A stretch of DNA of 64,000 nt, taken from positions 1 through 64,000 of IMG/VR virus record IMGVR_UViG_3300046314_000558; one strand, written 5' to 3'. Positions 1 to 64,000 of the stretch are shown one piece after another. Positions within the stretch are counted from its first letter, which is position 1; each line of letters starts with the position of its first letter. The DNA comes from a virus. The notes under the pieces are model-generated. The model was not told the origin of the DNA, ran no database searches, and saw only the letters and a list, made by a program, of their open reading frames with translations. Both the position numbers and the translations under genes were made by a program.

Positions 1-214
1 GGGTGGACGGGGACGATTGTGCTGTGGTATGGCACCGAAAAGGTTGTTGGTTTTTCCTCATATAGGCCGCGTGTGGGTGGGCGCACTGGCATTTGTGAAA
101 ATAAAGGTCTACTAACCGCCCCCGTCTTGCAAACAAAAGTATACATAGGGTAAACACCTAGAAAATAATTCTAAAACTTGTTGACCGTGCGGGAATCTGT
201 GATATAATAAACCC

Positions 215-379
215 ATGACAACGAAACAACAAGCCATTGACGCAATCATGGCACATGACCCAAAAGCATACGGCATTGTTCAACATGACGAGAAAAATTT
301 TTCTGCACGCATTGGCTATTGCATTGCTTATTATGTTATAATTGACGGACAGATTAAAGGAGATGTATGGTATGAGTAA
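215..379 (+). CDS. Hypothetical 54-aa pre-early protein, apparently leaderless
   Basis: Hand-translated ORF (MTTKQQAID...WYE); ATG lies 6 nt after TATAAT (203-208). Confidence 0.6.
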   Translation: MTTKQQAIDAIMAHDPKAYGIVQHDEKNFSARIGYCIAYYVIIDGQIKGDVWYE

Positions 380-464
380 ACGAGAATTTTTTGATGCGCT
401 TGGTTTTGCCGCTTGCATTGCCTTGCCTTTTGTGTTATACTTTGCTTTTGTAATGAAACCCTGA
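372..464 (+). CDS. 30-aa hydrophobic membrane peptide
   Basis: MSKREFFDALGFAACIALPFVLYFAFVMKP; AAGGAG Shine-Dalgarno upstream. Confidence 0.5.
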   Translation: MSKREFFDALGFAACIALPFVLYFAFVMKP

Positions 465-477
465 TTAACTGGAGAAA

Positions 478-804
478 TTGATGACTACCAAGACTGTGAA
501 CTATACCCCTGAGCAAACTGCTCAGATTGTGGCTGACTATCAAGCCGGTGCAACTGTTGAGGCCATTGCTGAAGCATTGGGCAAAACTGTGCGCTCTGTT
601 GTTGCCAAGCTCTCACGCGAGAAGGTTTACAAGGCTAAAACTTATGTTTCTAAAACTGGCGAAGCTGTTGTAAAAAAGGATACTGTTGCTGACTACATTG
701 GCGAGGCATTGGGCTTGGCTGAGGCTGATACGGAATCGCTAACCAAGGCTAACAAAAACGCACTGAAGGCGATCGCTGATTTCATTAAGGCTGAAAAGAC
801 CTGA
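478..804 (+). CDS. T5 A2-like DNA-binding protein (paralog 1)
   Basis: YTPEQ..DYQAG..VEAIAEALGKTVRSVVAKLSREKVY HTH-like motif resembling T5 A2; GGAG SD; terminator follows. Confidence 0.75.
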   Translation: MMTTKTVNYTPEQTAQIVADYQAGATVEAIAEALGKTVRSVVAKLSREKVYKAKTYVSKTGEAVVKKDTVADYIGEALGLAEADTESLTKANKNALKAIADFIKAEKT

Positions 805-810
805 TTGATT

Positions 811-837
811 GTAGGGGCTTTGTGCCCCTGCTTTTTT
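811..837 (+). terminator. Rho-independent terminator
   Basis: GTAGGGGC-loop-GCCCCTGC followed by a T-run. Confidence 0.8.
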
Positions 838-853
838 GTGATATAATACACTC

Positions 854-991
854 ATGAACACAACACTTCAAAAACTCTACGCGGCCTGGTCACTGTCTGG
901 TGACTACTATGATGCAATAATGGACGGTATGCCCAACTGGGTTACTGATGACACTATTGATGACTGGTTTTATTCACAATTAGGAATGTAA
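854..991 (+). CDS. Hypothetical 45-aa protein, apparently leaderless
   Basis: Hand-translated ORF; ATG 6 nt after TATAAT. Confidence 0.55.
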   Translation: MNTTLQKLYAAWSLSGDYYDAIMDGMPNWVTDDTIDDWFYSQLGM

Positions 992-1174
992 AATGAGAAT
1001 TAATCCGGACGGAACAGTAAATATTAACTTACGAGAATTAGCCGATATTATCTCAGGACTTGCCTTAGAGGGATTATTAGAGTTGCCTGATAATCTAATG
1101 CAAAAAGCAGATAACGGACAATTATCTGTGATAATTGAAAATAAAGAGATTTGTATTTATTAATACCTGAGTTT

Positions 1175-1244
1175 GCAAACCAAAATGAGTACTTTGGTTT
1201 GCGGGCGCGCCAATATTATACCACATAATATTGGGGCGTGTCAA
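1175..1244 (-). promoter_or_regulatory. Leftward sigma70 promoter plus conserved hairpin (cassette 1)
   Basis: TTGACA-18nt-TATAAT on the minus strand, then GCAAACCAAAGTACTCA hairpin. Confidence 0.8.
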
Positions 1245-1370
1245 TGGTTTGGTGATTGATTTTTTCAATCGGGGCGATAGATAAATACAATCGAAATAAT
1301 TGTGTAAAGCGTGGACAATCGGGGAAAATCCGTGTATAATTGACACATCAACACAGAACAGAGGTTCAAA

Positions 1371-1847
1371 ATGGCAAAGATTACTAAAGTTAGCATTTAC
1401 GATATGGATGGTACTATCGTTTGCAGTTTGCACAGATACCGCACAATCGTTGACGATTCGGGCGAACGTATCGACTTGGATTACTGGAGACAAAATGAGT
1501 ATCGTGCTATGGATGATTCATTATTGCCATTAGCCGCACAATATCGCCGTGACTTGCAAGACGAAAACTGTTTTGTGATTATTGCCACTGCCCGTGTTTT
1601 GCGTGATGCTGATAATACATTTATTCGTGATGTATTGGGCGAACCTGATTATATTATTTCACGTTGCGATGGTGATACCACATCAGGCGGTAAATTGAAA
1701 ATTACCGGATTAACTAAGTTTTTTAATCTCAAGCCTTTTCAAAATGCTGAATTTACATTTTATGAAGATAATACCACTTATTTAAAAGCGGTTTGTGATC
1801 GCTTTAATATTCGCGGGGTTTATGTTCCGTCAAAACAAGGCCACTAA
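1371..1847 (+). CDS. HAD-superfamily phosphatase
   Basis: DMDGT motif I, TAR motif II, EDN motif IV; GAGG SD. Confidence 0.75.
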   Translation: MAKITKVSIYDMDGTIVCSLHRYRTIVDDSGERIDLDYWRQNEYRAMDDSLLPLAAQYRRDLQDENCFVIIATARVLRDADNTFIRDVLGEPDYIISRCDGDTTSGGKLKITGLTKFFNLKPFQNAEFTFYEDNTTYLKAVCDRFNIRGVYVPSKQGH

Positions 1848-2035
1848 TATATAATCCCCTAGGGGATTATCTGGAGAATAAAATGATTAATCGCATTAAA
1901 TTTTGGCTCAATATGTTATTGATTCCAATATACACTATTGTATTTTTTATTGTTGGGCAGAAACATTTATATAATGAATATAAAGGTGAATTAAAGCTGG
2001 CCATTAATGAAACAAAAAGAAAATACAATATAAAA

Positions 2036-2121
2036 TAACACTTTTGTTTGCAAACCAATTGTAATACTTTGGTTTGCAAAACTGCGCCAAAATTATACCA
2101 CATAATTTTGGCCCGTGTCAA
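2036..2121 (-). promoter_or_regulatory. Leftward sigma70 promoter plus conserved hairpin (cassette 2)
   Basis: TTGACA-18-TATAAT; TTTGCAAACCAA/TTGGTTTGCAAA inverted repeat. Confidence 0.8.
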
Positions 2122-2188
2122 GCTTTTTTGTATAACTTATTTTTTGTGTGTGTTTAAAACGCAACATTTTTTGTGGTATAATTCTCAC

Positions 2189-2572
2189 ATGGACAAAAAA
2201 GCACTCTTAACCCACATTCAGCGCGAGACTGTAATGATTTGGGATTCACTTTGCGAAATTTATACACCTTTGGTTCACTACAATGAACCCAAAATAGAAC
2301 TTAACCCTTACATTTGGCGTTGTGCGGGACAATGTTTTCAGGACGAAAACCGTATACAAATGGGTTACAAATTTTTCAAATGGAATACTAACTATTTCAA
2401 TACTATGATGGATGTGATTTTACCTCATGAAATTATACATCAAGCCGATTATAATTTATTCGGTGACTCTGAAAAAATTTGTGGTCACGGTGAAAAATGG
2501 CGTGAAATCATGGTAAACTATGGGCTTGAGCCTAACCCATATCACTCAATGGAGATTCCTAAAAATGCTTAA
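2189..2572 (+). CDS. SprT-like zinc metalloprotease-domain protein
   Basis: HEIIH plus GHGEKWREIM motif; true start probably the ATG at 2189, 6 nt after TATAAT. Confidence 0.75.
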   Translation: MDKKALLTHIQRETVMIWDSLCEIYTPLVHYNEPKIELNPYIWRCAGQCFQDENRIQMGYKFFKWNTNYFNTMMDVILPHEIIHQADYNLFGDSEKICGHGEKWREIMVNYGLEPNPYHSMEIPKNA

Positions 2573-2780
2573 CGTCTTGTCTTGGTTTGGTACTTTTGTT
2601 TCAATTTTAGGTTCGTTTGCAGTTGCAAGCGCAATGTTTAAAATTGGTTATGTTTTGTTTACTTTTGGTTCACTCTCTTGGCTTATCGTGGCTTGGGTCA
2701 AGCGTGACAAGGCTTTGGGGGTTTTGAACGGCACATTTTTTGCCGCTAACTTGTTGGGAATTTACAACAACTTTTTTTAA
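2565..2780 (+). CDS. Small membrane protein (about 3 TM)
   Basis: Three hydrophobic segments; GGAG SD. Confidence 0.6.
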   Translation: MLNVLSWFGTFVSILGSFAVASAMFKIGYVLFTFGSLSWLIVAWVKRDKALGVLNGTFFAANLLGIYNNFF

Positions 2781-2888
2781 ATTATTTTCGGGTTTTCTGG
2801 TTTTCCCACAAAAACCCTTGTATAATACATTCATACCGCAAAACGGCGGTATCCGCGAATTCCGGCGGTTCCGGTAATTGGATACAAA

Positions 2889-3587
2889 ATGGCTAAAAAA
2901 CAATTCTTTGCAATTCTTGACACTGAAACCACAATCGAAAATACCGTGGCTGATTTTGCGATTATTATCGTTGACCGACAAGGCAAAATTCACAATCAAT
3001 GCGCGGTTTTGATTAACGGCCATTATAATAATTTTGAATTGTTCCACGACAAAAAAGCCAATGATATTTGGGGATATGCGGGTTTGGAAAAACGCAAAGC
3101 CAATTATGTAAAAATGCTTGATAATGGCACGCGTATGCTTGCATCAGTTAATGCCGTTAATAAATGGATTAATCAAGCCATTGGCAAGTATAATCCAACT
3201 CTTACCGCATATAATCTGGCTTTTGATTTGGACAAATGCCAAAATACTGATATTGACCTTTCAGGTTTTAATTCCAAATTTTGTTTGTGGCAAGCCGCTA
3301 TTGGTAATATCTGCAATAGAAAACAATATCGTGATTTTGTTTTGCAAAATCACCTTTTTAATAAGCCTACAGTTAATCACAATATGACTTTTTCAACTAC
3401 GGCAGAATCAGTTTGTGGTTTTATTGACGGCGAATTTAAAATCGAGCCTCATACTGCCCTAGAAGATGCCCGTGATTTTGAATTACCGATTTTGCAAGCC
3501 ATTGTTAATAAGCGCGACTGGCGCGAGAAAATGACCCCTTATAACTGGAAACAGTTTCAGGTAAAAGATCACTTCAAAGCGGCTTAA
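2889..3587 (+). CDS. DEDDh 3'-5' exonuclease
   Basis: LDTET, AYNLAFD and HTALEDA motifs. Confidence 0.8.
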   Translation: MAKKQFFAILDTETTIENTVADFAIIIVDRQGKIHNQCAVLINGHYNNFELFHDKKANDIWGYAGLEKRKANYVKMLDNGTRMLASVNAVNKWINQAIGKYNPTLTAYNLAFDLDKCQNTDIDLSGFNSKFCLWQAAIGNICNRKQYRDFVLQNHLFNKPTVNHNMTFSTTAESVCGFIDGEFKIEPHTALEDARDFELPILQAIVNKRDWREKMTPYNWKQFQVKDHFKAA

Positions 3588-3624
3588 TATATAATAACCC
3601 TTCGGGGTTATTCAAAGGATTATC

Positions 3625-3873
3625 ATGGAATATATCGGATGGATTGGCTCAATATTATTGGCATTTTGTGGATTACCTCAAGCGTGGGAATCTTATAAAA
3701 CAAAATCGTCAGACGGATTAACTTGGGGATTTTTGATTATGTGGGGCGTGGGTGAATTATTTACAATTGTTTATATTATCCCAAAATGGCATTGGCCACT
3801 GATATTTAATTATACGGCCAACATTATATTTATTTCAATAATCACGTATTATAAAGTCAGGGGTAAAAAATGA
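3625..3873 (+). CDS. PQ-loop / SemiSWEET-like membrane protein
   Basis: LPQAW..YKTKSSDGLTW motif; 3 TM; 82 aa. Confidence 0.75.
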   Translation: MEYIGWIGSILLAFCGLPQAWESYKTKSSDGLTWGFLIMWGVGELFTIVYIIPKWHWPLIFNYTANIIFISIITYYKVRGKK

Positions 3874-4036
3874 AAGAATTAACCATTATAATTGGCGAAT
3901 ATATTGAAGATAATAAAAATCAATACGATATATTAACTGTGACTGATTCTCAGGAATGGGCGGAATATATAATTGAAATATATAATCGTGATTATGACAA
4001 TATACGTCAAGAAAAACATTATCTAAACGCTTAAAT

Positions 4037-4151
4037 AAAAAGCCCCACAAGGGGCTTTTTTGCGTTCAGAAACAAAAGTACTCACCACCAAAAATGAGTA
4101 CTTTTGTTTCTGGGCGCGCCGATTTTATCATTAAAATTGTGCCCGTGTCAA
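4037..4151 (-). ncRNA. Leftward promoter, about 80-nt hairpin sRNA and terminator (cassette 3)
   Basis: TTGACA-18-TAAAAT; perfect 18-bp inverted repeat CAGAAACAAAAGTACTCA (4067-4084 / 4095-4112); bidirectional terminator 4037-4061. Confidence 0.65.
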
Positions 4152-4326
4152 GTTTTTGGTAATAACTTATTTTTTGTGTGTGTTTAAAACGCAACACCAC
4201 ATTGTGCTATAATTTAGCCTTAGCAGGGAACGAATCAGCAAAGACCCCACAAAAAATAAGTCTTGCAAGACACCAAAAACCTGCTATAATATAGGCTTCA
4301 ACACACAACACACAAAGGAAACCAAA

Positions 4327-4656
4327 ATGTCTGCATCAAAAGCTGTTAACTATACCCCAGAGCAAACCACCAAAATGGTGGCCGATTATGCGGCTGGCGT
4401 GACCGTGGAAACCATCGCCGAATCACTGGGTAAAACTGTTCGTTCAGTTGTGGCCAAATTGTCACGCGAAAAGGTTTACAAAGCTAAAACCTACGTTTCT
4501 AAAACTGGCGCTCCAGTAGTCAAAAAGGATGCGCACGCAGATGCGATTGGCGCGATTTTGAGCATGACTGAATCGGAAATCGAATCGCTTACAAAAGCCA
4601 ATAAAACCGCATTGGAAAAGATTTTTTCAGCATTGGCAAATTCTAAGCCAATGTGA
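4327..4656 (+). CDS. T5 A2-like DNA-binding protein (paralog 2)
   Basis: Core nearly identical to 478..804; own promoter and AAGGA SD. Confidence 0.75.
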   Translation: MSASKAVNYTPEQTTKMVADYAAGVTVETIAESLGKTVRSVVAKLSREKVYKAKTYVSKTGAPVVKKDAHADAIGAILSMTESEIESLTKANKTALEKIFSALANSKPM

Positions 4657-4697
4657 TATAATGGGGGCTTGCCCCCCAATTTTTCAAGGAAACTAAA

Positions 4698-4949
4698 ATG
4701 CTTTTCAATTTGCCCTCATTTGCTGATAAACCCGTTATTTTAACTTTTTTACAATTGGGAATTAATCCCCAAGATTATAATGGCTGGACGTTTGCTAAAA
4801 TCCGTCCAGAATATATTAATATTGCGGCGGATTATTTTCTTGATATGTTTGGCGATCGTGATTATGAAACATTCCAGCATTATGAATGGGAAATTGATTA
4901 TCTGCAAGGATTAATTAAAATTCCACGTTCTGCTATACTGGGGGATTAA
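4698..4949 (+). CDS. Hypothetical protein
   Basis: ORF with AAGGA SD. Confidence 0.6.
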   Translation: MLFNLPSFADKPVILTFLQLGINPQDYNGWTFAKIRPEYINIAADYFLDMFGDRDYETFQHYEWEIDYLQGLIKIPRSAILGD

Positions 4950-4950
4950 A

Positions 4951-5151
4951 ATGTCAAAATACCGCATTGTAAAAATGAAATACTGCGATGTCAGCCATAA
5001 GGTTCAAAAAAGGATTTTTGGATTATTTTGGGTTGACACATATTGGCAGTATAAATCAATAAGGGATTGTGAATGGTGGATTAAGGATGAGCTAGAAACT
5101 GCGCGACTTAAAAAAGAAAATCCCCGCGATATTGTTGTGAAAACATATTAA
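4951..5151 (+). CDS. Hypothetical protein
   Basis: Coupled ORF followed by a terminator. Confidence 0.6.
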   Translation: MSKYRIVKMKYCDVSHKVQKRIFGLFWVDTYWQYKSIRDCEWWIKDELETARLKKENPRDIVVKTY

Positions 5152-5152
5152 T

Positions 5153-5286
5153 ATAAACCCGCTATAATGCGGGTTTATTTTTGGCCAAAATAAAATGTAA
5201 TACTTTTGTTTTCAGATAAAATTGCAAACAAAAGTATTACTTTTTGCTGCGCCAAAATTATAGCATAGAATTTTAGCCCTTGTCAA
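5153..5286 (-). ncRNA. Leftward promoter, hairpin sRNA and terminator (cassette 4)
   Basis: TTGACA-18-TATAAT; 15-bp inverted repeat GTAATACTTTTGTTT/AAACAAAAGTATTAC; bidirectional terminator 5153-5182. Confidence 0.6.
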
Positions 5287-5664
5287 GGGTTTTTGTAAAT
5301 ATATTTTTTGTGTTGTTTTTTTTTTTTTTGCACCTGGCACGATTCTTGCGCCGCAGGCCAAACGCGAATCATTCTCATTTGCATTCGCAATTGCGTGTAT
5401 GCGCATATAATTATATACTTATATAAGCCGTTGCTTATATGTGTACTTTAGTACACATGCGCTTTGCGCCAAAGTGGGTAAGTGGAAAAGCTTGCATAAT
5501 GCGCCAAAGTGGAAAAGCTTTTCAAATGCATATTTGTGGAGCTTCTTGCGCCAATATTATATAGTGGAAAAACTTTGCAAGTCAAGTGCAAAATTTTGCA
5601 CTTGCATAGTGCAAACACAAGTGGTATAATTATTTTAATAAGTGCAAAATTTGGAGTACAAAAA

Positions 5665-6327
5665 TTGAGAAAATACACACAAGAAGATAAAGAAGTGGTA
5701 AAGCTGTTGCTGGAGCAAGGCATGCCGCCACTAGAAGTAAGTGCAGAAACAGACATACCTGTAGGCACTATTAATGGTTGGAAGGGCAAATGGGGTATAC
5801 GCCACAAAAACTCTTATAAAGACTTGTACAAAGGTACAGTTGGTGAGGTACAGCAACGACTTATAAAAATAATGCAAGAAGCTCCCGAAGTTTGCTACAA
5901 CTACTTTAACAGTGCCAACAGCGGAGTACCTCCAGCAACAACTTACCGTAAATATTTTGGTACCTGGACTGCTGCACTTGAGGCTGCAGGAGTAGTTGCC
6001 AAAGAGGCGGGAGGTGGGCGAAACGTTCAAAAAGAAGATAAGGTTACACTGCTGTACTTGGTAGAATTTGAGGACTTTTACAAAATTGGTATTACTCAGC
6101 AAACAGTAGATCAAAGACTGGGCGGAAGATATCCCGCCTATAAAATATTGTGTACCAAAGAGTTCAACACGTTGGCGGAAGCTAAGCGTGAAGAAGCTAG
6201 GCTGCTTACCGAAGTTAAGCACAAGCAGTACATACCAACAAATTTTCCAGCTGAGGGTCGAGGTTTCACCGAATGCTTTAAGATGACAAAATCCGAATTT
6301 GAAGAATTTTTTCAAAAAATGTTATAA
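5665..6327 (+). CDS. GIY-YIG-family (Seg/T5orf172-like) homing endonuclease with N-terminal HTH
   Basis: LYLVEF..FYKIGIT motif; PPATTYRKYFGTWTAALEAAG endonuclease-associated repeat; TTG start after GGAG. Confidence 0.7.
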   Translation: MRKYTQEDKEVVKLLLEQGMPPLEVSAETDIPVGTINGWKGKWGIRHKNSYKDLYKGTVGEVQQRLIKIMQEAPEVCYNYFNSANSGVPPATTYRKYFGTWTAALEAAGVVAKEAGGGRNVQKEDKVTLLYLVEFEDFYKIGITQQTVDQRLGGRYPAYKILCTKEFNTLAEAKREEARLLTEVKHKQYIPTNFPAEGRGFTECFKMTKSEFEEFFQKML

Positions 6328-6354
6328 TACATTATTGATTGAAAGGAATACCAC

Positions 6355-6486
6355 ATGACAACAGCCGATTTTTTCGCAGATTTTGCATACCATCAGTACT
6401 CGGAATTTGTGGACCACGAACTTCGCGAAATGTTCCAATGTACCAACCCTCAAGACGAAAATTTTGATCTTGATGTTCCATTCTGA
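6355..6486 (+). CDS. 43-aa acidic peptide ending in an SSB-tail-like DLDVPF
   Basis: Hand-translated; AAAGGA SD; TGTTATAAT extended -10 upstream. Confidence 0.6.
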   Translation: MTTADFFADFAYHQYSEFVDHELREMFQCTNPQDENFDLDVPF

Positions 6487-6535
6487 TTCCAGTATAATAA
6501 TATCTTAAACAGCGCAGAAACCAAACAAAGGACAT

Positions 6536-6847
6536 ATGATGACTAAAGCAACCACTCAAAACTACACCCCTGAGCAAACTACCGAACTCGTCGAAGGCTA
6601 CCAAGCGGGCAAAACCGTGGAACAACTCGCCGAGACCCTGGGCAAAACTGTGCGATCAGTAGTCGCCAAGCTCTCACGCGAAGGCGTGTATCAGGCCAAA
6701 ACCGCAACCCGTGGCGTTGCCCGTGTTAAGAAAGCCGAGCTGGTTGACCAACTTGCCCAAGCATGTGGCGTGGCTCCAGAAGTGTTTGAATCACTGGAAA
6801 AAGCCAACCATGACGTCTTGGAAGCACTGGTGGCCAAGCTGGGCTGA
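6536..6847 (+). CDS. T5 A2-like DNA-binding protein (paralog 3)
   Basis: YTPEQ..GKTVRSVVAKLSREGVY motif. Confidence 0.75.
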   Translation: MMTKATTQNYTPEQTTELVEGYQAGKTVEQLAETLGKTVRSVVAKLSREGVYQAKTATRGVARVKKAELVDQLAQACGVAPEVFESLEKANHDVLEALVAKLG

Positions 6848-7059
6848 TGGTGGCGGTTTGGGGTCAAGAAATTTAATCTTGAAACACACAGCCAAATCCA
6901 GTATAATATATACTTAGACAGTCGGGAAGGGCTTAATGAATGGCAAACCAGCAATGAGTTGCCGCCCGTTCCGTGACAGCAGCCCACCTCACTACTCAGC
7001 AATTAGATTGCAACTATCTGTGTGGCTAGTCTGTTCACAACGACTGTCAATTTTTTTAC

Positions 7060-7088
7060 TTGAAACGCTATGTTAAACGGCGTATAAT
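7060..7088 (+). promoter_or_regulatory. Sigma70 promoter for the non-coding locus (a second promoter lies at 6879-6907)
   Basis: TTGAAA-17-TATAAT. Confidence 0.85.
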
Positions 7089-7408
7089 AGATATATATAT
7101 TGGGTGACAGCGGTTCCAGCGATATATTACTGCTATGGAATACGTCTTAATTGTGGGGAAAACCGAGCCACAGCCCTTAGCAACCATAAGTAAGAGTTCA
7201 AACAGTGCTAGCCTGATCTGCTGGGTACTTGTGTGTAGATAATCCGACTAGTAGGGTTCGGCCGAACCACGAACGCTGCATGCTGCAACTGTACTTAGCA
7301 GTTTGTTGAACTCTTTCTTATGGGTGTTATGAGTCCTGGTCTCTACTAGGATAACAACTTGATGGTGACCGAATTCTCTAGTCACCGCCCAACCTTTTTA
7401 GCTAATCT

Positions 7409-7521
7409 GTTTTTAACCCTCTGATGAGCACATGCAAGTTGTGCGAAACTCTAAGTGTCGGGGCAATTGTGCGAACCACTCCCACGGTTCCGATTGCTGC
7501 AACTTAGGGTCAGGACGAAAA
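7409..7521 (+). ncRNA. Type I hammerhead ribozyme
   Basis: CUGAUGA 7421-7427; stem II GCACA/UGUGC; GAAA 7445-7448; 8-bp stem III; GUC 7509-7511; stem I CCU/AGG plus GUUUUU/GAAAAC. Confidence 0.88.
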
Positions 7522-8013
7522 CCCACCGTGCTTCGGCAATCTAGGTGGAAATGAGTAATTCTAGGGAGCCGTCCCTATATCCCTGGCCGCCTTATCCTGT
7601 ACCGGCGTTAAATGGTCTTAATTTCTAGGATTGTAGCCTATATCTACACGAGCAATGGCAACCCGTAAGGTGGCAACGGTCCTGCACAGACCCTAAACCG
7701 TAGCCGAGCTTGGCCCTCGTGGCTGTAAAGCCGACCCTAAGTCGTTAAAAGCTGTGCGTGGTTTGAACATCCAGCACAAGGTGAGGGAGTGCAGCTTAGT
7801 GCATCCAGGGGTGGAGACCCGAACCAATACTGTTAATGCACGGATACTCCTGGTGTGAACTGGAGCCGAAACGTGCAACCATCCCCCGATCCCAAATACT
7901 CAGAGCTAACCCCTGCTGGTATGATTTGCGCGATTTAGGGTCAGCGGCTGTGGTAGCATAAGTCTGATGTGGATAAAAACTTGTTAGTACCTGGACGCAG
8001 GCATAGTTCAACG

Positions 8014-8049
8014 GCCCCCAAGATTCGCTATCTTGGGGGCTTTTGTTTT
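8014..8049 (+). terminator. Rho-independent terminator
   Basis: GCCCCCAAGA/TCTTGGGGGC followed by a T-run. Confidence 0.9.
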
Positions 8050-8077
8050 GGGCGAACACTTTGTGCTGCCGCGTATG

Positions 8078-8114
8078 GCGCCAAATTATACCAGTGCCTA
8101 ACCTATGCTGTCAA
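8078..8114 (-). promoter_or_regulatory. Leftward sigma70 promoter facing the ncRNA locus
   Basis: TTGACA-18-TATAAT followed by TGGCGC, same form as the cassette promoters. Confidence 0.75.
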
Positions 8115-8237
8115 GTGTGTTTTCTACGCACTCTGACCCTAAACTGCAGCAAGCCACACAAATTTTGGGTGATTTGTATAGGCGTAAAAAAGCCCACTTA
8201 ACCGAAATTAAGTGGGCTTTGGCGCATTTGTGTGCGA

Positions 8238-8549
8238 TTATTGTGATTTAGGGTCAGATAACCGCGATTCAATCAATTTAAGTACAACTTTGTTGACCTT
8301 TTCCAGGGATTCCAGCAATTCCAGGTCGCAGTCGAGCAAGGTGGCAATCCGCTCGATGTGTTCCGATTTTTTCACTGGAATTTCACCGCGCTTGTTAACA
8401 TAGGATTTTTTCTGGTAGACTCCAAGGCTTGAGAGCTTGGCAATTATGCTACGAACCGGCACATCCAGCTGGTCAGCTAGCTGTTCAACTGGCACCCCGG
8501 ACTGGTAGTCGTGTACTAGACGGTCACAAATTTCTTTGGTGTATGTCAT
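8238..8549 (-). CDS. A2-like DNA-binding protein (paralog 4)
   Basis: DYQSG.PVEQLADQLDVPVRSIIAKLSSLGVY motif; AGGAG SD; terminator 8186-8220. Confidence 0.7.
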   Translation of the reverse strand: MTYTKEICDRLVHDYQSGVPVEQLADQLDVPVRSIIAKLSSLGVYQKKSYVNKRGEIPVKKSEHIERIATLLDCDLELLESLEKVNKVVLKLIESRLSDPKSQ

Positions 8550-8559
8550 TGTGCGCTCC

Positions 8560-9351
8560 TTAAACCAACCAAGGTAATTCTAAACCATCGAAACCCGATT
8601 TGTTTGGCTTGGGCAATTTAGGGTCAGGTTGTTTAAAGATTTCTGCACTCACTAGTGGCGGAGGCATTCGGTCCCAGTTGTATGGGTCTAATACCATATA
8701 CTCACTACGCAAGGTTGGGTGTGCTACCCAGATCTGTGCAAGCATTGTTTGTGCTAGTGTAGGAATACTAGCGTAAGGTGTGTCTTTGATGCCTTTTAAG
8801 CACCAGGTTGCTGTAGGCTTCTGTACTTCACCCATTTTAGGGCCGCTTTTAATAGTCAATCCTTGGGTGCGAATTTCAATGACACGATCCGACCCTAAAT
8901 TGTAGAGTTCATCGTCTCGCCACAACATAGCCTCCAGCAAGGCTTCGTCTACTAGTGGGCAAGCTTCTTGTAAGTCCCACTGCATGTAACCGACACCATT
9001 ATACTTCTTTTGTGCACAAAGGATTAGTGGAACCAGTGCTGAATAGTTGGCATATTCCGGACGTGATTGTAGTTTAACTAGACTACCACGTTTAAGTTGA
9101 CAAGCAACACGCCATAGTCCGATTTCCCAAGGCGTCTTGATGTTTTGTTTGGCTGTTAGCATACAGTCGATCTTGTCGTCCCGCCACACAAGCTCCCAAG
9201 TTGCGTAATATGCTACAATTTGGGGTAACATCCACGAACTATAAGCACTTATAAAGTGCTCTTTGGTCAGCTGCTCTAGCTGAGTTTTGTTGAGCTTTTG
9301 GTACTCCTCGAAAGGGTACTCACGAATATCATTGGTTTTTAGTTTTAACAT
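8560..9351 (-). CDS. T5 D2-like protein
   Basis: MLPQI, ALVPLI..KKYNGV.Y..WD, SGPK.G and MVLD.YNWD segments match T5 D2 as recalled. Confidence 0.65.
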   Translation of the reverse strand: MLKLKTNDIREYPFEEYQKLNKTQLEQLTKEHFISAYSSWMLPQIVAYYATWELVWRDDKIDCMLTAKQNIKTPWEIGLWRVACQLKRGSLVKLQSRPEYANYSALVPLILCAQKKYNGVGYMQWDLQEACPLVDEALLEAMLWRDDELYNLGSDRVIEIRTQGLTIKSGPKMGEVQKPTATWCLKGIKDTPYASIPTLAQTMLAQIWVAHPTLRSEYMVLDPYNWDRMPPPLVSAEIFKQPDPKLPKPNKSGFDGLELPWLV

Positions 9352-9744
9352 AGTAGTAGTCTAAAGAAAGATTTTGCTATAAGCCAGCAAAAAGCTGTTG
9401 TGACCCTAAATCTTGGCGATCCGGAGTCGGGTGGTGGAAAGTGGGACAAAAGTTTTGGTTCGTGTATTTTTGCACTTGCTTTAAAACACACAAACACAAT
9501 AATCCCAACTTAGCGGGTAACTTGGCTTGACTAACCGAATCAAGAAAAATATCTGCTGCTCACGCCCCTTCGCTCCGGGACTCCGCGGTGGGACTACAGC
9601 AAGAATTTTATCTAATTCGGTTGTCACCAAGTTTATATCATCTAGTAATATAACTAAATTATAGCACATCGGGCAGCATATTGTCAATGCCTAGATTTTT
9701 AGTGGAGGTGTGCAATGATTTTTATTGTCAGGCTAGCGCTGGGC

Positions 9745-10002
9745 TTAGCCTTTTAAGAGCGCTTGTGCCTTTTCGAGGATATTGCCCTGGCTTAGGGTCA
9801 GGTCAAGCCAGTTCAGTTCTTCAAGAACCACGAGAATTGCAAGAAAATCTTCTAGTTCACCGATTAATTCTTGTTTGTTGTTGGTTGTGCGATCTGGGTG
9901 GTGGTTAGCTTCGCCAAAGCGGTTGATTTTGCTGACGGCTTGAATTACCTCAGCTGCTTCTTCCTGCAGCTTGCTTGTAAGGTATTGTGTTTTGGTTTGC
10001 AT
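9745..10002 (-). CDS. MazG-like nucleotide pyrophosphohydrolase
   Basis: LQEEAAEVIQAVSK ... ELEDF acidic motif. Confidence 0.65.
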   Translation of the reverse strand: MQTKTQYLTSKLQEEAAEVIQAVSKINRFGEANHHPDRTTNNKQELIGELEDFLAILVVLEELNWLDLTLSQGNILEKAQALLKG

Positions 10003-10010
10003 AGATTCCT

Positions 10011-10268
10011 TTAATCAAAAGCGTGTACTACATAGTATCCACCGGAGACCTCGGTTTGAGTGCTGGCAACGTAACAGTAGTTGTGTGGCACCACTTCGCC
10101 GGTTAGTGCAATGTAGACCTCATATTCGGTTTGCTGGTCAGTTTCGGTTTCGAGTACCCAGCCATGCAGTTTCCGGTCCTGATACTTGAGCATTACCAGA
10201 CGTGATGTGCCTGGGCTGGGCAGGGTGTTCATGCCTTCATGTAATCTGTATTTAAGCACTCGCATCAA
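10011..10268 (-). CDS. Hypothetical protein
   Basis: ORF in the tightly packed leftward operon. Confidence 0.6.
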   Translation of the reverse strand: MMRVLKYRLHEGMNTLPSPGTSRLVMLKYQDRKLHGWVLETETDQQTEYEVYIALTGEVVPHNYCYVASTQTEVSGGYYVVHAFD

Positions 10269-10572
10269 CCGTCTCCAGGAACTTGTATAGTGTCATGTCT
10301 TGTGGGTTGTACTCCGTACCGTCGATAATAAAGCCCATGTTTTGTGTACCGTGGTTAGTTTCATACATCCACCACATCAGCCAATCAAATAGTTCTGGGC
10401 CAAGGAGTTGGGCAACCAGTTCTGTGTACGGACCCTCAACCGCATCAGCCAAACCAAAGACCTGATTGTCGGGGTTAATGCACCTGAGTGCTAGGTCAAC
10501 AGCTTGATCTCGTGCACGTTGTGTTTGCAGTGCCATGCAATAGTCGTAGGCAATTTTGTGTGTGGGTTTCAT
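10252..10572 (-). CDS. Hypothetical protein
   Basis: ORF in the leftward operon. Confidence 0.6.
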   Translation of the reverse strand: MKPTHKIAYDYCMALQTQRARDQAVDLALRCINPDNQVFGLADAVEGPYTELVAQLLGPELFDWLMWWMYETNHGTQNMGFIIDGTEYNPQDMTLYKFLETVDASA

Positions 10573-10744
10573 AGGTTGTAAATTAGGTAGTTGGTGAGTT
10601 TGTTCCAGAGGACTCCAAATGCACCGCAGCCAAGCATGAACATTGTGTAGTGTGCAAAGTCGTAACTAAGCCAGTACATTGCTTGGATTGTTAACACCAA
10701 CAGCACTAGGCTAACACAGTGTGCAAGTATTTGTTGAGGTTTGC

Positions 10745-11059
10745 TCATTGGTTGTATTTCTTGTAGTCTAGGGCAGCTTCACGGGTTGAGAATGAGTGTG
10801 CTACCGGAATGTTGTCGTGTAGGTAGTAGTCTGTGAGGGCTTCTACCTCCTGTACCGTGGTTGACTGTACACCGCCAGTGCTCGAAAACACATAAACTTT
10901 GGTGCCGGGTTCGACACCCACACCGTCACAAGTAATGCCTACAACTTGCGCGTCTAGTAATTGTTGTGCAAAGTGAATCAACTCAGCACGTTGTACGGGG
11001 CCGATGTTGGCCCAAGCACGAAGACGTGGAGTGGCATCTAAGATTTGTTCTAGTGTCAC
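10745..11059 (-). CDS. Hypothetical protein
   Basis: GGAG SD; leftward operon. Confidence 0.6.
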   Translation of the reverse strand: MTLEQILDATPRLRAWANIGPVQRAELIHFAQQLLDAQVVGITCDGVGVEPGTKVYVFSSTGGVQSTTVQEVEALTDYYLHDNIPVAHSFSTREAALDYKKYNQ

Positions 11060-11369
11060 GAGTATCGCTCCAAGAGTTGTTGGTGTTGTTGGTCAACTTC
11101 ACGCAAGTGTTGGTCTAGCTTGCGGAGCAACAACTTGCGTTCATCAGGTTTGGCACGGTCAGCCGCATTCCATATCGAAAAGGCTTCGCTGTTCTTGGCA
11201 AGCACATGCTGTTTGTAACGTACAAAGTTGTTCATAGTAGTTTTTTAAGTCTTGGGTAGTGGCATCGCTCCAGTGGTACTCACGGTCACCAAACTGGCCA
11301 CGACAGCTGTGCAGTCGTTGTAACACAAGTTGGCCACGCCAGTTTGTGCGAAATTGGTAGTTGTTCATA

Positions 11370-11651
11370 TTACTCCCAAGTCCGGTGATCTTCAGCAACC
11401 CACTCACGGCCGTCGTATTCAGCAATGTGCCACTTGATGTACTTGGGCACTTGGACAATCTTGAGTTTGGCATACCGGCCATTGGCTTGCTCACCTAGTT
11501 GTTTGACCACTTCGACAAGTGTGGGATCGTTGCGTGCAATCTCCCAGTGATATTCAGGAACGGGCTTACCACTTAGTTCTTGGTAAAGTAGCATTGCGGT
11601 TTCACTGAGGCCAAACCCGCCGTGGCACACATTGATTACAATTTGTTGCAT
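11370..11651 (-). CDS. Conserved phage hypothetical protein
   Basis: VINVCHGGFGLS...EYDGREWVAE pattern typical of small phage proteins. Confidence 0.65.
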   Translation of the reverse strand: MQQIVINVCHGGFGLSETAMLLYQELSGKPVPEYHWEIARNDPTLVEVVKQLGEQANGRYAKLKIVQVPKYIKWHIAEYDGREWVAEDHRTWE

Positions 11652-11652
11652 G

Positions 11653-11856
11653 TTAGTCCTTGGGATGTGGTGTGTTGCATAGTACCAGCATGGCTTGTAG
11701 TTCGCCGTGTGTTAGCCCAACCAGCTTTTGGCCAATACTAATATCCCAGCCTTCGCCGTTGGCCCACTCACACACATCAATAACCTCATCTGCTTTGGCG
11801 TGGTGGCAGTAATCACGGAGATCGGCGTATACGGCGCGTCGATTATAAAATTTCAT
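11653..11856 (-). CDS. Hypothetical protein
   Basis: Coupled ORF. Confidence 0.6.
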   Translation of the reverse strand: MKFYNRRAVYADLRDYCHHAKADEVIDVCEWANGEGWDISIGQKLVGLTHGELQAMLVLCNTPHPKD

Positions 11857-12101
11857 TGTGTTTCCAATTCTTTAGTAGTTAGGTCTTGTGGTTCAAAGTC
11901 TTCAAATGGGTACAGCCATTGTTCGCGGCACCCGTTAAACACCAAGCCCATTCGGCCAGCCAGTTCTGGTTGAATCCAGTAAATACGTTGGTCGTCTACT
12001 TTTTTAACTTCGCCAACTACTACAATGTTACCGTTAAACTCACTACCAAGCCTGTTGCTGGGCACGCCACGAATCATACAAAGTGTTCCAGGTTTGATCA
12101 T
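11853..12101 (-). CDS. Hypothetical protein
   Basis: Start MIKPG after GGAG; leftward promoter upstream. Confidence 0.6.
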   Translation of the reverse strand: MIKPGTLCMIRGVPSNRLGSEFNGNIVVVGEVKKVDDQRIYWIQPELAGRMGLVFNGCREQWLYPFEDFEPQDLTTKELETQ

Positions 12102-12353
12102 AATTTCTCCGTTTAAGTATATATTATACCCGAAACGGCAAAAAGCCACAAGTGCATTTCTGCAATTGTGGCTGGAATTTGTTGCTAAAATGCAACACTC
12201 ATGGTCGGTGGTGTGGAAACGGCCAGTGTGGGTCAATATCTTGTTTGGGCTCTTGCGGCGCTTGATACGGTGGAAATATTTGATCTTGACTGAATATGTA
12301 AGCTATTACAATTCCTATTAGTGCTATAAGGGTAACACACCCTGCAAATATAA

Positions 12354-13040
12354 TTAGTCCCATAGGTTTTCGTAGTACTTTCCAAAAAGTTTAAATCCAT
12401 TTGTAATACGAGCTTGTTCAACGGCCATAGCATCGTAATCGCAAACATAGGTGTCATTGGGGCCAGTAACCATTTGGTACATAGTAGGCTTGCCATGTTC
12501 GTCCCAAGCACAAGGCTGTGTGCTCCAGTTGTGCTCACCACTAGAATACTTTTCTTGCCATGTACCCACGCGCTTGGCCTCAAAAGCAAAGATCATTTCG
12601 CCCAGTACCCAGTCCCAACGCTTGAAGTGGTTTGCATCTGTGTCCCAGGAATTTTCAGTGGGTGGTGCGCTGGTACTCTTGAGTTCTTCAGGCACATCCT
12701 CATCTGCAACAAAAGGCGCACCGTGCTTGCTGGCTTGCATCTGCTGCAACATTGGTGCAATAATATGTGAGAGCGTGGTGTCCATTGACCAAGTGTCATA
12801 CTTGTCAATTTTGACATAAATTTGACGATGGCGCTTAGATTCAATCCAGTGACAAAACTTGTTGAGAAGGGTACTTGATCCGTCCTTGTTCTCACTTAGC
12901 CAACGGCCAAAGTTGTGAACATAATCAGGCTTGGATTTGATGCCATACTCGTCGGGAGTTTCTGGAGCCCACCAACACAGCAGTTCAGCAATCTGGTATG
13001 GGCCAATCCATGTAGTATATTTACCAATTTTAACGCGCAT
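12354..13040 (-). CDS. Conserved phage hypothetical protein
   Basis: 228-aa ORF; DTWSMD and GFKLFGKYY.LWD pattern. Confidence 0.7.
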   Translation of the reverse strand: MRVKIGKYTTWIGPYQIAELLCWWAPETPDEYGIKSKPDYVHNFGRWLSENKDGSSTLLNKFCHWIESKRHRQIYVKIDKYDTWSMDTTLSHIIAPMLQQMQASKHGAPFVADEDVPEELKSTSAPPTENSWDTDANHFKRWDWVLGEMIFAFEAKRVGTWQEKYSSGEHNWSTQPCAWDEHGKPTMYQMVTGPNDTYVCDYDAMAVEQARITNGFKLFGKYYENLWD

Positions 13041-13354
13041 TAAAATAACTCCAGTTGACTAATGTGTGCGTGCAAGTTTTCACGGGCACGATCATAAACT
13101 TCACAAGGTTCCAGCAACTCAGGCTCTAAGCCCTCAACCGCACAAGCGTATTGCAAGAGTGAATAGTTGATTTCTGTCCACAGTGAATTAGCACCAGCTA
13201 CAAAAGCCTGACGCATCCAGTAGTCACGATTGTCCTTGTTTTGTGGATTACCATAGCCGTACACTTGTGCACGATTTGATCCCATTTCAGGATACTGTTC
13301 GTCAAAAAACCAGTGGTTGAATTCACGAGTAGCGTTGTAAGGTGGTTTCTGCAT
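13040..13354 (-). CDS. Hypothetical protein
   Basis: Coupled ORF. Confidence 0.6.
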   Translation of the reverse strand: MQKPPYNATREFNHWFFDEQYPEMGSNRAQVYGYGNPQNKDNRDYWMRQAFVAGANSLWTEINYSLLQYACAVEGLEPELLEPCEVYDRARENLHAHISQLELF

Positions 13355-13560
13355 TAATAGGCTCCTTGGCTGTGATCTACAGCTTTTGTAATATCGTTGT
13401 AAAAGTTCTGCAAGACTACTAGTGCGTCTTTATCATCACCGTGTTTGTAGGCATTGCGAAGTGCTGCGCGCAAGTCGCCTAGCAAGTTGTGCAGGCTGAT
13501 TGCGTTTGCATAGATGTTAACTTCGTCAATGGTATCGCATTGAATTTTAAGTTCTAGCAT
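13354..13560 (-). CDS. Hypothetical protein
   Basis: Coupled ORF. Confidence 0.6.
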   Translation of the reverse strand: MLELKIQCDTIDEVNIYANAISLHNLLGDLRAALRNAYKHGDDKDALVVLQNFYNDITKAVDHSQGAY

Positions 13561-13741
13561 ATTTGTTTAATTGTTTGAGTGTGTTTAGATCAGTTACCGG
13601 CTGGTAGTTAGACTTGGCCATGGGCACAATGCAGTGCTTGAAAGCACGTGCAACCACTTCGCCACAAGGCAAACAGGTGTGTTTGCCAAGTGCCCAACGG
13701 CGTGGGTTTACGTCATCTGAACATTTTACGCAAAAATACAT
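13547..13741 (-). CDS. Small C4 zinc-finger protein (DksA/TraR-like finger)
   Basis: CVKC...RR.ALG..TCLPC; AGGAG SD. Confidence 0.6.
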   Translation of the reverse strand: MYFCVKCSDDVNPRRWALGKHTCLPCGEVVARAFKHCIVPMAKSNYQPVTDLNTLKQLNKYART

Positions 13742-13800
13742 TGTTGAAGTCTCCTGAATATGTGTTTATTATACACTGTTAAGCCGGAGACTTCAAATCT

Positions 13801-14157
13801 TTATTTTCGCATTGCACGGACAAGCTGATCGGTTAGACCACGAATAACTTGTTTGTAGCTATTAACTGCCTGACGCTGACCAGGCAACCACTCTGGTCTA
13901 AGAGTCATTGCCAGCTCCTCATCATAGGTTATTAGCACCGGTTTTGTAGTGCCATCCTTCCAACGTAGTCGTTCACAGTAGATGGTAACAACTTGCGGTT
14001 GTTTGTAGTCAGGTGGCTCTGTGGATACTGTAAGCCGTGGTGGCTGCATAACAGCCACGCGCACAGCACCCACCCGTTCCATTTGCTCTAGTAACCATAC
14101 CGGAAGATCAATTACGGTAATTGGCTCAAAGTCTTCTGTATAGATTACTACGTTCAT
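13801..14157 (-). CDS. Hypothetical protein
   Basis: ORF downstream of thyX. Confidence 0.6.
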   Translation of the reverse strand: MNVVIYTEDFEPITVIDLPVWLLEQMERVGAVRVAVMQPPRLTVSTEPPDYKQPQVVTIYCERLRWKDGTTKPVLITYDEELAMTLRPEWLPGQRQAVNSYKQVIRGLTDQLVRAMRK

Positions 14158-14158
14158 A

Positions 14159-15085
14159 TTACCACCGTGCTTCGTTTGGAATTAATTTGCGGAACTGAAT
14201 CCAGCCACGTAGGTTGCCTGACCACAAGTCACTGTTAGCACTTACGTGTGTAACACCTGGTTCCCATGTTTCTGGCTCAAACCTGCACATGGCGTCCACG
14301 TTCATAGGTGTAGCCTGATGTTCCACGGGGCTAGCATGAGCAGGTTCTGACTCGATAAGTTGCTGATAAATTTTGAGTGCTTTATCATAGCTATCATCAT
14401 TTTTGCGATAGCTAACCTGAGCGCAACAACTAGCACTAATGATCTTAGCATCTTCAAGGCTAATGCGGTTAAGGTGGTGGTCAAAATACTGTAATTCGCC
14501 AGTGGGTATATAAGTAGCTATTGTAATATAGGGAAGATGCCACTCACCTGGCTTAAGTGCCACTGGTTTACTAGCATTGTATGCTGCGTGCATTTTTCGT
14601 GCAAGCTCAGCAATCTCAGGTTGTGCATCAGCATGATCACGCAACCAAAAGAAGTTTGCCCACTCAGTGCCAGAAATCACAGTTTTCATAATCATCCAAG
14701 GCTCTGTGATGCGATTGGTGATTTGCTTGTGCAAGTTAAGGTCTGCAAACTGTTGTGCATACTCTAGTGCACTATCTCGTGCTTGCTCCCAAATCATGAA
14801 TGCTTCAACTGTGTCTGATGCGTCCAGGGTTTCTTTGGCTTTCATGCCAGGTTGATTAACACCCCACGACACTGGTGTTGCAGTATTAGCACGGATATGC
14901 TCATGCATTGCTTTCACAGGAATAGCCCGCGAACTAGCCGAATTCTTTGACAACATTCGGTGAGTGTTCAACTCAGCAAGAATAAAACGAGGGTACTCAA
15001 TCTCCATGGTAGTCATACGTGTACCACATGGTGCAACTGAGTCAGAAATAATTTTAGCTGTAATAAGGTCTTTAGGAGAGTTCAT
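14159..15085 (-). CDS. thyX: Flavin-dependent thymidylate synthase
   Basis: ELNTHR..S.NSASSRAIP, HAQPEI-like and HASPVEHQA motifs. Confidence 0.85.
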   Translation of the reverse strand: MNSPKDLITAKIISDSVAPCGTRMTTMEIEYPRFILAELNTHRMLSKNSASSRAIPVKAMHEHIRANTATPVSWGVNQPGMKAKETLDASDTVEAFMIWEQARDSALEYAQQFADLNLHKQITNRITEPWMIMKTVISGTEWANFFWLRDHADAQPEIAELARKMHAAYNASKPVALKPGEWHLPYITIATYIPTGELQYFDHHLNRISLEDAKIISASCCAQVSYRKNDDSYDKALKIYQQLIESEPAHASPVEHQATPMNVDAMCRFEPETWEPGVTHVSANSDLWSGNLRGWIQFRKLIPNEARW

Positions 15086-15410
15086 TGATTGTAATAGTTA
15101 GTGGTAGTTGTGAAGTTTCGCCAAACAGGGCAAAGTATTCGTGTGTTTCATCTACGTAGTGTTCCACCCATAAACCATACTTACCAGCAAGTTTATAGTT
15201 GTAGTCTACTAGCAGGCATGTTTTGCGTATTTCATTGTAGCTTTGGTTAGCCATAACAGTGAAACTCCAGGTAAGCTATAACTTTGTCTTCTGGAGCATC
15301 ACACGGGCACAGGCCCTCAAACGCCATATTTGGGCTATTCCACCAAGCGTTTACAAGTTCTGTGCTGCCAACAAGTGCAAATATCAAACAATTAATATAA
15401 TCTGTGGTAA

Positions 15411-16175
15411 TCATACCTCAACTACCTTGTGTGGATCAAAGCCGTTGGTTTCTGTTTCGCCTGAACCATAGTAACCGTGTGGGTTACAAACTAGTCGTGT
15501 AGAGCCGCAAAACTTGTCAACAGCGTCATGTGTGTGCCCAAAAAGCCAAGTAACGTTATTGAATGTTTTAATTTTTGACTCCAAGTCATTGGCAAAGTAT
15601 GGGTTCAAGCTAGAGAATCTTGGGTCTCGATACTTATCAGCAACGCAACTGTCTGTGGGTAAAAAGTGTGTTACAACAACACAAGGTTTATCTTGGTGTT
15701 TAAAAGTCTCACTGCTAATAAACTCCCAGTCGTCACTGAACCTTTGCTTAGCATGACTTGTAGTAAAGCCTTTAATGTATTTAAAGTCCGCAATACTACG
15801 TTTAGCGGCGGTTTCTGCAAACCAGTCGTCACGGAAGTTAGTCCACAATGTGGCTCCAATAAATTGAATCCCGTTAATATCAACGCTGTTACCGTTCAAG
15901 TAGTGCACACCATCAAGTTGTGCACACTTGTCTGCAATCTTTTGGTTAAAGTCATCAAAGCTGGTACCATAGTACTCGTGGTTACCTGGCACATACACAA
16001 TATGTGGAAAGCCACAGTCACGGAAGTGACGGATAACGTCCATGGTGTTTGTTGAGCCTGATGCAATATCGCCAGCAAGAACTAAGACGTCTTCGCCACG
16101 ATATTCACTCATGGCATGAGTTTTGTATGGTAGTCGAAACTCTGTGTGTAGGTCTGATAGTAGTCTGATCTTCAT
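15411..16175 (-). CDS. Calcineurin-like metallophosphoesterase
   Basis: SDLH, AGD, GNHE and GHTH motifs. Confidence 0.9.
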   Translation of the reverse strand: MKIRLLSDLHTEFRLPYKTHAMSEYRGEDVLVLAGDIASGSTNTMDVIRHFRDCGFPHIVYVPGNHEYYGTSFDDFNQKIADKCAQLDGVHYLNGNSVDINGIQFIGATLWTNFRDDWFAETAAKRSIADFKYIKGFTTSHAKQRFSDDWEFISSETFKHQDKPCVVVTHFLPTDSCVADKYRDPRFSSLNPYFANDLESKIKTFNNVTWLFGHTHDAVDKFCGSTRLVCNPHGYYGSGETETNGFDPHKVVEV

Positions 16176-16220
16176 AATTTTTTCCTTGTGCCACTATTAT
16201 AGCAGACACAACTCATACTT

Positions 16221-16676
16221 TCAACTGTAAAAAATATGATTTCCAATTACAGCTACTACTTGCTTGCTTCGGTTCCAACGTGGCTTTACTTTGTGGGTGT
16301 GAAAATAAATGGCTTCAAAGTTTGGCAGGCGTACGCCTTGAGTTAATACTGCACGAGCAATAACCATGCTAGCTTGCCAGGCTTTGGAGTCCTTGACCTT
16401 TTTGCGCTTGTCCAGCGTCCACGAAAACTGACGGTGCGCGTGTACAACGCCACACACAGTTGGTTGAAAACGGCCACTACGCACACGATTAACAGTAACC
16501 TGTGCAACAGCAAGCTGACCCTCAAGCGATTCACCTCGGGCTTCGTGATAAATATTACGGGCAAGACAGTCTATGTCTGTGGTGCTGGCCCACTTAGTCA
16601 CAGTTTGCGGGATTGTACTCAAGGCTAGAGTCGCCGGAAGTAGTGCGCAAATTATTCCTAGTTTTAATGTTTTCAT
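16221..16676 (-). CDS. SleB-like cell wall hydrolase (Hydrolase_2)
   Basis: CLARNIYHEARGE, VTVNRV, QFSW, IGNHIFY; signal peptide. Confidence 0.9.
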   Translation of the reverse strand: MKTLKLGIICALLPATLALSTIPQTVTKWASTTDIDCLARNIYHEARGESLEGQLAVAQVTVNRVRSGRFQPTVCGVVHAHRQFSWTLDKRKKVKDSKAWQASMVIARAVLTQGVRLPNFEAIYFHTHKVKPRWNRSKQVVAVIGNHIFYS

Positions 16677-16744
16677 TTAATATCTCCATTAGCGCATCAA
16701 AACTACGTTGCTCAAGGTCTGTGCCTTGGCCACTGTCCAAACGC

Positions 16745-16999
16745 TCAGCTAGATGTTGTAGCAGTATTGATAGTTCGAAGTGTTTCATATTGTTGCGCAA
16801 GTTCATTTAGTTGATTTTGCAGGCTGTTGACTACAGCACTAGAATGTTGCAGTTGCTTGTCCATGTGTATGATAACATCAGCTGCTTTAATCATCAGGTG
16901 ATTGGGTGGACGATTTACTTGATAAGGGTCGTTATCCCCATCTTGTACCGTATAACTATCGCCGTGCTTTAGACGTTGTACTAGCAGATTAATATCCAT
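16745..16999 (-). CDS. Hypothetical coiled-coil protein
   Basis: ORF downstream of a leftward promoter. Confidence 0.55.
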   Translation of the reverse strand: MDINLLVQRLKHGDSYTVQDGDNDPYQVNRPPNHLMIKAADVIIHMDKQLQHSSAVVNSLQNQLNELAQQYETLRTINTATTSS

Positions 17000-17301
17000 A
17001 ATCTCTTTTAATTTTAAAGTTGAATGTACATTATAACCCAAACGGCTATGCGTGGCAAGCATAAATTTTTATAATGGGTTTGACCAGCACAAAAAATTTT
17101 GTTGTTGACTTTGAGTGGTGTAACTGATATAATAACTGATCTGGTACACACGGGCTCTAATTATGACACTCAGCGAGTTTATAAAAACATACGCACTTCA
17201 AGCGTATCTTGACTTTTGCAAGCGCAATAAGCTAACGCCCAAAGTAGACGTTGTACCCGAGCCAGAAACAAAAATATGTGCCCTACTAAAGAAAAAACCA
17301 A

Positions 17302-17709
17302 ATGCCTAAAACAGAAGAATTTACCGCAACACTAGAACATCAAACAGTATTTGGAGAGTTTCCGCAGCCAGAAGACAGACCTCCTGCTACTGCAATTAAG
17401 TTTGATACAGACAAACTACCACTACACTTGTTGAGCACAGAAGCCATGAATCAAACAGCGGCTGTGCTGAAATTTGGCGCACAAAAATACGCAGAACACA
17501 ACTGGCGCAATGGCTTCGACTGGAGCCGACCCTTAAGCGCAGCAATGCGGCATATTACAGCATTTAATGATGGTGAAGATAAGGACCCTGAATCGGGCTT
17601 ATCGCACCTGGCTCACGCAGCCTGCTGTATTATGTTCCTCCTAGAATTTGAGAAGACTCACCCACACTTAGATGACCGATACAAGCCCCCAGTACAGAAG
17701 ACTAGTTAA
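17302..17709 (+). CDS. dATP/dGTP diphosphohydrolase-domain protein (DUF5664)
   Basis: KFDTDK, FGAQKY..HNW and DPESGLSHLAHAACC motifs. Confidence 0.85.
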   Translation: MPKTEEFTATLEHQTVFGEFPQPEDRPPATAIKFDTDKLPLHLLSTEAMNQTAAVLKFGAQKYAEHNWRNGFDWSRPLSAAMRHITAFNDGEDKDPESGLSHLAHAACCIMFLLEFEKTHPHLDDRYKPPVQKTS

Positions 17710-17905
17710 ACAACTTGTTGGTACACGTAAAACCCTTACCCAAGCCTGTCGCGATGCTGACATGGACATAGAGGACGTTGATGACTACTACTTGGGCCAA
17801 GTAGTACAGCAATGCTCGCATTGTGATATTTGGGGTACGCAGCACAAACCCGACAGTGATCTTAATCCTGTGTGTGCTCTTTGTTTAAGACTAGTAGGTG
17901 CATAA
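17672..17905 (+). CDS. Hypothetical zinc-binding protein
   Basis: Two CxxC pairs. Confidence 0.55.
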   Translation: MTDTSPQYRRLVKQLVGTRKTLTQACRDADMDIEDVDDYYLGQVVQQCSHCDIWGTQHKPDSDLNPVCALCLRLVGA

Positions 17906-18337
17906 ATGACAGATTTTTTTACAATGATGAGCGCTGGTCGCCAAATTCCAGCAGACCAGCAAGTAAGACTTATTCCCAGCAATCAGGGTGCATACTTGCG
18001 CTGGTTGTTTGTTGACGAAGCAGGAACATTGCGCAGTGCCACAGCAGCCTGGCTTGCAGGGTTTGTAGACATTAATGCACGTGCTGCAGGGTGTGTTCCA
18101 CAACAGGCACTTGTACCACTAACACTGCAGTTAACAACGTGGGCACAAAATATTGTATTCATGGATCAAGAAAGCTACGACACAACCATGGCGCTACTTA
18201 CGCCCTATGAAGGTGACCGTTTAAGTGTGCAAGGCAAGTCTGTGATACTTGACATACCCAATAGCTACTTCTTCCGCCAGCCAGAACTGGTAAGCTTGCT
18301 AAAACAAAAGATTCCAGAGCTAAATCCCGTAGTATAA
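17906..18337 (+). CDS. LMW protein-tyrosine-phosphatase-like protein lacking the catalytic Cys
   Basis: WLFVDEAGTLRS versus canonical LFVC(x5)RS; paralog of 19400..19855. Confidence 0.65.
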   Translation: MTDFFTMMSAGRQIPADQQVRLIPSNQGAYLRWLFVDEAGTLRSATAAWLAGFVDINARAAGCVPQQALVPLTLQLTTWAQNIVFMDQESYDTTMALLTPYEGDRLSVQGKSVILDIPNSYFFRQPELVSLLKQKIPELNPVV

Positions 18338-18402
18338 AAACACATTTGACAAACCGCAACTAATCAGCTATAATAGACGCTTAACTAAATAAAACGCACA
18401 CA

Positions 18403-19395
18403 ATGTTCAATCAAAATATCCCTCGCATCGGCTTTGCTTGTAAAATTCAAACCGATCACGATACAGCACATCCTGACTTGAATACCAAGTCTACTACAAT
18501 CAGCTATCTTGCTCGTCAGACTGAAGACGCGGCACGATCAAAGCTGTGGGGTTTGCTTGACCATAACTTGAATGCGTTTTATCGTCAACTCAAGTGGGTT
18601 GCCAAGCAGCCCGTTGAAAAGCGTATGTTCAGAATCACGTCGGATTTATTGCCAGCATATACTCATGATGACTATATGCCGTTCTACTTTCAACCAGATG
18701 TAGTTGCCAAGATTGAAGCACACCTGAGTATGTGCGGTGACTTTGCCCGCGAGCACGATATTCGACTCAGCTTTCACCCCGGCCAGTTCTGCGTACTTGC
18801 CAGCGATAATCCTGGCATTGTTGAAAATTCCATTATGGAATTTGAGTACCATGCCGACCTGATTCGTTACATGGGCTACGGCAAAACATTCCAAGACTTC
18901 AAGTGCAATGTACACGTAGGCGGCAAGCAAGGCCCGGCAGGTATCAAAGCTGCCATGCGCAGGCTTAGCCCAGAAGCACGCAATTGCCTAACAATCGAAA
19001 ACGCCGAGTTTACATGGGGCATTGATGCCAGCCTAGAGCTGGTAGACACTTGTGCGCTAGTGCTTGACATTCACCACCACTGGATTAACTGTGGCGAGTA
19101 CATCGAACCAACTGACTCTCGCTTCAAGCGTTTGTGTGATAGTTGGCGTGGTGTACGTCCAGTTATTCATTACAGTGTTAGTCGTGAAGATGTGCTAGTT
19201 GACCTTGACCCTACTATTCGCCCTGACTTAGCTCTCTTGCTAGACTGCAACTTTACCAAAGCTAAACTTCGCGCTCACAGTGACTACTACTGGAATCAAT
19301 CATGTAATGATTGGGCCTTGACTTTTAGTCCACATGCAGATATAATGTGTGAATCAAAACAAAAGAACTTGGCACGAGATGCCTTACAGCAATAA
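18403..19395 (+). CDS. uvsE: UV-damage endonuclease
   Basis: RIGFAC, RLSFHPGQF, IEN, LDIHHH and AHSD motifs. Confidence 0.9.
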   Translation: MFNQNIPRIGFACKIQTDHDTAHPDLNTKSTTISYLARQTEDAARSKLWGLLDHNLNAFYRQLKWVAKQPVEKRMFRITSDLLPAYTHDDYMPFYFQPDVVAKIEAHLSMCGDFAREHDIRLSFHPGQFCVLASDNPGIVENSIMEFEYHADLIRYMGYGKTFQDFKCNVHVGGKQGPAGIKAAMRRLSPEARNCLTIENAEFTWGIDASLELVDTCALVLDIHHHWINCGEYIEPTDSRFKRLCDSWRGVRPVIHYSVSREDVLVDLDPTIRPDLALLLDCNFTKAKLRAHSDYYWNQSCNDWALTFSPHADIMCESKQKNLARDALQQ

Positions 19396-19399
19396 TATT

Positions 19400-19855
19400 A
19401 TGAACCCCAACAATCCAAACTTACGCGAATTTGCAGATGGCACTAAAAACAGCAGTATTTTTACCACCTCAGCCCCCTACGCAAGCCAGTACCAAGGCCA
19501 AGCTCCTCGCTGGTTATTTGTTTGCAGTGCTGGACTACTTCGCAGCCCTACTGGTGCTGCTCTTGCCATTCAACGTGGCATTAACGCTCGTAGTTGCGGC
19601 AGTAACTTTAACTATGCGCTGATTCCTTGTAGTGCCAACTTGATTAACTGGGCACAAAAGATTGTGTTTGTGAATGGTGAGAACTTGTGGCAGCTAGAGG
19701 ATAACTTCCTTGGTCACCGGGAACTGCTGGAACAGATCGAGCTGAAACAGATTGTGCTAAACATTCCAGACAACTTTGAGTACATGGAACCTCAATTGGT
19801 GCAACTGTTCCATGATGAACTGTTTGTACCATACGGTCCAGTTACTACCAAGTAA
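19400..19855 (+). CDS. LMW protein-tyrosine phosphatase-like protein
   Basis: LFVCSAGLLRS P-loop; LNIPD acid loop. Confidence 0.8.
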   Translation: MNPNNPNLREFADGTKNSSIFTTSAPYASQYQGQAPRWLFVCSAGLLRSPTGAALAIQRGINARSCGSNFNYALIPCSANLINWAQKIVFVNGENLWQLEDNFLGHRELLEQIELKQIVLNIPDNFEYMEPQLVQLFHDELFVPYGPVTTK

Positions 19856-19860
19856 TACTT

Positions 19861-19935
19861 CCGGCCTTAGTATAATGGATAATACAGCGGTCTTCTACAC
19901 CGTGAATATGGGTTCGATTCCTGTAGGCCGGACCA
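19861..19935 (+). tRNA. tRNA-Arg(UCU)
   Basis: Cloverleaf; encoded CCA. Confidence 0.9.
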
Positions 19936-20001
19936 AGATAAATATTGACTTGATTAATTGCCTGAATCAGATTATAATATAGTCTGATTTGGAGAATTAA
20001 T

Positions 20002-20346
20002 ATGAGTAATTATACACCAGACGTTTGGGTTGTCCTAGAGTTCGACCACCCAGACTTGGAAACACCCACACGCAAAGTTTTTGCAGGTTGGTACGGCGGA
20101 TTTGCTGGATCAAATTCATGGCAGCTTAATTCAGGAATTGAAGCCGTGCGTCGTAGTGGCGACTGGTTTGAGTTTGTGGGTTATTCAGGCAGTGTTTACC
20201 GCTGTGGCATGAGCAACTATCACATGAGTAGCCTTATGCAAGGCGTACTAGCCCTTTGGCTTAAACAAGCTGATCAGCGTGGTGATACCCAAATCCGTAT
20301 TTTGACACTTGATGAAGTTCTTGAAATGCCTTATAATATAGTCTGA
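20002..20346 (+). CDS. Conserved phage hypothetical protein
   Basis: YTPD.WV, GWYGG..GS.SWQLNSG pattern; own promoter and SD. Confidence 0.7.
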   Translation: MSNYTPDVWVVLEFDHPDLETPTRKVFAGWYGGFAGSNSWQLNSGIEAVRRSGDWFEFVGYSGSVYRCGMSNYHMSSLMQGVLALWLKQADQRGDTQIRILTLDEVLEMPYNIV

Positions 20347-20358
20347 TTTGGAGATAAT

Positions 20359-20559
20359 ATGGCAGGCTATTCACGCGACTTTTTAATTGATGCTTTCATG
20401 AGCCGTTATATTCACTGCACGAAACTTACTATCGAGCAGTTGGTACGGCTAGAACAAATGGCAAATGATCTTTATGATCGTGTAGGTCGCGACGGCTTTC
20501 GTAGTTATGCCAGCTTAGATGCTGATGCAATTCGAGCGTATAAAAATAGTGTTGACTGA
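20359..20559 (+). CDS. Hypothetical protein
   Basis: Promoter plus GGAG SD. Confidence 0.6.
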   Translation: MAGYSRDFLIDAFMSRYIHCTKLTIEQLVRLEQMANDLYDRVGRDGFRSYASLDADAIRAYKNSVD

Positions 20560-20594
20560 TCGCGGTCTTTACTGTATAATTTGTTCTTTAAAGG

Positions 20595-20882
20595 ATGATT
20601 ATGGCAACCAAGTTTACATACACAGAAACCGAAGTGCAGGAGATTGTACAAAAGTATCAAAGTGGTGTGGAACTTGCGGTGCTTGCCACAGACTATGACA
20701 AAAGCGTAGCAAGTGTACGTATGAAGTTGGTAAAGCTGGGTGTATACCAAAAAGCAACCACCACTTCATCAAGTACCAAGTCTGAGACAGCGGCAAAGTC
20801 AGGCGAATTTCCCAAAACTAAGTCAGGCGTACTAGCCTACTATAAAAGCTGCGTTGATGCAGTTGGTTATAGTGAATTTTAA
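20595..20882 (+). CDS. A2/D3-like HTH protein (paralog 5)
   Basis: YTETE..KYQSG..KSVASVRMKLVKLGVY motif. Confidence 0.65.
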   Translation: MIMATKFTYTETEVQEIVQKYQSGVELAVLATDYDKSVASVRMKLVKLGVYQKATTTSSSTKSETAAKSGEFPKTKSGVLAYYKSCVDAVGYSEF

Positions 20883-21104
20883 TGAGTCCCGCTTATGCTT
20901 ACCCAATACATCCCTAGTATCGGGTAGCAAACTTCGAGCGAGGCGGATGCAAGCTCCGTCACTAAAATAAGCGTGTCGCCGTTGTAGAGACAATGCTTGG
21001 ATATTCTAAGATACAACAGGACTGTCGTCCTGGTTCAAGACTGTATGTGGACACTTTAGGGAGTGTCTCCATATATTAACATATTTTATAGTGTGTTAAT
21101 ATAT

Positions 21105-21270
21105 GGATCGGTAGCTTAACATGGTTAAAGCACAAAGCCGGCATACCTCCCCTTCACTTAAACGCTCTCCTCTGCCGCAAGCACGAAGCAAACAGTGGCC
21201 TGAATTCGAATACATGGTTTCGGGAAGGTATAATTTTAGCAAGCAGGTTCGAGTCCTGCCCGATCCACCA
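21105..21270 (+). ncRNA. tRNA-ended stable RNA with about 110-nt insert replacing the anticodon arm
   Basis: Acceptor GGATCGG/CCGATCC-A-CCA; D-arm; T-arm GCAGG-TTCGAGT-CCTGC. Confidence 0.75.
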
Positions 21271-21410
21271 TAATTTAACACATTAGTGCGAACAATGGCT
21301 CCTATTGCAGCCTAAGTAGTTTAGTGTGTTAAATTATGGGTTTAAAATTTTACACTTGTGGTAAAATTGCTTTTTTGATATAATACATACTCTTTGAAAG
21401 AAACACAACC

Positions 21411-21551
21411 ATGCGAGTTTTTACCAAAATAGATGACAAACTAGCTGTGTGGCAGATTGAAGGTAGTGGCTATGCCGATGCCATTAAGCTGGTTCGCGAT
21501 GAACTTGGTGTTGGTCACAAAGCAGTTATCTTGGCCCTTGTAAAATATTGA
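21411..21551 (+). CDS. Hypothetical 46-aa protein
   Basis: Hand-translated ORF downstream of a promoter. Confidence 0.5.
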   Translation: MRVFTKIDDKLAVWQIEGSGYADAIKLVRDELGVGHKAVILALVKY

Positions 21552-21827
21552 CTTGATCTTACAGTTATTTTGCTGTATAATTAACACTTATTCAGAGATA
21601 GTTCCGACACTAACATAGGACTTCCTGATAGACCAGAACAATGCAAAATTGTGTTAGCCAATTAGTGGAACGCTGTTAGCGCAGTGGGTACATAGGGTAA
21701 AGCATGGCACTGGTTGGAACCTCAGATCAGCAGCTCTGAGCTATCAAAAAGCTACTAATTTTGGATCTTGCTTCCACCGACAGATCATGATATCGGGGAG
21801 ATTTCGCACTATTCTAAAAAGTGTTAT

Positions 21828-21906
21828 CCGAGTGTGGGAAAGTCTGGTTTAATCCGCCTGCTTTGGGAGCAGGAAATCGAAGGTTCGAATCCTTCCACTC
21901 GGACCA
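21828..21906 (+). tRNA. tRNA-Pro(UGG)
   Basis: Cloverleaf; CCA. Confidence 0.92.
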
Positions 21907-22105
21907 CCGTGACCATATTGTTGTAACTTTTGCTAGATTCCGGTTCAGTCTCGGAGCTTTATAGATGGAAGTGGTTGTACTTTCTAGATAAGTGCAGCCT
22001 ATAGTCTGAGCTTAGTATATAGCTAGAAGTAATTAATCTTTGTAAAACTAAGCCGATGCCTTAGCGGGCATGGTAGTAAACAGAAGTTACAACAATATGA
22101 ATTAT

Positions 22106-22189
22106 GCGTTGGTGGTGGAATGGTATACACGCTGGTCTTAGAAGCCAGTGCCGCAAGGATTGAGAGTTCGAGTCTCTCTCGACGCACCA
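22106..22189 (+). tRNA. tRNA-Leu(UAG)
   Basis: Cloverleaf; long variable arm; CCA. Confidence 0.92.
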
Positions 22190-22195
22190 CAATTT

Positions 22196-22273
22196 GGGGA
22201 ATGGGTCTGCTTGGGGTGGACACCTGCTTTGCACGCAGGACACAGATCGGTTCGAATCCGATATTCTCCACCA
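22196..22273 (+). tRNA. tRNA-Ala(UGC)
   Basis: Cloverleaf; G3:U70; CCA. Confidence 0.9.
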
Positions 22274-22289
22274 AATTTTAAAAATTATT

Positions 22290-22415
22290 ATGAAAACACG
22301 AAAACCTAGGAATCACGTAGCCTTAGCTTTGATGAAGCGTGGCGGCAGTGGTTCACATAAAAAATCGCACAAGCAATTGCGCGGAAAACTCAACCGAGAA
22401 GGTTGGGACGGCTAA
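22290..22415 (+). CDS. 41-aa very basic peptide
   Basis: MKTRKPRNHVALALMKRGGSGSHKKS...; fills the gap between two tRNAs. Confidence 0.5.
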   Translation: MKTRKPRNHVALALMKRGGSGSHKKSHKQLRGKLNREGWDG

Positions 22416-22416
22416 T

Positions 22417-22491
22417 GGACGTATAACTTAACGGCTAAAGTAGTGGGCTTTTAACCTACAAATCAGAGTTCGATTCTCTGTGCGTCTACCA
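22417..22491 (+). tRNA. tRNA-Lys(UUU)
   Basis: Cloverleaf; CCA. Confidence 0.9.
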
Positions 22492-22574
22492 TATAAAAAC
22501 ACATTCCCCTTGGTTAGGGCTGTCCGGACAGGGTGGTTCAATTCCGCTATAGTGTGTTTTTATATGGTATTTAT

Positions 22575-22666
22575 GGCTCCATAGTTTAATGGTAGAACAG
22601 CGGATTTATATCCCGTATGCAACAGATAATTGGTTAGTCTGGGTTCGAATCCCGGTGGAGCTACCA
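22575..22666 (+). tRNA. tRNA-Ile(UAU) with long variable arm
   Basis: Anticodon loop TT-TAT-AT; about 22-nt variable region; CCA. Confidence 0.75.
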
Positions 22667-22675
22667 AACAAATAT

Positions 22676-22763
22676 GGAATACTGGCCGACCGGTTAAGGC
22701 AACAGATTGCTAATCTGTCATTCAGCAATGGGTGAGTAGGTTCGATTCCTACGTATTCCGCCA
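22676..22763 (+). tRNA. tRNA-Ser(GCU)
   Basis: Cloverleaf; long variable arm; G73; CCA. Confidence 0.92.
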
Positions 22764-22768
22764 AATAT

Positions 22769-22843
22769 GCAGCAGGTAGTGTAATGGAAGCACCCGAGTC
22801 TGTGAAACTCGTAGACTGAGATCGAAACTCAACTGTCTGCCCA
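22769..22843 (+). tRNA. tRNA-His(GUG)
   Basis: Anticodon arm CGAGT-CTGTGAA-ACTCG; slightly irregular acceptor stem. Confidence 0.8.
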
Positions 22844-22844
22844 T

Positions 22845-22920
22845 GCCGATGTAGCTCAGGCGGTAGAGCAGCGGATTGAAAATCCGTGTGTCACTGGTTC
22901 GACCCCAGTCTTCGGCACCA
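22845..22920 (+). tRNA. tRNA-Phe(GAA)
   Basis: Cloverleaf; CCA. Confidence 0.92.
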
Positions 22921-22936
22921 CCTATAAACAAACAAT

Positions 22937-23011
22937 GCTCCCGTCGTCTACTGGCTAGGACGCTGCCCTTTCAAGGCGGAAAAGACGGATCGAAACCGTT
23001 CGGGAGTACCA
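22937..23011 (+). tRNA. tRNA-Glu(UUC)
   Basis: Cloverleaf; CCA. Confidence 0.9.
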
Positions 23012-23016
23012 ACTTC

Positions 23017-23092
23017 ATCCTATTCATCTAGAGGCCAAGGATAGCGGGTTTTCATCCCGTTCACATCGGTTCGAATCCGGTATAGGATGCCA
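23017..23092 (+). tRNA. tRNA-Glu(UUC), second divergent copy
   Basis: Cloverleaf; CCA. Confidence 0.88.
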
Positions 23093-23097
23093 AATTT

Positions 23098-23172
23098 ACT
23101 GGGGTAGCTCAGCGGCAGAGCACTCGCTTGATAAGCGATAGGTCGAGGTCTCGGAATCCTCCCTCAGTACCA
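23098..23172 (+). tRNA. tRNA-Ile(GAU)
   Basis: Cloverleaf with atypical T-loop; CCA. Confidence 0.85.
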
Positions 23173-23272
23173 GATAACTTCTCCCGAAGTTACAGTCTAG
23201 AACACTCGGACTTTAAAGGGTTGTGGGCGTGGGTGTAAGCCCCACATTTTACACAACACACAGGAGACAACA

Positions 23273-23506
23273 ATGTCCAATAAATCACCATTTGAAATTC
23301 GTCTTGAAATTCTCAAGATGACTGCTGAACTTATGCAAGCAGAGTACGAATCTAACGTAGAATTTGCACAAGAAGTCTTTGAAAGTATCAAAGATAAAAC
23401 TGCACTGACCACTGCACAACTAGACAAATTCATGCCAAAGCCTTTTGACTTTGAAGACATGGTAGCTAAAAGCAAGCAGTTCTACGAGTTCGTAAATGCT
23501 AAGTGA
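23273..23506 (+). CDS. Conserved phage hypothetical protein
   Basis: SPFEIRLEILKM...FYEFV; AGGAG SD. Confidence 0.7.
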   Translation: MSNKSPFEIRLEILKMTAELMQAEYESNVEFAQEVFESIKDKTALTTAQLDKFMPKPFDFEDMVAKSKQFYEFVNAK

Positions 23507-23655
23507 ACTAATGAAAAAGCTACAAGATGTGTTCCGACCATACACATTTGAAGACTTTATACAAGATCAGAACCCACAAACATGGTCTGAACTAAAAGAA
23601 TTAGAGCGTACTTGGTATCGTGCCAAAAACGACTTTAACAAAATGTTTTAAATAT

Positions 23656-23724
23656 CGCGGGAAATCAGGTGATAGGCTAGTCTCATAAGCTCGGCCCAGA
23701 GGTTCGAATCCTTACCCGCAACCA
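23656..23724 (+). tRNA. Initiator-like tRNA-Met(CAU) with truncated D-arm
   Basis: CGCGGG...CCCGCA-A-CCA with C1:A72 mismatch; CTCATAA loop; 69 nt. Confidence 0.7.
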
Positions 23725-24129
23725 AATTAGCCTTCCAGCACTTCTGCAGCCGCTTAGTGAACTGGTAAAGATGGCATTGGCTCGCCACCATATTCTTTGA
23801 CAATAGATACGATTGCTTATCTGAGGTAAAACTCGCCGGTGTATCCCGTCTATGTGTGGATATAAGCACCACGCTACATTGTCAACTGCAGGCTAGTAAT
23901 CACTGTGCACAACAACCTGCATCCGTTGAAGCGAAAACTAGATGGGCTGCTCTCACGGGGTTAAAGTTATCCTGACACAAAAATAACTATGTATCTGTTT
24001 ACTTAAGGCTAAAGACTATGCCCCCTTGTGGAACTGAAACAGCGTCAATGTCTTCAGTGACAACGAAATGTCACGCCGGAGAATGTAACCGGCAACTATT
24101 TATTCGGCCAGAGAAGTTCTCTGGCTTTT

Positions 24130-24204
24130 GGTTTTGTAGCACAGCGGTAGTGCACGGTCTTCATACGGCGTTGGTCGTGAGTTCAAATCCCACCAAAACC
24201 ACCA
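24130..24204 (+). tRNA. tRNA-Met/Ile2(CAU)
   Basis: Cloverleaf with irregular anticodon stem; CCA. Confidence 0.78.
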
Positions 24205-24219
24205 AACAAGGATTATAAA

Positions 24220-24402
24220 ATGAGCGATGGCGGAAAAGGCTCAAAGCGCAGACCTCAAGGCATACCAGATGATGTACTTGCAGAAGCCTGGGCACGTATC
24301 TTTGCTAAAAATCCAGATAACACTGGTTTAAGCAAATCAGAATATCCCGAATTGTTAAGCCACGAAAGTGGTTTAACAGAATCCCACGACCCTAGCCAGT
24401 AG
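24220..24402 (+). CDS. Small hypothetical protein
   Basis: MSDGGKGSKRRP...WARIF pattern; AGGA SD. Confidence 0.6.
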   Translation: MSDGGKGSKRRPQGIPDDVLAEAWARIFAKNPDNTGLSKSEYPELLSHESGLTESHDPSQ

Positions 24403-24435
24403 TCAGTCTGGTGTTAGAAAAGTGGGGCAACACAT

Positions 24436-24510
24436 ATGTCCCTAGTGTAATTGGCAGCACGTTAGTCTCCAAAACTATTAGTCACGGTTCGAGTCCGTGG
24501 GGGCGTGCCA
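24436..24510 (+). tRNA. tRNA-Trp(CCA)
   Basis: Cloverleaf; CCA. Confidence 0.88.
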
Positions 24511-24561
24511 AATTTTTGATTTGAATATATTTTCCCAATCGGGTATAATTATTCTTTAAAC

Positions 24562-24646
24562 GGAGATTCCGCCGCAATGGTGTGGCAGGGGATTGTAAAT
24601 CCTCCGACTTAGGTCATGACAGGTTCGATCCCTGTAGTCTCCACCA
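24562..24646 (+). tRNA. tRNA-Tyr(GUA)
   Basis: Cloverleaf; long variable arm; CCA. Confidence 0.92.
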
Positions 24647-24717
24647 ATTTTTGCAAACGGCTTTGACGCCTGGCGATAGCTGTTCAGGGGAAGTCTCAGT
24701 TGTTTGCTTTATATTAC

Positions 24718-24802
24718 GCCCCTATGGTGAAATCCTGGTAAACACAAGGCACTTAAAATGCCTCGCTTCGGCTTCCCGGTTCGAGTCCGGGTGGGGGTAC
24801 CA
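24718..24802 (+). tRNA. tRNA-Leu(UAA)
   Basis: Cloverleaf; CCA. Confidence 0.92.
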
Positions 24803-24811
24803 AAAACAAAT

Positions 24812-24891
24812 GGCTAATGGGACTGCTTGGTGTGGTCGCCGCACTGTCACTGCGGATATTCAGGTCGGTTCGATTCCGATATTGGTCGCCA
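24812..24891 (+). tRNA. tRNA-Asp(GUC)
   Basis: Cloverleaf; CCA. Confidence 0.9.
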
Positions 24892-24966
24892 TAAAAATAG
24901 GTGAAAAGGGTAGCTCCCCCGATACTGCCAACTCAGTATCTAGCCTAATATCTTAGTTGGAAGATT

Positions 24967-25596
24967 ATGCAGACATTAAAAGAAGCAATGCTGGAAGCGT
25001 TCCAGTATTTAGAAAATACTTATAACCCTAAATGGACTTCTGGTAAAGGTTCAAAAGAAAAACTTATAGACGCTTTCTCACAAAACGAGTTACCAAAGCA
25101 CAAATTTTTAGGGTTTGCTGGCTCAGACGGATTACGTCATGCTTTTGGTAGGGCTTTAACAGGCCATAATAAACCCAAAAGCACTAAGTGGGAAATATGG
25201 TTACTTAGAAACATAAACAAGTTTCAGTGCACTAAGTGCAACTTAGTGCATGCTTATAATCATAAATATGATACTAATGTTAATCTATGTAAAGACTGTA
25301 ACAGTATAAAGTGCTCCGATACTAGAGACTCTAAAAGACAATATGTATATGATGTACTGAGTTCAAGCTCTGGTTGTGTAGACTGTGGCGAAAAAGACCC
25401 AATTGTATTAGAATTTGACCATAGAGATCCAAGTACAAAATCCTCTAACATAGGCGATAGTTACGGTAAGTCAATAGAGTACCTAAAAGAAGAAATATTA
25501 AAATGTGATATAGTTTGTGCTAACTGTCACAGAAAACGAACAGCAAAAATGTTTAACTACTATAAGTACGTAAAACAGCTATCAAACCTGCCTTAG
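24967..25596 (+). CDS. HNH homing endonuclease
   Basis: CVDCGEKDPIVLEFDHRD...CANCHRKRT; AT-rich insert within the tRNA cluster. Confidence 0.85.
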   Translation: MQTLKEAMLEAFQYLENTYNPKWTSGKGSKEKLIDAFSQNELPKHKFLGFAGSDGLRHAFGRALTGHNKPKSTKWEIWLLRNINKFQCTKCNLVHAYNHKYDTNVNLCKDCNSIKCSDTRDSKRQYVYDVLSSSSGCVDCGEKDPIVLEFDHRDPSTKSSNIGDSYGKSIEYLKEEILKCDIVCANCHRKRTAKMFNYYKYVKQLSNLP

Positions 25597-25774
25597 GTCC
25601 GTGTCGTTCCGGTTAGAGCGTCCGTGACCCATCCGTTGGATACGATAAGTCCAAGCTGGAACCGTAACCAGCATATTTAATACTAGCGAGAATGCGCTAT
25701 AGTGTGTAGGTGGTATCCTTCTCTGCCACTGAAGCTCACTCGGGGATTGCGCACCGGGCGCTAGTATTAAATAT

Positions 25775-25853
25775 TCCGTAGAATCCGAGCTAGGTGCACG
25801 GACTTGACTGTTAATCAATGACTAGACTGGTTCGAATCCAGTATACGGAGCCA
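25775..25853 (+). tRNA. tRNA-Asn(GUU)
   Basis: Cloverleaf; CCA. Confidence 0.88.
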
Positions 25854-25859
25854 CATTGT

Positions 25860-25933
25860 TGGGGGTTAGTGAAATGGTATCACACGGGATTTTGATTCCC
25901 TTGTCACAGGTTCGATTCCTGTACCCTCTGCCA
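25860..25933 (+). tRNA. tRNA-Gln(UUG)
   Basis: Cloverleaf; CCA. Confidence 0.9.
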
Positions 25934-25935
25934 AC

Positions 25936-26012
25936 GGGTCTATAGCACAACTGGATAATGCACCGGTTTACGAAGCCGTGAAGTGAGAGTTCAAATCTTT
26001 CTAGACCCACCA
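25936..26012 (+). tRNA. tRNA-Arg(ACG)
   Basis: Cloverleaf; CCA. Confidence 0.9.
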
Positions 26013-26024
26013 ACAAAGACTACT

Positions 26025-26495
26025 ATGCGTCAATTTAACATCAACGAAGTAAAAGACTATATTCGTAATTCTAGTCCAGAAACTAAGATTTATCTTGGTG
26101 CGGATTCGGAGCGTGTTAAAATTGGCGACAAATGGTATGCAGACTATACCCTGGCTGTTGTAGTACACATTGACGGCAATCATGGTTGCAAGATTTTTGG
26201 TGATGTACAGCGCGAACGCGACTGGGATCAAAAAGCCAATAAGCCCTCAATGCGACTAATGCAAGAAGTCTACAAAGTCAGTGACCTGTTTCACGAATTG
26301 AGTGATGTGCTAGAAGATCGACACGTTGAAGTCCACTTGGACATTAATCCCAGTGAGCGATATAAGAGTTCAGCAGTTGTACAACAAGCTGTTGGATATA
26401 TAAAAGGCACCTGTAACATTGACGCACAAGTCAAACCCCGAGCTTTTGCAGCAAGCTATGCTGCTGATCGTTTAAAATTTGTACTGGCTAACTAA
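26025..26495 (+). CDS. RNase H-like YkuK/DUF458-family protein
   Basis: IYLGADS, EVHLDIN and AASYAADR motifs. Confidence 0.8.
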   Translation: MRQFNINEVKDYIRNSSPETKIYLGADSERVKIGDKWYADYTLAVVVHIDGNHGCKIFGDVQRERDWDQKANKPSMRLMQEVYKVSDLFHELSDVLEDRHVEVHLDINPSERYKSSAVVQQAVGYIKGTCNIDAQVKPRAFAASYAADRLKFVLAN

Positions 26496-26496
26496 A

Positions 26497-26700
26497 ATGA
26501 CTGACCGATTCGACCTAGAACAAAACATCATGCAATGCTGGAATGTTTGTGATGACATTCAGCTGTACTTAGACATGCACGACAACATGGACGAAGATCA
26601 GCGCATGAACTACTTGATTGGACTCAAGCAAATGTATCAGTTGAAATTTGAGCGTTGCTGGGGTACTTTTGAGACAGTAGTACGTACTCGTCAAATTTAA
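26497..26700 (+). CDS. Hypothetical protein
   Basis: DRFDLEQNIMQCW pattern; coupled to upstream gene. Confidence 0.65.
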   Translation: MTDRFDLEQNIMQCWNVCDDIQLYLDMHDNMDEDQRMNYLIGLKQMYQLKFERCWGTFETVVRTRQI

Positions 26701-26701
26701 T

Positions 26702-26778
26702 GTCGGTGTGTAGCCGAATGGCTAGGCCACGGATTGCAAATCCGTTTTATGCAGGTTCGAGTCCTGTCACCGACTCCA
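26702..26778 (+). tRNA. tRNA-Cys(GCA)
   Basis: Cloverleaf; U73; CCA. Confidence 0.92.
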
Positions 26779-26858
26779 GTTTAGCCAAATTCCCTGATGG
26801 TCAAAAATACGGGCTGCTCAAGGGCCAACGCCAAGAGCATAAGGTTACAGTTGGAAAA

Positions 26859-26932
26859 GCCCTTGTAGTATATTGGTATTACAGTTGCCTTGTAAGCATC
26901 AAAAGAAGGTTCGATTCCTTACTGGGGCACCA
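26859..26932 (+). tRNA. tRNA-Thr(UGU)
   Basis: Cloverleaf; CCA. Confidence 0.9.
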
Positions 26933-27020
26933 TATTTTAGCACTTTAGAAGCCCAACACCAGTGCACTGGTACGCGAAGTGTGGTTACGACGCTTGTCCG
27001 TTAGAGTGCTAAAATATGGT

Positions 27021-27419
27021 TGTATGAAGCAGACCCAAAAGAGTTCGACACGCGGGGGCAGTGCCCGCCAGGTCCACCATTAGGAGATTTAATGAATTTA
27101 TTGTGCGGATACCATGCAAAGTCAACAGAGACTTGTCAGTGGGTAATAGAAAACTACGATCGTCCAACTGATAATATCACGGTTAGAGATTGGGTAGCTG
27201 CGTGCAAAGAATACTTAAAGTCTGTTAATGATGGGCCTGACACAGGATCGACCGGGCTAAGAGTAGCAAAGTAGACAACTCGGCAATGTGAAAGCCGTAG
27301 GATTGGGGATTCCCGGTCGTAGCAACAAAACAAAAATAAACGCAAACGATACACAGTTCGCATTAGCAGCCTAAACGCCGCTTAGGGTTATGCCAGTTCC
27401 TCGTAACAGAATACTGGCA
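27021..27419 (+). ncRNA. ssrA: Circularly permuted two-piece tmRNA
   Basis: Acceptor piece ends CAGGTCC-A-CCA at 27079; coding piece starts GGGCCTG at 27233 (G3:U70); tag ANDTQFALAA-stop at 27342-27374. Confidence 0.9.
27092..27274 (+). CDS. 60-aa ORF in the tmRNA intervening segment
   Basis: AGGAGA SD immediately after the tmRNA CCA; ATG at 27092. Confidence 0.5.
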   Translation: MNLLCGYHAKSTETCQWVIENYDRPTDNITVRDWVAACKEYLKSVNDGPDTGSTGLRVAK

Positions 27420-27522
27420 CTATATTTTAATACTCTGGTCAGCACTGTGAGAAGCGCAGATCGACAAGACTAGAACGTGGTTTGAATCCAAACTAGAGTA
27501 TTAAAATATAGTAAAGGAACTT

Positions 27523-28122
27523 ATGCGCTCTAACCTTCTCGACCCTAAATTGTTTCAATCTGACAAATTTACTAACAGCTTTTCAAAGCCAGTTGCACAA
27601 GTTCATGAGTTTTATCTAACCGGCGCTATTGAAGATGCCGAGAACTACATTGAGTGGTTTGACACAATTCGCAACGCTTCAGCTGTAGATACCATTCGTA
27701 TTTACATTAACAGCCCTGGTGGTGACCTATTTACCACACTACAATTCTTGCGTGTAATGGCCGAAAGCGAAGCCAACATTGTTACCAGTGTTGAAGGTGC
27801 TTGCATGAGTGCAGCAACCATGATCTTCTTGCACGGTCATCAGCAAGAAGTTACACCACACAGCTTATTTATGTTTCACGACTATTCGTCAGGAACATTT
27901 GGCAAGGGTGGTGAGCAGTACGATCAGATTCAGTTTGAACGTGGTTGGTCGCGCAAGTTCATGAGTGAAGTATACGCAGACTTTTTAACCCCTGCTGAAA
28001 TCGAAAGCATGATGCACAACAAAGACATTTGGATGGGGTCGGAAGAAGTTGTAGAACGCTTAACTGCACTGCAAGCCAAGCGCGAAGCTGAAGTAGCAGC
28101 CCAAGAAGACGCACAAGAATAA
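27523..28122 (+). CDS. ClpP-like protease subunit
   Basis: IYINSPGG, ACMSAA (catalytic Ser), FMFH and DIWM motifs. Confidence 0.88.
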   Translation: MRSNLLDPKLFQSDKFTNSFSKPVAQVHEFYLTGAIEDAENYIEWFDTIRNASAVDTIRIYINSPGGDLFTTLQFLRVMAESEANIVTSVEGACMSAATMIFLHGHQQEVTPHSLFMFHDYSSGTFGKGGEQYDQIQFERGWSRKFMSEVYADFLTPAEIESMMHNKDIWMGSEEVVERLTALQAKREAEVAAQEDAQE

Positions 28123-28127
28123 AACGT

Positions 28128-28219
28128 GGGTGGTAATGCAGCGGGGTTGGTCCTGCGACTGGCCTTGAAAACCAGGTTCTCGGAAACGGGATGGGGTTCG
28201 ACTCCTCTGCCACCCGCCA
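28128..28219 (+). tRNA. tRNA-Ser(UGA)
   Basis: Cloverleaf; long variable arm; CCA. Confidence 0.9.
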
Positions 28220-28307
28220 TAAGTAAACCTACTCAGTGAGGCACATCCTTTAAACCAAGCTGGTTTGAGTCCGGCGGCTAAAAGTAGGCTTTCTTATGGG
28301 GTTCAAC

Positions 28308-28481
28308 ATGGAAACACTAGTTTACAGATTACGCAAACGCGCAGAAATACGCCGACAAATTCCCGGCAGAAAGTCTGTTCAAGAAAACAAACCAGATCGT
28401 ATAGCAGACTTATTAGAAGAAGCTGCTGCCAGACTTGAACAGTTTGAGGCACAGCAACTTCAAGCCAAGCAACCCACATGA
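28308..28481 (+). CDS. Hypothetical protein
   Basis: LVYRLRKRAEIRRQIP...DRIADLLEEAA pattern. Confidence 0.6.
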   Translation: METLVYRLRKRAEIRRQIPGRKSVQENKPDRIADLLEEAAARLEQFEAQQLQAKQPT

Positions 28482-28635
28482 AAAAGTTGTGGAGATTGTG
28501 GGCAAATGCCCTCGGCGCCAAAGCCGGAAAAACTAACAGCGAAGCAGACATGGTAGCCATTATTCGAACACTGATAGTACTCAGCTACATAGGCACTAAC
28601 TGCTTTATTGTTGCAGGTGTGTGGAGACATTGGTA

Positions 28636-28944
28636 ATGGCTATTGGATTCTCAAAGTTACGTTCACCGCTACTAGACCTAACAGACAAGATCACAGTAGG
28701 CAAGCTAAGTGGCTGCAGAGTATGTGATGTAGTAGAAGACCACTACGAATACTTGATCTGGGCTGAAAAAACCGGATTGTTTAAGTTTACAAAAATAGTC
28801 ACAGAAACCATACAAGAACACGCTGGGTATAAGGCTCAGCAACGATTCATCGAAGAAGAAATTAAGCCTTGGCTAGAAGATGATTTAGTCAAACGCGAAC
28901 GCGAAATGATTCGCAGTATCTTGGATGAAGACGTACCTTTTTAA
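28636..28944 (+). CDS. Small protein with a GK-x-x-G/YL-x-W (ExoX-C/DUF3820-like) motif and SSB-like DEDVPF tail
   Basis: GKLSGCRVCDVVEDHYEYLIW; C-terminal DEDVPF. Confidence 0.6.
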   Translation: MAIGFSKLRSPLLDLTDKITVGKLSGCRVCDVVEDHYEYLIWAEKTGLFKFTKIVTETIQEHAGYKAQQRFIEEEIKPWLEDDLVKREREMIRSILDEDVPF

Positions 28945-29019
28945 GCAGGATTAATTCAGTGGTAGAATGTCTCGTTGCCAACGAGAATGTCAGGAGTTCG
29001 ACCCTCCTATCCTGCTCCA
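28945..29019 (+). tRNA. tRNA-Gly(GCC)
   Basis: Cloverleaf; CCA. Confidence 0.92.
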
Positions 29020-29025
29020 ACTTAT

Positions 29026-29253
29026 ATGTATAAAGTAATAGACAACGAAGGTTTCTTAAGAGGCCGATCAGAAGATTTAGCCGTAGCCCTAGAAATGGCC
29101 AAGTATGTAGATGAGTTTGTAGTTATCACAAACGGTACTATAGAAATTGTAGGTATATTTGGTGTAGATTCCGTGGAAAATGGAACGTGCCCAGATGGTA
29201 TTGCCTACGACTGGAACAAAGCATCACGAATTGGTGCCGAAAAACGAAAATAA
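29026..29253 (+). CDS. Hypothetical protein
   Basis: ORF between tRNAs. Confidence 0.6.
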   Translation: MYKVIDNEGFLRGRSEDLAVALEMAKYVDEFVVITNGTIEIVGIFGVDSVENGTCPDGIAYDWNKASRIGAEKRK

Positions 29254-29257
29254 TAGT

Positions 29258-29331
29258 GCGGGGTTAGTTTAGTGGCAAAACGCTATCCTTCCAAGTTAGA
29301 GTTGCGAGTTCGATTCTCGCACCCCGCTCCA
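29258..29331 (+). tRNA. tRNA-Gly(UCC)
   Basis: Cloverleaf; CCA. Confidence 0.9.
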
Positions 29332-29344
29332 TTAAAGGTTATTT

Positions 29345-29650
29345 ATGACAAATAAAACACAACAGTATATTCAAGCCCTTGATAGTATAATCAAGGCAGC
29401 AAAAAATATCAAACGTGGCGATAGCGTTAGCTGGAATTCCAGTGGCGGTACTGCACGTGGAAAAGTAACCAAAATTATTACCTCGGGCAGTGAAGCTGTA
29501 CCTGGTAGTAGTTTTACTATTAGTGGTACAGCAGATGATCCTGGCGCACTAATCCGTTTATATAGACCCAATTCAGATGGCAAGTACGAAGCCACAGATA
29601 CCATTGTTGGTCACAAAACAAGTACACTAAAAAAGATAGATCCATTATAA
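29345..29650 (+). CDS. DUF2945/Tudor-like domain protein
   Basis: GDSVSWNSSGGTARGKV...GHK.STL pattern. Confidence 0.6.
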   Translation: MTNKTQQYIQALDSIIKAAKNIKRGDSVSWNSSGGTARGKVTKIITSGSEAVPGSSFTISGTADDPGALIRLYRPNSDGKYEATDTIVGHKTSTLKKIDPL

Positions 29651-29651
29651 T

Positions 29652-29726
29652 GCCTTGTTAACTCAGCGGTAGAGTGCCTCCTTTACACGGAGTAGGTCGG
29701 CGGTTCGATCCCGTCACAAGGTACCA
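29652..29726 (+). tRNA. tRNA-Val(UAC)
   Basis: Cloverleaf; CCA. Confidence 0.92.
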
Positions 29727-29803
29727 AATTTTAAACTTGAAACTAATCCCCGAATACAGTATAATAAGTACTGTTTCGGGGATTATTTATTTATGGGAAA
29801 ACA

Positions 29804-30256
29804 ATGTCAATAACAATAAAAAACCTAGAGAGTGCCTTAGCCGGTGAGTCTATGGCATACACAAAGTATATGTACTTTGCACGTATTGCACGAGAAGACG
29901 GCTTTGAAGATGTAGCTCAACATTTTGAGCACACAGCAGCACAAGAGTTAAAACACGCTTGGGGACACCTAGAACTCCTTATCGGACGTCCTAGTACTAA
30001 AGTTTGCCTAGAAAAAGCTATCGAAGGCGAAACATACGAATACACAGAAATGTACCCTCAGTTTGAGCGTCAGGCTAAAGCCGAAACAAATATTGAAGCT
30101 GTTAAAGAGTTCAATGAACAAGGCCGTGAAAGCCTTGAGCATGCTCAACAGTTCAAAGCTGTACTAGACAAAGCTGCCAAGCGTTTTGCTGCACTAAAGC
30201 GTGTTGAACAGCGTCATGCAGAAGCATATCAACAAGTTTGGGAGACAGTAAAATGA
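29804..30256 (+). CDS. Rubrerythrin
   Basis: NLESALAGES.A..KY.YFA; ELKH; EGETYEY..MYP; EH di-iron ligands. Confidence 0.9.
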   Translation: MSITIKNLESALAGESMAYTKYMYFARIAREDGFEDVAQHFEHTAAQELKHAWGHLELLIGRPSTKVCLEKAIEGETYEYTEMYPQFERQAKAETNIEAVKEFNEQGRESLEHAQQFKAVLDKAAKRFAALKRVEQRHAEAYQQVWETVK

Positions 30257-30387
30257 CACACATTTGCATCGTATGTGACCACGTTCACGATCCAGAAACT
30301 GAGGGCGCATGGGATACACTTCCAGATGACTTTGAGTGTCCAGAGTGCGGCGTCGGCAAAGAAGATTATGTAGAATTCGAGGACTAA
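30253..30387 (+). CDS. Rubredoxin
   Basis: Hand-translated: CIVCDH...LPDDFECPECGVGKEDY. Confidence 0.9.
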   Translation: MTHICIVCDHVHDPETEGAWDTLPDDFECPECGVGKEDYVEFED

Positions 30388-30780
30388 ATGTTAGAGTGTT
30401 TAATCATTGGTGATTCAATTGCTGTTGGCATTGCACAACATCGCCGCGAGTGTGTTAGTTACGCACAAGTAGGTATAACAAGTGCTGCTTGGAACAACAA
30501 GTTTCTAGGCAAGAACTTGGAAAGTCGCACGACTACCATTAGTCTTGGAACCAATGACTACTCTACATTTAAAACTTTTGAAGAACTACTAGCGCTACGT
30601 CAAAACTTAACCGGCAGAGTTCAGTGGGTTTTACCTGCTAATGGCACAGACCGCCAAGCCCCAGTAGTGCGTGTAGCAAAAATGTTCGGAGATACCACAT
30701 TCTTGATTCCAGAACTCAGCAAAGATAAGATACATCCAACTACTCGTGCTTATCGAGAACTTGCACAGGATAGTCGATAA
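30388..30780 (+). CDS. SGNH/GDSL-like hydrolase
   Basis: IGDSI, SLGTND and DKIHP blocks. Confidence 0.75.
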   Translation: MLECLIIGDSIAVGIAQHRRECVSYAQVGITSAAWNNKFLGKNLESRTTTISLGTNDYSTFKTFEELLALRQNLTGRVQWVLPANGTDRQAPVVRVAKMFGDTTFLIPELSKDKIHPTTRAYRELAQDSR

Positions 30781-30935
30781 TGTCTGACAAGATAGAATCG
30801 CCCTGCAAGCAAAAGTGTAATCTTGACCCTCAATCGCAGCAATGCCGCGTTTGTAGACGAACACTAGAGCAGATCGCAGAATGGCGTTATTACACGCCAG
30901 AAGAACGACAAAAAATAATGGAAGATTTGCGCTGA
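30780..30935 (+). CDS. DUF1289-like small Cys-rich protein
   Basis: SPCKQKC...CRVCRRTLEQIAEW...EER..I. Confidence 0.75.
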   Translation: MSDKIESPCKQKCNLDPQSQQCRVCRRTLEQIAEWRYYTPEERQKIMEDLR

Positions 30936-31005
30936 TAGCTCAGTTGGTTAGAGCAGTGAACTCATAATTCATTGGTCACAGGTTCAAGTCCTGTTCGGCG
31001 TACCA
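30929..31005 (+). tRNA. tRNA-Met/Ile2(CAU)
   Basis: Cloverleaf; CCA; terminator 31017-31041 follows. Confidence 0.9.
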
Positions 31006-31124
31006 CTACCACACCAAACCCACCGTCAAGGTGGGTTTTTTGTTTGTGGAAATATTCACTTGAAATCTTTATTACTTTAGAGTATAATTATTCTTTAACA
31101 ACGCAACCCAACCATTACACTAAC

Positions 31125-31484
31125 ATGAAAATTAATTTTGCACAAGTTCCAGCCGCTGATGTTGACACTTTTGGTGATGAAGGTCTGTTCGGCCCTGACG
31201 AGTCTGGCGACTTTTACTACAACTATGTAGAGTACGGCACAAACCCAGGCGGTACAGAAGAAGTTGCTATTCACGATGGTTGCAATCGCTTTATGCCTAT
31301 TGCAGTAGAAAACATCCCTGACTTGATCGCAGCACTTGATGAGTGCTATAAAATCTCCCAATCACTGCGTATGGCTGAAAAAACTGAAGCCTACGTTACC
31401 AGCGACACCCAAGCCTATGTTACACAAACAGCAATTGAGTACGAACCCCTTCAAAATACTACTAGCTGGCCTTTCCACAACTGA
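31125..31484 (+). CDS. Hypothetical protein
   Basis: First ATG after a TTGAAA-17-TATAAT promoter. Confidence 0.6.
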   Translation: MKINFAQVPAADVDTFGDEGLFGPDESGDFYYNYVEYGTNPGGTEEVAIHDGCNRFMPIAVENIPDLIAALDECYKISQSLRMAEKTEAYVTSDTQAYVTQTAIEYEPLQNTTSWPFHN

Positions 31485-31661
31485 ACCACAGATGGTTACC
31501 CTGGAGTTTTTATCTTGGGTATCCAAAACTATTAACGAACCTGGTATGATAGTTCAAACTTATGGCGAAGCTTTCCAAGTACTAGAATTCTTGGCAAATG
31601 CTCGTGCTGTTGAACTAACCAAAATCCCAGGCACTGAAGTATATACAATTAAAAGATTATA

Positions 31662-32048
31662 ATGGCAACAAAATCAAAAGCAGCAGCTCCAACAGCAGCA
31701 GTACCCCAAGGCGTAGCACGTACACAAGCCAATCGTAAACGCAAACTAGAGCAAACACTTAAAGCTCAGCCAAACAATACTCAAGTGCAGGATGCCCTAG
31801 GAACTCCTGGTCGTCAGCGTAAAGCCCCAGTTACACCTCAGTGGTCACATACCGCAATTCGTTTGGCAAAGTTGTTCAAAGAGTTTACTGGACGTGCCCC
31901 AAAAGAACTGTTTAGTTCTAACCCTAAAGTGGTGCAAGCGGCAATGACCATGCCAAACACAAAACAGTTCTTTAACCTGCCACAAGGCAAGGTAGACTTC
32001 TCCATTGGTGCACGTGCCTTTATGCGTGAGAATAAGACATGGAATTGA
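31662..32048 (+). CDS. Hypothetical basic protein
   Basis: ORF in operon. Confidence 0.6.
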   Translation: MATKSKAAAPTAAVPQGVARTQANRKRKLEQTLKAQPNNTQVQDALGTPGRQRKAPVTPQWSHTAIRLAKLFKEFTGRAPKELFSSNPKVVQAAMTMPNTKQFFNLPQGKVDFSIGARAFMRENKTWN

Positions 32049-32314
32049 TTGCGTACTACTTGCTATTTGCATTTACTACCTCAATTACTGCTTGCATTTT
32101 TTGGTTCTGGCCACTCGTGCAAGAAGCACGACAGCTAGAAGTAGTCAATAGTTTTACACAGTATCCAAAAGTCAGCGCTGTTATTTATATTTTTGTAAGT
32201 GCAGTGGTAGCCCCAATGCTAATACCACCAATGTTTAGTCAAAACATGGCTGACCGCTTTTCACGAGGCTTGAGGTCAGAGATCTTTAAATCAGATTTAG
32301 AAAATCAGTCTTGA
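32039..32314 (+). CDS. Membrane protein (2 TM)
   Basis: Two hydrophobic segments. Confidence 0.6.
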   Translation: MELIAYYLLFAFTTSITACIFWFWPLVQEARQLEVVNSFTQYPKVSAVIYIFVSAVVAPMLIPPMFSQNMADRFSRGLRSEIFKSDLENQS

Positions 32315-32371
32315 ACGCATAGTTCGATCGCTGTATAATAGTGGCTTAGATTGATACAAACAGGACACACA

Positions 32372-32644
32372 ATGAAAATCAAAGAATTTACATATACAAA
32401 ACCCAATGGCGAAGTATCTCAGCGCACAGTTGTTGAGTTGGTTAGCCCAACAGAACACATCGAAGGCATTGACGTTACTGAACTAGATATGGATTCCTAT
32501 GCTGACTTTGTAACACAGTTGCGTGAACTTGAGTCCAATCTTTACGCACAACGTATGGCGCTGTATGCACAGTTTGATCTCAAACACAACTACCGACGCT
32601 TTTTGCCATCACGCATGACAAATATCACAACAGAATTCGCTTAA
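32372..32644 (+). CDS. Hypothetical protein
   Basis: FTYTKPNGEVSQR N-terminus; AGGA SD. Confidence 0.6.
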   Translation: MKIKEFTYTKPNGEVSQRTVVELVSPTEHIEGIDVTELDMDSYADFVTQLRELESNLYAQRMALYAQFDLKHNYRRFLPSRMTNITTEFA

Positions 32645-32672
32645 TTTAAAAATCACAGAAAGAAAATATATC

Positions 32673-33038
32673 ATGGCAGCTACCTGGACAGACGAACTCA
32701 AATCCGAAGTTATTGCAAAATACGAAGCCGCAGGCCCAACACCTGAGAATTCAACTGAAATCATCAAAGACATTGCCGAAGAATTCGAGCAATCTCCTAA
32801 CGGCGTACGCATGGTACTAGTGCAAGCTGGCGTTTATGTTAAAAAAGACCCAAGCGCTCCTAGCACAAGCAAAACCAAAACCGCAGCTACTGGCGACAAG
32901 CCTGCTCGCGTTAGCAAAGAGTCGGCTATTAACGACCTGCGTCAAGCACTGACTGATGCAAACAAACCAGTTGACGAAGACATTCTCAGCAAACTCACCG
33001 GCAAAGCCGCAGTTTACTTCCTGAGTGTATTGAAGTAA
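32673..33038 (+). CDS. T5 D3-like DNA-binding protein
   Basis: WTDEL, PNGVRM.L..AGVYVKK and KLTGKAA motifs. Confidence 0.8.
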   Translation: MAATWTDELKSEVIAKYEAAGPTPENSTEIIKDIAEEFEQSPNGVRMVLVQAGVYVKKDPSAPSTSKTKTAATGDKPARVSKESAINDLRQALTDANKPVDEDILSKLTGKAAVYFLSVLK

Positions 33039-33080
33039 TTCAAGGCGGCCCTGTGCCGCCTTCTTAGTTTAAGGAATAAT

Positions 33081-33707
33081 ATGGCAACGAAAAAACGAAG
33101 CGAATTGGAAACCGAATTGATGACCCCGGCTAACATTAGCCGAGTTATTCGTTTACTTGAACCAACTGAAGAAGGTGCTAAGCCGATTACTAAAAAAGAT
33201 GCTTGCCAGATTCTTGGCATGGCATATAATACTACGCGTCTTGGTACTATTCTTGAAGATTTTAAGAAGGCACAGGCTCGCGATGCAAAACGTCGTGCTG
33301 AACTTCGTGGCAAGCCTGCCAGTCGTGAGGACGTGGTTTATATTATCAGTGAGTACTTGAGTGGCGAAACTGTAGACGCTATTTCAAAAATGACTTATCG
33401 TAGTCCAACATTCATCAAGCGTATTCTAGAAGATAACGCTGTGCCTATTCGTGTGCCAGGGTCAAGCTACTTTAACCCTGAAATGATTCCTGATGGTGCT
33501 CAGCGTGATCGTTTCCGTGTTGGCGAAGTTGTGTACTCAACCAAGTACGACTCAACTGCTGTAATTGAATCAGAAAAGCTCACTGAAAAGTACGGTTATA
33601 TCTATCGCATCTTCCTGTTAAGCGACAAGTGGTTGCAGTCCGCGTGGCAAGAGCACTATGAGCTGGCCAGCCTGCAACATCTTCGTGAACTAGGAGTACG
33701 AATCTAA
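33081..33707 (+). CDS. Hypothetical HTH-containing protein
   Basis: TKKDACQILGMAYNTTRL; position within the replication block. Confidence 0.65.
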   Translation: MATKKRSELETELMTPANISRVIRLLEPTEEGAKPITKKDACQILGMAYNTTRLGTILEDFKKAQARDAKRRAELRGKPASREDVVYIISEYLSGETVDAISKMTYRSPTFIKRILEDNAVPIRVPGSSYFNPEMIPDGAQRDRFRVGEVVYSTKYDSTAVIESEKLTEKYGYIYRIFLLSDKWLQSAWQEHYELASLQHLRELGVRI

Positions 33708-33986
33708 ATGGATGAAAATATACAGTTTAGCAAAATCATTGATGAAAACATGGATAAAGGTTTTCAGATCAGACTAGCCGTTAATGATTTTCGTGACACT
33801 ACCTACATTCAGCTTCGTAAGTTCTTTTTAAGCTACGAAGGTGAATGGGTTCCTAGTCGTGAAGGCGTATCAATACCTGCAAGCACTGAAAATATATATG
33901 CTATACTAGACGGACTTTTTGAAATTTGCAGTGTGGCTGAAGGCGAAGAAATTATAAAACGCTACTCAGACCGGCTAAAATCCTAA
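33708..33986 (+). CDS. PC4/p15-like ssDNA-binding protein
   Basis: FRDTTYIQLRKFF...WVPSREGVSIP; precedes the ligase as in T5. Confidence 0.8.
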   Translation: MDENIQFSKIIDENMDKGFQIRLAVNDFRDTTYIQLRKFFLSYEGEWVPSREGVSIPASTENIYAILDGLFEICSVAEGEEIIKRYSDRLKS

Positions 33987-34023
33987 CTTGTTTCTGTGAC
34001 CCTAAACTGTTATAATAGTCTTT

Positions 34024-34974
34024 ATGAACAAAATTACACAATATTTAGACTCAGCATCAGCCGCGTATTATGCTGGTAGTCCCTTTATTACTGATGCACA
34101 GTTCGATCAATTGGCTGAGTCAGTTGGTTATAATGCTGTGGGCGCTAAGCAAAATTCCAAAACCGAGCGTCATTTGTTTCAAATGTACTCACTACAAAAG
34201 TATTACGAAGATGAAGGTACCAGACCACTCCAAGATGTTAGATCGGTTGCTACAAGCATTAAGCTGGACGGGGCAGCTCTTAGCCTACTTTATGTTGATG
34301 GTAATCTTGTTCGAGTTCTTACCCGTGGGGATGGTGTAGAAGGTCAAATTGTAACTGACAAGTTCCTTGGCAATCCCATTGTTCCACAAAACGTACCGTT
34401 TCAAGGTGTTTATCAGATCACTGGCGAGATTGTGGCTCCAATCAATATTGAAAATGCTCGCAACTATGCAGCAGGCGCTCTTAACTTAAAAGATGTAGCC
34501 GAGTTTCAACAACGAGCACTCAGTTTCTTTGCATATGGAATTCAACCCAGCTTGTGTGAAACTTTTAATCAAGACTTGAGTGCCTTAGCACAAGCTGGTT
34601 TTGGTGTAATCAATGAGCCAGACTTGGACAAAATATTCCCTTGTGATGGCGTTGTATTCCGTGTTAATGATAATGCCCTATTCTACGAAATGGGTTACAC
34701 AGCCAAACATCCCAGAGGTGCTTATGCTAAAAAAGAACGTGCTGAACACGTAGAAACAAAACTACTCAATGTCGAATGGCAAGTCGGTAAGTCTGGCAAG
34801 GTTACTCCTGTTGCTATTCTTGAGCCTGTTCTTGTTGGTGATGCCTTGGTATCTAGGGCTACCCTTAATAATCCTGGCTTTATCGAAATGCTAGACTTGC
34901 GAATTGGTGACACAGTGGCGGTTATCCGTGCTGGAGAAATCATTCCGTGCATCTTGCATAAAGTTGATGCTTGA
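34024..34974 (+). CDS. ligA: NAD-dependent DNA ligase subunit A (split gene)
   Basis: MYSL, KLDG, TRGDG, DGVV and RAGEIIP motifs. Confidence 0.92.
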   Translation: MNKITQYLDSASAAYYAGSPFITDAQFDQLAESVGYNAVGAKQNSKTERHLFQMYSLQKYYEDEGTRPLQDVRSVATSIKLDGAALSLLYVDGNLVRVLTRGDGVEGQIVTDKFLGNPIVPQNVPFQGVYQITGEIVAPINIENARNYAAGALNLKDVAEFQQRALSFFAYGIQPSLCETFNQDLSALAQAGFGVINEPDLDKIFPCDGVVFRVNDNALFYEMGYTAKHPRGAYAKKERAEHVETKLLNVEWQVGKSGKVTPVAILEPVLVGDALVSRATLNNPGFIEMLDLRIGDTVAVIRAGEIIPCILHKVDA

Positions 34975-35044
34975 GCAGTAAAAATTTACACTTGTCAACA
35001 CAACCCCAATCAGATATAATATAGTCTACAAAGCAATAAACAAC

Positions 35045-35812
35045 ATGAAGATAGAAATCCCCACAACCTGCCCCTGCTGTGATTACAAACTCGAATTGGT
35101 CAACGATCAATTGTTTTGTCGCAACACGGCTTGCGGTGCTCAGCTTGGTAAAAAAGTTGAACACTTCTGCAAGACACTAGGCATCAAAGGCATGGGGCCT
35201 AAGAGTGTTGAAAAACTAAACTTGCAAGACTTAACTGAGTTATTTTACTTAGACCTAGATTCAGTAATCGAAGCACTTGGCAGTGAAAAAACTGCCAACA
35301 AGTTGCTGGATGAAATCAATCGTGCTAAGAGTGCTGACTTGGCAACTGTGCTGGCCAGTTTTAGTATTCCACTTGTTGGCAACACAGCTTCACAAAAGAT
35401 TTGTAGCGTTGTAGACCATATCAGCCAAATCAACCACGAGACTTGCAAACAAGCAGGCCTAGGTGACAAAGTCACTGAAAACTTAGTTGGCTGGCTACAA
35501 ACAGATTTCCCTGACTTACAAGAGTTTTTGCCGTTCTCTTTTAAGTCCAACCGCAATTCCACATCAAACAGTAATAATAATTCCAAGACTGTTTGTATCA
35601 CTGGAAAGTTATCTTCTTATAAAACCAAAGCAGAAGCCTACAAAGCACTAGAAGAGGCGGGCTTTAAAGTTACAGAAACAGTAACCAAAGCCACTGACAT
35701 TTTAGTTGATGAAGAAGATAAAGCTAGTACAAAACGCAAAAAAGCCGAATCCCTTGGCATCCAAATCATAACAAACCTAAATACTTTCTTGAAAGAAAAT
35801 ACAAATGACTGA
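35045..35812 (+). CDS. ligB: NAD-dependent DNA ligase subunit B (Zn finger, HhH, BRCT)
   Basis: PTTCPCC..FCRN..C; HhH repeats; VCITGK BRCT. Confidence 0.9.
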   Translation: MKIEIPTTCPCCDYKLELVNDQLFCRNTACGAQLGKKVEHFCKTLGIKGMGPKSVEKLNLQDLTELFYLDLDSVIEALGSEKTANKLLDEINRAKSADLATVLASFSIPLVGNTASQKICSVVDHISQINHETCKQAGLGDKVTENLVGWLQTDFPDLQEFLPFSFKSNRNSTSNSNNNSKTVCITGKLSSYKTKAEAYKALEEAGFKVTETVTKATDILVDEEDKASTKRKKAESLGIQIITNLNTFLKENTND

Positions 35813-36554
35813 AAAAACAACTAAAAACTGGTCTGACGAAGCTGTTGACCAACTGATGAACATCGTTGGAAACGAAAGCCCTGTTAGCGTTGAAAGCGTT
35901 GAGCGTGCTGCTGAACAACTGGGTAAAACCACTCGTAGCATTGCATCTAAACTGCGTCAACTAGACCGTGAAGTTGCTAGTCTTGCAAAAGAAAAAACCA
36001 GCGCATTTACTGAAGCAGAAGGCACTGATCTTGCCGACTTCGTTCACGCTAACGCCGGTAACTTGACATACAAAGATATTGCTGAAAACTTTGCTGGCGG
36101 TAAATTCACTGCCAAACAAATTCAAGGCAAACTGTTGGCCTTGGAATTGACTGGTTCAGTTAAGCCAGCCGAAAAAGTTGAAGTTGCACGTACATACACA
36201 GAAGCCGAAGAAATGACTTTTGTGAAAATGGCTGATGCAGGTAGCTACATTGAAGAAATCGCTGCTAAACTCAACAAGACAGTTGCATCAGTTCGTGGTA
36301 AAGCACTGAGCTTGACTCGCAAAGGTCAAATTGCCAAAATTCCAGCACAAAAAGAATCTCATGCCAAAGAGTCCGTTGACCAAGTAAGCGCATTGGGTGC
36401 AGCTATTGCAACAATGACCGTAGCAGAAATTGCTGCTAAGGTTGACAAAACAGAGCGTGGTCTGCGTACATTGCTGACTCGCCGTGGTATCAAAGTTGCT
36501 GACTATGACGGTGCAGCTAAAAAAGCCAAAGCAGAAGCCAAAGCTGCTGCTTAA
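35805..36554 (+). CDS. T5 D5-like DNA-binding protein
   Basis: QIQGKLLALEL, RGKALSL and DYDGAAKKAK motifs. Confidence 0.88.
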   Translation: MTEKTTKNWSDEAVDQLMNIVGNESPVSVESVERAAEQLGKTTRSIASKLRQLDREVASLAKEKTSAFTEAEGTDLADFVHANAGNLTYKDIAENFAGGKFTAKQIQGKLLALELTGSVKPAEKVEVARTYTEAEEMTFVKMADAGSYIEEIAAKLNKTVASVRGKALSLTRKGQIAKIPAQKESHAKESVDQVSALGAAIATMTVAEIAAKVDKTERGLRTLLTRRGIKVADYDGAAKKAKAEAKAAA

Positions 36555-36624
36555 TTTGGTTTAAACCAGTAGCCCGGGAGTTCCATAAAGCTCCCGGGCT
36601 TTTTCTGTTTAGGAGGTTCATAGT

Positions 36625-36924
36625 ATGCGTGTAACAATTACATACCATGACAACGAGTCGTTTACAATGGAAGAAGTTGTAAAGCAGGCCGTACATAATT
36701 ATGGAAAAGCAGCCCAAGTAGAAATCAAACCAGAATCTACCATGGCATATGACCACATCTATTTTGGTTTACAGCAGTTGATAACTCACGAACAATTGAG
36801 TTTGCTGTATGATAGTGGTGCAACTTATCAGCAAGATTTAAAAAAGCTACGAGAGCAAGTAATGTACAAAGTTACTGAAATCGTGGATCAAGTTATTATT
36901 GACAATGAAGCGAAAGTAGGGTAA
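36625..36924 (+). CDS. Hypothetical protein
   Basis: AGGAGG SD. Confidence 0.65.
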   Translation: MRVTITYHDNESFTMEEVVKQAVHNYGKAAQVEIKPESTMAYDHIYFGLQQLITHEQLSLLYDSGATYQQDLKKLREQVMYKVTEIVDQVIIDNEAKVG

Positions 36925-36926
36925 TC

Positions 36927-38315
36927 TTGGATACTAGTGCAGTAGTCTTAAACAAATTATTAACTGAGCGTAACCTAGATATCTGGGCTAAACTCAAGTT
37001 GGTATTTTTAGACCCTGCGTATTCTTCCTTGTACAGCGTAGTAAACAAATACTACGAAAAGTACAGCGCAATTCCGTCTTTTGACGATCTTGAGCTAACC
37101 TTAAGGGAGGGTCCGGCGTCTAAAACACTGGCAACTCTCCGGTTAACCGAGGTACCAGACGTTTCCGCAGAAGTAGCACTGGACGCACTAATCGACCAGT
37201 ATACTCAGAACGAAACGGTAAAACTATTAGATAAATTCGTAGACAAATTACCCCTCTACGATACAAATGAAATTAAAGAAAGCTTAGCCTCGATTGCACT
37301 AACAATCGAGGAAAAGACGCATACGAGCGAAAAAGTATTTACAATGGCTGACATGATGATGTTTAGCCATCCAGAAGATTTGGAGAAAGAGCGTGTTTAC
37401 CTTGGTCTTAATAACGGCTTTGACAGTGTGCTTGGTGGCGTTGCTCGCCAAGAACTCATACTCATTGGGGGTAAACGGGGCTCTGGCAAATCTATTGCTA
37501 GTAGCAATCTGTTTGTTAATCAATATGAGTCTGGTAACAGTAGTATTTATTTCAGTATTGAAATGACCGCTAAAGAGACTATGGAGCGTAACCTATCTAT
37601 CTTAGCTAACGTAAACCTGCAGAACCTAAAACAACACAAACTAACAGACGACGAACTATTGCGAGTAGTAAAAGCTCGTGCTGAAATGTTTGTTGACAGC
37701 GGTGACCTAGTAAGCGAGTTTTTACGTCATCGTGACCGCTTTAAGTTTGAAGAAAAATTAGTGCGTAACTGTGTGCTAAAAGCAGATAATCAAATGATTA
37801 TTGTTGATGACCGTGATCTGACCCTAAGTAGTATCGACTTGCACATTGGTAAAGCCAAAGCAAAGTTCGGTGACAAACTCAAGCTGGTGGTAGTTGACTA
37901 CCTTAACCAAATTGTCCTAGAAGGAAACGATCAGTATGATTGGAAACCACAAATCGAAGTCAGCAAGAAACTTAAGAATCTCGCACGAAAGTACGAAATT
38001 GTCATGGTTAGTCCATATCAGATCGACAAAGACGGGGAAGCTCGTTTTGCGAAAGGAATTCTTGACGCAGCGGATATTGCTCTTACCATGGAAGCTCACG
38101 ATAAAGAGACCAACGCGATCTCGTTTGAAACGACCAAGATTCGTGGCGGCAAAGAAATGGCGTTTACAAGTCCAATTGACTGGGATACCTTACGTATCTC
38201 GCCACAGAGTGTGGATAAGCCTACAGCTAAAGAACCGATTAAAAAAGTAAAGAAAGGCCAAGAAGAAGCAGCACCTGTTAGCGATAGCGGAGCAGACTTA
38301 CCTTGGAACGCATAA
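36927..38315 (+). CDS. DnaB-like replicative helicase
   Basis: GKRGSGKS Walker A; FSIEM; VVDYLN. Confidence 0.9.
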   Translation: MDTSAVVLNKLLTERNLDIWAKLKLVFLDPAYSSLYSVVNKYYEKYSAIPSFDDLELTLREGPASKTLATLRLTEVPDVSAEVALDALIDQYTQNETVKLLDKFVDKLPLYDTNEIKESLASIALTIEEKTHTSEKVFTMADMMMFSHPEDLEKERVYLGLNNGFDSVLGGVARQELILIGGKRGSGKSIASSNLFVNQYESGNSSIYFSIEMTAKETMERNLSILANVNLQNLKQHKLTDDELLRVVKARAEMFVDSGDLVSEFLRHRDRFKFEEKLVRNCVLKADNQMIIVDDRDLTLSSIDLHIGKAKAKFGDKLKLVVVDYLNQIVLEGNDQYDWKPQIEVSKKLKNLARKYEIVMVSPYQIDKDGEARFAKGILDAADIALTMEAHDKETNAISFETTKIRGGKEMAFTSPIDWDTLRISPQSVDKPTAKEPIKKVKKGQEEAAPVSDSGADLPWNA

Positions 38316-39170
38316 ATGTCAGACCCAGTACTAGAACTAATACAGAAGAACGATCTCCAGTTTACAGTATCTGGGCGCGACTACTTAATAAAATGCCTGA
38401 ACCCAGACCACAGTGACTCAAACCCTAGCTTTCGTGTAGACAAAGTTAGTGGTGTGGCTCACTGCTTTGCGTGTGGGTTCAAAACTAATCTTTTTAAGTT
38501 TTACGGGGTTTTCACAAACCCAGTACCTATTAAGATTATGGCACTAAAAGAAAAGTTGAACATATTAAAACGGTTTGGTCAAGAACTGGAACTTCCACAA
38601 GGCTACACTCCTTGGACAAAACAATTCCGTGGTGTAAGTCCACAAACACTAAAGCAGTTTGGTGCTTTTTACACCAATCAAGTTGAAAAGCTACAAGATC
38701 GAATTGTATTCCCAGTAAAAGATATTACTGGTAAAAATGTGGTATTCATTGCTCGTCATACTATGTCGCAGGGAAATCCTCGTTATGTTAACTATCCACA
38801 AGGTGTTAAGATTCCAGTGTTTCCATCACACTTACCAAGCGGCTACAGTTCAATGGTGATTGTAGAAGGCATGTTTGATATGCTTAACCTATACGACAAA
38901 GGCTGTGAAAACGTGGTATGTGCATTTGGCACTAATACCTTACAAAATGAAACAAAGTCTAAATTATTGCCATTTAAAGCACAAGGTATTACACACGTAT
39001 ACCTGCTGTTTGACGGTGATGAAGCAGGACGCAAAGCTGCCAAATTAATGAAGCCCATTATCGAAGAAGAAGGCTTTATTGTTGAAATTATAGATTTACC
39101 TGATGGAACTGACCCAGGTGAACTAGACACAGAGAATGTACGAAGCATTGCCGAGTACGTTAATAAATAA
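38316..39170 (+). CDS. DNA primase
   Basis: CHC2 zinc finger; TOPRIM EGMFD and FDGDEAG. Confidence 0.92.
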   Translation: MSDPVLELIQKNDLQFTVSGRDYLIKCLNPDHSDSNPSFRVDKVSGVAHCFACGFKTNLFKFYGVFTNPVPIKIMALKEKLNILKRFGQELELPQGYTPWTKQFRGVSPQTLKQFGAFYTNQVEKLQDRIVFPVKDITGKNVVFIARHTMSQGNPRYVNYPQGVKIPVFPSHLPSGYSSMVIVEGMFDMLNLYDKGCENVVCAFGTNTLQNETKSKLLPFKAQGITHVYLLFDGDEAGRKAAKLMKPIIEEEGFIVEIIDLPDGTDPGELDTENVRSIAEYVNK

Positions 39171-39223
39171 ACTTGAAATGTTAGCCAAGATACGCTATAA
39201 TAAAGTATCAAAGGAAATTATAA

Positions 39224-41503
39224 ATGAAAATTGCCATTATTGACAAAGCACCCAATCGAACACGCTATAGTGACTATTTTGAGTTCGAGTACGATCAGTT
39301 TCACATGAGTTCTGTGCCAATCACCAAGCTACTGAAAAAAGATGTAGATTTGGTAGTGGACTTGGAGCCGTATGATTTTGTGATCTTGGTTGGAGCAGAG
39401 GCTGCCAAAGAGTATGCAAAAATTACATCAGTAACCAACATGGCTGGTCAACTGGTGCAAGACAAATTCATTGCTATTTCAAACCCAGCAATGTTGAGCT
39501 TTAAACCAGAAGGCAAGCCTGACTTTCAGCGTGCAGTTGATCGTATTCACAAGTACGTTAAGGGTCAGCTAAAGCCCGCAGTACAAGGTGACTTTGCTGG
39601 AATTGATGACACTAACGAAGCCAAGCGATTCTTGCGTGAAGTGCTAGACAATGCTCAAGGCTATGTTGCATGGGACACGGAAACAACTTGCCTTTATCCA
39701 CGAGACGGATATGTGCTTGGCGTGTCTATGAGCTACAAGAGCAAGCACGGCAGATATATCTTAACAGATTGCTTGGACGATGTTTGCCTAGACTTAATGC
39801 GTAAAATTGCCCGTGAGTTTTACACAGTATTTCATAACATGAAGTTTGACTTTAAGATGATTAAGTATCACCTTGATATCGACTTTCCTCGTAAGCGGGT
39901 GCATGACACTATGGTTATGCACTATGTTCTTGATGAAACTGACTCACACGGCTTGAAACCACTAGCCCTAAAGTACACCGATTACGGTGACTATGATTCA
40001 GAACTTGATGACTTTAAAAAGGCATACTGTGCAGCACATGGCTTGTTGCAAGATGACTTTACATATGACCTTATTCCCTTTGATACAATTAGTCGTTATG
40101 CTTCTATTGACACAGCCGTTACATACGACCTTTTCCACAAGTTCTGGCCGATTGTCCAAACCAATGATAAACTGCGTAAAGTTTACGAAGAAATCTTGAT
40201 TCCTGGTACACTGTTCCTAATGGACATGGAAGAAGTAGGTATTCCTATGAGTACTGAACGCATGGCCGCAGCTAGCAAGTACTTGGATTATGAGATTGAA
40301 GAAGCTAAAAAAGTTGTTTACAGCTTTGATGCAGTAAAGCAGTATGAAAAAGATAGTGGAAAGATCTTTAACCCTAATTCAGTTATGCAGCTTCGCGTTG
40401 TGTTATTCGACTATTTGGGTCTTAACCCAACTGGTAAAAAGACTGCAACTGGTGCTGTTTCTACTGATGCTGAAGTTCTTGGTGAGTTATCTGATGAGCA
40501 TCCACTACCTGCCGCAATTTTAAAAGTGCGTCAGCTTGGCAAGATTCAGAATACTTATATTCAAAAGATTCTGCCAGAAATTGATCGTGACGGTCGTATT
40601 CGTACTAACTTCAACTTGATCTTTACTACCAGCGGACGTCTTAGCTCTAGTGGCAAGTTTAACGCTCAACAGATTCCTCGCGATGACCCTATTATCAAAG
40701 GCTGTATCGAAGCTCCAGCTGGCTACAAGATTGTATCACAAGACTTGACCACAGCCGAAATGTATTATGCAGCTGTGCTAAGTGGTGACAAGAACTTGCA
40801 AGAAGTATTCTCTAGTGGCGGCGACTTTCACTCAACAATTGCTAAAATGGTATTTTCATTGCCATGTGCAGTTGAAGATGTTAAAAAGCTATTTGGCTCA
40901 ATGCGTCAATCAGCTAAGGCTATTTCTTTTGGTATTTTGTATGGTTCGGGTGCTAATAAAGTATCTCAGACTGTATCAAAAGCTACTGGCGAGAATTACC
41001 CAGTTGAGCAAGCCCGTGACGATATTAAACAATACTTTACTAAGTTCAGTCGCCTTAAAAAGTGGCTGGAAGACCGCAAAAACTTTATTCAAACAAATGG
41101 TTACACATACTCATTTTTTGGGCGTAAACGCAGATTACCTAATGTATTTAGCGCAGATAAAGGTATTGCAGCTCACGAAGTCCGTTCAGGAATTAACGCC
41201 GAAGTACAAAGCCTTGCCAGTGATGTTAACTTACTTGGCGCTATGCGAACAGCGGAAGAGATTGCAGCAAAAGGGCTAGATGCTAAAATCTTTATGCTGG
41301 TTCATGACTCAATTGTTGCGCTCGTAAAAGACGAAGATGTGGTGGAATACTGCGAGATCCTAAAGCGTAACACGCAACACCAATGGGGATGTGAGATTCC
41401 AAATGCCCCAATCGGTGTAGATCAAGATATCGGCGAGGATTATAGTTTTGGACATTTCTCAGAAACATACAAGTTTGTTGGAGATACGCTGGCCCGTATT
41501 TAA
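39224..41503 (+). CDS. Family A DNA polymerase
   Basis: DTET exonuclease; TSGRLSS; KAISFGILYG; VHDSI. Confidence 0.95.
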   Translation: MKIAIIDKAPNRTRYSDYFEFEYDQFHMSSVPITKLLKKDVDLVVDLEPYDFVILVGAEAAKEYAKITSVTNMAGQLVQDKFIAISNPAMLSFKPEGKPDFQRAVDRIHKYVKGQLKPAVQGDFAGIDDTNEAKRFLREVLDNAQGYVAWDTETTCLYPRDGYVLGVSMSYKSKHGRYILTDCLDDVCLDLMRKIAREFYTVFHNMKFDFKMIKYHLDIDFPRKRVHDTMVMHYVLDETDSHGLKPLALKYTDYGDYDSELDDFKKAYCAAHGLLQDDFTYDLIPFDTISRYASIDTAVTYDLFHKFWPIVQTNDKLRKVYEEILIPGTLFLMDMEEVGIPMSTERMAAASKYLDYEIEEAKKVVYSFDAVKQYEKDSGKIFNPNSVMQLRVVLFDYLGLNPTGKKTATGAVSTDAEVLGELSDEHPLPAAILKVRQLGKIQNTYIQKILPEIDRDGRIRTNFNLIFTTSGRLSSSGKFNAQQIPRDDPIIKGCIEAPAGYKIVSQDLTTAEMYYAAVLSGDKNLQEVFSSGGDFHSTIAKMVFSLPCAVEDVKKLFGSMRQSAKAISFGILYGSGANKVSQTVSKATGENYPVEQARDDIKQYFTKFSRLKKWLEDRKNFIQTNGYTYSFFGRKRRLPNVFSADKGIAAHEVRSGINAEVQSLASDVNLLGAMRTAEEIAAKGLDAKIFMLVHDSIVALVKDEDVVEYCEILKRNTQHQWGCEIPNAPIGVDQDIGEDYSFGHFSETYKFVGDTLARI

Positions 41504-41999
41504 GTTAGGTGATAAGAAACCAACCCAGCAAGATGGGCTGGTATTCTATCATACACACTACGTAGATGAAAACAACTGTGAGACTTATAGCGTTAGAATG
41601 GTTGATGATAAAACTCTACCACAAAAGACGCTTGGTCTCCGACGTCTAGCAATGAAAGCACTAAAGGTTGAGCTGTTCCCAATCCGCACAGCTATCTACT
41701 TTTTAGCAGACTTGGTTAAACTTGCAAAAGCAACCACTTGGTTTGTTGACAGCAGTGGCAGAGTATTTCAGTACGAAAAAACCACACGCGCCAAACTCAC
41801 AACAAAGAAACTAAAAAATGTTTTACCTGCAGAGGGGCTAGGGTGTGTGTTTGAATTAGTGGGAGTACCTAACCGATTTAAAGCAATGCGTCACCCTGAT
41901 ACTACAGAACAGTATGCCAGAGTATTGCAGTTGGGTATGGCATTTATTTTTTATGGTTTTTGTAGTGAGCACAAGCCTGATAGTTGGAGAATGGTTTAA
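41448..41999 (+). CDS. T5-like conserved protein between the polymerase and D10
   Basis: Syntenic ORF; start uncertain. Confidence 0.65.
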   Translation: MDISQKHTSLLEIRWPVFKLGDKKPTQQDGLVFYHTHYVDENNCETYSVRMVDDKTLPQKTLGLRRLAMKALKVELFPIRTAIYFLADLVKLAKATTWFVDSSGRVFQYEKTTRAKLTTKKLKNVLPAEGLGCVFELVGVPNRFKAMRHPDTTEQYARVLQLGMAFIFYGFCSEHKPDSWRMV

Positions 42000-43295
42000 A
42001 TGCCTAAAGCAGTAATATCAAATCGTATTTACATGGATAATCCTGGTGTAGAACACACAAAAAAGATTATCGGTGCACTTACCTACAAAATCAAAAAAGA
42101 CACTGGTTCAAAGCGTTTTGCTACAGTAGAAACTATCAAGAATTATAAGGTGCTGCCCAAAGGTATTCTATCAATTCCCCAAGGTCGCCTAGACTTAATT
42201 CCCGAAGACTATGAAATCATTGATAAACGATTGCTTGAGGATGTACCTTTCCCAACGCCTAAATATCCTCTACGACCCGAACAGCAAGTGGTTTATGACC
42301 CAATCGACGACACGTGCTTTATCAATGCCCTTGTGGGATGGGGAAAGACTTTTACAGCCTTACACCTTGCTCACAAGTTCGGACAAAAAACTCTTGTTAT
42401 CACCCACACAGCTGCACTCCGAGACCAGTGGTGCGAAGAAATTGAAGTCCTATTCGGGACGCAGTGCGGAGTTATTGGTGGTGGACGAGTTGACCACGCC
42501 GACCACTTTATCACAGTGGCCAATATACAGACGCTCAGCAAGTGTGCTGGTGACTTGGCTAAGGAGTTTGGGACTATTATCTTGGACGAAGCCCACCACT
42601 GTCCTGCCACTACATTTGCACAAACAGTGGACGTATTCCATGCCCGCTACCGAATTGCTCTTAGTGGCACAATGATTCGCAAAGACGGCAAACACATCTT
42701 GTTTGGTGACTATTTTGGCCCTCTAGTATACAAGCCACCACAGTCGAATACACTGACTCCAACAGTGCACATTGTTAAGTCGGGTATTACACTAAAGCCA
42801 GGTGTACCTTGGGTTGAAAAAGTCACAGAACTACTAGAATCAGAAAAGTACAGGCAATTTATTGCAACCATTGCACTAATGCATATGCAAGAGGGTCACT
42901 CAGTGTTGGTAATTGCTGACCGAGTGGAGTTTTTACACAAAGTGAAAGAATACATTGGCGAAGATTGCGCGGTTGTTACAGGCGACACAGATTACGAAGA
43001 ACGACAGTACGTCAAACAAGAAGTCCTCTCAGGAAACAAAAAAGCCATATGCGGAAGCAGGCAAATATTCTCAGAAGGCATATCTATTAACACACTCAGC
43101 TGTGTTATCCTTGCAGCCCCAATGAGTAACGATAGTCTGCTAGAACAAATTGTGGGTCGCGTTCAACGATTGCATGAAGGTAAACTTGACCCACTAGTTG
43201 TGGACATTAACTTTGCTGGTTATGCGGATAAAAAACAAAACAACGATAGACTAGCCTTGTATTTACGTAAAGGCTGGCAGGTAATAACAGCATGA
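42000..43295 (+). CDS. D10-like SF2 helicase
   Basis: GWGKT, DEAHH and QIVGRVQR motifs. Confidence 0.92.
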   Translation: MPKAVISNRIYMDNPGVEHTKKIIGALTYKIKKDTGSKRFATVETIKNYKVLPKGILSIPQGRLDLIPEDYEIIDKRLLEDVPFPTPKYPLRPEQQVVYDPIDDTCFINALVGWGKTFTALHLAHKFGQKTLVITHTAALRDQWCEEIEVLFGTQCGVIGGGRVDHADHFITVANIQTLSKCAGDLAKEFGTIILDEAHHCPATTFAQTVDVFHARYRIALSGTMIRKDGKHILFGDYFGPLVYKPPQSNTLTPTVHIVKSGITLKPGVPWVEKVTELLESEKYRQFIATIALMHMQEGHSVLVIADRVEFLHKVKEYIGEDCAVVTGDTDYEERQYVKQEVLSGNKKAICGSRQIFSEGISINTLSCVILAAPMSNDSLLEQIVGRVQRLHEGKLDPLVVDINFAGYADKKQNNDRLALYLRKGWQVITA

Positions 43296-43355
43296 TAAAA
43301 TTTACACTTGCAGTAGCTTCGCTATTATGCTATAATATAGTCTAAGTTAAGGATT

Positions 43356-43733
43356 ATGGCACTCTTTTTTAACCTGGATTTATTAGAAACAGAAACACAT
43401 TGTGACCCTAAATTAATGTTAAGTATGCTGGAAAGGCATTTTAGCAAAAAGCCAATACCGAAAAACCACCGTGAACTAAATAGTTTCAAAAACTTGTCGG
43501 GTCACAGCTTTTTGTTAAATGCCCAACCTCTTTTCCAAGAAACTTGTGATATTGCACACAAAGCGCAATATATCAGACTTGCAGGAAGGCGTGATTATAG
43601 CTTATATAAACTTTATCGTGTAGTCTACCTAGACTTAACCTATTTCAAAGATCTTGACTTAGACGCACTAAAACACAACCCACTGCTTACAATAACAGAC
43701 AACAAAATTTACTTCAAATACGAAAATAACTAA
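43356..43733 (+). CDS. Hypothetical protein
   Basis: Promoter plus SD; syntenic with T5. Confidence 0.65.
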   Translation: MALFFNLDLLETETHCDPKLMLSMLERHFSKKPIPKNHRELNSFKNLSGHSFLLNAQPLFQETCDIAHKAQYIRLAGRRDYSLYKLYRVVYLDLTYFKDLDLDALKHNPLLTITDNKIYFKYENN

Positions 43734-43735
43734 TT

Positions 43736-44377
43736 ATGGCAATTTCATTTAAAAACACCAAAGGCAAAGCTCAATCAAACAAAGTTGAGGCTTACGAGTA
43801 CAAAGACGGCGAAAACACAGTTCGACTAGTAGGCGGCGTTCTTCCACGCTATATTTACTGGATCAAGGGCAGCAACAACAAGGATATTCCTGTTGAATGT
43901 TTGGCTTTCAGCCGCGACAAAGAAAAATTCGATAACATCGAAAAAGATCATGTCCCACAGTTCTACCCAGAGCTGAAGTGCTCATGGAGTTATACAGTTA
44001 ACTGTATTGACCCAAAAGACGGCAAAGTCAAAGCTCTGAACTTGAAAAAGAAACTGTTTGAGCAAATTGTAAGTGCAGCAGAAGACTTGGGCGATCCAAC
44101 AGATTTTGATACTGGTTGGGACGTTGTGTTCAAGCGCACTAAGACTGGGCCTCTAGCCTTTAATATCAGCTACGATCTCTCAGTACTACGTTGCAAGCCA
44201 CGTAAGCTAACTGATGAAGAACGTGCAGCTGCTGAAGCAGCCAAGTCAATTGATGAAAAATATCCTCGCCCAACAGAAGCCGAAGTGCTAGCCCTGTTGG
44301 AAAAAGTTACCTCTAACACAGATGACGGCGATGCAGGCGATGACTCTGCTCAAGAAGCTGTTAAAGAACTAGGTTGA
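43736..44377 (+). CDS. T5 D11-like (putative ssDNA-binding) protein
   Basis: VRLVGGVLPRYIYW and ECLAF.RDKE motifs; acidic tail. Confidence 0.85.
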   Translation: MAISFKNTKGKAQSNKVEAYEYKDGENTVRLVGGVLPRYIYWIKGSNNKDIPVECLAFSRDKEKFDNIEKDHVPQFYPELKCSWSYTVNCIDPKDGKVKALNLKKKLFEQIVSAAEDLGDPTDFDTGWDVVFKRTKTGPLAFNISYDLSVLRCKPRKLTDEERAAAEAAKSIDEKYPRPTEAEVLALLEKVTSNTDDGDAGDDSAQEAVKELG

Positions 44378-44432
44378 TATATGTAGCCCGCAATCCTGAA
44401 AAGCTTGCGGGCTATTTTGTCTGATAAACACA

Positions 44433-45392
44433 ATGAAAATACTATTTACAGCAGACGTACATATTAAACTAGGTCAAAAGAATGTGCCAGTTGAGTGGTC
44501 ACGAAACCGATTTCACCTATTTTGCAAGCAGTTTAGTGAAATGCAGCATGAAGCAGACTTGGTGATTGTGGGTGGCGATGTATTTGATCGACTACCTACA
44601 ATGGATGAAGTTGAGCTTTACTTTGACTTTGTGGAAAGCTTTCACAAACCAACACTAATCTATCCTGGCAATCATGAAATGTTGAAAAAAGACTCAACAT
44701 TCTTGACTAACCTTAAAAAGTCTACACATCGACTAAATTCATTGGTAACTATTATAGATGAATACTACTCGAACGATACAGTAGATATTATACCTTACAA
44801 CAAACTGAAAGATTACGAAAAGCACGGATATAGTTTTAGCAACCGTATCTTGTGCACACACGTTCGTGGAGAGATTCCACCGCACGTTAAGCCAGAAGTA
44901 GACTTGGACTTATTTAATCGCTGGAACTTGGTACTAGCAGGCGACCTGCATTCATATGAAAATTGTCAGCGCAATATTCTTTATCCTGGCAGCCCTTATA
45001 CTACTAGTTTTCACCGCTCCCGAGTCGATACTGGCGCTATTATCCTTGATGTTGATACTCTCAGTCATGAGTGGCGGAAGTTCAACTTACCACAGCTCAT
45101 CAAGAAAACAATCACTGCCGAAGAGGCCTCCACCTCCGCCAATGCCACCGACTTTGACCACACAATCTATGAAGTGCAAGGTGATATGCAAGAACTCGGA
45201 GAATTGCAAGATTCAGAGCTGATTGCCACCAAAGTCCTAAAACGCGATACCGACTCAGCACTAATGCTAGACGCAGAAATGTCCTTGGATCAAGAAGTAC
45301 GCGAGTACGTAACCTATATCTTAGAACTACCAGAACCCACGGTAGATAAGGTTTTAAAAGAAATGCAAAATCATGCAGAAAAATTCACCTAA
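44433..45392 (+). CDS. D12-like SbcD/Mre11 nuclease
   Basis: ADVH, GGDVFD, GNHE and GDLH motifs. Confidence 0.9.
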   Translation: MKILFTADVHIKLGQKNVPVEWSRNRFHLFCKQFSEMQHEADLVIVGGDVFDRLPTMDEVELYFDFVESFHKPTLIYPGNHEMLKKDSTFLTNLKKSTHRLNSLVTIIDEYYSNDTVDIIPYNKLKDYEKHGYSFSNRILCTHVRGEIPPHVKPEVDLDLFNRWNLVLAGDLHSYENCQRNILYPGSPYTTSFHRSRVDTGAIILDVDTLSHEWRKFNLPQLIKKTITAEEASTSANATDFDHTIYEVQGDMQELGELQDSELIATKVLKRDTDSALMLDAEMSLDQEVREYVTYILELPEPTVDKVLKEMQNHAEKFT

Positions 45393-45645
45393 AATAGCCG
45401 AAGTATGGTCACAAACTAACTGCCCAGCTTGTACTGAAGCCAAGCGGTTACTGGAAACTCACGGAACGCATATTGTAGAAAAAATGCTTGGCATTAACGG
45501 CTATACCAAAAAAGATTTAATTGAAGTAGTTCCCAATGCTCGCAGTGTGCCACAAATCTTTTTAGATGGTGAGTACATTGGTGGATTGCAGGAACTTAAA
45601 AGAAAACTAGCAAATGATAACAATAAAAACACTAGCATGGTCTAA
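45373..45645 (+). CDS. Glutaredoxin
   Basis: CPAC; SVPQIF; IGG. Confidence 0.88.
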   Translation: MQKNSPKIAEVWSQTNCPACTEAKRLLETHGTHIVEKMLGINGYTKKDLIEVVPNARSVPQIFLDGEYIGGLQELKRKLANDNNKNTSMV

Positions 45646-47452
45646 TGCTTTTAGTTACGGATTAGATAATAAAATTGATTTTGTGGCCGCCCCACTCACA
45701 CAGCTTGTGGGTAAGAACGGTCACGGCAAGAGTTCTATTGCACTAGTACTTGAAGAAGTGCTGTTCAATAAGAACTCAAAAGGCATTAAAAAAGCAGATA
45801 TTCTTAATCGTTATGTAAAAGACAAACACTATGCAATCGAACTAGTATTTGATCGTGATGGTACCGAGTACAAGATTGAAACTCGTCGTGGTACGTCACA
45901 AACAGTTAAGCTATACAAAGACGGTGTTGATATTAGTGCACACACAGCTACTGCTACTTATAAGATTGTAGAAGAAGTAATTGGCATTGACCATAAAACT
46001 TTTAGTCAAATTGTTTATCAGTCAAATGCATCTAGCTTGGAGTTTTTAACTGCTGCAGATACTGCACGTAAAAAGTTCTTAATTGAAATCCTAAACTTGG
46101 GCAAGTATACTCAGGCACAGGATGTTTTCAAAGAAGTAGCTCAAGACTTAAGCAAAGATATTGCTGCAACTCAGTCACAAGTTAACACAGTCGTTGCTTG
46201 GCTAGACAAATACTCAAAAACGGATTTGAGTCCCAAGCAAGCTGTGGTTGTTCCAGAGCTTGACTCAGAAGTATTACAAGAAGCGGCTAAACTAGAGTTG
46301 TCTATTCAAAGTGTGGAGTCCACCAACCGTAAGATTTCGCAGAATAACACTTACAAGCAGCTACAGACAAAAATCAGTCTTGTGCCACTACCGCCTAAAC
46401 CTGATGATGACGTTAGTCAAGCTCAGCTAGAAGCAAAGAAATTGAACACAGAGACTATTGAGCTACAAAAAACGGTAAAAGACTCTGAGGCATTTGTTCA
46501 AAAGATGAATAAATTGCATGGTAACTGCCCAACGTGCTTACAGGCTATTGACACAGATAAAATATCTGAGCTTGTTAAAGAGCAGGTAGATATCCAGCTA
46601 AATGCTGAAAGTAAAAGCACACAGCTACGTTCACGCCTTGAGCAAATAAACGCAGACTATCGAGCATACACAGCTAAAAAGCTGGCCTGGGAAGCTGCAC
46701 AGAAGTCTCAAGAAGAATGGGAAAAGTATCATCAGCTTATTGATACTGAACTACCTGATACAATGCTAGATAAAGCGGCGCTGCAAAATAGCTTGGCCGA
46801 TCTTGAAACCAGTATCAAAGCTACGCGTGATAAGATTGCAGCAGCTGAAAAAACCAATCAAACTGTTAGTGCACATAATTCCAAAGTAGAAACAATCAGT
46901 AAGCAGTTAGCTGAAATGAGTGAAGAACTGGAAGTGTACAGTGAAAAACTTCATGAGCTATCGGAGCGCATGAGTATTGTAAATGTCTTAACTAAAACTT
47001 TCTCTACAACTGGCCTAGTTGCCTACAAGATTGAGTGCTTGGTAAAAGACCTAGAAGAAATTACGAACAATTACTTGGTTGACCTAAGTGATGGTAGATT
47101 TCAAATTAGTTTCAAAATTTCTGCTAGTGATAAACTAAATGTTGTTATCACTGATAACGGCAGAGACATTGAAATGTTGGCATTGAGTGGCGGTGAGCGT
47201 GCGCGAGTAAATGTAGCAACGCTATTAGCTATTCGCAAACTAATGCAGACCCTAAGTTCGAGCAGAATTAACTTGCTGATCTTAGATGAAACCGTTGAAG
47301 CACTCGACGTAGACGGTAAAGAAAAACTGGTAGAAGTCTTGTTAAAAGAAGAACACCTAAACACCTTTTTAGTATCGCACGGATTCTCACATCCACTACT
47401 AGAAAAAGTCAACGTTGTTAAACGCAACAACATATCTCATATAGAGGCATAA
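45614..47452 (+). CDS. D13-like SbcC/Rad50 ATPase
   Basis: GKNGHGKS; CPTC hook; LSGGE; ILDE. Confidence 0.92.
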   Translation: MITIKTLAWSNAFSYGLDNKIDFVAAPLTQLVGKNGHGKSSIALVLEEVLFNKNSKGIKKADILNRYVKDKHYAIELVFDRDGTEYKIETRRGTSQTVKLYKDGVDISAHTATATYKIVEEVIGIDHKTFSQIVYQSNASSLEFLTAADTARKKFLIEILNLGKYTQAQDVFKEVAQDLSKDIAATQSQVNTVVAWLDKYSKTDLSPKQAVVVPELDSEVLQEAAKLELSIQSVESTNRKISQNNTYKQLQTKISLVPLPPKPDDDVSQAQLEAKKLNTETIELQKTVKDSEAFVQKMNKLHGNCPTCLQAIDTDKISELVKEQVDIQLNAESKSTQLRSRLEQINADYRAYTAKKLAWEAAQKSQEEWEKYHQLIDTELPDTMLDKAALQNSLADLETSIKATRDKIAAAEKTNQTVSAHNSKVETISKQLAEMSEELEVYSEKLHELSERMSIVNVLTKTFSTTGLVAYKIECLVKDLEEITNNYLVDLSDGRFQISFKISASDKLNVVITDNGRDIEMLALSGGERARVNVATLLAIRKLMQTLSSSRINLLILDETVEALDVDGKEKLVEVLLKEEHLNTFLVSHGFSHPLLEKVNVVKRNNISHIEA

Positions 47453-47453
47453 A

Positions 47454-47753
47454 ATGATTAAAATTGAACGAATTACGGCTACCCAACCAACCCTTCTACG
47501 CAATGGAGTACGTCAACCTGTTACACAAAACATGACAGTAACTGCCCAAGAGCTGGAAACGATTGAAGCAGCTGACGGTACTATCCTCTACTCCGTGGAC
47601 GAAATGGAAGTAAAAACTATCACATTTCAGGCAAAACCAGTTGCCCCAGCACCAGCAGCTAAGCCAGTTGCAAAACCAGTTATCAAGCAACCACAACCCA
47701 AGGTTGCCGAGCCTGTCGTGGAACCTACAAGTGAAGAAAACGCGCCTGAGTAA
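47454..47753 (+). CDS. Hypothetical protein with Pro/Ala-rich tail
   Basis: ORF inserted between D13 and D14. Confidence 0.6.
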   Translation: MIKIERITATQPTLLRNGVRQPVTQNMTVTAQELETIEAADGTILYSVDEMEVKTITFQAKPVAPAPAAKPVAKPVIKQPQPKVAEPVVEPTSEENAPE

Positions 47754-48211
47754 TGGTCGTAGACGCTAGAGCCAAGGGAGCACGTACTGAAACCACAGTA
47801 CGTGATCTCTTGCGTAAACATACCGGTTTAGGGTGGGAACGTATTCCTGGTAGCGGAGCCCTTGACCCTAAACACCTGCTAAAAGGTGATTTGTATGTGC
47901 CTGGGCGAACTAACCTTTGGTGTGTAGAAGTAAAAGGCTACGCAGAAGATCATGTTACATCACACTTGCTGACTTCAAAATCACCACAACTTGTGGAATT
48001 TTGGGAACAAACAATTCGTCAAGGCAAGCAGGTTGAAAAGAAACCGCTGCTAATCTTTAAGTTTGACCGAAGCAAGGTATTTGTGGCTTTTGATGAAATG
48101 CCTAACTCGCAAAATTATCGGTGCATCTACTACAATCACGAAACCCACGAATTTTATGTTGCCTTACTAGAAGATTGGTTGAAGTATGAGCAACCACAAT
48201 TTGTGACTTGA
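47753..48211 (+). CDS. D14-like PD-(D/E)xK nuclease / Holliday junction resolvase
   Basis: KGARTE, PGSGA, GDL and VEVK motifs. Confidence 0.85.
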   Translation: MVVDARAKGARTETTVRDLLRKHTGLGWERIPGSGALDPKHLLKGDLYVPGRTNLWCVEVKGYAEDHVTSHLLTSKSPQLVEFWEQTIRQGKQVEKKPLLIFKFDRSKVFVAFDEMPNSQNYRCIYYNHETHEFYVALLEDWLKYEQPQFVT

Positions 48212-48262
48212 ACAAAAGTGGTTAATAGTGTATAATATACCCTTAACCACAAAGAATACAAC

Positions 48263-49108
48263 ATGAGTATTACATTTAAAAAAGCCACAGAATCAAATAA
48301 CACACTGTTGATTGTAGACGCACTAAACTTGGCATTTCGCTATAAACATAGCGGAGCCACAGATTTTGCCACAGACTACATTCGCACAGTTGACAGCCTA
48401 AAGAAAAGTTATAAAGCGTCTCACGTTATCATTGCTTGTGACCAAGGCAGTTCTAGCTATCGTAAAGCATTAAGCCCAGAATACAAACAAAATCGCAAAG
48501 ACAAGCAAGAACAACAAACTGACGCAGAGCGTGCAGCTTTTGAATTGTTCTTTGAAGACTTCCTGCAAACTATTGCCACTATTGAAACCACTACCAGCTA
48601 CCCTGTGTTGCGTTTTCAAGGTGTAGAAGCCGATGATATTGCTGCATACATTGTATCACAAAAGTCTAAACTGAGCACAGACGATATTTGGCTGATTTCT
48701 AGTGATCGTGACTGGGACTTGCTTGTACAGCCCGGCGTTAGTCGTTTCAGTTACGTTACACGCAAAGAAGTTACACTAGACAACTGGAACGACCATTATG
48801 ATTTTAACCCTGAAGATTATATTAGCATTAAGTGCCTTACAGGTGATACTGGCGACAATGTGGCTGGTGTCCCCGGCATTGGCCCTAAACGTGCTGTGGC
48901 TCTTGTTAACGAATGGGGCAGCACTTATGACATTATCGCTAGTATCCCTATTGCAGGCAAGTACAAATATATTCAAGAGCTCAACAAGTGCAAAGACACA
49001 CTAATGCTCAACTATCAGCTAATGGACTTGGTAACACACTGTCAGGAAGCCATTGGTAGCGAGAACATTGCCACAATTGACGAAACCCTACAACTTTACT
49101 TAAAATGA
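48263..49108 (+). CDS. D15-like flap endonuclease / 5'-3' exonuclease
   Basis: YKQNR, GVEADD and GDTGDNVAGVPGIGPKRA motifs. Confidence 0.93.
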   Translation: MSITFKKATESNNTLLIVDALNLAFRYKHSGATDFATDYIRTVDSLKKSYKASHVIIACDQGSSSYRKALSPEYKQNRKDKQEQQTDAERAAFELFFEDFLQTIATIETTTSYPVLRFQGVEADDIAAYIVSQKSKLSTDDIWLISSDRDWDLLVQPGVSRFSYVTRKEVTLDNWNDHYDFNPEDYISIKCLTGDTGDNVAGVPGIGPKRAVALVNEWGSTYDIIASIPIAGKYKYIQELNKCKDTLMLNYQLMDLVTHCQEAIGSENIATIDETLQLYLK

Positions 49109-49581
49109 GCCATTTTTTAAATATTAACCGAGATTACGACCACAGTCGTGGTGTACCAATCAAACAAGAGCTTGAGTGTCAAGTACAGCCTGGAGCACAG
49201 CTTCCAAAACGTGCACACCGCACAGATGCTGGAGCAGACTTGTTTAGCTATGAAGAACACGAAATCTATCCCGGCGAACAAAAACTTGTTGATACGGGTA
49301 CAGCGATAAAAATTCCAGAAGGCTATGGAGGCTTTATTTTCAATCGCAGCTCGCAAGGGAAAAAAGGCATTACAATCCCACATTCTGTTGGAGTCATTGA
49401 TTCCGATTATCGTGGAAATTTAAAAGTTTTGCTAAAAAATATTTCAGAAGACCCTTATAAAATCGAGGTTGGCGACCGAATTGCTCAGCTGGTTATTATG
49501 CCAGTGCTGCTGCCGGAATTTAAAGATATTTGGAATGACACACAACGCGGTACTGGCGGCTTCGGCAGTACCGGACAATAA
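49105..49581 (+). CDS. dut: Trimeric dUTPase
   Basis: DAGADL, RSS, GVIDSDYRG and RGTGGFGSTG motifs. Confidence 0.95.
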   Translation: MSHFLNINRDYDHSRGVPIKQELECQVQPGAQLPKRAHRTDAGADLFSYEEHEIYPGEQKLVDTGTAIKIPEGYGGFIFNRSSQGKKGITIPHSVGVIDSDYRGNLKVLLKNISEDPYKIEVGDRIAQLVIMPVLLPEFKDIWNDTQRGTGGFGSTGQ

Positions 49582-49595
49582 ATTAGAAAGAATAA

Positions 49596-51563
49596 ATGAA
49601 CTTACCATCAACACGAGCACAGGTAATTACACGTCGTACCTATAATCGCCCTACTAGCGACGACGGAAAAGAGTTTGAAACATGGCAAGAAACAGTTGCC
49701 AGAGTTATTGACCACCAAGAGTGGTTGTGGGCACGAGCAGTTGGTCGCGATTTAAATGACCTGGAATACGCGGAGCTTTATGATCTTGAGCAACTGATGC
49801 TAGATCGCAAGGTGCTAATGAGTGGTCGTACACTTTGGTTGGGCGGCACTAACGTAGCTAAAACACGTGAAGCGTCTCAATTTAACTGTAGTTTCACACA
49901 CGTTGAAACAATCTATGACGTTGTTGACGTCTTATGGTTACTGCTACAAGGTTGTGGCGTTGGATTTAAGCCAATTGTGGGTACGCTAAACGGCTTTTCA
50001 AAGCCAATTAAAAATATTCGAGTAGTACGTAGTACTCGTACTACCAAGGGTGGTAATGAGCACAATACAGAAACATTTGACGCAGAAACTAAAACTTGGA
50101 CTATTCAGGTCGGAGACAGTGCAGAAGCTTGGGCAAAGTCTGTTGGTAAGCTGCTTGCGGGTAAGTACCCTGCTGATACTCTTGTACTTGATTTTAGTCA
50201 ATTACGACCTGCTGGTGAAAGGTTAAAAGGTTATGGCTGGATTTCTTCAGGTGATGCTGCAATTAGTACTGCTTATACTGCTATCGCCAATATTCTTAAT
50301 GGTCGTGCTGATAGTCTACTCACTCGGATGGATATTCTGGACATTGTTAACCATCTTGGTACTATTCTATCCAGTCGTCGCAGTGCTGAAATCGCACTTT
50401 TCGATTACGGTCAACCGGAGTGGGAAGAGTTTGCTGTAGCCAAGAAAGACTGGTGGTTGCATAACAATGCACACCGCACACAGTCAAACAACAGTTTAGT
50501 ATTTAAAGAAAAACCGCTTAAGTCTGATCTAGAGAAAATCTTTGGCATGATGATTGAAGCTGGCGGTAGTGAACCAGGATTTATCAATGAAGTCGAAGCC
50601 CTCAGACGTGCTCCTTGGTTTAAGGGAGCCAATCCATGCGTTGAAATCTTACTCGGTAATAAGGCTTTCTGTAACCTTACCGAAACTGACATTGCCAAGT
50701 TCAAAGGCGACACAGCTGGATTACACAACGCTATACGACTGGCAGCTCGTGCCAACTACAGACAAACGTGTGTTAACCTTCAGGACGGCATACTTCAAGA
50801 GTCTTGGCACCTTAACAACTATTTCTTACGACTTTGCGGTGTAGGCCTAACCGGTATCGCAATGCGTCCAGATATGGGAAGCTATGACTACGAATACTTG
50901 AAGCGTACTGCTACTAGTGCTGCTGTTGGTATGAGTCAAGAACTTGGACTGCCTGCTCCTAAAAATGTAACTTGTATTAAGCCGTCAGGTACACTGAGCA
51001 AAATCATGGATACTACCGAAGGCGTACACAAACCACTAGGAAAGTATATTTTCAACAATGTACAATTTAGCAAACATGACCCGGTGGTTGAGAAACTACG
51101 TGAAGCGAATTACCGTGTTATTAATCATCCTGTTGATGATTCTGGAGTGCTTGTTACGTTTCCGGTAATGTGGGACGGAGTTCCGTTTGATAAAGTTGAT
51201 GGTAAAGAAGTTAACATTGAGTCAGCTATTATTCAACTAGAGCGTTACAAGTTGTTGCAGACTAGCTGGAATCAACAAAATACGTCGGTAACTATCAGTT
51301 ACGATCCAACCGAAGTACCTGGAATCATTGATTGGTTGCTAGATAACTGGGATTGTTATGTTGGCGTGAGTTTTATCTACCGCACAGATCCAACTAAAAC
51401 TGCCAAAGACTTGGGTTATTTGTACCTTCCACAAGAAGTAACCACAGAGCATGACTACCATGAGTATGTTAAAACCCTAAGCCCTGTTGATCTTAATAAC
51501 ACCAACAGTTTTGATGAAATCACCGATGCCGAATGTGCAACTGGTGCTTGCCCAATTAAATAA
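49596..51563 (+). CDS. nrdJ: Class II (B12-dependent, monomeric-type) ribonucleotide reductase
   Basis: RRTYNR, FNC, NPCVE, KPSGT and C-terminal CATGACPIK; no beta-subunit gene nearby. Confidence 0.88.
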   Translation: MNLPSTRAQVITRRTYNRPTSDDGKEFETWQETVARVIDHQEWLWARAVGRDLNDLEYAELYDLEQLMLDRKVLMSGRTLWLGGTNVAKTREASQFNCSFTHVETIYDVVDVLWLLLQGCGVGFKPIVGTLNGFSKPIKNIRVVRSTRTTKGGNEHNTETFDAETKTWTIQVGDSAEAWAKSVGKLLAGKYPADTLVLDFSQLRPAGERLKGYGWISSGDAAISTAYTAIANILNGRADSLLTRMDILDIVNHLGTILSSRRSAEIALFDYGQPEWEEFAVAKKDWWLHNNAHRTQSNNSLVFKEKPLKSDLEKIFGMMIEAGGSEPGFINEVEALRRAPWFKGANPCVEILLGNKAFCNLTETDIAKFKGDTAGLHNAIRLAARANYRQTCVNLQDGILQESWHLNNYFLRLCGVGLTGIAMRPDMGSYDYEYLKRTATSAAVGMSQELGLPAPKNVTCIKPSGTLSKIMDTTEGVHKPLGKYIFNNVQFSKHDPVVEKLREANYRVINHPVDDSGVLVTFPVMWDGVPFDKVDGKEVNIESAIIQLERYKLLQTSWNQQNTSVTISYDPTEVPGIIDWLLDNWDCYVGVSFIYRTDPTKTAKDLGYLYLPQEVTTEHDYHEYVKTLSPVDLNNTNSFDEITDAECATGACPIK

Positions 51564-51565
51564 TT

Positions 51566-51727
51566 ATGATCTCAAACAACACTGAACTAACCTTTAAAGT
51601 TAGTATTGAAGAAGCTAATCACATTTTAGCGGGCTTACAAGAGTTGCCTGCTAAAATCTGTAATCCGCTGTCGGTAAAACTACAAGCTCAAGCAAAAGAA
51701 CAATTGCCTGAGCCAGCAGCAGAATAA
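51566..51727 (+). CDS. Hypothetical 53-aa protein
   Basis: Hand-translated; terminator 51737-51774 follows. Confidence 0.6.
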   Translation: MISNNTELTFKVSIEEANHILAGLQELPAKICNPLSVKLQAQAKEQLPEPAAE

Positions 51728-51983
51728 TCAGCCAAACAAAAAGCCCCCGCGTTGCAAAACTCGGGGGCTTTTTTGTCGTCAAAATTTCGTAGGGTGCGCC
51801 AATGCACTTGCCCAAAAATATCCTGCATAATTTCTTATTACCGTGCATTTTTGCTCCTGGAACCCTAAAAGTTGGGTTGCAGTACATACCATTTTGTTGT
51901 ATAATTATATCAGTTCTTAAATTTTTAGGAACTGCGCGGTGATACGCAGTATCAAATCTAACCACAAACGAAAGATATATTGT

Positions 51984-52904
51984 ATGGTTGATACAACGAC
52001 TAGCGTACCAGTTTCTTCGGAAGCAACTGAAGAAGCAATGGATGCGCTTAAAAAACAAGCTAGTTTTGCTGAAGATTATTATAAGCAACTGGCATCTCAA
52101 GTTAAAGAAACCTTAAAGGAAAATAAAATGGCAGAAATTATGACACCAAGTATGATTATGGGTGGCGGCGGAGACGGTGGTCTTGGCTTTGGTAGTGGCG
52201 GCGGCCTTATTGGCGGTCTTATCTTAGGTAGTTTACTACGTAATGGTAATGGCGGTTTATTTGGCGGTGAAGGTAACGGTGCAGCTCTAGGCGCAACGCT
52301 ACGTAACCCACCAGAACAAAATCAAGCTAACATGGACTTAATGGCAGCTATTGGTGCAGTTGATAAAGCAACAGCAGTAAGCACAGCAGCTATGGAAGCC
52401 TCACAAGCTACACAAACTCTAGGTATTACAACTCAACTAAACAACGTAGCCAGCTCTCTAGCTGCTCGTACAGACAACCTAAAAGATATTGTTAATACAA
52501 ATGCAGTAGCTTTAATGCAAGGTCAAGCTGCTATTCAGCAAAACATCATGGAAAACCGTTATGAACTATCTAAAGATATTTCTAGCGACGGTGAAAAGAC
52601 ACGTGCACTAATTACACAACAGTACGAGCTAAATCTACAGCGTCAACTAGCTGATGCAAACGCAGCAATTATCGAACTACGTAGTCGTGAATACAGTGGC
52701 GCAGCAGCTCGCGGTGTTGAAGTTACTACAACAAACAACATCAACCAGATGCAACAACAACAGCAACAACAAGCTCAGTACGGTCAATTGGCCAATCTGA
52801 TCTGGAGCTTAGGTCAAAGCATTCGCAGCGAAAACGCAGCAATCAACGTTGGTAGCGGTACACAAACTGCTAACCCAAGCAACACAAATACTAACATTCG
52901 TTAA
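51984..52904 (+). CDS. Gly-rich hydrophobic segment plus coiled-coil protein (alternative start at 52128)
   Basis: GGGLIGGLILGSLL glycine zipper; long coiled coil; poly-Q; own promoter and terminator. Confidence 0.7.
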   Translation: MVDTTTSVPVSSEATEEAMDALKKQASFAEDYYKQLASQVKETLKENKMAEIMTPSMIMGGGGDGGLGFGSGGGLIGGLILGSLLRNGNGGLFGGEGNGAALGATLRNPPEQNQANMDLMAAIGAVDKATAVSTAAMEASQATQTLGITTQLNNVASSLAARTDNLKDIVNTNAVALMQGQAAIQQNIMENRYELSKDISSDGEKTRALITQQYELNLQRQLADANAAIIELRSREYSGAAARGVEVTTTNNINQMQQQQQQQAQYGQLANLIWSLGQSIRSENAAINVGSGTQTANPSNTNTNIR

Positions 52905-52965
52905 TATTTAGGTTACTAAGCCCCCAAGACCACAAGTCGTGGGGGCTTTTTAATTGGAGAGTATA

Positions 52966-53553
52966 ATGCAACAACAATTTATGCCGTTTGGTTGGCCTAT
53001 GCCAGCCTACTTACCACTACCACCTATAATAGAAGACAATGATTTATTTATAAACAGTGTAGTTAATGGTAGTTCAACACCAGGGCCTCAAGGCGAACCA
53101 GGGCCACAAGGCGAACCAGGGCCACAAGGCGAAGCTGGTGTTAGTGTAGTTAGTGCAGAAGTATCACCAAATCCCGGTGACCTAATGCTAACACTCAGCA
53201 ACGGTGAAATAATAAATGCTGGCAGTGTAATAGGGCCTGAGGGACCACCTGGACCAAGTGAAAGTTGTGGTTGCAATACTACAACTATTACAGAAGACTA
53301 CTACGCCACTGAAAAGGATTGCTATATTGGGGCGCAACTAAAAGATAAGGCAAGTGTTATGCTACCTAGTAACGTAAAGCCTGGTACTAAATACTCTATA
53401 AAACTAGAATTTGGTGCCCCTGTAGGCAACAGGAAACTAACAATACAACCAGAATCGCCAGCGCTAATAAACGGAGTTACGGCAATTACGATGACTACTC
53501 CTTATGAGAGTATTAATGTAATTTTTAATAATGGCAATTGGTGGACTATATAA
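52966..53553 (+). CDS. Collagen-repeat protein
   Basis: (GPQGEP)x3 encoded by an 18-bp tandem repeat at 53080-53133. Confidence 0.7.
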   Translation: MQQQFMPFGWPMPAYLPLPPIIEDNDLFINSVVNGSSTPGPQGEPGPQGEPGPQGEAGVSVVSAEVSPNPGDLMLTLSNGEIINAGSVIGPEGPPGPSESCGCNTTTITEDYYATEKDCYIGAQLKDKASVMLPSNVKPGTKYSIKLEFGAPVGNRKLTIQPESPALINGVTAITMTTPYESINVIFNNGNWWTI

Positions 53554-53561
53554 GGAATAAA

Positions 53562-53999
53562 ATGGAAGAACTAAAACTGGCGCTTAAACGCGCTTTTGCA
53601 ACAACTTATGCGTTCTTGGTGAAATCAGAAAACTTTCACTGGAACGTAACAGGCCCAAACTTTGTGCAACATCACGAACTGTTTGGTAAAATTTATGACG
53701 AGGTAGATGATGAGCTGGATGACTTTGCTGAGCGCGTGCGCGCTTTACGTTGCTTTGTGCCTGCTAGTTTCTCGCAACTTAGTGAAAATTCGCAAATTTT
53801 GGATACGCTGGAAATACTACCACCGACCGAAATGGTACGTACACTATACGTTGACAACGGCAAAGTACACACGGCGCTAATGGAAGCCTATGCACTTGCT
53901 GAAACTGAAGGTGAGCACGGACTAAGTGCGTTTTTAAGTGAACGCATTGACGCACACCGCAAACATGGTTGGATGTTGTATTCAACAATGCAACCATAA
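53562..53999 (+). CDS. dps: Dps-family ferritin-like protein
   Basis: HWNVTGPNF..HELF..Y...DDFAER; KHGWML. Confidence 0.92.
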   Translation: MEELKLALKRAFATTYAFLVKSENFHWNVTGPNFVQHHELFGKIYDEVDDELDDFAERVRALRCFVPASFSQLSENSQILDTLEILPPTEMVRTLYVDNGKVHTALMEAYALAETEGEHGLSAFLSERIDAHRKHGWMLYSTMQP

Positions 54000-54000
54000 C

Positions 54001-54040
54001 AAAAAGCCCCGCACTATTGCTAGTGCGGGGCTTTTCTTTT
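54001..54040. terminator. Bidirectional terminator between convergent blocks
   Basis: AAAAAGCCCCGCAC/GTGCGGGGCTTTT. Confidence 0.9.
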
Positions 54041-54419
54041 AACCGTCAGATGAGGATAAGAACAGTGCTGCAAATTCCAGTGCTTTGGCGTCGTCACGTT
54101 CTCGCATGATTTGATCACGCTTTTCACGACTCCAACTGAATCCACCGTCACCGCCCCACAAATCCCAAGCTACTCGGCCTTTGCTTGGAAAACCTTCTTC
54201 GCCGCTGTTGAATCCAGTAGCTTTTTTATCTACTTCGTGGCGACTGAAAAAGCTGTACATGCGTAGTACGGTTGTGCCGGTTAGCGGGTCTCGATCCTTT
54301 AGCTGATTAGCACGTGCAAGTCCAACTAGTGTACCTCCTGGCTTACCTTCGTCTTTCCATTTTAATGCACGTTTGGCAGCGCTTGCCATACCTTCTGTGG
54401 GTTTATATGTTTCTGCCAT
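54039..54419 (-). CDS. Conserved phage protein
   Basis: RMYSFFSRHE and AWDLWGGD motifs. Confidence 0.7.
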   Translation of the reverse strand: MAETYKPTEGMASAAKRALKWKDEGKPGGTLVGLARANQLKDRDPLTGTTVLRMYSFFSRHEVDKKATGFNSGEEGFPSKGRVAWDLWGGDGGFSWSREKRDQIMRERDDAKALEFAALFLSSSDG

Positions 54420-54854
54420 TTATTCCTCGTTTTCATCTGGGCTCACAAACAATACATTTGCATTGTCTGGATCGGTTGCTGGATCTTCCCAGTCATCACA
54501 TGTACGTAACGCACTGCAAGTAATAGACCACAATGTACAAACTGCGCTAGGCATTCCGGCAATGTCGGCCCACTTTGGTGTAACTGGTAGTTCACTTGCT
54601 TTTAGCTGAGCACCTGGACTAGCAGGTAACGCAGCCATAATTTCTGGACTATTGTTGTAGTGAGCACAATTCATGCATAGTCGGGTACGGGCAACACCTT
54701 CTGGTACGCCCCATAATTCCATTTTATCGCCCCAGTATAAAACACTGGGTTGTCGCGGATCTGCTGGACCTAACTTTGCACGCTCAATACAAACAAGGTG
54801 ATTTGATAAGTTTAAATCTTTGTAGCGTAGTGCTACTGGTAATACTTCTGACAT
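54420..54854 (-). CDS. Cys-rich hypothetical protein
   Basis: CMNC...C..C...TC pattern. Confidence 0.65.
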   Translation of the reverse strand: MSEVLPVALRYKDLNLSNHLVCIERAKLGPADPRQPSVLYWGDKMELWGVPEGVARTRLCMNCAHYNNSPEIMAALPASPGAQLKASELPVTPKWADIAGMPSAVCTLWSITCSALRTCDDWEDPATDPDNANVLFVSPDENEE

Positions 54855-54856
54855 AT

Positions 54857-55615
54857 TTAGTTCCTATAAGCCATAATAATTTGCTTACACATTTTTGATC
54901 TGACAATGTCTTCATCAAGGAATTCAATAACCTCAATACCTTCAATGCCCTCTAAACGATCCACAGCGTCTTCCAATCCACTATCAGGAATATCCGACTG
55001 CTCAGTGTCACCGCTAAAAATCATCTTGCAATTTTTGCCAATTCGCGATAACAGCATTTTCATTTCTTCACGAGTACAGTTTTGTGCCTCATCTACTAAC
55101 ACAATGCAATTGTCAAAAGTAGTACCGCGTAGGAATCCCAGAGGAGTTGGATCAATGTCCTTGGCTTTTAAACAGTATTCATAAAAACCTTTGCCTAGGG
55201 CTTTGGTAAAAATAGCATCAAAAGGCAATAAATACGGAGCGTACTTTTCTTCTAGAGTACCTGGTAAGAATCCTAAGCCACGACCTGTTTCAATATTGGG
55301 TCGGGTTAGGATAACTTTATCAACTCGTTTGTGAAACAGCTCCGATGCTGCATAACTGGCTGCAATAAATGTTTTACCTGTACCAGCACTGCCAATACCA
55401 AATATTACATCATTGTGTTTGATAGCGTCTAGGTACTCACCTTGTACGAAGTTTAGTGGCTGGACTTCTTTGAAAGTATAATTACGCTGAGGTTGAGGCT
55501 CGCTGATACCAGCATGTTTTTCACTACGCAGTCTAGATTTTTCCTCCTGTGATGGACGGTTACTAGACTTTTTTGCTGGAAAGGTGCGATGGGTTTTACC
55601 ACTATTTCTTGCCAT
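54857..55615 (-). CDS. phoH: PhoH-family ATPase
   Basis: GSAGTGKT, LGFLPG, RGTTF, DEAQN, GD..QSD and DIVRS motifs. Confidence 0.95.
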   Translation of the reverse strand: MARNSGKTHRTFPAKKSSNRPSQEEKSRLRSEKHAGISEPQPQRNYTFKEVQPLNFVQGEYLDAIKHNDVIFGIGSAGTGKTFIAASYAASELFHKRVDKVILTRPNIETGRGLGFLPGTLEEKYAPYLLPFDAIFTKALGKGFYEYCLKAKDIDPTPLGFLRGTTFDNCIVLVDEAQNCTREEMKMLLSRIGKNCKMIFSGDTEQSDIPDSGLEDAVDRLEGIEGIEVIEFLDEDIVRSKMCKQIIMAYRN

Positions 55616-55693
55616 GAATTTCCTTGTTGGTTTATATAAATCTCGTGGAAGCAATAATTTTACCACAAGATTAAACTGCTGTCAAATATAAAT

Positions 55694-55897
55694 TTACTTT
55701 GGGGCTTTTGGTGGCACAAGCGTACCTTCCAATTTTTTGTGCACTTTTACTTCTTTGCACACTTGTTTTGGTTTCTTGGTCTTGGCATCTGTTTGTTCAA
55801 CACATACCTTTTTAGTTTCGGCAGCAAATGCCGGATTGTTGTAGGAAACTGAAAAGATTCCTGCAACCATTAGTGTAGCCCAAATTACTTTTTTCAT
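55694..55897 (-). CDS. Small exported basic protein
   Basis: Signal peptide ending AFA; two Cys. Confidence 0.65.
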   Translation of the reverse strand: MKKVIWATLMVAGIFSVSYNNPAFAAETKKVCVEQTDAKTKKPKQVCKEVKVHKKLEGTLVPPKAPK

Positions 55898-56350
55898 TTA
55901 AATCTCCGGTTGAGGTGCCTGTTGAGGCGCTGGCTTGCCATTAATCATACGAATCTCTGCGATTGCAGTGCCGTTGAATCCAGCTGTGGTACTAAGTCCT
56001 GGTGAGAAACTTGGTTCTTGGCGCGGTACATACGAAGTTTTAGCAGCTTGTGCTGCGTTTTCTTGTGCTTGTTTCATTAGTGCTAAACTAGCATCAACTT
56101 CTTCTTTTGACCCGCCTGCTAACATAATTCCCGATAGTGTACCAGTTAAAAATGTAGCAATTGGCACAATTAACTCAAAGAATTTTTGGTCAATTGGTGA
56201 GATAGCGTTTAGTGGCTGTGTTACAAAAATCAAGCTGTAAAGCACCACAAACACAATACCTGTTAGTGTTAGCGCCAAACACACTCCAATAAAAAACTTT
56301 AGGCGAGCCATTAGTTGCTCATCGGTGTATAAAAACGTGTTACTTTGCAC
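55898..56350 (-). CDS. Two-TM membrane protein (holin candidate)
   Basis: Two TM helices; lies in the lysis-proximal operon. Confidence 0.55.
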   Translation of the reverse strand: MQSNTFLYTDEQLMARLKFFIGVCLALTLTGIVFVVLYSLIFVTQPLNAISPIDQKFFELIVPIATFLTGTLSGIMLAGGSKEEVDASLALMKQAQENAAQAAKTSYVPRQEPSFSPGLSTTAGFNGTAIAEIRMINGKPAPQQAPQPEI

Positions 56351-56609
56351 AGGTGACTCCTGAGGTGGTTGGTGTTGGGGTTTGAGCTGGCGTTGCCTGA
56401 GGGTCTAGTCTTGGGTCGCGCTGCCCTTTGAAAATATGGTCAGGACAAGTACGTGTTACGTCGCAAATTGGTCGCTTACATTGTGGCGAGTCCCAATTAT
56501 CCGGGTTTTGGCACGGATAGCGAAAACGATCTCCACCAAAAAACGCTAGTGCAACTGGCAGCACAATCAGCACTCCTAGCCATTTAAATAATTTTAAGTC
56601 GGTGTTCAT
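56340..56609 (-). CDS. Membrane-anchored Cys-rich protein
   Basis: TM followed by FRYPCQNP.NW...C..PIC....TCP. Confidence 0.65.
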   Translation of the reverse strand: MNTDLKLFKWLGVLIVLPVALAFFGGDRFRYPCQNPDNWDSPQCKRPICDVTRTCPDHIFKGQRDPRLDPQATPAQTPTPTTSGVTCAK

Positions 56610-56612
56610 TGC

Positions 56613-57170
56613 TTATTTTCCTGCTAGCGGATTATCAATTGCCGCTTTAATTTTATTATCTACATCACGACTTACACGCTCTAGCCTATTTTCAGTATCA
56701 CGCTTTAGCTTATCCATATCGTCTTTTGTACGATCAAGGCTATTTCGTAGATCTTTTTGCACAGACTTTAAGTCTTGGTCAGTCTCACGCTGAGCTTGCT
56801 TAACGCTACGCTCAATCTGCTCTGTTACGGTTTCGTTACGACGTAAATCTTGTTTTAAGTCATTTTTAATATCACGAGTGTAGTCAGAAGTCTTTTGAGA
56901 ATTTTCCTCAATTACTGATAGTCGTTTGTCAAAATTGCTTAAGTCAGGTGTTACATACTCAGCAATTTTCTTTTTCATACCCATATAGTCTTTGTATATT
57001 TCAAAAGTGCCATAAAGACCGCCCAGCGCACTACTTGCAATTGTAAAAGCAACCATAAGTTTGGCTGGAGTAAACTCGTATCCACCAATACTAATAACGG
57101 TGTCTTTTGAGGCATATTTTTTAGCTGCAGCTTCTAGCTCGTCAACTTTTTTGTTTAAGTCTTCTGCCAT
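56613..57170 (-). CDS. Single-TM coiled-coil protein
   Basis: TM segment, heptad-rich body, C-terminal DNPL. Confidence 0.7.
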   Translation of the reverse strand: MAEDLNKKVDELEAAAKKYASKDTVISIGGYEFTPAKLMVAFTIASSALGGLYGTFEIYKDYMGMKKKIAEYVTPDLSNFDKRLSVIEENSQKTSDYTRDIKNDLKQDLRRNETVTEQIERSVKQAQRETDQDLKSVQKDLRNSLDRTKDDMDKLKRDTENRLERVSRDVDNKIKAAIDNPLAGK

Positions 57171-57178
57171 AATAACTC

Positions 57179-58867
57179 CTATTTATATTGTGAATTTACT
57201 AAGTCTTGATGCTTTTGATCCGACCCTAAACCGCGTAAAACTCGTACATTGTCTACAACCTTTTGATTTTTGTAAACTTCCCGTGGCTCATAAAAACTTG
57301 CGTCACGTAACACAAAGTTTGTGTAGCCCGCATATCCTTGTGGAACCGTTGCCAGCTGCGCTACACTAACGCCTGTGGCCAGCTCGTTGGTGGCAGTTTG
57401 GCTACGCTGTGTTTGTGGTGCGCTGGGTGCCTCGGTTTGTGTAACCTGCTGTGCATCTAAAATTTGTTTTAGTGGACTGGTTACATCAGCTAAAAAGTTT
57501 GTGGTCTGTGCAACAGCTTCTGGCTCTTGATAGCGTGTTTGTTGTGTGGCAAAACTACCAGAGGTTTGTGTGGTTTGAGATTGCTCCACACTTGTTGGTG
57601 CCAACAATTGTTGCTGAAAATTTTGCTGCTGAGTGCTTGCGGCACTAAACACCTGCATGGCTTGTAACACGCCAGTTGTTTGTTGCTGTTGTGCGGCAAC
57701 TGACATAACTGTAGCGCGGCTAGTGCCCACTGAGGTTTGTGCAACACTGTTACCCGAACTGGTTTCTGCGCTTGCAACGCTGGACGCAACTGCTGCGGTT
57801 GTGGCGGCCGTGGCCACTTGTTGTGCGCGATCACTGCTTGCTTGTGCCACTGTTTCTGCGGCAGCAACCACCTGTTGTGCTACAGCTTTTTCACGTTCTG
57901 AGTTCTTGGCTATTAAACTAAGTGCAAAACTTAGGTTAACCGGCCCACTGCTGGATTTTTCCTGAGTGCTGGCTGCTGCACTTGTGGCGGCCGGAGCCTG
58001 TGGCTGAGATTGTTGTAGTGGAGGACTTCCGGGCTGTGGTGGGCTTCCGGGCGGTGGTGGTGGTCCTGGTGGTTGGGCGCCAGGCGGTGGCGGTTGATTG
58101 TTTGTGGGTGGTGCACCTGGCGGAGGCTCGCCGGTTTCGGGTGGCGGTGGTGGCGGAGCATAGGCGACCGTTTCGGTTTGCCCAGGTTTAGGTGCCAGTT
58201 TGGCCAGTGCATCAAAGTATCCCGTACACGTAGTACTATAAAAGGTGTTTGTAGCGCAAGGATCAACCGAGTACTTTAGTGAAAAACTAACGTCCATGAC
58301 TTCAGGCCCATATGGGCCCTGCCAGTAGTTATTATCTCGCCCAACAAGACCGTACCTGACATTGGTTAGCTCAGGCACGGCATATGGGCTAGCAAAAGTT
58401 TCTGAGAAATCGAACCGTTTCCAGTTATATTGCTGGTTGGTATAAGCCGTATAGTCGTACTCGGCTGCGGTGGCACCAGTTTTGTTATAAAACTTTACGT
58501 ATGCGCTTAAATAGTCTTGTTGACCGTTATCCCAGCCATTGCCATTTTTAGCAGTAAAAACAAAGTTAAATCCACTAACTTGTAATCCCTTGCCTGAGTT
58601 GGGTAGCACACTGGCAATTGAACGTAGCTGATACAAGTCAGTGGTACCGTAAGAGAAGTTTATGTTACCACCTGGGCTAACTATTGGTAGTGGCCCACAG
58701 TATCCTGGATCTCCTTGTGCCCAACAAGTTAGATTGCCTTGGTAAACCGCATTGTTCCATGCCCCATTATTCACCAAATTACCAGTTGTGTCGACTTGTG
58801 CGTTAGAATAGCTTGTGAACCAAAAAGCCCAGCACAGCACCAAGGCCAATCTTCTTATATACGTCAT
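57179..58867 (-). CDS. Exported protein with beta-rich N-domain, poly-Pro linker and Q/A/T-rich tail
   Basis: Signal peptide; PPPP tracts. Confidence 0.7.
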   Translation of the reverse strand: MTYIRRLALVLCWAFWFTSYSNAQVDTTGNLVNNGAWNNAVYQGNLTCWAQGDPGYCGPLPIVSPGGNINFSYGTTDLYQLRSIASVLPNSGKGLQVSGFNFVFTAKNGNGWDNGQQDYLSAYVKFYNKTGATAAEYDYTAYTNQQYNWKRFDFSETFASPYAVPELTNVRYGLVGRDNNYWQGPYGPEVMDVSFSLKYSVDPCATNTFYSTTCTGYFDALAKLAPKPGQTETVAYAPPPPPPETGEPPPGAPPTNNQPPPPGAQPPGPPPPPGSPPQPGSPPLQQSQPQAPAATSAAASTQEKSSSGPVNLSFALSLIAKNSEREKAVAQQVVAAAETVAQASSDRAQQVATAATTAAVASSVASAETSSGNSVAQTSVGTSRATVMSVAAQQQQTTGVLQAMQVFSAASTQQQNFQQQLLAPTSVEQSQTTQTSGSFATQQTRYQEPEAVAQTTNFLADVTSPLKQILDAQQVTQTEAPSAPQTQRSQTATNELATGVSVAQLATVPQGYAGYTNFVLRDASFYEPREVYKNQKVVDNVRVLRGLGSDQKHQDLVNSQYK

Positions 58868-59918
58868 CTGTTTTTACCTCATCCAGTTTTGGAATCTTGT
58901 CTGGGTTAGCATCCCACTGCGCTTTGGCTTGAGCACCGATTTGTCCTTCGTATGGGCAAGGTGTTCCTGCCTGCAACATAGCATCAAATACGCGGCGATC
59001 TTGGCACATGGTAGCAACTGCAGCTACTTTCATACCCATGTCGTATAGGGTTTTTGACAACTTTAAACGCTCGCAGTTCATGTCTCTGACAGTGCCACCA
59101 CTGCTAACACCAAATACTTGTGTTTGTACGCTTCCTGAGTTACCGGTTGAACACAGGTCAGCGTTACCGCCACTCATCATTGCGGGAGCCACTGCTGTTG
59201 GAGGTGGCTGAATTACGCGCTGAGTTATGTTGGACTCATTAATATTCCGGTTGGTTAGCTCACCTGAGTTAATATTTTGATTAATGTTGGTGTTGGCGCT
59301 GGTATTTTGATTAACGTTGGTGTTGGAGGAAACCGCAGAGCTAGTACTTTGGTTAATGTTGGTCATTGAACCACTTTGAACGTTATTGTTGGTGCTAACA
59401 GAAGTGCTGGAGTTGATATTACGATTAGTCATATCACCAGTATTAATATTATTATTTGTTGCTGTTGAAGTACTAGTATTCGTATTATTGTTGTTATACG
59501 TCATTGTACCACTATTAATATTATTGTTTGTGTTAACACTTGTACTCGCATTATTATTATTGTAAGTCATTGTTCCCGAATTAACATTATTGTTATTGTA
59601 GGTAACAGTTCCACTCATAGCATTGTTGTTATTATTGGTAACTGTACCCGACTGAATGTTGTTATTGGTATTTGTACTAGTTGACGTACTTGTATTATTG
59701 TTGTTGTTTGTGTTAGTCGAAAGACTATTAACAGTGCTCAAACTTGTTGAGTTTGAGTTACTGATAGTATTCGAATTTGAATTAACGGTGCTAGTAGAAA
59801 CCGAAGTTGAGTTAGTATCTACTAGACTTTTGGAATCGTAAGTACCTTGATTAATGAGCGTTTGAGCACCCACACTGCTTGCTGCAAACAACAAACCTGC
59901 TAAAACTATTTTAATCAT
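58803..59918 (-). CDS. Exported Asn/Thr-repeat protein with Cys-containing C-terminal domain
   Basis: Signal peptide; NNNxxSGTMTY repeats; CERLKL...MCQD...GTPCP. Confidence 0.75.
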   Translation of the reverse strand: MIKIVLAGLLFAASSVGAQTLINQGTYDSKSLVDTNSTSVSTSTVNSNSNTISNSNSTSLSTVNSLSTNTNNNNNTSTSTSTNTNNNIQSGTVTNNNNNAMSGTVTYNNNNVNSGTMTYNNNNASTSVNTNNNINSGTMTYNNNNTNTSTSTATNNNINTGDMTNRNINSSTSVSTNNNVQSGSMTNINQSTSSAVSSNTNVNQNTSANTNINQNINSGELTNRNINESNITQRVIQPPPTAVAPAMMSGGNADLCSTGNSGSVQTQVFGVSSGGTVRDMNCERLKLSKTLYDMGMKVAAVATMCQDRRVFDAMLQAGTPCPYEGQIGAQAKAQWDANPDKIPKLDEVKTDDVYKKIGLGAVLGFLVHKLF

Positions 59919-59919
59919 G

Positions 59920-60543
59920 TTACGCTCCTAGTACGTGTAGTGCATGTTGGTAATGCTTAATGCGATCTTCTAAGCCAATAGTACCGCCATTAATGCGTTT
60001 TGTTAATGTAAGAATATCACCAGCGTCTGCCCACTGATTAAGTTTATTAGTTTCCCAAAACCAACAAGCACTTTGAGCCGCACCTTCAAATGTTTCCAAG
60101 TATTCAGCAGCTTCTTCAACACCGATACCTAAGCTAGCAGCAAACCAAGTGTAGTTGTCTTTGCCAGTTAGCTGAATAAGACCCTTGCCACTATAACGAT
60201 AGCCGTCGCCAGATTCTACCGGCCCGTTGCCCATGCGGTTGGCATACACAAGGTTGGCAATTGCTTGCTGCTTGTTTGGCATCGCTGCATACTGCTGTGC
60301 CAACTCATCTGTGGGAAAGTACTTGGGAAATATCTTGCGTAGTGTAACTGCACGATAATTTAAGTTTTCACGCAGTGCTGTAAAGCCGCCTGACTCGTGC
60401 GCACACTGTGCAACAAAAGCTGCAATGCGTTGTGGCGTATTGATTTTGTAGTCTGGTAACAGCTGAGCTAGTGCCACATGCCATTGCTTAACATATGGAT
60501 TACGAGGAATCAGCTGTTGTAGCTGTTCGAGAGTTAAATTCAT
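59920..60543 (-). CDS. Glycoside hydrolase family 19 endolysin
   Basis: FVAQCAHESGG, YANRMGN, GLIQLTGK.NY and INGG..GL.DR motifs. Confidence 0.93.
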   Translation of the reverse strand: MNLTLEQLQQLIPRNPYVKQWHVALAQLLPDYKINTPQRIAAFVAQCAHESGGFTALRENLNYRAVTLRKIFPKYFPTDELAQQYAAMPNKQQAIANLVYANRMGNGPVESGDGYRYSGKGLIQLTGKDNYTWFAASLGIGVEEAAEYLETFEGAAQSACWFWETNKLNQWADAGDILTLTKRINGGTIGLEDRIKHYQHALHVLGA

Positions 60544-60806
60544 TACTTTAGTCCTTCATGAATAAGTTTTTGTTTTTGGTACCACTCTTGCCAAGCTTCC
60601 AATTTGACCAAACAGCTGTAGTATTCGTTATAGTTAACGCTTACAGTTTTAGCAACACCGCTAAGAGTTGTGGTTGGGTCCAGCTTTTGTAGTGGTGGGC
60701 AGGCCTGCATGCTTTGCAAGCCTGGGGCCTCTGGCCACCGTTGCGTGACTGGCACGACTGTGGAGCAACCACTTAATAGTGCTAGTGATAGTAGTAGTGC
60801 TTTCAT
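60543..60806 (-). CDS. o-spanin lipoprotein
   Basis: LSGC lipobox; Pro-rich; adjacent to endolysin. Confidence 0.8.
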   Translation of the reverse strand: MKALLLSLALLSGCSTVVPVTQRWPEAPGLQSMQACPPLQKLDPTTTLSGVAKTVSVNYNEYYSCLVKLEAWQEWYQKQKLIHEGLK

Positions 60807-61222
60807 TTAGGTTGCTCCGCTGCACGATTGTGTGCGTCTACAAATTCTTTGGGTATAGCACAAGTGTTGTCGTATTTGACTACTTCACGGTCAATATACT
60901 GGATATTATCTGCACCGCGTTTTGTAATCACCTGTGTTTTGTATACTACTTTTTCTTTGATAACTTCGTTGGTGGCCGCACTTGCCACTTCAGCTTGTGC
61001 AACTTTGGCCTCCAACTCTTGTGCCGCAGCTTTCCATGTGTTATCGCAGTACAGCATTCCCATAATGAAAATTGTTGCGGCTACGAGGATAGGGCTCACA
61101 ATTTTAATAATGAACTCGTACGGTTTTAGCAGTTTTAAATGGCTTAAAAAATAGCCAGATAATCCGGCTATTAATAACAGCCACCAAAACCAGTCTGGAA
61201 TGATTTTGAAAATTAAAAACAT
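60803..61222 (-). CDS. i-spanin
   Basis: N-terminal TMs plus coiled coil; overlaps the o-spanin start. Confidence 0.75.
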   Translation of the reverse strand: MFLIFKIIPDWFWWLLLIAGLSGYFLSHLKLLKPYEFIIKIVSPILVAATIFIMGMLYCDNTWKAAAQELEAKVAQAEVASAATNEVIKEKVVYKTQVITKRGADNIQYIDREVVKYDNTCAIPKEFVDAHNRAAEQPK

Positions 61223-61406
61223 AAAATTTTATAAAACCTGGTAGGCTCCACTGGGGTCTGCTACTGTTGGGTCTATTAGCGAGTCAGTGGCGACTTCAAG
61301 CAGCTTGGTTGCAGACGCACTTAGGTTGCTTTGTATTGACTGAAGTGAGCCCCACAACGTAAGATCAATTGTTTGAATTTGGTTGGTAAGATCGGCCATA
61401 TTATCC

Positions 61407-62462
61407 TTAACTTGTTTGCATAATTACACCAAAACCATTGCCACAATTAAAGAACGTATAAGTTTCTCCGTTTACATTAACAGAATCACCAGTAGTACCC
61501 ATATTAGGGCGAGTCCAATAAATAGGAACAACTCCAGTTACAAACTGTGTTGGGTATCCCAACTCTCCAATCTGGAAATAAACAGGGCTAATTTGGTATC
61601 TTGGTGCCCCTGCTGCATTGATTGAGTTATTACGATAAGTTGAACTTGCTTGTAATAAGTTACCCAAGTTAGCAGTACCTGCTTCAGAAGGATCATACGT
61701 ACCGTAATAAGTACCAGTGTTTACGTTAGTAACTCCAATAGCGGCAACCATTATTCCAGGAGTCTGTGTTATTGTATAGTTAGTTGGAACAGTAGTATTA
61801 ATTCTTGCAGTTGCACTACTAGTAGCATGGCAGTATTGCATAACAGGTGGTCTATTATAAAAATCATTTACATCGGTATTTGTTGCCTCCCATACTGCAC
61901 TTAAGCCAGCAATTGACCCTTCAACAATAATTGTAATATGACGAGGTGTAGCAATAACGTGCAATATAAAATTGGCAGCAGTACAGATAGCTAGAGAGTT
62001 TGTTTCACCGATACCTCTTGCGGCTGCAGCAAAAGGTCGTGGGCCTTCATTTGTTGCAACACCAAGAGCAGTGACGCTTTGAGCAGAAGTTAAAGCAAAA
62101 GAATAGCCGCTAGACGAAGAGCCACGCCAAACAATACTCATCAAAGCATACTTTAAACGTGAAGGCTGATTTAAACATGGTGCAGAAAATGCTAGATTAT
62201 AGTGCGTATCATTTGTATAACCATAAGGGGCTGTTGTAGCTGCAGCAGAGTCTACTGCAGCAATCGTTGGTTGATCGGCAGCGCTAACACCGCCTACATA
62301 CGTCCAACCTGCGGGAGTAGGATCAACTATAATTGAGGAACTTTTATTAAATGCTGTAATTAAATCAAGGCTTGGAGCGTCAGAGGTAATCAGTCGGCCA
62401 ATGTCGCGCATTGCACGAACTGCGCTAATAATTGAGGGGCCTACAACTAATTTTGCGTACAT
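61407..62462 (-). CDS. Putative virion/tail-associated protein
   Basis: Beta-rich T/A/G composition in the late operon. Confidence 0.55.
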   Translation of the reverse strand: MYAKLVVGPSIISAVRAMRDIGRLITSDAPSLDLITAFNKSSSIIVDPTPAGWTYVGGVSAADQPTIAAVDSAAATTAPYGYTNDTHYNLAFSAPCLNQPSRLKYALMSIVWRGSSSSGYSFALTSAQSVTALGVATNEGPRPFAAAARGIGETNSLAICTAANFILHVIATPRHITIIVEGSIAGLSAVWEATNTDVNDFYNRPPVMQYCHATSSATARINTTVPTNYTITQTPGIMVAAIGVTNVNTGTYYGTYDPSEAGTANLGNLLQASSTYRNNSINAAGAPRYQISPVYFQIGELGYPTQFVTGVVPIYWTRPNMGTTGDSVNVNGETYTFFNCGNGFGVIMQTS

Positions 62463-62665
62463 TAAACTACTCCTTGGTGAAATACCGTTATGTTAGGGTT
62501 GTTAATAGCTGAATCAGCTTTAAAGTAAACTACATCGCTAACTACAATATAATTGTAGCTAATATTATTGGCGTTGTGTAGTTCTTGCAATTGAGCGGCT
62601 GTTCCAGTAAATGTGTAAACAGTATTAGTTGAGCCAAAATAATCAATAATTTTTTCTGGTGTCAT
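62462..62665 (-). CDS. Hypothetical late protein
   Basis: Coupled ORF. Confidence 0.55.
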   Translation of the reverse strand: MTPEKIIDYFGSTNTVYTFTGTAAQLQELHNANNISYNYIVVSDVVYFKADSAINNPNITVFHQGVV

Positions 62666-62668
62666 GGT

Positions 62669-63139
62669 TTAGTTTCCATAATAGTTAACGCTTATGCTAA
62701 GACCTGCACCTGCAAGTGAAAGAGTTGTCCCAGCAGCTACAATATCTACGTATATATAGTTGCCTGCAGGTACTGTAGTATTTAAAGTAAAGTTAAAATT
62801 AGGAGTTTTAGCAGCTACAACAACATTATCTAATATAACGGTTGCGGTTGAATAAGACTGCCCCATTTTAAATCTCAGTATATTTGAACCGCCTGAAGGA
62901 ACTCTTGTGAATTTTAGAGTTCCTGAGGTTACTAAACTATCGGTTGGAAAATAAAAACCCACATTACTGAGATTTTTGGTTGGCCGTACTTGAGTAGCAG
63001 CACTAGTAGTAATGCTTTTTGTTAGCAATTTAGTACCTGCAATTAGGTTGGCGGGTCCAGCTGTGAAAACACTCTTTACATTGGTAAAAACTTTACCAAG
63101 CGTATTATCAATTAAAAAATTTCTTGTTCTTGTTGCCAT
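62669..63139 (-). CDS. Putative tail-associated protein
   Basis: Beta-rich; late operon. Confidence 0.55.
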   Translation of the reverse strand: MATRTRNFLIDNTLGKVFTNVKSVFTAGPANLIAGTKLLTKSITTSAATQVRPTKNLSNVGFYFPTDSLVTSGTLKFTRVPSGGSNILRFKMGQSYSTATVILDNVVVAAKTPNFNFTLNTTVPAGNYIYVDIVAAGTTLSLAGAGLSISVNYYGN

Positions 63140-63140
63140 A

Positions 63141-64000
63141 TTACATCTCCAGAGTAGTTACTGCTGCTTTCCACTGTAGAGAAACTCCTGATAAACCGGT
63201 TACGTATAAATTAATACTATTATTTACATCATCTGCTCTAACGTCAACAGTAATATTAGGGGAGCTTCTGGTAACTACAATTTCGTAGACGTTACCTACG
63301 TCAGATACCACGTTGGCCTTGTTTGACACAACGCTTTTTAGCGTAAAAGCAGCATAGTTACTACCGTCATTTGATTCTGTACATACAACATCAACTGTAT
63401 AATAAGTATTTGTACCCGTAGTAGTAGGAATCCTACTGTCTGGAATACCGCCAACAAATAATTCAGTTTCTACAGCAGTTGTAGTATACCCAACCATTAA
63501 ATATTGGTTAGTGTAAGGTGAGGATGCTATAGAACCGTAAAAAACTTCTTTTGTACTTGCGTCGTATTGTAGAACACCAAACGAGGTTTGTCCACTAAAA
63601 CTGCTGCGTATAGGGTTAATGTATAAGCCAGCGGCGCTAGAACTTAGGCTACTATACGCATCAGTATTTATAACTATAGATCCTGCTGCTGATGCGGTAG
63701 TACTAGGTCCTAGAGCAATGGCTCCGGCTGTTGCTATGGCATTAGTACCAATGGCTATAGCATAGGAATCAGCAGTAGAAGCACCAGATCCAATAGCTAT
63801 CTCATTACTACCATTATTATATGTACCGTAACCTATAGCAATACTATTGGAAAGCATGCTACCCGGACCAGGGCTACCAGAGTGCGAATTATTACCAATA
63901 GCAATACAATTACTGGCAGAAGTAACATTGTTACCAATACCAATACTACTTCCACCGCCTACTACGTCCTCATTGTTGTTTCCAATCATTATGGAAGGTG
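63141..64000 (-). CDS. Tail fibre C-terminal part with YadA-head-like repeats (continues beyond the window)
   Basis: Repeated SIAIG/AIALG units at about 14-aa spacing. Confidence 0.7.
   Translation of the reverse strand, partial: PSIMIGNNNEDVVGGGSSIGIGNNVTSASNCIAIGNNSHSGSPGPGSMLSNSIAIGYGTYNNGSNEIAIGSGASTADSYAIAIGTNAIATAGAIALGPSTTASAAGSIVINTDAYSSLSSSAAGLYINPIRSSFSGQTSFGVLQYDASTKEVFYGSIASSPYTNQYLMVGYTTTAVETELFVGGIPDSRIPTTTGTNTYYTVDVVCTESNDGSNYAAFTLKSVVSNKANVVSDVGNVYEIVVTRSSPNITVDVRADDVNNSINLYVTGLSGVSLQWKAAVTTLEM

Follow-up and report, generated by a model that had tools for sequence, protein, structure and literature searches.

Backward promoter-hairpin units as a putative boundary and exchange module in the pre-early region of uncultured freshwater T5-like phages

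The closest described counterparts of the elements reported here are known from T4-type phages and from T5. In T4-type phages, PeSLs consist of a stop codon, a stem-loop, an AT-rich tract, a promoter, an SD and an ATG, arranged in gene direction (PMC2839356). T5 carries nicks, and its terminal repeat contains a repeat-rich injection-stop region (record AY587007; 10.1101/866236). The small repeated units analysed here resemble PeSLs in combining a promoter with a stem-loop, but their promoter faces against the genes, and they share a GCGC core with the T5 nick sites.

The window (the whole stretch of DNA that was analysed, 64 kb) comes from an uncultured freshwater relative of T5, whose DNA polymerase is ~48% identical to the polymerases of T5-like phages. 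The gene at 1371-1847 matches T5 dmp (36% identity, E 8e-15), while the assignment of A2-like proteins is based on a weak match. Among 50,697 cultured phage records, no nucleotide match to the region or to the promoter module was found, and a tblastn search of the same records with an A2-like protein as query returned no match. The units were surveyed in 77 related viral loci; their confinement within whole genomes and the word counts were analysed in six phage genomes.

Backward promoter-hairpin units in the first 5.3 kb

A first-pass annotation had noticed leftward promoters in the first 5.3 kb of the window, and this observation was confirmed as a whole. The promoter scan revealed four minus-strand copies of TTGACA-18-TGnTAWAAT. 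Three of these (1244-1215, 2121-2092 and 5286-5257) read TTGACA-18-TATAAT, matching the consensus at 12 of 12 positions and carrying the TG, while the fourth (4151-4122) reads TTGACA-18-TAAAAT. Each promoter is followed after 0-4 nt by GGCGC and then by a stable hairpin which is built from a common core, AAACMAAAGTAYT. All four units (C1-C4) face against the genes and, as had been proposed, there is no ORF for the backward promoters to transcribe. The genes have their own promoters, which are of a separate, extended -10 type. On the plus strand, such a promoter lies back to back with C1 (1312-1340), and the matching ones for C2 and C3 are located at 2153-2182 and 4184-4213; these rightward promoters are associated with a 75-nt repeat family, D2. 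ORFans are located directly to the left of every cassette.

The hairpins differ in the arrangement of their core copies, which are direct in C1 and C2. In C1, GGCGC (1207-1211) and the promoter (1215-1244) occupy 1207-1244 on the minus strand, with a palindrome formed by spacer and -10. The hairpin (1175-1202) consists of one core (1188-1200) and a partial inverted copy and folds with -16.7 kcal/mol (z -4.5). In C2, GGCGC (2084-2088) and the promoter (2092-2121) at 2084-2121 lead into 2037-2080, which contains two cores (2037-2049 and 2063-2075) and a hairpin at 2047-2080 (-14.2 kcal/mol, z -1.9). Neither C1 nor C2 has a terminator.

The promoters of C3 and C4 lead into inverted repeats, as the first reading of the sequence had indicated (arms at 4062-4084/4095-4117 and 5192-5214/5223-5245). 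C3 carries GGCGC at 4116-4120 next to the promoter at 4122-4151 (together 4116-4151) and two convergent cores, 4070-4082 on the plus strand and 4097-4109 on the minus strand, within 4067-4112. In C4, with GGCGC at 5249-5253 and the promoter at 5257-5286 (together 5249-5286), the arm order is indeed flipped: the cores within 5197-5240 are divergent (5199-5211 on the minus, 5226-5238 on the plus strand). For both units folding identified a bidirectional terminator, at 4037-4060 and 5153-5178, which is common to the upstream gene and the backward RNA. The predicted minus-strand RNAs have 82 nt for C3 (-46 kcal/mol, z -9.4) and 103 nt for C4 (-33 kcal/mol, z -7.1), close to the ~80-100 nt proposed initially, and each terminates in a hairpin with a U-run behind it. 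Thus C3 and C4 show the complete layout of a small-RNA gene (promoter, structured body and terminator), while C1 and C2 lack the terminator.

Several elements had initially been overlooked. One is a palindrome within the promoter itself, where the spacer pairs with its own -10 and discriminator. Two additional promoters of the same class occur at 5585-5556 and 8114-8085. The former belongs to a non-coding repeat zone (5348-5585) with minus-strand GGCGC at 5348, 5466, 5501 and 5548, the first three of which are promoter-less. This zone also contains a 20-mer (5366-5385) which is identical in 19 of 20 positions to the T5 injection-stop repeat at 9582-9601. The latter (8078-8114, minus strand) reads TTGACA-18-TGGTATAAT-TT-GGCGC and lacks the palindrome.

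With up to one mismatch, the core matches 13 times in the 64 kb, compared to 1.12 expected matches, and this number was reached in none of 100 shuffles. Nine matches fall into the first 5.3 kb. Eight of these (131, 1188, 2037, 2063, 4070, 4097, 5199 and 5226) had already been recognised, and the ninth (2589) is located inside an ORF. The solo core at 131-143 (plus strand) marks the left border of the pre-early zone and is not adjoined by a backward promoter; at the same border, relatives have two direct cores 32 nt apart, beside a conserved element.

The module and its hairpin fillings in related phages

The 77 loci contain 295 distinct units with a backward promoter and GGCGC, while none of 70 forward promoters is followed by GGCGC. 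Read on the minus strand, a unit consists of an A-rich tract, a consensus -35, an 18-nt spacer, TGnTATAAT, 0-4 bases, GGCGC and, within ~5 nt, a near-perfect hairpin. A hairpin that starts within a few bases is present in 90% of the units (267 of 295), and the first 60 nt have a folding energy of -18.5 kcal/mol compared to -7.9 kcal/mol for shuffles. A leftward terminator-like end within 130 nt was found for ~44% (128 of 289 units) but only for 22 of 289 windows placed at random. Each genome carries 5-8 near-identical copies of the promoter and, in the six whole genomes, the modules are confined to the pre-early zone and have a single orientation.

The 3′ part of the spacer pairs with the -10 and discriminator of its own promoter, and the spacer covaries with its own -10, a feature that is new. 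On average, the longest stretch of the spacer complementary to its own -10 arm has 8.0 nt, compared to 5.1 nt for an arm of another class. Among 113 minority-class promoters, the own arm is the better fit in 87 cases and the worse one in 11. There are also units without a -10, which have the structure TTGACA...CACT-GGCGC-hairpin.

The arrangement of core pairs supports the earlier view that the sequence of the core is conserved and not a single fold. Within the pre-early zones, four core-bearing genomes show a bias of the core to the minus strand (33 vs 7 copies). The register of core pairs is fixed at 26-28 nt, and direct pairs in transcript sense outnumber reverse ones 37 to 1. Because of this strand bias and fixed register, the core probably binds a factor. 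The only phage ORF that tracks the presence of the core codes for a 30-aa peptide (372-464); its co-occurrence is loose and confounded by relatedness, and peptides that short are hard to detect.

Other sub-lineages carry unrelated perfect hairpins behind the same promoter, with up to five kinds per genome. One relative (L026) has the same gene order and other hairpins but lacks the core. The function shared by the modules therefore does not depend on the core, which would be the hairpin filling of this sub-lineage alone.

Not only the hairpin fillings but also neighbouring ORFans and gene order vary, both among relatives and among co-occurring strains. In relatives the genes are reshuffled, and modules lie at the borders. 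Contigs of co-occurring strains from four metagenome runs diverge at 2080-2084, 5248 and 1210, where they continue into other hairpins, and also at 2121-2127; directly to the left of 5248, for example, one strain carries a different hairpin. These breakpoints coincide with GGCGC and with the edge of the -35. The ~40-bp promoter itself is conserved like an island, while the flanks on both sides are exchangeable. Their positions suggest that recombination occurs at the modules. Contig joints from 1847 to 2885 and from 1185 to 2063, of the kind that deletions or mini-circles by recombination between copies would give, were also seen, but their sides are short or their depth is low, and they may simply represent related strains.

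We lean towards the view, which we rate slightly better than even, that the cassettes are copies of a one-orientation boundary and exchange module in the pre-early (first-step-transfer-like) region of this clade of uncultured freshwater T5-like phages. Host RNA polymerase would fire from the backward promoters in the first minutes of infection. The products would be very short dead-end RNAs (~35-120 nt) with a 5′ hairpin, often followed by the bidirectional terminator of the upstream gene. Such backward transcription would close each rightward gene cassette, and the conserved promoter would serve as a homology patch for cassette exchange, in the fashion of an inverted PeSL. In addition, GGCGC may provide a polar function at the DNA level. 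The conservation of consensus-grade promoters in 295 distinct copies, the hairpins behind nearly all of them, the excess of leftward terminators, the confinement to one orientation, the covariation of the spacer with its own -10 and the breakpoints at the module edges all point in this direction. The assignment to the pre-early zone is based on the dmp match, the weak A2-like match and the 20-mer of the T5 injection-stop repeats. However, promoter activity and RNA ends are predictions, and a leftward terminator cannot be recognised in about half of the units. The existence of units without a -10 indicates that initiation at this site may be dispensable for part of the function. A wobble test of which strand folds does not favour a leftward RNA, as the hairpin mismatches read in leftward sense comprise 21 A.C but 10 G.T. 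Finally, neither the -10 palindrome nor the avoidance of GGCGC throughout the genome, which is described below, is accounted for by a short RNA alone.

Two other accounts of the palindromic parts were dropped. A rightward promoter within the palindrome would have a spacing of 20-22 nt to any -35-like hexamer. Plain rightward terminators do not serve as a general account of the hairpins, as the GGCGC linker has 0-5 nt, a T-run is usually absent, and the terminators of C3 and C4 are separate structures.

Avoidance of GGCGC and other readings of the module

Outside the pre-early zone, none of the 1024 5-mers is as strongly depleted in the six phage genomes as minus-strand GGCGC (97 copies vs 224 expected, z -8.5), while plus-strand GGCGC is normal in the same genome bodies (235 vs 243 expected). 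In the genome analysed here, GGCGC ranks first for strand skew. Genes on the plus strand contain 0.486 GGCGC per kb in sense and 0.087 in antisense orientation; for genes on the minus strand, the values are 0.203 (sense) and 0.345 (antisense). The depletion thus occurs in genes of both orientations. This avoidance of GGCGC on the module strand across the rest of the genome is a new observation.

It raises the possibility that a polar DNA signal, minus-strand GGCGC between two hairpin-forming palindromes, is what is essential in the module and marks a strand-specific DNA transaction, while the promoter would be secondary and might, for example, open the DNA or cover the site. We hold this only tentatively. 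A T5-type single-strand interruption is the leading candidate, with an injection or packaging brake and an end-protection site as alternatives. T5-type nicks have, according to the older literature, a purine before GCGC on the nicked strand, and the minus strand has G-GCGC in every copy of the module. In the T5 record, the annotated nick motif is CCC(T)GCGC, with two of the four sites located in palindromes, and T5-type nicks have been placed in the minus strand in a paper on BF23 (PMC10644984). Nine GGCGC copies occur in the first 8.1 kb of the window, including five at 5249-5552, next to the repeat that resembles the T5 injection-stop region, and the copies without a -10 retain the context TTT[GC]CACT-GGCGC-AG with a hairpin behind it.

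Such programmed strand-specific sites could be T5-type nicks, or polar signals for braking or protection that are recognised at entry or packaging. The promoter could have been built around them to let RNA polymerase open, cover or read the site on the incoming genome. We consider this possible rather than probable. GGCGC is possibly a nick site, but its overlap with the T5 nick motif is restricted to GCGC. T5 has no such modules (its terminal repeat lacks comparable backward promoters), and CTGCGC shows no strand skew in T5 (23 vs 18). Most of the minus-strand copies that survive in the genome bodies are T-GGCGC-A and hence module-like, and this context is the least depleted (46 vs 68). A bias from avoidance of Type III restriction or a Chi-like site could also yield a similar skew.

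The cassettes had originally been interpreted as immediately expressed decoy sRNAs, the core of which titrates a host defence or RNA-binding protein. The very strong predicted promoters, the discrete hairpin-plus-terminator units C3 and C4 and the conserved, strand-biased core with its fixed register would fit this idea. We nevertheless regard it as unlikely, as the same promoter precedes unrelated hairpins in sister lineages, L026 has no core at all, and the core at the left border has no promoter. Moreover, permissive Rfam searches of positions 1-6000 returned only sub-threshold chance matches and no family. When 596 Gb of prokaryote sequence was scanned for the convergent core pair, the only matches were five unrelated terminators that arose by chance, and there were no CRISPR-like or antitoxin-like arrays with this arrangement.

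A further reading is antisense control in the style of lambda oop. Backward RNAs would base-pair with upstream pre-early mRNAs, at their 3′ ends or terminator hairpins, and so time their decay or shut-off. Every module would indeed direct transcription into the end of the cassette upstream of it, at its 3′ side, transcripts from the terminator-less C1 and C2 would run antisense into the ORFans 993-1163 and 1883-2038, and the mechanism of T5 pre-early shut-off is unknown (10.1101/866236). However, where a terminator is present the overlap is limited to the terminator hairpin, and GGCGC avoidance and the -10 palindrome are left unexplained, which makes this reading improbable.

The second initial proposal, that core pairs are operators of the amplified A2-like DNA-binding proteins, is very improbable and is not supported: four A2-like paralogs are interleaved with the modules and the paired sites lie just downstream of the transcription start, but the predicted recognition helix within the helix-turn-helix (GKTVRSVVAKLSRE) is invariant between phages with and without the core, L026 keeps A2-like proteins that are 86-90% identical although its hairpins are different, and the core lacks dyad symmetry and is found in pairs of all three kinds (direct, convergent and divergent). 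Site and reader thus do not covary. If A2-like proteins bind the module, the spacer/-10 palindrome or the TTTTSCACTKG boxes are better candidates.

Comparison with known systems

Chi sites and, in T7, Type III restriction sites in one orientation are strand-asymmetric short words which are independent of gene direction. GGCGC shares these properties, but its depleted orientation is concentrated in the pre-early promoter-hairpin modules and its bias is only partial (97 vs 235). Lambda oop RNA and the leftward A0 promoter of T7 are examples of host-type promoters that face against neighbouring genes, with a short structured RNA and a terminator. They are single copies, in contrast to the 5-8 promoter copies with exchangeable hairpins found here.

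The modules and the T5 nick sites have a GCGC core in common, and palindromes abut the site in both. In addition, the 20-mer of the window lies 14 nt from one GGCGC copy, while its T5 counterpart is located ~70 nt from major nick 1. However, the T5 motif, CCC(T)GCGC, is not associated with a promoter, while the plus strand of the modules reads (C)TGCGCCAA or GCGCGCC. T5 has four unique major sites distributed genome-wide rather than a pre-early cluster, and does not show a strand skew of the 6-mer CTGCGC.

For T5-like phages, long-standing questions concern how the first-transferred DNA is marked and handled before phage protein is available, what purpose one-strand nicks serve, and how pre-early genes turn over so fast. 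With its backward host promoter, avoided word, exchangeable hairpins and edge breakpoints, the module bears on all three. If it does act as a polar signal, transcription, DNA structure and strand-specific processing would be linked in a way that has not been described for any phage, and this would provide the first sequence-level handle on strand interruption in T5-like phages and on the cis-marking of first-step-transfer DNA.

Modules and PeSLs are alike in several respects. Both are repeated small cassettes with a strong sigma-70-type promoter and an adjacent stem-loop. They are located in a hyperplastic early region with variable gene content, where their neighbours are small genes that are non-essential or orphan, and the conservation of both is sufficient for a role as homology patches in modular shuffling. 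They differ in that a PeSL drives the ORF that follows, while the promoter of the modules faces against the genes and into the hairpin, with no ORF behind it. The modules furthermore contain GGCGC as an invariant element, their spacer is able to pair with the -10 of the same promoter, and they occur in a T5-like rather than a T4-like phage.

Backward promoter modules in the window and in related loci

The first-pass annotation had described near-identical leftward promoters that run through GGCGC into hairpins built from a shared core, and the four cassettes are real. Their minus-strand promoters (TTGACA-18-TGnTAWAAT, 11-12 of 12 positions matched) are located at 1244-1215 (C1), 2121-2092 (C2), 4151-4122 (C3) and 5286-5257 (C4), and in all four GGCGC follows after a gap of 0-4 nt. 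The core, allowing one mismatch, has 13 matches where 1.12 are expected, and 9 of these are within the first 5.3 kb. It had also been claimed that two of the hairpin RNAs end at terminators, and this agrees with prediction: C3 and C4 each stop at a bidirectional terminator that belongs to the upstream gene, with predicted minus-strand RNAs of 82 nt (-46 kcal/mol, z -9.4 against shuffles) and 103 nt (-33 kcal/mol, z -7.1), respectively. For C1 and C2 (z -4.5 and -1.9) no terminator was found. Two promoters of the same class, at 5585-5556 and 8114-8085 (both minus strand), had escaped notice, as had GGCGC copies without a promoter at 5348, 5466 and 5501. The 100-kb genome has such units in its first 10 kb only.

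A search with the A2-like protein, a helix-turn-helix protein encoded between the modules, retrieved 77 related viral loci. These contain 295 distinct backward promoters with GGCGC, while none of 70 forward promoters of equal strength has this word. The first 60 transcribed bases fold with a mean of -18.5 kcal/mol, where shuffles reach -7.9 and other promoters -9.4, and in 267 of the 295 units a near-perfect hairpin begins -2 to +5 nt past GGCGC. A leftward terminator-like site is found within 130 nt for 128 of 289 units but only for 22 of 289 random windows, and the predicted RNA lengths of terminator-reaching units cluster at 30-40 nt and 60-120 nt. The hairpin sequences form families. The core family (119 units) is limited to one sub-lineage, and other families use GTGTTGT, AATAACCC, ATAAGGG or additional palindromes. 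Within this module family, which is extraordinary and as yet undescribed, the cassettes of the window are nothing unusual.

The hairpin of one backward module is adjoined by a perfect or near-perfect parS-type chromosomal palindrome, TGTTTCAC[G/A]TGAAACA, which occupies the homologous place in nine related loci (including L006:3885-3900, L007:3714-3729, L026:3644-3659, L027:3864-3879, L059:3936-3951 and L060:3847-3862) and does not occur in the window.

Likeness to the T5 pre-early region

The full virus record has 99,859 bp, and the window is its first 64 kb. Its DNA polymerase shows about 48% identity to the enzymes of T5-like phages of Vibrio and Pantoea. The region has no nucleotide match in any cultured phage, and every public run containing this DNA is labelled freshwater metagenome, with no RNA run among them. 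The first 5-8 kb are the counterpart of the pre-early (first-step-transfer) region of T5. Over 86 residues the gene at 1371-1847 matches T5 dmp at 36% identity (E 8e-15), and the helix-turn-helix paralogs of 107-109 aa are weakly similar to T5 A2 (E 0.02). The 20-mer at 5366-5385, in the non-coding stretch right of C4, is identical in 19 of 20 positions to T5 9582-9601, which T5 carries as a direct repeat among its injection-stop repeats, some 70 nt from major nick 1. The four A2-like/GcrA-like paralogs, at 481-804, 4327-4656, 6536-6847 and 8247-8555 (minus strand), share an almost invariant helix (G-K-T-V-R-S-V-V-A-K-L-S-R-E) and are present in 3-4 copies in relatives.

Several other elements of this zone were recorded. 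Adjoining the injection-stop-like repeats, the ORF at 5665-6327 carries a homing-endonuclease-associated repeat and a T5orf172/MUG113-type domain; its coverage across related loci is zero, and its placement recalls that of the HNH gene located in T5 between repeat regions 1 and 2. The 232-aa pre-early protein at 2889-3587 has no Pfam match, and its N-terminal ILDTETT resembles, by eye, the first motif of DEDD-type exonucleases. A palindrome, AAGTGCAAAATTTTGCACTT, and a further AAGTGCAAAAT copy are found at 5584-5603 and 5640-5651; T5 has the 12-mer AATTTTGCACTT unchanged at 3796-3807, and the spacer of the promoter at 8114 and, in relatives, the non-coding repeat zone contain boxes of related sequence, TTTT[GC]CACT[TG]G. 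At 60-110 a conserved element of the border (GGGGCGGTTAGTAGAC ... CCCACCCACACGCGGCCTAT in minus sense) separates the first rightward promoter from the leftward gene at the record's opposite end. That right end (G000:C1:99,760-99,859) finishes in G-rich GGGTGG-type repeats; this is possibly a genome terminus or packaging site.

The core and its candidate readers

The core logo is asymmetric, roughly ttG-C-AAACAAAAGTAYT-C/A-a. When core pairs of distinct cassettes are read in transcript sense (F, forward; R, reverse complement), RF (43) and FF (37) are the most frequent, followed by single F (23), FR (14) and RR (1). Start-to-start spacing is 26-28 nt in every orientation, and the first copy begins 6-10 nt past GGCGC. 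In four core-bearing genomes, the minus strand of the pre-early zone carries 33 copies and the plus strand 7, with only background counts outside this zone; copies without a promoter are also present at the left border of the zone. Given these orientation, spacing and strand counts, the core is under sequence constraint and has a preferred strand, which fits a bound factor.

The core had been proposed as an operator of the A2-like proteins, but their recognition helix is invariant in core-bearing and core-less phages, and they were therefore rejected as its reader. Nor is the core tied to these proteins, since the related locus L026 keeps the gene order of the window and has A2-like proteins with 86-90% identity, combined with different hairpins at homologous places. 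When 596 Gb of prokaryote genomes were scanned for the convergent core pair, five unrelated terminators turned up and nothing else, and no Rfam family matches. Serving as decoy sRNAs, the other proposal of the first-pass annotation, is a conceivable role of the cassettes. The core is the hairpin filling of this sub-lineage and probably serves as binding site for a factor other than the A2-like proteins. One copy with a single mismatch (2589-2601, minus strand) lies inside the small membrane-protein gene at 2568-2780; it is found again at the corresponding place in most core-bearing relatives, and constraint on the protein sequence G-T-F-V-S may be the sole reason for its retention.

GGCGC, module edges and known phage systems

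GGCGC acts like a DNA word specific to one strand. In the genome of the window phage, beyond the pre-early zone, it has 10 copies on the module strand and 41 on the opposite strand, the strongest strand skew of any 5-mer (rank 1 of 512). In the same part of six pooled genomes, module-strand GGCGC is the most depleted of 1024 5-mers when compared with a maximal-order Markov model (97 copies where 224 are expected, z -8.5), while the other strand is as expected (235 versus 243). All other strongly depleted 5-mers are depleted on both strands. The effect is present in genes of both directions, and units lacking a -10 retain the context TTT[GC]CACT-GGCGC-AG followed by a hairpin. Other words are strongly strand-skewed independently of modules in the genome bodies of the six phages (GTTCGA 186 versus TCGAAC 51; GGTTCGA 98 versus 17), where GACCC and CCGCC are over-represented.

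The promoter spacer, in turn, base-pairs with the -10 and discriminator of the same promoter, and both covary: TACAAT with ATTGTA, TAAAAT with ATTTTA, and the discriminator variants ATT, T and C with their complements. The longest spacer complement averages 8.0 nt for the own arm and 5.1 nt for an arm of another class; among 113 minority-class promoters the own arm is better in 87 and worse in 11. The predicted start is downstream of this hairpin, which therefore cannot belong to the backward RNA from the same promoter. A short RNA explains neither this covariation nor the strand-specific GGCGC.

Relatives differ in gene order, and modules mark the borders. Stretches unique to the window phage are found directly left of C1-C4 (850-1150, 1880-2030, 3870-4040 and 4950-5150). 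Contigs from four metagenome runs, placed on the window, reveal co-occurring strains with other hairpins just left of GGCGC (divergence at 2080-2084, 5248 and 1210), and strains also part at the -35 edge (2121-2127). The promoter of about 40 bp is therefore a conserved island with exchangeable flanks. We lean slightly towards the module being a boundary and exchange unit that fires short dead-end hairpin RNAs, an inverted counterpart of the promoter-early stem-loop (PeSL) cassettes of T4-type phages.

Alternatively, the essential part could be a polar DNA signal at GGCGC, which we consider possible but rather unlikely. The nearest precedent for such a word is the nick of T5. In the T5 record all four unique major sites are given as CCC(T)GCGC, two of them in palindromes, and according to a BF23 paper T5-type nicks are found on the minus strand (PMC10644984). 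However, module GGCGC lacks the extended motif, and T5 itself has neither such modules nor a strand skew of CTGCGC. The polar word might instead be a signal that brakes or stops DNA during transfer or packaging, or a Chi-like site, or its skew might reflect avoidance of a Type III restriction enzyme.

The reading as boundary and exchange unit has its counterpart in the PeSL cassettes (PMC2839356), where the concept of a conserved promoter island with exchangeable flanks is the same. Genes near the modules are served by separate extended -10 promoters at a distance of 60-140 bp. While the PeSL promoter drives the gene that follows it, the module promoter of this phage faces against the genes.

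Follow-up and report, generated by a model that had tools for sequence, protein, structure and literature searches.

What does a phage keep in nearly a kilobase of DNA that lies between a promoter and a terminator and contains no credible open reading frame? The question is raised by positions 7095-8049 of the window analyzed here, by which we mean the whole stretch of 64,000 nucleotides taken from the start of IMG/VR virus record IMGVR_UViG_3300046314_000558. The record is a 99.9-kb genome from freshwater metagenomes. Its DNA polymerase is 48% identical to homologues from the Demerecviridae, such as that of Vibrio phage pVp-1, and the source is a distant T5-like (Demerecviridae-like) freshwater phage. 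A scan of genome contigs gave no usable host clue, its sole match, 2.9 kb long, being a contig from the bin of a Saccharibacteria MAG. A first-pass annotation had proposed that the region is transcribed into a non-coding RNA with a hammerhead ribozyme inside it. Our analysis shows that the region is a gene for a folded non-coding RNA of about 950 bases, and we consider it reasonably probable that this gene, running from promoter to terminator, gives rise to a modular, structured and self-processing RNA precursor.

Results

A conserved transcription unit and the family to which it belongs

A consensus scan placed a sigma-70 promoter (TTGAAA-17-TATAAT) on the plus strand at 7060-7088, from which transcription is expected to start near 7095. 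Its -10 box and the AGATATATA that comes next downstream are kept among relatives of the RNA gene; TAnAAT precedes the invariant core of the RNA in 81 of 107 relatives, with a -35-like hexamer accompanying it in 78 of these. At the other end, a conserved 3' block leads into an intrinsic terminator (7975-8050, plus strand), which consists of a 12-bp GC-rich stem at 8013-8041 followed by a run of T (U in the RNA; whole element 8013-8050), and the terminator stems of relatives show covariation. Just beyond it, a perfect TTGACA-18-TATAAT promoter on the minus strand (8085-8114) reads leftwards into the terminator, and 55 of 65 relatives have a comparable leftward promoter no more than 160 nt from their terminator. 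The longest open reading frame within 7095-8049 encodes 87 aa and lies on the minus strand, a Pfam search of the frames in this interval gave zero matches, and homologues of the region are separated by many indels. The promoter and terminator that had been proposed to bracket a frame-free region are thus both conserved signals, and together with the absence of reading frames and the covariation described below they bear out the proposed non-coding transcription unit.

Relatives were collected by two routes: a neighboring protein and two short patterns led to about 30 viral loci, and a single pattern taken from the 5' core yielded 106 stretches from metagenomes. The resulting family comprises at least 107 distinct 5' contexts, viral and metagenomic, and its 72 complete elements are 431 to 1605 nt long (median 901). 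BLAST comparison of the region and of a neighboring protein with 50,697 cultured-phage records produced no match. The Rfam comparison that the first-pass annotation had called for was run with Rfam 15: at gathering thresholds and at E≤10 it returned only chance-level matches to unrelated small families, and no covariance model of GOLLD, ROOL, OLE or the other large Rfam RNAs matched at E≤10. The RNA family is therefore uncatalogued, having no match in Rfam 15.

A type I hammerhead ribozyme lies in the middle of the transcript

Near the middle of the unit, the plus strand holds a type I hammerhead ribozyme (7415-7515), identified by sequence, by a descriptor, by RNAalifold and by a covariance model. 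Its core CUGAUGA (7421-7427) conforms to the type I pattern C3 U4 G5 A6 N7 G8 A9. Stem II follows (7428-7432/7440-7444), with G7428-C7444 supplying the G10.1-C11.1 pair, and then GAAA at 7445-7448, which together with the A7448-U7510 pair and C7511 provides G12 A13 A14, A15.1-U16.1 and a non-G at position 17. Stem III (7448-7456/7502-7510) leads to the cleavage triplet GUC (7509-7511), with the cut predicted between C7511 and A7512, and stem I (CCU/AGG, 7418-7420/7512-7514) consists of three Watson-Crick pairs. The three-helix junction has stems II and III closed and stem I open, and is supported by covariation. On checking the sequence, every coordinate previously assigned to the hammerhead was correct, and the insert of roughly 45 nt noted in stem III turned out to consist of two helices (7464-7468/7492-7496 and 7473-7477/7486-7490), both of which covary. 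Beyond stem I, the window has a distal 6-bp extension (7409-7414/7517-7522) that is specific to it; the extension is not conserved in relatives and was dropped as a family feature.

A descriptor combining the core, a stem II of at least 4 bp closed by G-C, GAAA, a stem III of at least 5 bp, UH and a stem I of at least 3 bp picked out this site and no other when both strands of the 64-kb window were scanned, and gave zero matches in 200 shuffles. The covariance model derived from a MAFFT alignment of 17 sequences scores 129 bits at this site, its sole match in the 99.9-kb genome. The Rfam hammerhead models found no match in 6900-8250 even at E≤10, and their best score in any relative was 31.9 bits (RF00008) against a gathering threshold of 48.5. 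Most likely, they miss the site because of the roughly 45-nt insert in stem III and the short stem I.

The homologues provide a covariation test of the kind that had been suggested, and the hammerhead covaries in it. Run on the plain 17-sequence MAFFT alignment, RNAalifold recovered the three stems and the two stem III helices unaided, 19 of the 27 pairs showing compensatory changes. The covariance model found 22 matches in viral loci and matched 63 of 80 metagenome loci. Pair cells were paired in 96.4% of cases for 22 sequences and in 93.4% for 58 distinct sequences, with covariation scores of 0.53 and 0.48, respectively; sliding the partners by 1-3 columns gave at most 0.09, none of 500 shuffles reached the real scores, and all five helices covary across the 58 distinct homologues. 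Stem I, 3-6 bp long in the family and 3 bp in the window, takes part in this covariation (UA to AU in eight sequences, CG to UA in two). The catalytic positions are nearly fixed: CUGA-GA is unchanged in 59 aligned homologues, with U, C or A at N7; GAAA is present in 63 of 63 and U16.1 in 59 of 59; H17 is C 58 times and A once; and G10.1-C11.1 is GC throughout, in 22 of 22 sequences of one set and 57 of 57 of the other. Judged by all criteria of sequence and covariation, the fold is that of a genuine hammerhead, which adds a member to a class already described. The model has no match in T5, pVp-1 or AAS21, and its match in its own genome shows that it works.

Two further features of the family bear on how the ribozyme should be viewed. 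G-U pairs outnumber A-C oppositions in the hammerhead helices by 93 to 33, and selection therefore acts on the plus-strand RNA. The hammerhead core is found in 62 of the 72 complete members and the other 10 have no ribozyme, so cleavage is an accessory to the function of the family and not essential to it.

A chain of modules 5' of the ribozyme

As judged from the alignment of relatives, the RNA is a chain of separable modules that are variably present. The first is an invariant core (7102-7176, plus strand), built of the blocks 7102-7113, 7143-7156 and 7163-7176 around a hairpin (7114-7140) whose sequence varies among relatives and whose self-complementarity is retained. All 19 aligned relatives have the blocks without any change, and exact matches to the core pattern occur in 17 viral stretches and 106 from metagenomes. 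We propose that the core forms a three-way junction (7102-7105/7173-7176, 7106-7108/7144-7146 and 7152-7156/7168-7172), possibly with a pseudoknot (7111-7113/7163-7165). These helices can only be proposed because invariance gives no covariation, the sole compensatory change being A7107U with U7145A in the relative L031.

Next comes an optional insert domain (7184-7323, plus strand). The long helix that the first-pass annotation had drawn at 7183-7204/7304-7325 holds up as 18 bp (7184-7201/7306-7323) that close this domain and show compensatory changes; across nine relatives, RNAalifold found such changes at 16 of the 31 pairs of the domain, which is missing in L018, L023, L025, L026, L028 and L031. 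A two-hairpin module follows on the plus strand (7323-7387; hairpin Ta at 7323-7359, hairpin Tb at 7363-7369/7381-7387), with compensatory changes at 11 of 20 pairs in 16 relatives. The possibility that this module is a tRNA was rejected: neither ARAGORN nor Rfam RF00005 recognizes it, and the genuine tRNAs found in the adjacent slot of relatives are recognized as such. Two long-range contacts were likewise discarded, each complementary in the window and showing no joint change in relatives, namely pairing of ribozyme loop II (CAAGU) with AACUUG at 7356-7361 and kissing of GGAUAA (7349-7354) with the UUAUCC loop at 7592-7597.

Between the two hairpins and the ribozyme, the window has a 27-nt spacer (7388-7414, plus strand). 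ARAGORN and the alignment of relatives reveal that this position is a tRNA slot, occupied by a complete tRNA in 21 of 84 distinct relatives (19 Glu-UUC and 2 Tyr-GUA) whose encoded CCA stops 5-7 nt 5' of the ribozyme core. Such an arrangement raises the question of whether the whole locus is an expression cassette for tRNA or other cargo, in which the ribozyme cuts downstream of the tRNA for its maturation and of which the window, having lost its tRNA, retains the scaffold. The presence of tRNA-Glu or tRNA-Tyr at so constant a distance from the core in 21 of 84 contexts speaks for this idea, as does yet another tRNA end at the same slot in a marine relative. Three quarters of the family, however, have no tRNA and yet retain the ribozyme, the most conserved parts of the RNA (the 5' core and the 3' block) are unrelated to the tRNA, and the cut, placed some 100 nt downstream of where the tRNA ends, does not make a tRNA terminus. 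We thus give a cassette only a small chance of being the explanation, and return to a self-processing modular RNA as our preferred reading.

Modules 3' of the ribozyme

The 3' half opens on the plus strand with a hairpin bearing a UUCG loop (7522-7548), read from the sequence and replaced in relatives by a larger variable insert. Downstream lies a double-pseudoknot module (7562-7616, plus strand), defined by pair counts on 25 relatives and composed of helix H1 (7562-7567/7572-7577), pseudoknot PK-A (7568-7571/7584-7587), helix H2 (7588-7591/7604-7607) and pseudoknot PK-B (7601-7603/7614-7616). In those 25 relatives its covariation score is 0.304, compared with at most 0.098 for slid partners and with none of 500 shuffles reaching the real value. 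The corresponding model, R2, matches once in the genome, with no second copy of the module found there, and in 15 of 89 further loci; it has been seen only inside this RNA family. Since the double pseudoknot is present in only a subset of members, the module is not essential to the function of the family.

A motif scan then identified two GACCCUAA modules on the plus strand (7689-7696 and 7733-7740, within 7683-7757), possibly enclosed by a helix (7683-7688/7752-7757) and varying in copy number from 0 to 4 among relatives. Complementary to them is the UUUAGGGUC strand (7931-7942, plus strand), present in most relatives, which can form 12 bp with 7733-7744 and 9 bp with 7689-7697. The latter is the helix 7689-7697/7934-7942 that the first-pass annotation had taken to close a domain of about 250 nt. 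Its complementarity and conservation are real, but covariation lends this possible helix no support: both strands are invariant motifs, a flank permutation test was not significant (flank complementarity 3.78, compared with 3.65 for the shuffles, 483 of 2000 of which equaled or exceeded the real value), and 7733-7744 is at least as good a partner for the distal strand. The closed domain itself did not survive comparison, the 3' part being made of separable modules that vary among relatives. Conservation is no lower in the 5' half than in the 3' half: the 5' core is invariant in more than 100 contexts.

The repeated motifs of the 3' half suggest another way in which the locus might work. If the GACCCUAAG strands (7733-7742) were to pair with 7502-7511, they would block the ribozyme until released, for example by a protein or by the order of folding, and the hammerhead would be a regulated switch that sets when the 3' RNA is freed or degraded. 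The segment 7733-7742 is indeed a perfect 10-nt complement of 7502-7511, UUAGGGUC is common to the cleavage-site strand and the distal 7934-7942 strand in most relatives, and in some relatives a GACCCUAAACUG module lies inside ribozyme stem II. However, changes in stem III of the relatives L002 and L003 are unmatched by their downstream GACCCUAAG copies, so that the two do not covary, and the local stem III hairpin would form first during transcription. We therefore regard such a switch as quite unlikely, and continue to favor a ribozyme that cuts the precursor without it.

RNA from public libraries resembles a separate 3' product

If the transcript is cut at the predicted site, the 3' piece should be recoverable on its own. 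The RNA evidence available to us consists of assembled contigs of relatives from public runs, and that from the freshwater metatranscriptome X24 comes from one study. The contigs of relatives in X24 have depths of 172-398 and are confined to 7523-8003. The end of one contig is 12 nt 3' of the predicted cut, a second begins about 16 nt beyond the cut in terms of its own sequence, and two stop at 8001-8003, directly before the terminator hairpin. The flanks and the invariant 5' core are without any X24 contig, although the DNA of any relative would match the core. This pattern is the one expected of a stable 3' cleavage product and not of DNA contamination, and it suggests that the 3' piece (about 535 nt) accumulates separately in relatives.

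In the marine RNA library X23, by comparison, a contig spans the cut site, and another tRNA 3' end stands directly before the ribozyme. The spanning contig may be uncut precursor or contaminating DNA; the library possibly contains DNA because the flanks are also covered. X23 was set aside as evidence of transcription together with X20 and X22, whose RNA nature was guessed, on the grounds that flanks were covered or the cut was spanned.

The X24 contigs also bear on whether one core might cut twice, at GUC 7511 and at the distal UUUAGGGUC site ending at 7942, and so excise an RNA of about 430 nt whose 5'-OH and cyclic phosphate ends could be circularized by a host RtcB-type ligase. The distal site does repeat the 3' strand of stem III and GUC, and in about 60% of relatives this is followed by AGG, the 3' strand of stem I. 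Nevertheless, it shows no covariation with stem III of its own ribozyme, the window has AGC and not AGG after it, and the RNA contigs of relatives pass the distal site to about 8003, with no back-joint seen. Double cutting is accordingly very improbable in our estimation, and we retain a single cut as the favored interpretation.

The RNA gene lies among A2-family genes

The genes on either side of the RNA gene point to the part of the phage program in which it is used. Upstream, on the plus strand, is a gene for a 103-residue protein (6536-6847), a probable member of the Phage_T5_A2 family as judged from the PF26822 matches of its homologues and from Atlas clusters. Downstream, on the minus strand, is a paralogue also encoding 103 residues (8238-8549) and 45% identical to it. 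Close homologues of these proteins (77-93% identity) have a precomputed match to PF26822, and their Atlas clusters are named Phage_T5_A2; a local copy of Pfam gave no PF26822 match for the flanking proteins themselves, and BLASTP of the upstream protein against T5 A2 gave a weak but collinear match (E=0.003). The arrangement is largely constant. Of 107 loci, 105 have an A2-family gene just before the RNA gene; 59 of 61 have one just after it, on the other strand, and this second gene is followed by a 263-residue neighbor in 42 of 44. Four A2 paralogues are found in the first 8.6 kb of the genome. The placement at a boundary between pre-early and early genes, put forward in the first-pass annotation, gains support from the A2-family flanks and the four left-end paralogues, and also from a switch from plus to minus strand like that at the T5 iss region. 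The RNA gene belongs to the locus of the A2 DNA-transfer protein, so its expression probably falls within the first minutes of infection.

In T5, A2 is a pre-early protein that binds DNA and is required, along with A1, for second-step DNA transfer. The untranslated repeat region 3 of T5, or injection stop signal (iss), is interpreted as a DNA site with DnaA boxes (Davison 2020, bioRxiv 10.1101/866236). The two regions are alike in being non-coding over about 1-1.7 kb, rich in inverted repeats, placed at the switch from the plus-strand left end to minus-strand early genes, and situated in the region that encodes A2. They differ in that the T5 region is read as a DNA site and the one described here as an RNA gene. 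We found no iss motif or DnaA-box arrangement in common with T5 6000-14000 and detected no homologue of T5 A1 in this genome. Apart from the A2-family members, the T5 flanks are not homologous to those seen here; the protein flanking the T5 iss, considered as a homologue of the 263-residue neighbor, is not homologous to it. The analogy is thus one of position and A2 family only.

This resemblance nonetheless motivates the view that the locus is a cis element of the A2 region acting at the level of DNA, be it a site like the injection stop, a protein-binding array or an origin, and that the RNA is a by-product. Selection would then see GACCCTAA boxes and inverted repeats. There are 17 copies of GACCCTAA in the window against 1.4 expected, ten of them in 7504-9799 on both strands, within and beyond the RNA gene, and one upstream of the conserved leftward promoter, some 20 nt from its -35 box; the position like that of the untranslated, repeat-rich iss region and the flanking genes for putative DNA-binding A2-family proteins fit as well. 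What a DNA element does not account for is a catalytic core that is meaningful only as plus-strand RNA, the ratio of about three to one between G-U and A-C in the helices, the covarying pseudoknots, the conserved promoter and terminator, and an RNA library in which the 3' part is present at high depth without the neighboring DNA. The lack of any iss motif or DnaA-box arrangement in common with T5 weighs in the same direction. We consider a DNA element improbable, and covariation backs none of the four alternatives to a self-processing RNA discussed here.

Discussion

How a self-processing modular RNA would be made follows readily from the arrangement of its parts. Host RNA polymerase would initiate near 7095 and halt at the terminator at 8013-8050. 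During or soon after synthesis, the hammerhead would fold and cut its own chain between C7511 and A7512. The 5' piece of about 417 nt would carry the invariant core, the insert, the two hairpins and the ribozyme, and end in a 2',3'-cyclic phosphate. The 3' piece of about 535 nt would start with a 5'-OH, contain the double-pseudoknot module near its front and the GACCCUAA modules further on, and persist alone. According to this view, in which we infer the cleavage, its end chemistry, its timing and any role of the two products, the ribozyme would serve as a built-in, host-independent processing module that uncouples adjacent RNA modules, including, in a quarter of relatives, a cargo tRNA directly before it.

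Hammerheads in intergenic regions of phages (PaP3, Bcep176) and multi-ribozyme polycistronic transcripts were described by Perreault et al. 2011 (PMC3088659). The window ribozyme has the identical core, open stem I three-helix junction, G10.1-C11.1 pair and GUC triplet of bacterial and phage type I hammerheads (CL00010, RF00163). It differs from them in its roughly 45 nt of extra stem III helices and its stem I of three Watson-Crick pairs, and in being missed by the Rfam models. Moreover, it lies inside a non-coding RNA of about 950 nt and not, like the described type I examples, between protein genes, and unlike them its relatives can have a tRNA fused 5-7 nt upstream. Among large RNAs, GOLLD and ROOL are the nearest in general character: they too extend over several hundred nucleotides with many covarying helices and pseudoknots, have their own promoter and terminator, and are borne by phages or prophages, with tRNA-rich phages among their carriers. 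They have no sequence or structure match to the present family (Rfam, E≤10), which is set apart by strong variation in the presence of modules, a predicted self-cleaving ribozyme and fixed synteny with A2-family genes. The composite of modular RNA, hammerhead, tRNA slot and A2 synteny has no counterpart in Rfam or in the literature searched.

More speculatively, the RNA could be a very early effector in a module for A2-dependent DNA transfer and host takeover, with the GACCCUAAG-bearing 3' product, once released by the hammerhead, titrating or guiding a factor that recognizes GACCCTAA in the pause that separates first-step from second-step DNA entry. This sequence-specific factor would possibly be the flanking A2-family proteins. 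Such a role for the RNA has, we believe, a low probability of being correct in this form; if it is, the factor would also recognize a dozen or more genomic GACCCTAA sites.

Phage hammerheads have been known since 2011, and their purposes mostly have not. Here, a hammerhead has a fixed place in a widespread structured RNA of about 1 kb, separating two strongly conserved halves beside a slot that can hold a tRNA, and the idea that a ribozyme serves phages as a host-independent RNA-processing module is made directly testable by this locus. The family, with its more than 100 contexts and many compensatory changes, is large and diverse enough to be well suited to structure determination. Finally, A2 is one of the two proteins that T5 needs for the entry of its remaining DNA, a process whose mechanism has been in question for over half a century. 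The conserved RNA found at the A2 locus of distant T5 relatives is a new candidate player in DNA transfer.

Variation within the RNA family

The hammerhead ribozyme carried by the RNA gene, a non-coding unit bounded by a promoter and a terminator, is not of uniform architecture among relatives. At four loci (L093, L087, L010 and L100) stem II of the hammerhead holds an insert of ∼85 nt, which starts with GACCCUAAACUG and ends with CAGUUUUAAAU, and three of the four have an extra U between A9, the last core residue, and G10.1, the first residue of stem II. When contigs from bacterial genomes were searched with the pattern of the 5' core, the invariant block of the RNA gene used to fetch relatives, a single match was obtained (L143). 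The contig, 2.9 kb long, had been assigned to a metagenome-assembled genome of Candidatus Saccharibacteria, most likely through mis-binning of a phage fragment.

Genomic neighborhood of the RNA gene

The first 8.6 kb contain four clear paralogues of the Phage_T5_A2 family, each of ∼100 aa: three on the plus strand (487-774, 4333-4632 and 6536-6844) and one on the minus strand (8259-8561). Two weaker matches to this family lie further along, at 20595-20786 and 35805-36041, and no homologue of T5 A1, the partner of A2 in second-step DNA transfer by T5, was detected in the 99.9-kb record. Sub-threshold Rfam matches to CyaR and RefA9 (8186-8220, minus strand) correspond to an intrinsic terminator hairpin, which belongs to a leftward operon whose last gene is of the A2 type. 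The protein encoded upstream of the RNA gene at 5509-6327 (272 aa) combines an HNH-associated repeat with a MUG113/T5orf172-like nuclease domain; its homologues occur at only 2 of 134 related loci, and the gene is therefore probably a mobile homing-endonuclease insertion. Further into the window, 19861-31002 contains 23 Rfam tRNA matches together with a circularly permuted, two-piece tmRNA (27018-27374; 97.8 bits against RF04321).

A repeated 8-mer and a leftward promoter

The 8-mer GACCCTAA occurs 17 times in the window against 1.4 copies expected, a count reached by none of 100 shuffled windows. Ten copies, on both strands, fall within 7504-9799, around the RNA gene and A2-type genes, and seven more are scattered as far as 57229; the majority are in ORFs, sense-oriented and in frame 0 or 2. 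A perfect minus-strand promoter at 8085-8114 (TTGACA-18-TATAAT, extended -10) has one copy ∼20 nt upstream of its -35 box, a placement kept in relatives. This promoter is directed into the terminator of the RNA gene without an ORF to express, and 55 of 65 relatives have a comparable promoter no more than 160 nt from the terminator. Leftward initiation here results in convergent transcription or in a short antisense RNA.

What the first reader, a model, noticed from the sequence alone, without database searches (positions are those of the whole stretch)
21069..28299. Family of small RNAs enclosed by long AT-rich (C)CATA...TATG(G)-type stems throughout the tRNA cluster
Seen: long terminal helices (mostly 15-20 bp) of similar style at 21069-21106, 21268-21339, 21914-22099, 22487-22569, 23789-24020, 25673-25774, 26929-27020, 27419-27512 and 28217-28299, plus one at 7183-7325 in the hammerhead locus. 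Several start inside the CCA of the preceding tRNA. The enclosed segments (a few nt to about 200 nt) are unrelated and structured, and three carry T-arm-like GGTTYRAnTCC. Pairs of stems flank the tmRNA and the tRNA-like RNA at 21105 exactly. Inference: RNase III-type processing stems that mature neighbouring RNAs and release a set of uncharacterised cargo sRNAs, or tRNA-3'-targeting miniature inverted-repeat elements.
Basis: partly seen in the sequence, partly recalled or inferred. Interest (0 to 1): 0.76.

Follow-up and report, generated by a model that had tools for sequence, protein, structure and literature searches.

The report
Clamp-stem RNA cassettes between phage tRNAs
The tRNA/tmRNA operon of this uncultured freshwater T5-like phage is interleaved with small RNAs, each closed by a roughly 20-bp AU-rich stem that starts on the CCA end of the preceding RNA; they resemble phage T5's unexplained "stable RNAs", but their stem sequence is conserved and their inserts are swapped between sites and phages.

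Summary
23789-24020 is not a credible member.

Region 21.0-28.4 kb has 7 stems of at least 16 bp, against 0.05 expected from shuffles. About 15 related viral contigs carry the same hairpins at orthologous sites. In 104 distinct stems, internal mismatches are G.U 67 against A.C 16. That points to selection on the RNA of the tRNA strand, not on a DNA palindrome.

The stem has a sequence consensus, CCAUAU-WWW-A-RYAYAYU, while the insert ("cargo") does not:
- One site (after tRNA-Lys) has an empty stem or any of four to five unrelated cargos.
- The same cargo sits before the tmRNA in some phages and after it in others.
- One exact 17-nt arm finds 58 complete hairpins with at least 30 cargo types in IMG/VR, and 0 of 120 hits in prokaryotic genomes.

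Cargos are real RNAs. The 25673-25774 family shows compensatory changes at 20 of 29 pairs.

The closest known relatives are T5 RNAIII, RNAIV and RNA2H, which are built the same way. The most likely mechanism, inferred and not shown, is excision by host RNase III from the polycistronic tRNA precursor. This would free the neighbouring CCA ends and release stem-capped sRNAs. Cassettes are probably exchanged by recombination within the shared stems.

This scan has found the same class before on other DNA.

The parts
7178..7329 (+). Clamp-stem RNA outside the tRNA cluster (stem 7184-7201 / 7306-7323, 104-nt cargo). It belongs to the stem subtype CCAUAAGUAAG/CUUUCUUAUGG, which has a conserved U.U mismatch and is shared with 28217-28299.
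   Evidence: the stem comparison was read.
21068..21107 (+). Empty clamp stem (16-18 bp, 4-8 nt loop) directly 5' of the tRNA-like RNA. Relatives carry 29-84 nt cargos of at least 4 kinds at this site.
   Evidence: A metatranscriptome contig has 64 extra letters in the loop.
21105..21270 (+). Context: a tRNA-like RNA with a roughly 90-110 nt insert, flanked on both sides by clamp stems.
   Evidence: Rfam tRNA model, 37.9 bits. RNA contig depth of about 210 against about 15 on coding neighbours.
21268..21339 (+). Clamp-stem RNA that starts on the CCA of the tRNA-like RNA. Its 34-36 nt cargo (GAACAAUGGCUCCUAUUGCAGCCUAAGUA) lies at other sites in relatives: after tRNA-Lys in L003 and before the tRNA-like RNA in L002.
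21914..22099 (+). Clamp-stem RNA after tRNA-Pro (19-bp stem, 148-nt cargo), ending 6 nt before tRNA-Leu.
   Evidence: Orthologues have covarying stems and two cargo variants.
22487..22569 (+). Clamp-stem RNA that starts on the A-CCA of tRNA-Lys and ends 5 nt before tRNA-Ile. The cargo is a miniature cloverleaf: a D-like hairpin with GG, a 4-bp mini hairpin, and a T-arm GGUGG-UUCAAUU-CCGCU.
   Evidence: At the same site, relatives have an empty stem or four to five other cargos.
23789..24020 (+). NOT a confirmed member. The proposed helix is weak and not conserved. The region nevertheless yields a very abundant RNA contig in a lake metatranscriptome.
   Evidence: no stem found. (depth 2212 over 23811-24024).
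25673..25774 (+). Clamp-stem RNA directly 5' of a tRNA-like gene (25775-25853). It belongs to a conserved RNA family with an invariant GCUAUAGUGUGUAG, a hairpin with a CU-rich loop, and a hairpin CYNGG-GAUKGCG-CCRGG.
   Evidence: 12 sequences; 20 of 29 pairs have compensatory changes.
26929..27020 (+). Clamp-stem RNA that starts on the A-CCA of tRNA-Thr. Its 3' arm overlaps the first 3 nt of the permuted tmRNA.
   Evidence: Relatives have 7 different cargos at this site.
27018..27421 (+). Context: a circularly permuted two-piece tmRNA (tag ANDTQFALAA) flanked by two clamp stems.
   Evidence: RF04321, 97.8 bits.
27419..27512 (+). Clamp-stem RNA after the tmRNA (21-bp stem starting ACUAUAU, no CCA). 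The cargo carries a T-loop-like GGUUUGAAUCC. The same cargo lies before the tmRNA in L010.
28217..28299 (+). Clamp-stem RNA that starts on the CCA of a tRNA-Ser/Sec-like gene (28129-28219). The stem has a conserved 1x1 mismatch. The cargo has the T-arm GCUGG-UUUGAGU-CCGGC.
   Evidence: five orthologues with the same cargo and differing stems.

Best explanation
These are clamp-stem RNA cassettes of a phage tRNA operon.

**Proposed mechanism.**
1. The tRNAs, tRNA-like RNAs, tmRNA and cassettes are transcribed together from a few promoters.
2. Each cassette folds locally into a 16-24 bp AU-rich helix with consensus CCAUAU-WWW-A-RYAYAYU. The outer pairs of that helix are the CCA of the upstream RNA. 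Its 3' arm ends 0-6 nt before the next tRNA.
3. Host RNase III cuts the helix. The phage encodes no RNase III of its own.
4. The cut leaves the upstream tRNA with a short trailer, which exonucleases trim back to CCA. It also frees the 5' leader of the downstream tRNA for RNase P.
5. The cut releases a small RNA capped by the inner half of the stem. The tip of that RNA (the cargo) is the functional part. Examples are tRNA-elbow mimics and an sRNA with a CU-rich, anti-Shine-Dalgarno-like loop.

Because all stems share nearly the same sequence, recombination within them moves cargos between sites and between co-infecting phages.

**Shown here:** the elements exist and are enriched; selection acts at the RNA level; there is a stem consensus; the cargo is modular; one cargo family covaries; the hairpins are phage-specific; T5's stable RNAs have the same architecture.

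**Inferred:** RNase III cleavage, accumulation of the released RNAs, the exchange mechanism, and what the cargos do.
For: **Real and enriched.** 7 stems against 0.05 in shuffles. They recur at orthologous sites in about 15 relatives.

**RNA-level selection.** With mismatch-neutral detection of 104 distinct stems, G.U is 67 against A.C 16, p about 1e-8. Stems covary around a constant cargo.

**A cut in double-stranded RNA is needed.** The CCA of tRNA-Lys, tRNA-Thr, the tRNA-like RNA and the Ser-like tRNA is inside the helix. The elements lie between promoters, and none of the stems is scored as a terminator.

**Fit to RNase III.**
- Helix length matches the roughly 22-bp RNase III valley.
- A G/C island at stem positions 11-14 sits in an otherwise 90% A/U helix. 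This resembles the in vivo rule that the 2 bp between the staggered cuts usually include a G-C pair (PMC6212723).

**Precedent.**
- T5's tRNA region carries annotated 'stable RNAs with unknown functions'.
- RNAIII, RNAIV and RNA2H are closed by long stems that run past their annotated ends.
- The RNAIII stem starts in the GCCA of RNAI and ends in the first bases of tRNA-His. Its annotated ends leave a 2-nt 3' overhang.
- RNase III takes part in T4 tRNA maturation (McClain 1979, as cited in PMC4810235).

**Cargo is functional RNA.** In the 25673 family, 20 of 29 pairs have compensatory changes and there is an invariant 14-mer. T-loop motifs occur in three cargos.

**Exchange.** The same stem holds different cargo, and the same cargo occurs at different sites. 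One exact 17-nt arm closes 58 hairpins with at least 30 cargo clusters in IMG/VR, and none of 120 hits in prokaryotic genomes.
Against: - No RNA ends were seen. The only RNA data are assembled contigs from relatives. They cannot show cuts, and they give no clear signal for any confirmed cassette.
- RNase III alone does not explain why the stem sequence, not just the pairing, is nearly identical across phages with different tRNAs.
- Several stems in the window are 16-19 bp, shorter than the optimal two helical turns.
- In T5 the 3' end of RNAIII coincides with the RNase P site of tRNA-His, so the 2-nt stagger could be a coincidence. The T5 ends are taken from a GenBank annotation whose experimental basis I could not read.
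- The G.U count includes orthologous stems, which are not independent of one another.
Confidence: 0.55

Rival explanations
1. Selfish spacer cassettes, like the intervening sequences (IVS) of 23S rRNA. On this view the hairpins are horizontally traded insertions with no benefit to the phage. The stem exists only so that the insert can be cut out and discarded without harming the flanking tRNAs, and the excised RNA is then degraded.
For: - Cassettes are present or absent at orthologous tRNA junctions: 1-9 nt spacers against 50-450 nt fills.
- Empty stems exist (window 21068; L006 after tRNA-Lys).
- Cargos hop between sites.
- Arms are identical across unrelated phages.
- IVS elements are stem-closed, excised by RNase III, horizontally acquired, and rapidly degraded (PMC4990558).
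Against: - Cargo families are conserved over divergent phages, with invariant loops and compensatory pairs. T-loop modules recur. Neither is expected for junk.
- T5's counterparts accumulate as stable RNAs, according to their annotation.
- This rival shares the excision step with the best explanation and differs only on whether the cargo has a function.
Confidence: 0.2
2. Y-RNA-like or tRNA-mimic ligands. On this view the long stem is a protein-binding platform, as the Y RNA stem is for Ro60/Rsr. The cargo would tether an effector or act as a decoy for tRNA-directed host enzymes or defences.
For: - Relatives L003, L005, L007, L013, L014 and L019 have a 2.3-3.1 kb (L005: 7.8 kb) insertion between tRNA-Met and tRNA-Trp in the same cluster. 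In L007 it encodes a Ro60 orthologue with TROVE and vWA_Ro60 domains.
- That gene is flanked by long-stem RNAs and by a YrlA-like RNA (L007:5443-5548, 35 bits, E 2e-5).
- Y RNAs next to phage Ro60 genes are known (PMC4201824).
- Three window cargos carry T-arms, and one is a mini-cloverleaf.
Against: - The window's genome has no TROVE gene.
- The Ro60-linked RNAs of the relatives carry a different motif (GAAACAGUUACUUC...CUGUUUCG) and different stems. That motif is absent from the window's cluster.
- No window element hits the YrlA model at E up to 5.
- Most cargos have no tRNA-like part.
- A perfect AU-rich helix lacks the bulged helix that Ro60 recognises (general knowledge, not tested here).
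Confidence: 0.08
3. Leader-trailer processing stems. On this view the functional helix forms between the 3' arm of one hairpin and the 5' arm of the next, enclosing the tmRNA or the tRNA-like RNA. This would resemble the RNase III stems that enclose 16S and 23S rRNA.
For: The arms are cross-compatible. 21089-21106 pairs with 21268-21285 at 83%. The 3' arm of 26929-27020 can pair with the 5' arm of 27419-27512 at -17.7 kcal/mol.
Against: - There is no co-evolution. Same-genome pairs across the tmRNA average -12.5 kcal/mol, against -10.9 +/- 4.9 for pairs taken from different genomes.
- The local hairpins are far more stable, at about -26 kcal/mol, and they form first during transcription.
- Most hairpins stand between ordinary tRNAs, which need no such stem.
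Confidence: 0.07
4. DNA-level palindromes. On this view the repeats are targets of the homing endonucleases in the cluster, recombination hotspots, or MITE terminal repeats, with no role as RNA.
For: An HNH-type ORF (24967-25596) lies directly upstream of 25673-25774. T5's tRNA region is likewise studded with HNH endonuclease genes. The cassettes are mobile.
Against: - The strong G.U over A.C asymmetry on the transcribed strand is not expected for DNA palindromes.
- All elements lie on the tRNA strand.
- Filled and empty junctions show no target-site duplication.
- No protein is consistently linked within about 10 kb of 58 hairpins.
Confidence: 0.05

Closest known systems
Phage T5 stable RNAs of the tRNA gene region (RNAIII, RNAIV, RNA2H; also the tRNA-like RNA1, RNA2 and RNA3), annotated in NC_005859 as 'stable RNA with unknown functions'
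   Same: - They lie on the tRNA strand, between tRNA genes of a T5-type phage.
- They are closed by a roughly 20-bp AU-rich terminal helix.
- The RNAIII helix starts in the GCCA of the preceding RNA (RNAI) and ends in the first bases of tRNA-His.
- A further unannotated T5 hairpin (record 35533-35427) has CAUAU...AUAUG arms that abut tRNA-Tyr.
- Their function is unknown.
   Different: - No sequence similarity was detected (megablast).
- Here the stems follow one consensus at many sites. They are shared by many uncultured phages and enclose dozens of unrelated cargos, including empty stems. T5's few stems differ from one another.
- Accumulation as stable RNA is not shown here.
RNase III processing stems: rRNA operon stems, T7 early-mRNA R sites, and T4 tRNA-cluster precursors
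   Same: Long intramolecular double-stranded RNA in a polycistronic precursor that separates mature RNAs. The helix length is compatible with the enzyme (PMC6212723; PMC4810235).
   Different: - Cleavage is untested here.
- These helices are closed locally and enclose their own cargo, rather than enclosing the mature RNA.
- Their sequence is conserved.
Intervening sequences (IVS) of bacterial 23S rRNA
   Same: Stem-closed inserts with variable interiors. They are excised by RNase III without re-ligation, and are sporadically distributed and horizontally acquired (PMC4990558).
   Different: - IVS elements sit inside rRNA helices and their RNA is degraded.
- These elements sit between tRNAs, start on CCA ends, and at least some cargos are conserved structured RNAs.
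Bacterial and phage Y RNAs (YrlA, Rfam RF02553) with Ro60/Rsr
   Same: A terminal stem formed by the 5' and 3' ends plus a tRNA-like module. Relatives of this phage carry Ro60 and a YrlA-like RNA in the same tRNA cluster (PMC4201824).
   Different: This genome has no Ro60, no element hits the YrlA model, and the stem motif differs.
Self-cleaving ribozymes placed 3' of phage tRNAs (HDV-like 'theta' ribozymes, from my own knowledge) and hammerheads
   Same: An RNA element abutting a phage tRNA 3' end that could define that end.
   Different: No ribozyme family matches any cargo in the window or in three relatives. A simple perfect helix has no catalytic core.

Membership tests
T5-type stable RNAs of phage tRNA clusters (RNAIII/RNAIV/RNA2H type) | Encoded on the tRNA strand, between tRNA genes of a phage tRNA cluster | tested here: met
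   window; T5.
T5-type stable RNAs of phage tRNA clusters (RNAIII/RNAIV/RNA2H type) | 5' and 3' ends paired in a long terminal helix that abuts the neighbouring CCA end and the next tRNA's 5' end | tested here: met
   window; T5 RNAIII, RNAIV, RNA2H.
T5-type stable RNAs of phage tRNA clusters (RNAIII/RNAIV/RNA2H type) | Accumulates as a discrete stable RNA in infected cells | not testable with these tools
   Only assembled contigs of relatives were available. They give no usable signal for the confirmed cassettes.
T5-type stable RNAs of phage tRNA clusters (RNAIII/RNAIV/RNA2H type) | Sequence homology to the T5 RNAs | tested here: not met
   Megablast of 21000-28400 against 50,697 phage records found only tRNA-sized matches and none in T5. 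No covariance-model comparison was made.
RNase III substrates | About 20 bp or more of mostly uninterrupted intramolecular double-stranded RNA | tested here: met
   16-21 bp in the window and up to 29 bp in relatives.
RNase III substrates | Staggered double cut leaving 2-nt 3' overhangs, dependent on rnc | not testable with these tools
   No read-level RNA data. In T5, the annotated RNAIII and RNA2H ends fit this pattern.
RNase III substrates | Paired positions between the cut sites that usually include a G-C pair | tested here: inconclusive
   There is a G/C island at stem positions 11-14, but the cut sites are unknown.
Y RNA / YrlA | Encoded next to a Ro60 (TROVE) gene | tested here: not met
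   No TROVE match in the 99.9-kb genome. This is met only in relatives.
Y RNA / YrlA | Match to the YrlA covariance model or the Ro60-binding helix | tested here: not met
   No YrlA hit in 19500-31500 at E up to 5. The relatives' Ro60-linked motif is absent from the cluster.
MITE / transposon | Terminal inverted repeats with a target-site duplication and a near-constant interior | tested here: not met
   Inverted repeats are present. However, filled and empty junctions show no duplication, and interiors fall into dozens of unrelated clusters.
MITE / transposon | Selection acts on DNA, so mismatch types should be symmetric | tested here: not met
   G.U 67 against A.C 16.
23S rRNA intervening sequences | Inserted in a 23S rRNA helix | tested here: not met
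   No rRNA gene is involved. The elements lie between tRNA genes.
Self-cleaving ribozymes (hammerhead, HDV-like, twister, pistol, hatchet) | Match to a ribozyme covariance model | tested here: not met
   cmscan at permissive E-values on the window and on three relatives found none.

The most novel reading that the evidence does not exclude
The shared clamp stem may be a universal frame for a horizontally traded library of phage small RNAs. In effect this would be a cassette system for RNAs rather than genes. The conserved stem sequence would serve both as the excision signal and as the homology that lets any cargo be dropped behind any tRNA. The cargos seen so far include tRNA-elbow mimics, sRNAs with anti-Shine-Dalgarno-like loops, and, in relatives, Y-RNA-like RNAs with Ro60. 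On this reading they would be accessory effectors that act on host translation, RNA quality control or tRNA-directed defences.
Probability: 0.25. Interest if true: 0.8.

Novelty: new variant of a known kind. Interest (0 to 1): 0.55.

Why it matters
T4 and T5 have carried "stable RNAs of unknown function" in their tRNA clusters since the 1970s and 1980s. This phage clade offers a larger and more uniform set, with comparative signal: a constant stem, interchangeable conserved cargos, and empty sites. That turns the old puzzle into testable questions about who cuts the stem, which cargos accumulate, and what they bind.

If RNase III is the processing enzyme, maturation of several phage tRNAs and of the tmRNA would depend on a host double-stranded-RNA nuclease.

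If the cargos are effectors, phage tRNA operons would be a reservoir of dozens to hundreds of undescribed sRNA families. The 25673-25774 family alone is a new, well-supported RNA family that is absent from Rfam.

Tried and rejected
- **Rfam.** Gathering and permissive thresholds on the window and three relatives found no family for any cargo, no ribozyme, and no hammerhead in 1-19500.
- **Phage-encoded enzymes.** The genome has no RNase III (PF14622), RtcB (PF01139) or Ro60 (PF05731).
- **RNaseH_like/DUF458 ORF (25983-26495) as a dedicated nuclease.**
  - It is conserved in the cluster of all relatives. It also sits inside the tRNA cluster of the unrelated Stenotrophomonas phage DLP_6.
  - However, DLP_6 has no clamp stems.
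  - The gene is near only 9 of 58 hairpins elsewhere.
  - It is not homologous to T5.069, and sequence search finds no solved structure.
- **Trans helix enclosing the tmRNA.** No co-evolution was found.
- **Antisense targets of the cargos in the phage genome.** Only chance-level matches appeared. The one exception is the shared motif GCUAUAGUGUG between 25695-25707 and 22545-22557.
- **Metatranscriptome and RNA-seq contigs (runs X20-X23).** They come from relatives at 90-95% identity. They cannot show ends, and they gave no usable cover of the confirmed cassettes.
- **Pattern scans.** One hairpin pattern sent to IMG/VR was mis-specified by one base and found nothing.
- **Literature.** Full-text searches found no description of these hairpins and no paper on the T5 stable RNAs.

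Full report
**Context**

The window is the first 64 kb of a 99.9-kb IMG/VR virus record that is about 94% complete. DNA runs from freshwater metagenomes hold it. No cultured phage is close: the ClpP-like protein in the cluster has under 40% identity to any GenBank phage.

Region 19.8-31 kb carries 25 tRNA genes found by ARAGORN and a circularly permuted tmRNA at 27018-27374/27421. It also holds further tRNA-like genes at 21105-21267, 23658-23727, 25775-25850 and 28129-28214. All of these lie on the + strand. Near-consensus promoters lie at about 20552, 21553 and 24521, and few terminators are predicted. The region is therefore transcribed in multi-gene units.

Three inverted-repeat scans recover long stems at eight of the ten listed places. 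The scans were the tool's own, my exact-seed scan, and a scan that tolerates G.U pairs. RNAfold closes each of these elements with that helix.

28217-28299 has one U.U mismatch and so escapes the strict scans. It folds as claimed, and four orthologues carry the same cargo with different stem sequences.

The density is far above chance. There are 7 stems of at least 16 bp with at most 1 mismatch in 7.4 kb. 200 dinucleotide-preserving shuffles give a mean of 0.05 and a maximum of 1. The remaining 92 kb holds 8.

The T-loop motif GGTTYRANTCC occurs in the cargos at 22535, 27479 and 28262. The window holds 20 matches in all, mostly true tRNAs, against 0.2 expected by chance.

The exception is 23789-24020. 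Its helix is 4+6 bp and interrupted, and no scan finds it. Its 5' arm lies in a block shared only with L007, whereas its 3' arm lies in a block shared with L002, L006 and L010. I do not count it as a member.

**Relatives**

A protein-anchored search brought in 18 loci, of which about 15 have the tRNA cluster. They carry the same style of hairpin at the same places: before and after the tRNA-like RNA, after tRNA-Pro, after tRNA-Lys, between tRNA-Thr and the tmRNA, after the tmRNA, and after the Ser-like tRNA.

I then detected stems with all mismatches penalised equally and counted the internal non-Watson-Crick pairs in 104 distinct stems. G.U was 67 and A.C was 16 (binomial p about 1e-8). Transitions in a DNA palindrome should give both types equally, so the helices are maintained in the RNA of the tRNA strand. 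The caveat is that orthologous stems are not independent.

**A constant stem**

I aligned 57 distinct 5' arms on their CCA. This gives a position-specific consensus:
- positions 1-5: CCAUA
- positions 6-9: about 90% A/U
- position 10: A or U in all 57 arms
- positions 11-17: R-Y-A-Y-A-Y-U, commonly GCACAUU

The last U pairs as a U.G wobble (CAYAUUA / UAGUGUG). G+C is about 58-60% at positions 11, 12 and 14, against 11% or less at positions 4-10.

A second stem subtype, CCAUAAGUAAG / CUUUCUUAUGG, has a conserved 1x1 mismatch. It closes both 28217-28299 and 7184-7323.

**A variable cargo**

All-against-all comparison of the enclosed segments gives dozens of unrelated clusters. Stem and cargo are uncoupled in several ways:
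- **After tRNA-Lys.** The window and L002 have the same stem (UACCAUAUAAAAACACAUU) but unrelated cargos of 45 and 75 nt. L003 and L007 share another stem, with cargos of 35 and 76 nt. L013 carries a fifth cargo, which lies after tRNA-Phe in L003, L006 and L007. L006 has the stem with a 3-nt loop.
- **Between tRNA-Thr and the tmRNA.** Seven cargo types occur at this site.
- **Cargo of the window's 27419-27512.** It lies after the tmRNA in the window and L002, but before the tmRNA in L010.
- **Two other cargos.** They make the same switch between these two sites.
- **Cargo of 21268-21339.** It lies after tRNA-Lys in L003.
- **Cargo of 25673-25774.** It lies between tRNA-Leu and tRNA-Asp in L014, and next to tRNA-Asp or tRNA-Cys in more distant contigs.

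In these moves the inner 10-14 bp of the stem travel with the cargo. The outer 6-7 bp stay with the site: ACCAUAU after a tRNA, and ACUAUAU or CAUAAAU after the tmRNA. The breakpoints therefore lie within the AU-rich middle of the helix.

Whole elements are also present or absent. Many tRNA junctions are 1-9 nt in some relatives and 50-450 nt in others. The filled junctions show no target-site duplication.

**Breadth and specificity**

One exact arm, ACCATATWWWAGCACAT, occurs 105 times in IMG/VR.
- 58 of these have the matching 3' arm within 300 nt.
- At least 38 of the 58 directly follow a T-arm, acceptor strand and CCA.
- The 58 enclose at least 30 cargo clusters.

The same arm gave 120 listed hits in prokaryotic genomes, and none has a partner arm. 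The hairpin is therefore a phage feature. Its sequence, not only its pairing, is shared by phages with different tRNAs. No protein-coding gene is consistently present within about 10 kb of these hairpins.

**Cargos are real RNAs**

The family of 25673-25774 has 12 distinct members, six of them from contigs outside the close relatives. RNAalifold predicts 29 pairs, and 20 of them show compensatory changes. The family comprises:
- the clamp stem, which here covaries freely;
- an invariant single-stranded GCUAUAGUGUGUAG;
- a variable hairpin whose loop is CU-rich in 11 of 12 members (UCCUU, CCUCCUU), resembling an anti-Shine-Dalgarno sequence (this is a lead only);
- a hairpin CYNGG-GAUKGCG-CCRGG.

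It matches no Rfam family.

The cargo of 22487-22569 is a miniature cloverleaf. It has a D-like hairpin with GG, a 4-bp stub in place of the anticodon arm, and a T-arm with the loop UUCAAUU, all set on the 19-bp stem in place of an acceptor stem.

**Closest known**

T5's GenBank record annotates eight 'stable RNAs with unknown functions' or 'tRNA-like stable RNAs' among its tRNA genes. Folding them with their flanks shows that RNAIII, RNAIV and RNA2H are closed by long helices that continue beyond the annotated ends.
- The RNAIII helix is GCCACAAUUGAAAAUUCGUA / UGCGAGUUUUCAAUUGUGGC.
- It begins in the GCCA end of RNAI and finishes in the first bases of tRNA-His.
- The annotated RNAIII 5' end pairs with the third base from its 3' end. 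That leaves a 2-nt 3' overhang, the mark of RNase III. RNA2H shows the same.
- One caveat: the RNAIII 3' end is also the RNase P site of tRNA-His.

A further unannotated T5 hairpin with CAUAU...AUAUG arms abuts tRNA-Tyr. A review cites McClain (1979) for a role of RNase III in T4 tRNA synthesis (PMC4810235).

The window's elements are therefore the same kind of object as T5's stable RNAs. What differs is that the stem is uniform, the family is widespread, and the cargo is modular.

**Mechanism**

Where the CCA of a tRNA is paired inside a roughly 20-bp helix, single-strand nucleases and 3' exonucleases cannot reach it. A double-strand-specific cut is the simplest way to mature that tRNA. The phage encodes no RNase III, so the host enzyme is the candidate.

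Helix length and the central G/C island agree with the in vivo rules for E. coli RNase III (PMC6212723). A cut near positions 9-13 would have three effects:
- it would leave a trailer of about 6-10 nt to be trimmed back to CCA;
- it would release a cargo RNA capped by 7-10 bp;
- it would free the next tRNA's leader for RNase P.

All of this is inference. No RNA ends were available.

Cargo exchange is most simply explained by recombination, or by template switching within the near-identical arms. That is also inferred.

**Rivals**

The elements could be selfish spacers, like the RNase III-excised intervening sequences of 23S rRNA (PMC4990558). This fits their mobility, but not the conservation of the cargos.

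A Y-RNA reading was worth testing. Six relatives have a large insertion between tRNA-Met and tRNA-Trp. In L007 it encodes a Ro60 orthologue with TROVE and vWA_Ro60 domains (L007:5577-6887). It sits next to a YrlA-like RNA (35 bits) and long-stem RNAs that share GAAACAGUUACUUC. Against this, the window's genome lacks Ro60, lacks that motif in the cluster, and gives no YrlA hit.

A helix enclosing the tmRNA, formed between neighbouring hairpins, shows no co-evolution. It is also much weaker than the local hairpins.

A purely DNA-level role is contradicted by the G.U bias.

**RNA evidence**

Only assembled contigs from relatives at 90-95% identity could be laid on the window. In the one run recorded as a metatranscriptome:
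- a 239-nt contig over 23811-24024 has depth 2212;
- a contig over the tRNA-like RNA at 21092-21261 has depth 210;
- contigs on coding neighbours have depth of about 15.

This suggests abundant stable RNAs from those two places. It says nothing about cuts in the stems.

**Earlier findings of this scan**

Follow-up reports on other DNA describe the same class. They give the same closest known relatives (T5 and T4 stable RNAs) and suggest IVS-like excision. I had reached the T5 comparison and the constant-stem, variable-cargo picture before reading them. The IVS analogy is theirs, and I checked its source.

**Verdict**

This is a real, RNA-level, phage-specific family, and a new variant of the T5-type stable RNAs. 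Its mechanism is plausible but untested, and what the cargos do is unknown.

Noticed in passing
L007:5577-6887 (also L003, L005, L013, L014, L019, between tRNA-Met and tRNA-Trp): Relatives carry a Ro60 orthologue (TROVE + vWA_Ro60, 436 aa) inside the tRNA cluster. It is flanked by a YrlA-like RNA (L007:5443-5548, T-arm then D-arm, 35 bits) and by long-stem RNAs sharing GAAACAGUUACUUC...CUGUUUCG (L007:5246-5435, 6947-7049). The window's phage lacks the whole module: its tRNA-Met to tRNA-Trp spacer is 231 nt.
   Followed up: partly
window 23811-24044: A relative's version of this region forms a 239-nt contig of depth 2212 in a lake metatranscriptome, against about 15 on coding neighbours. It looks like a very abundant structured RNA of unknown kind, upstream of tRNA-Met. 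It has no Rfam match.
   Followed up: partly
window 25983-26495: An RNaseH_like (PF04308/DUF458, YkuK-type) ORF is conserved between tRNA-Arg(acg) and tRNA-Cys in all relatives. A 55%-identical homologue also sits inside the tRNA cluster of the unrelated Stenotrophomonas phage DLP_6. It may act on tRNA or RNA, but it is not linked to the clamp stems.
   Followed up: partly
window 25689-25758 and 11 homologues (alignment A1): The hairpin loop of this conserved cargo family is CU-rich (UCCUU, CCUCCUU) in 11 of 12 members, resembling the anti-Shine-Dalgarno end of 16S rRNA. It could be an sRNA that sequesters Shine-Dalgarno sequences.
   Followed up: no
window 21089, 21322, 22550, 25700: The octamer UAGUGUGU occurs four times on the + strand within 4.6 kb. 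Three copies are in 3' arms of clamp stems and one is the unpaired invariant motif of the 25673 cargo. The only other two copies in the 64-kb window lie on the other strand.
   Followed up: partly
window 7095-8049: Another note on this genome claims a hammerhead ribozyme here. cmscan over 1-19500 at E up to 1 reports no hammerhead family. A long insertion in stem III could hide it from the models.
   Followed up: no
L007:1210-1335, L013:1330-1452, L015:5260-5362, L015:5692-5815: Several cargos share a pseudoknot-like motif. Helix 1 (YUGACR...YGUCAR) is interleaved with helix 2 (for example CCAUG...CAUGG, CCAAG...CUUGG or UACGU...ACGUA), and the two flank a conserved UGCGAAA. Helix 2 covaries. 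The motif matches no Rfam family.
   Followed up: no
window 24967-25596: A 209-aa ORF has an HNH-type motif (EFDHRD...CANCH) but no Pfam hit at E below 0.01. It lies directly upstream of clamp 25673-25774. T5 likewise scatters HNH endonuclease genes through its tRNA region.
   Followed up: no
Relatives, stems ACCAUAUAAAAGCACAU / GUGUGCUUCUAUAUGGU (many IMG/VR contigs): A recurrent A.C mismatch lies at stem position 8 in many independent contigs, the same position as the conserved U.U mismatch of the CCAUAAGUAAG subtype. It may be a functional non-Watson-Crick pair.
   Followed up: no
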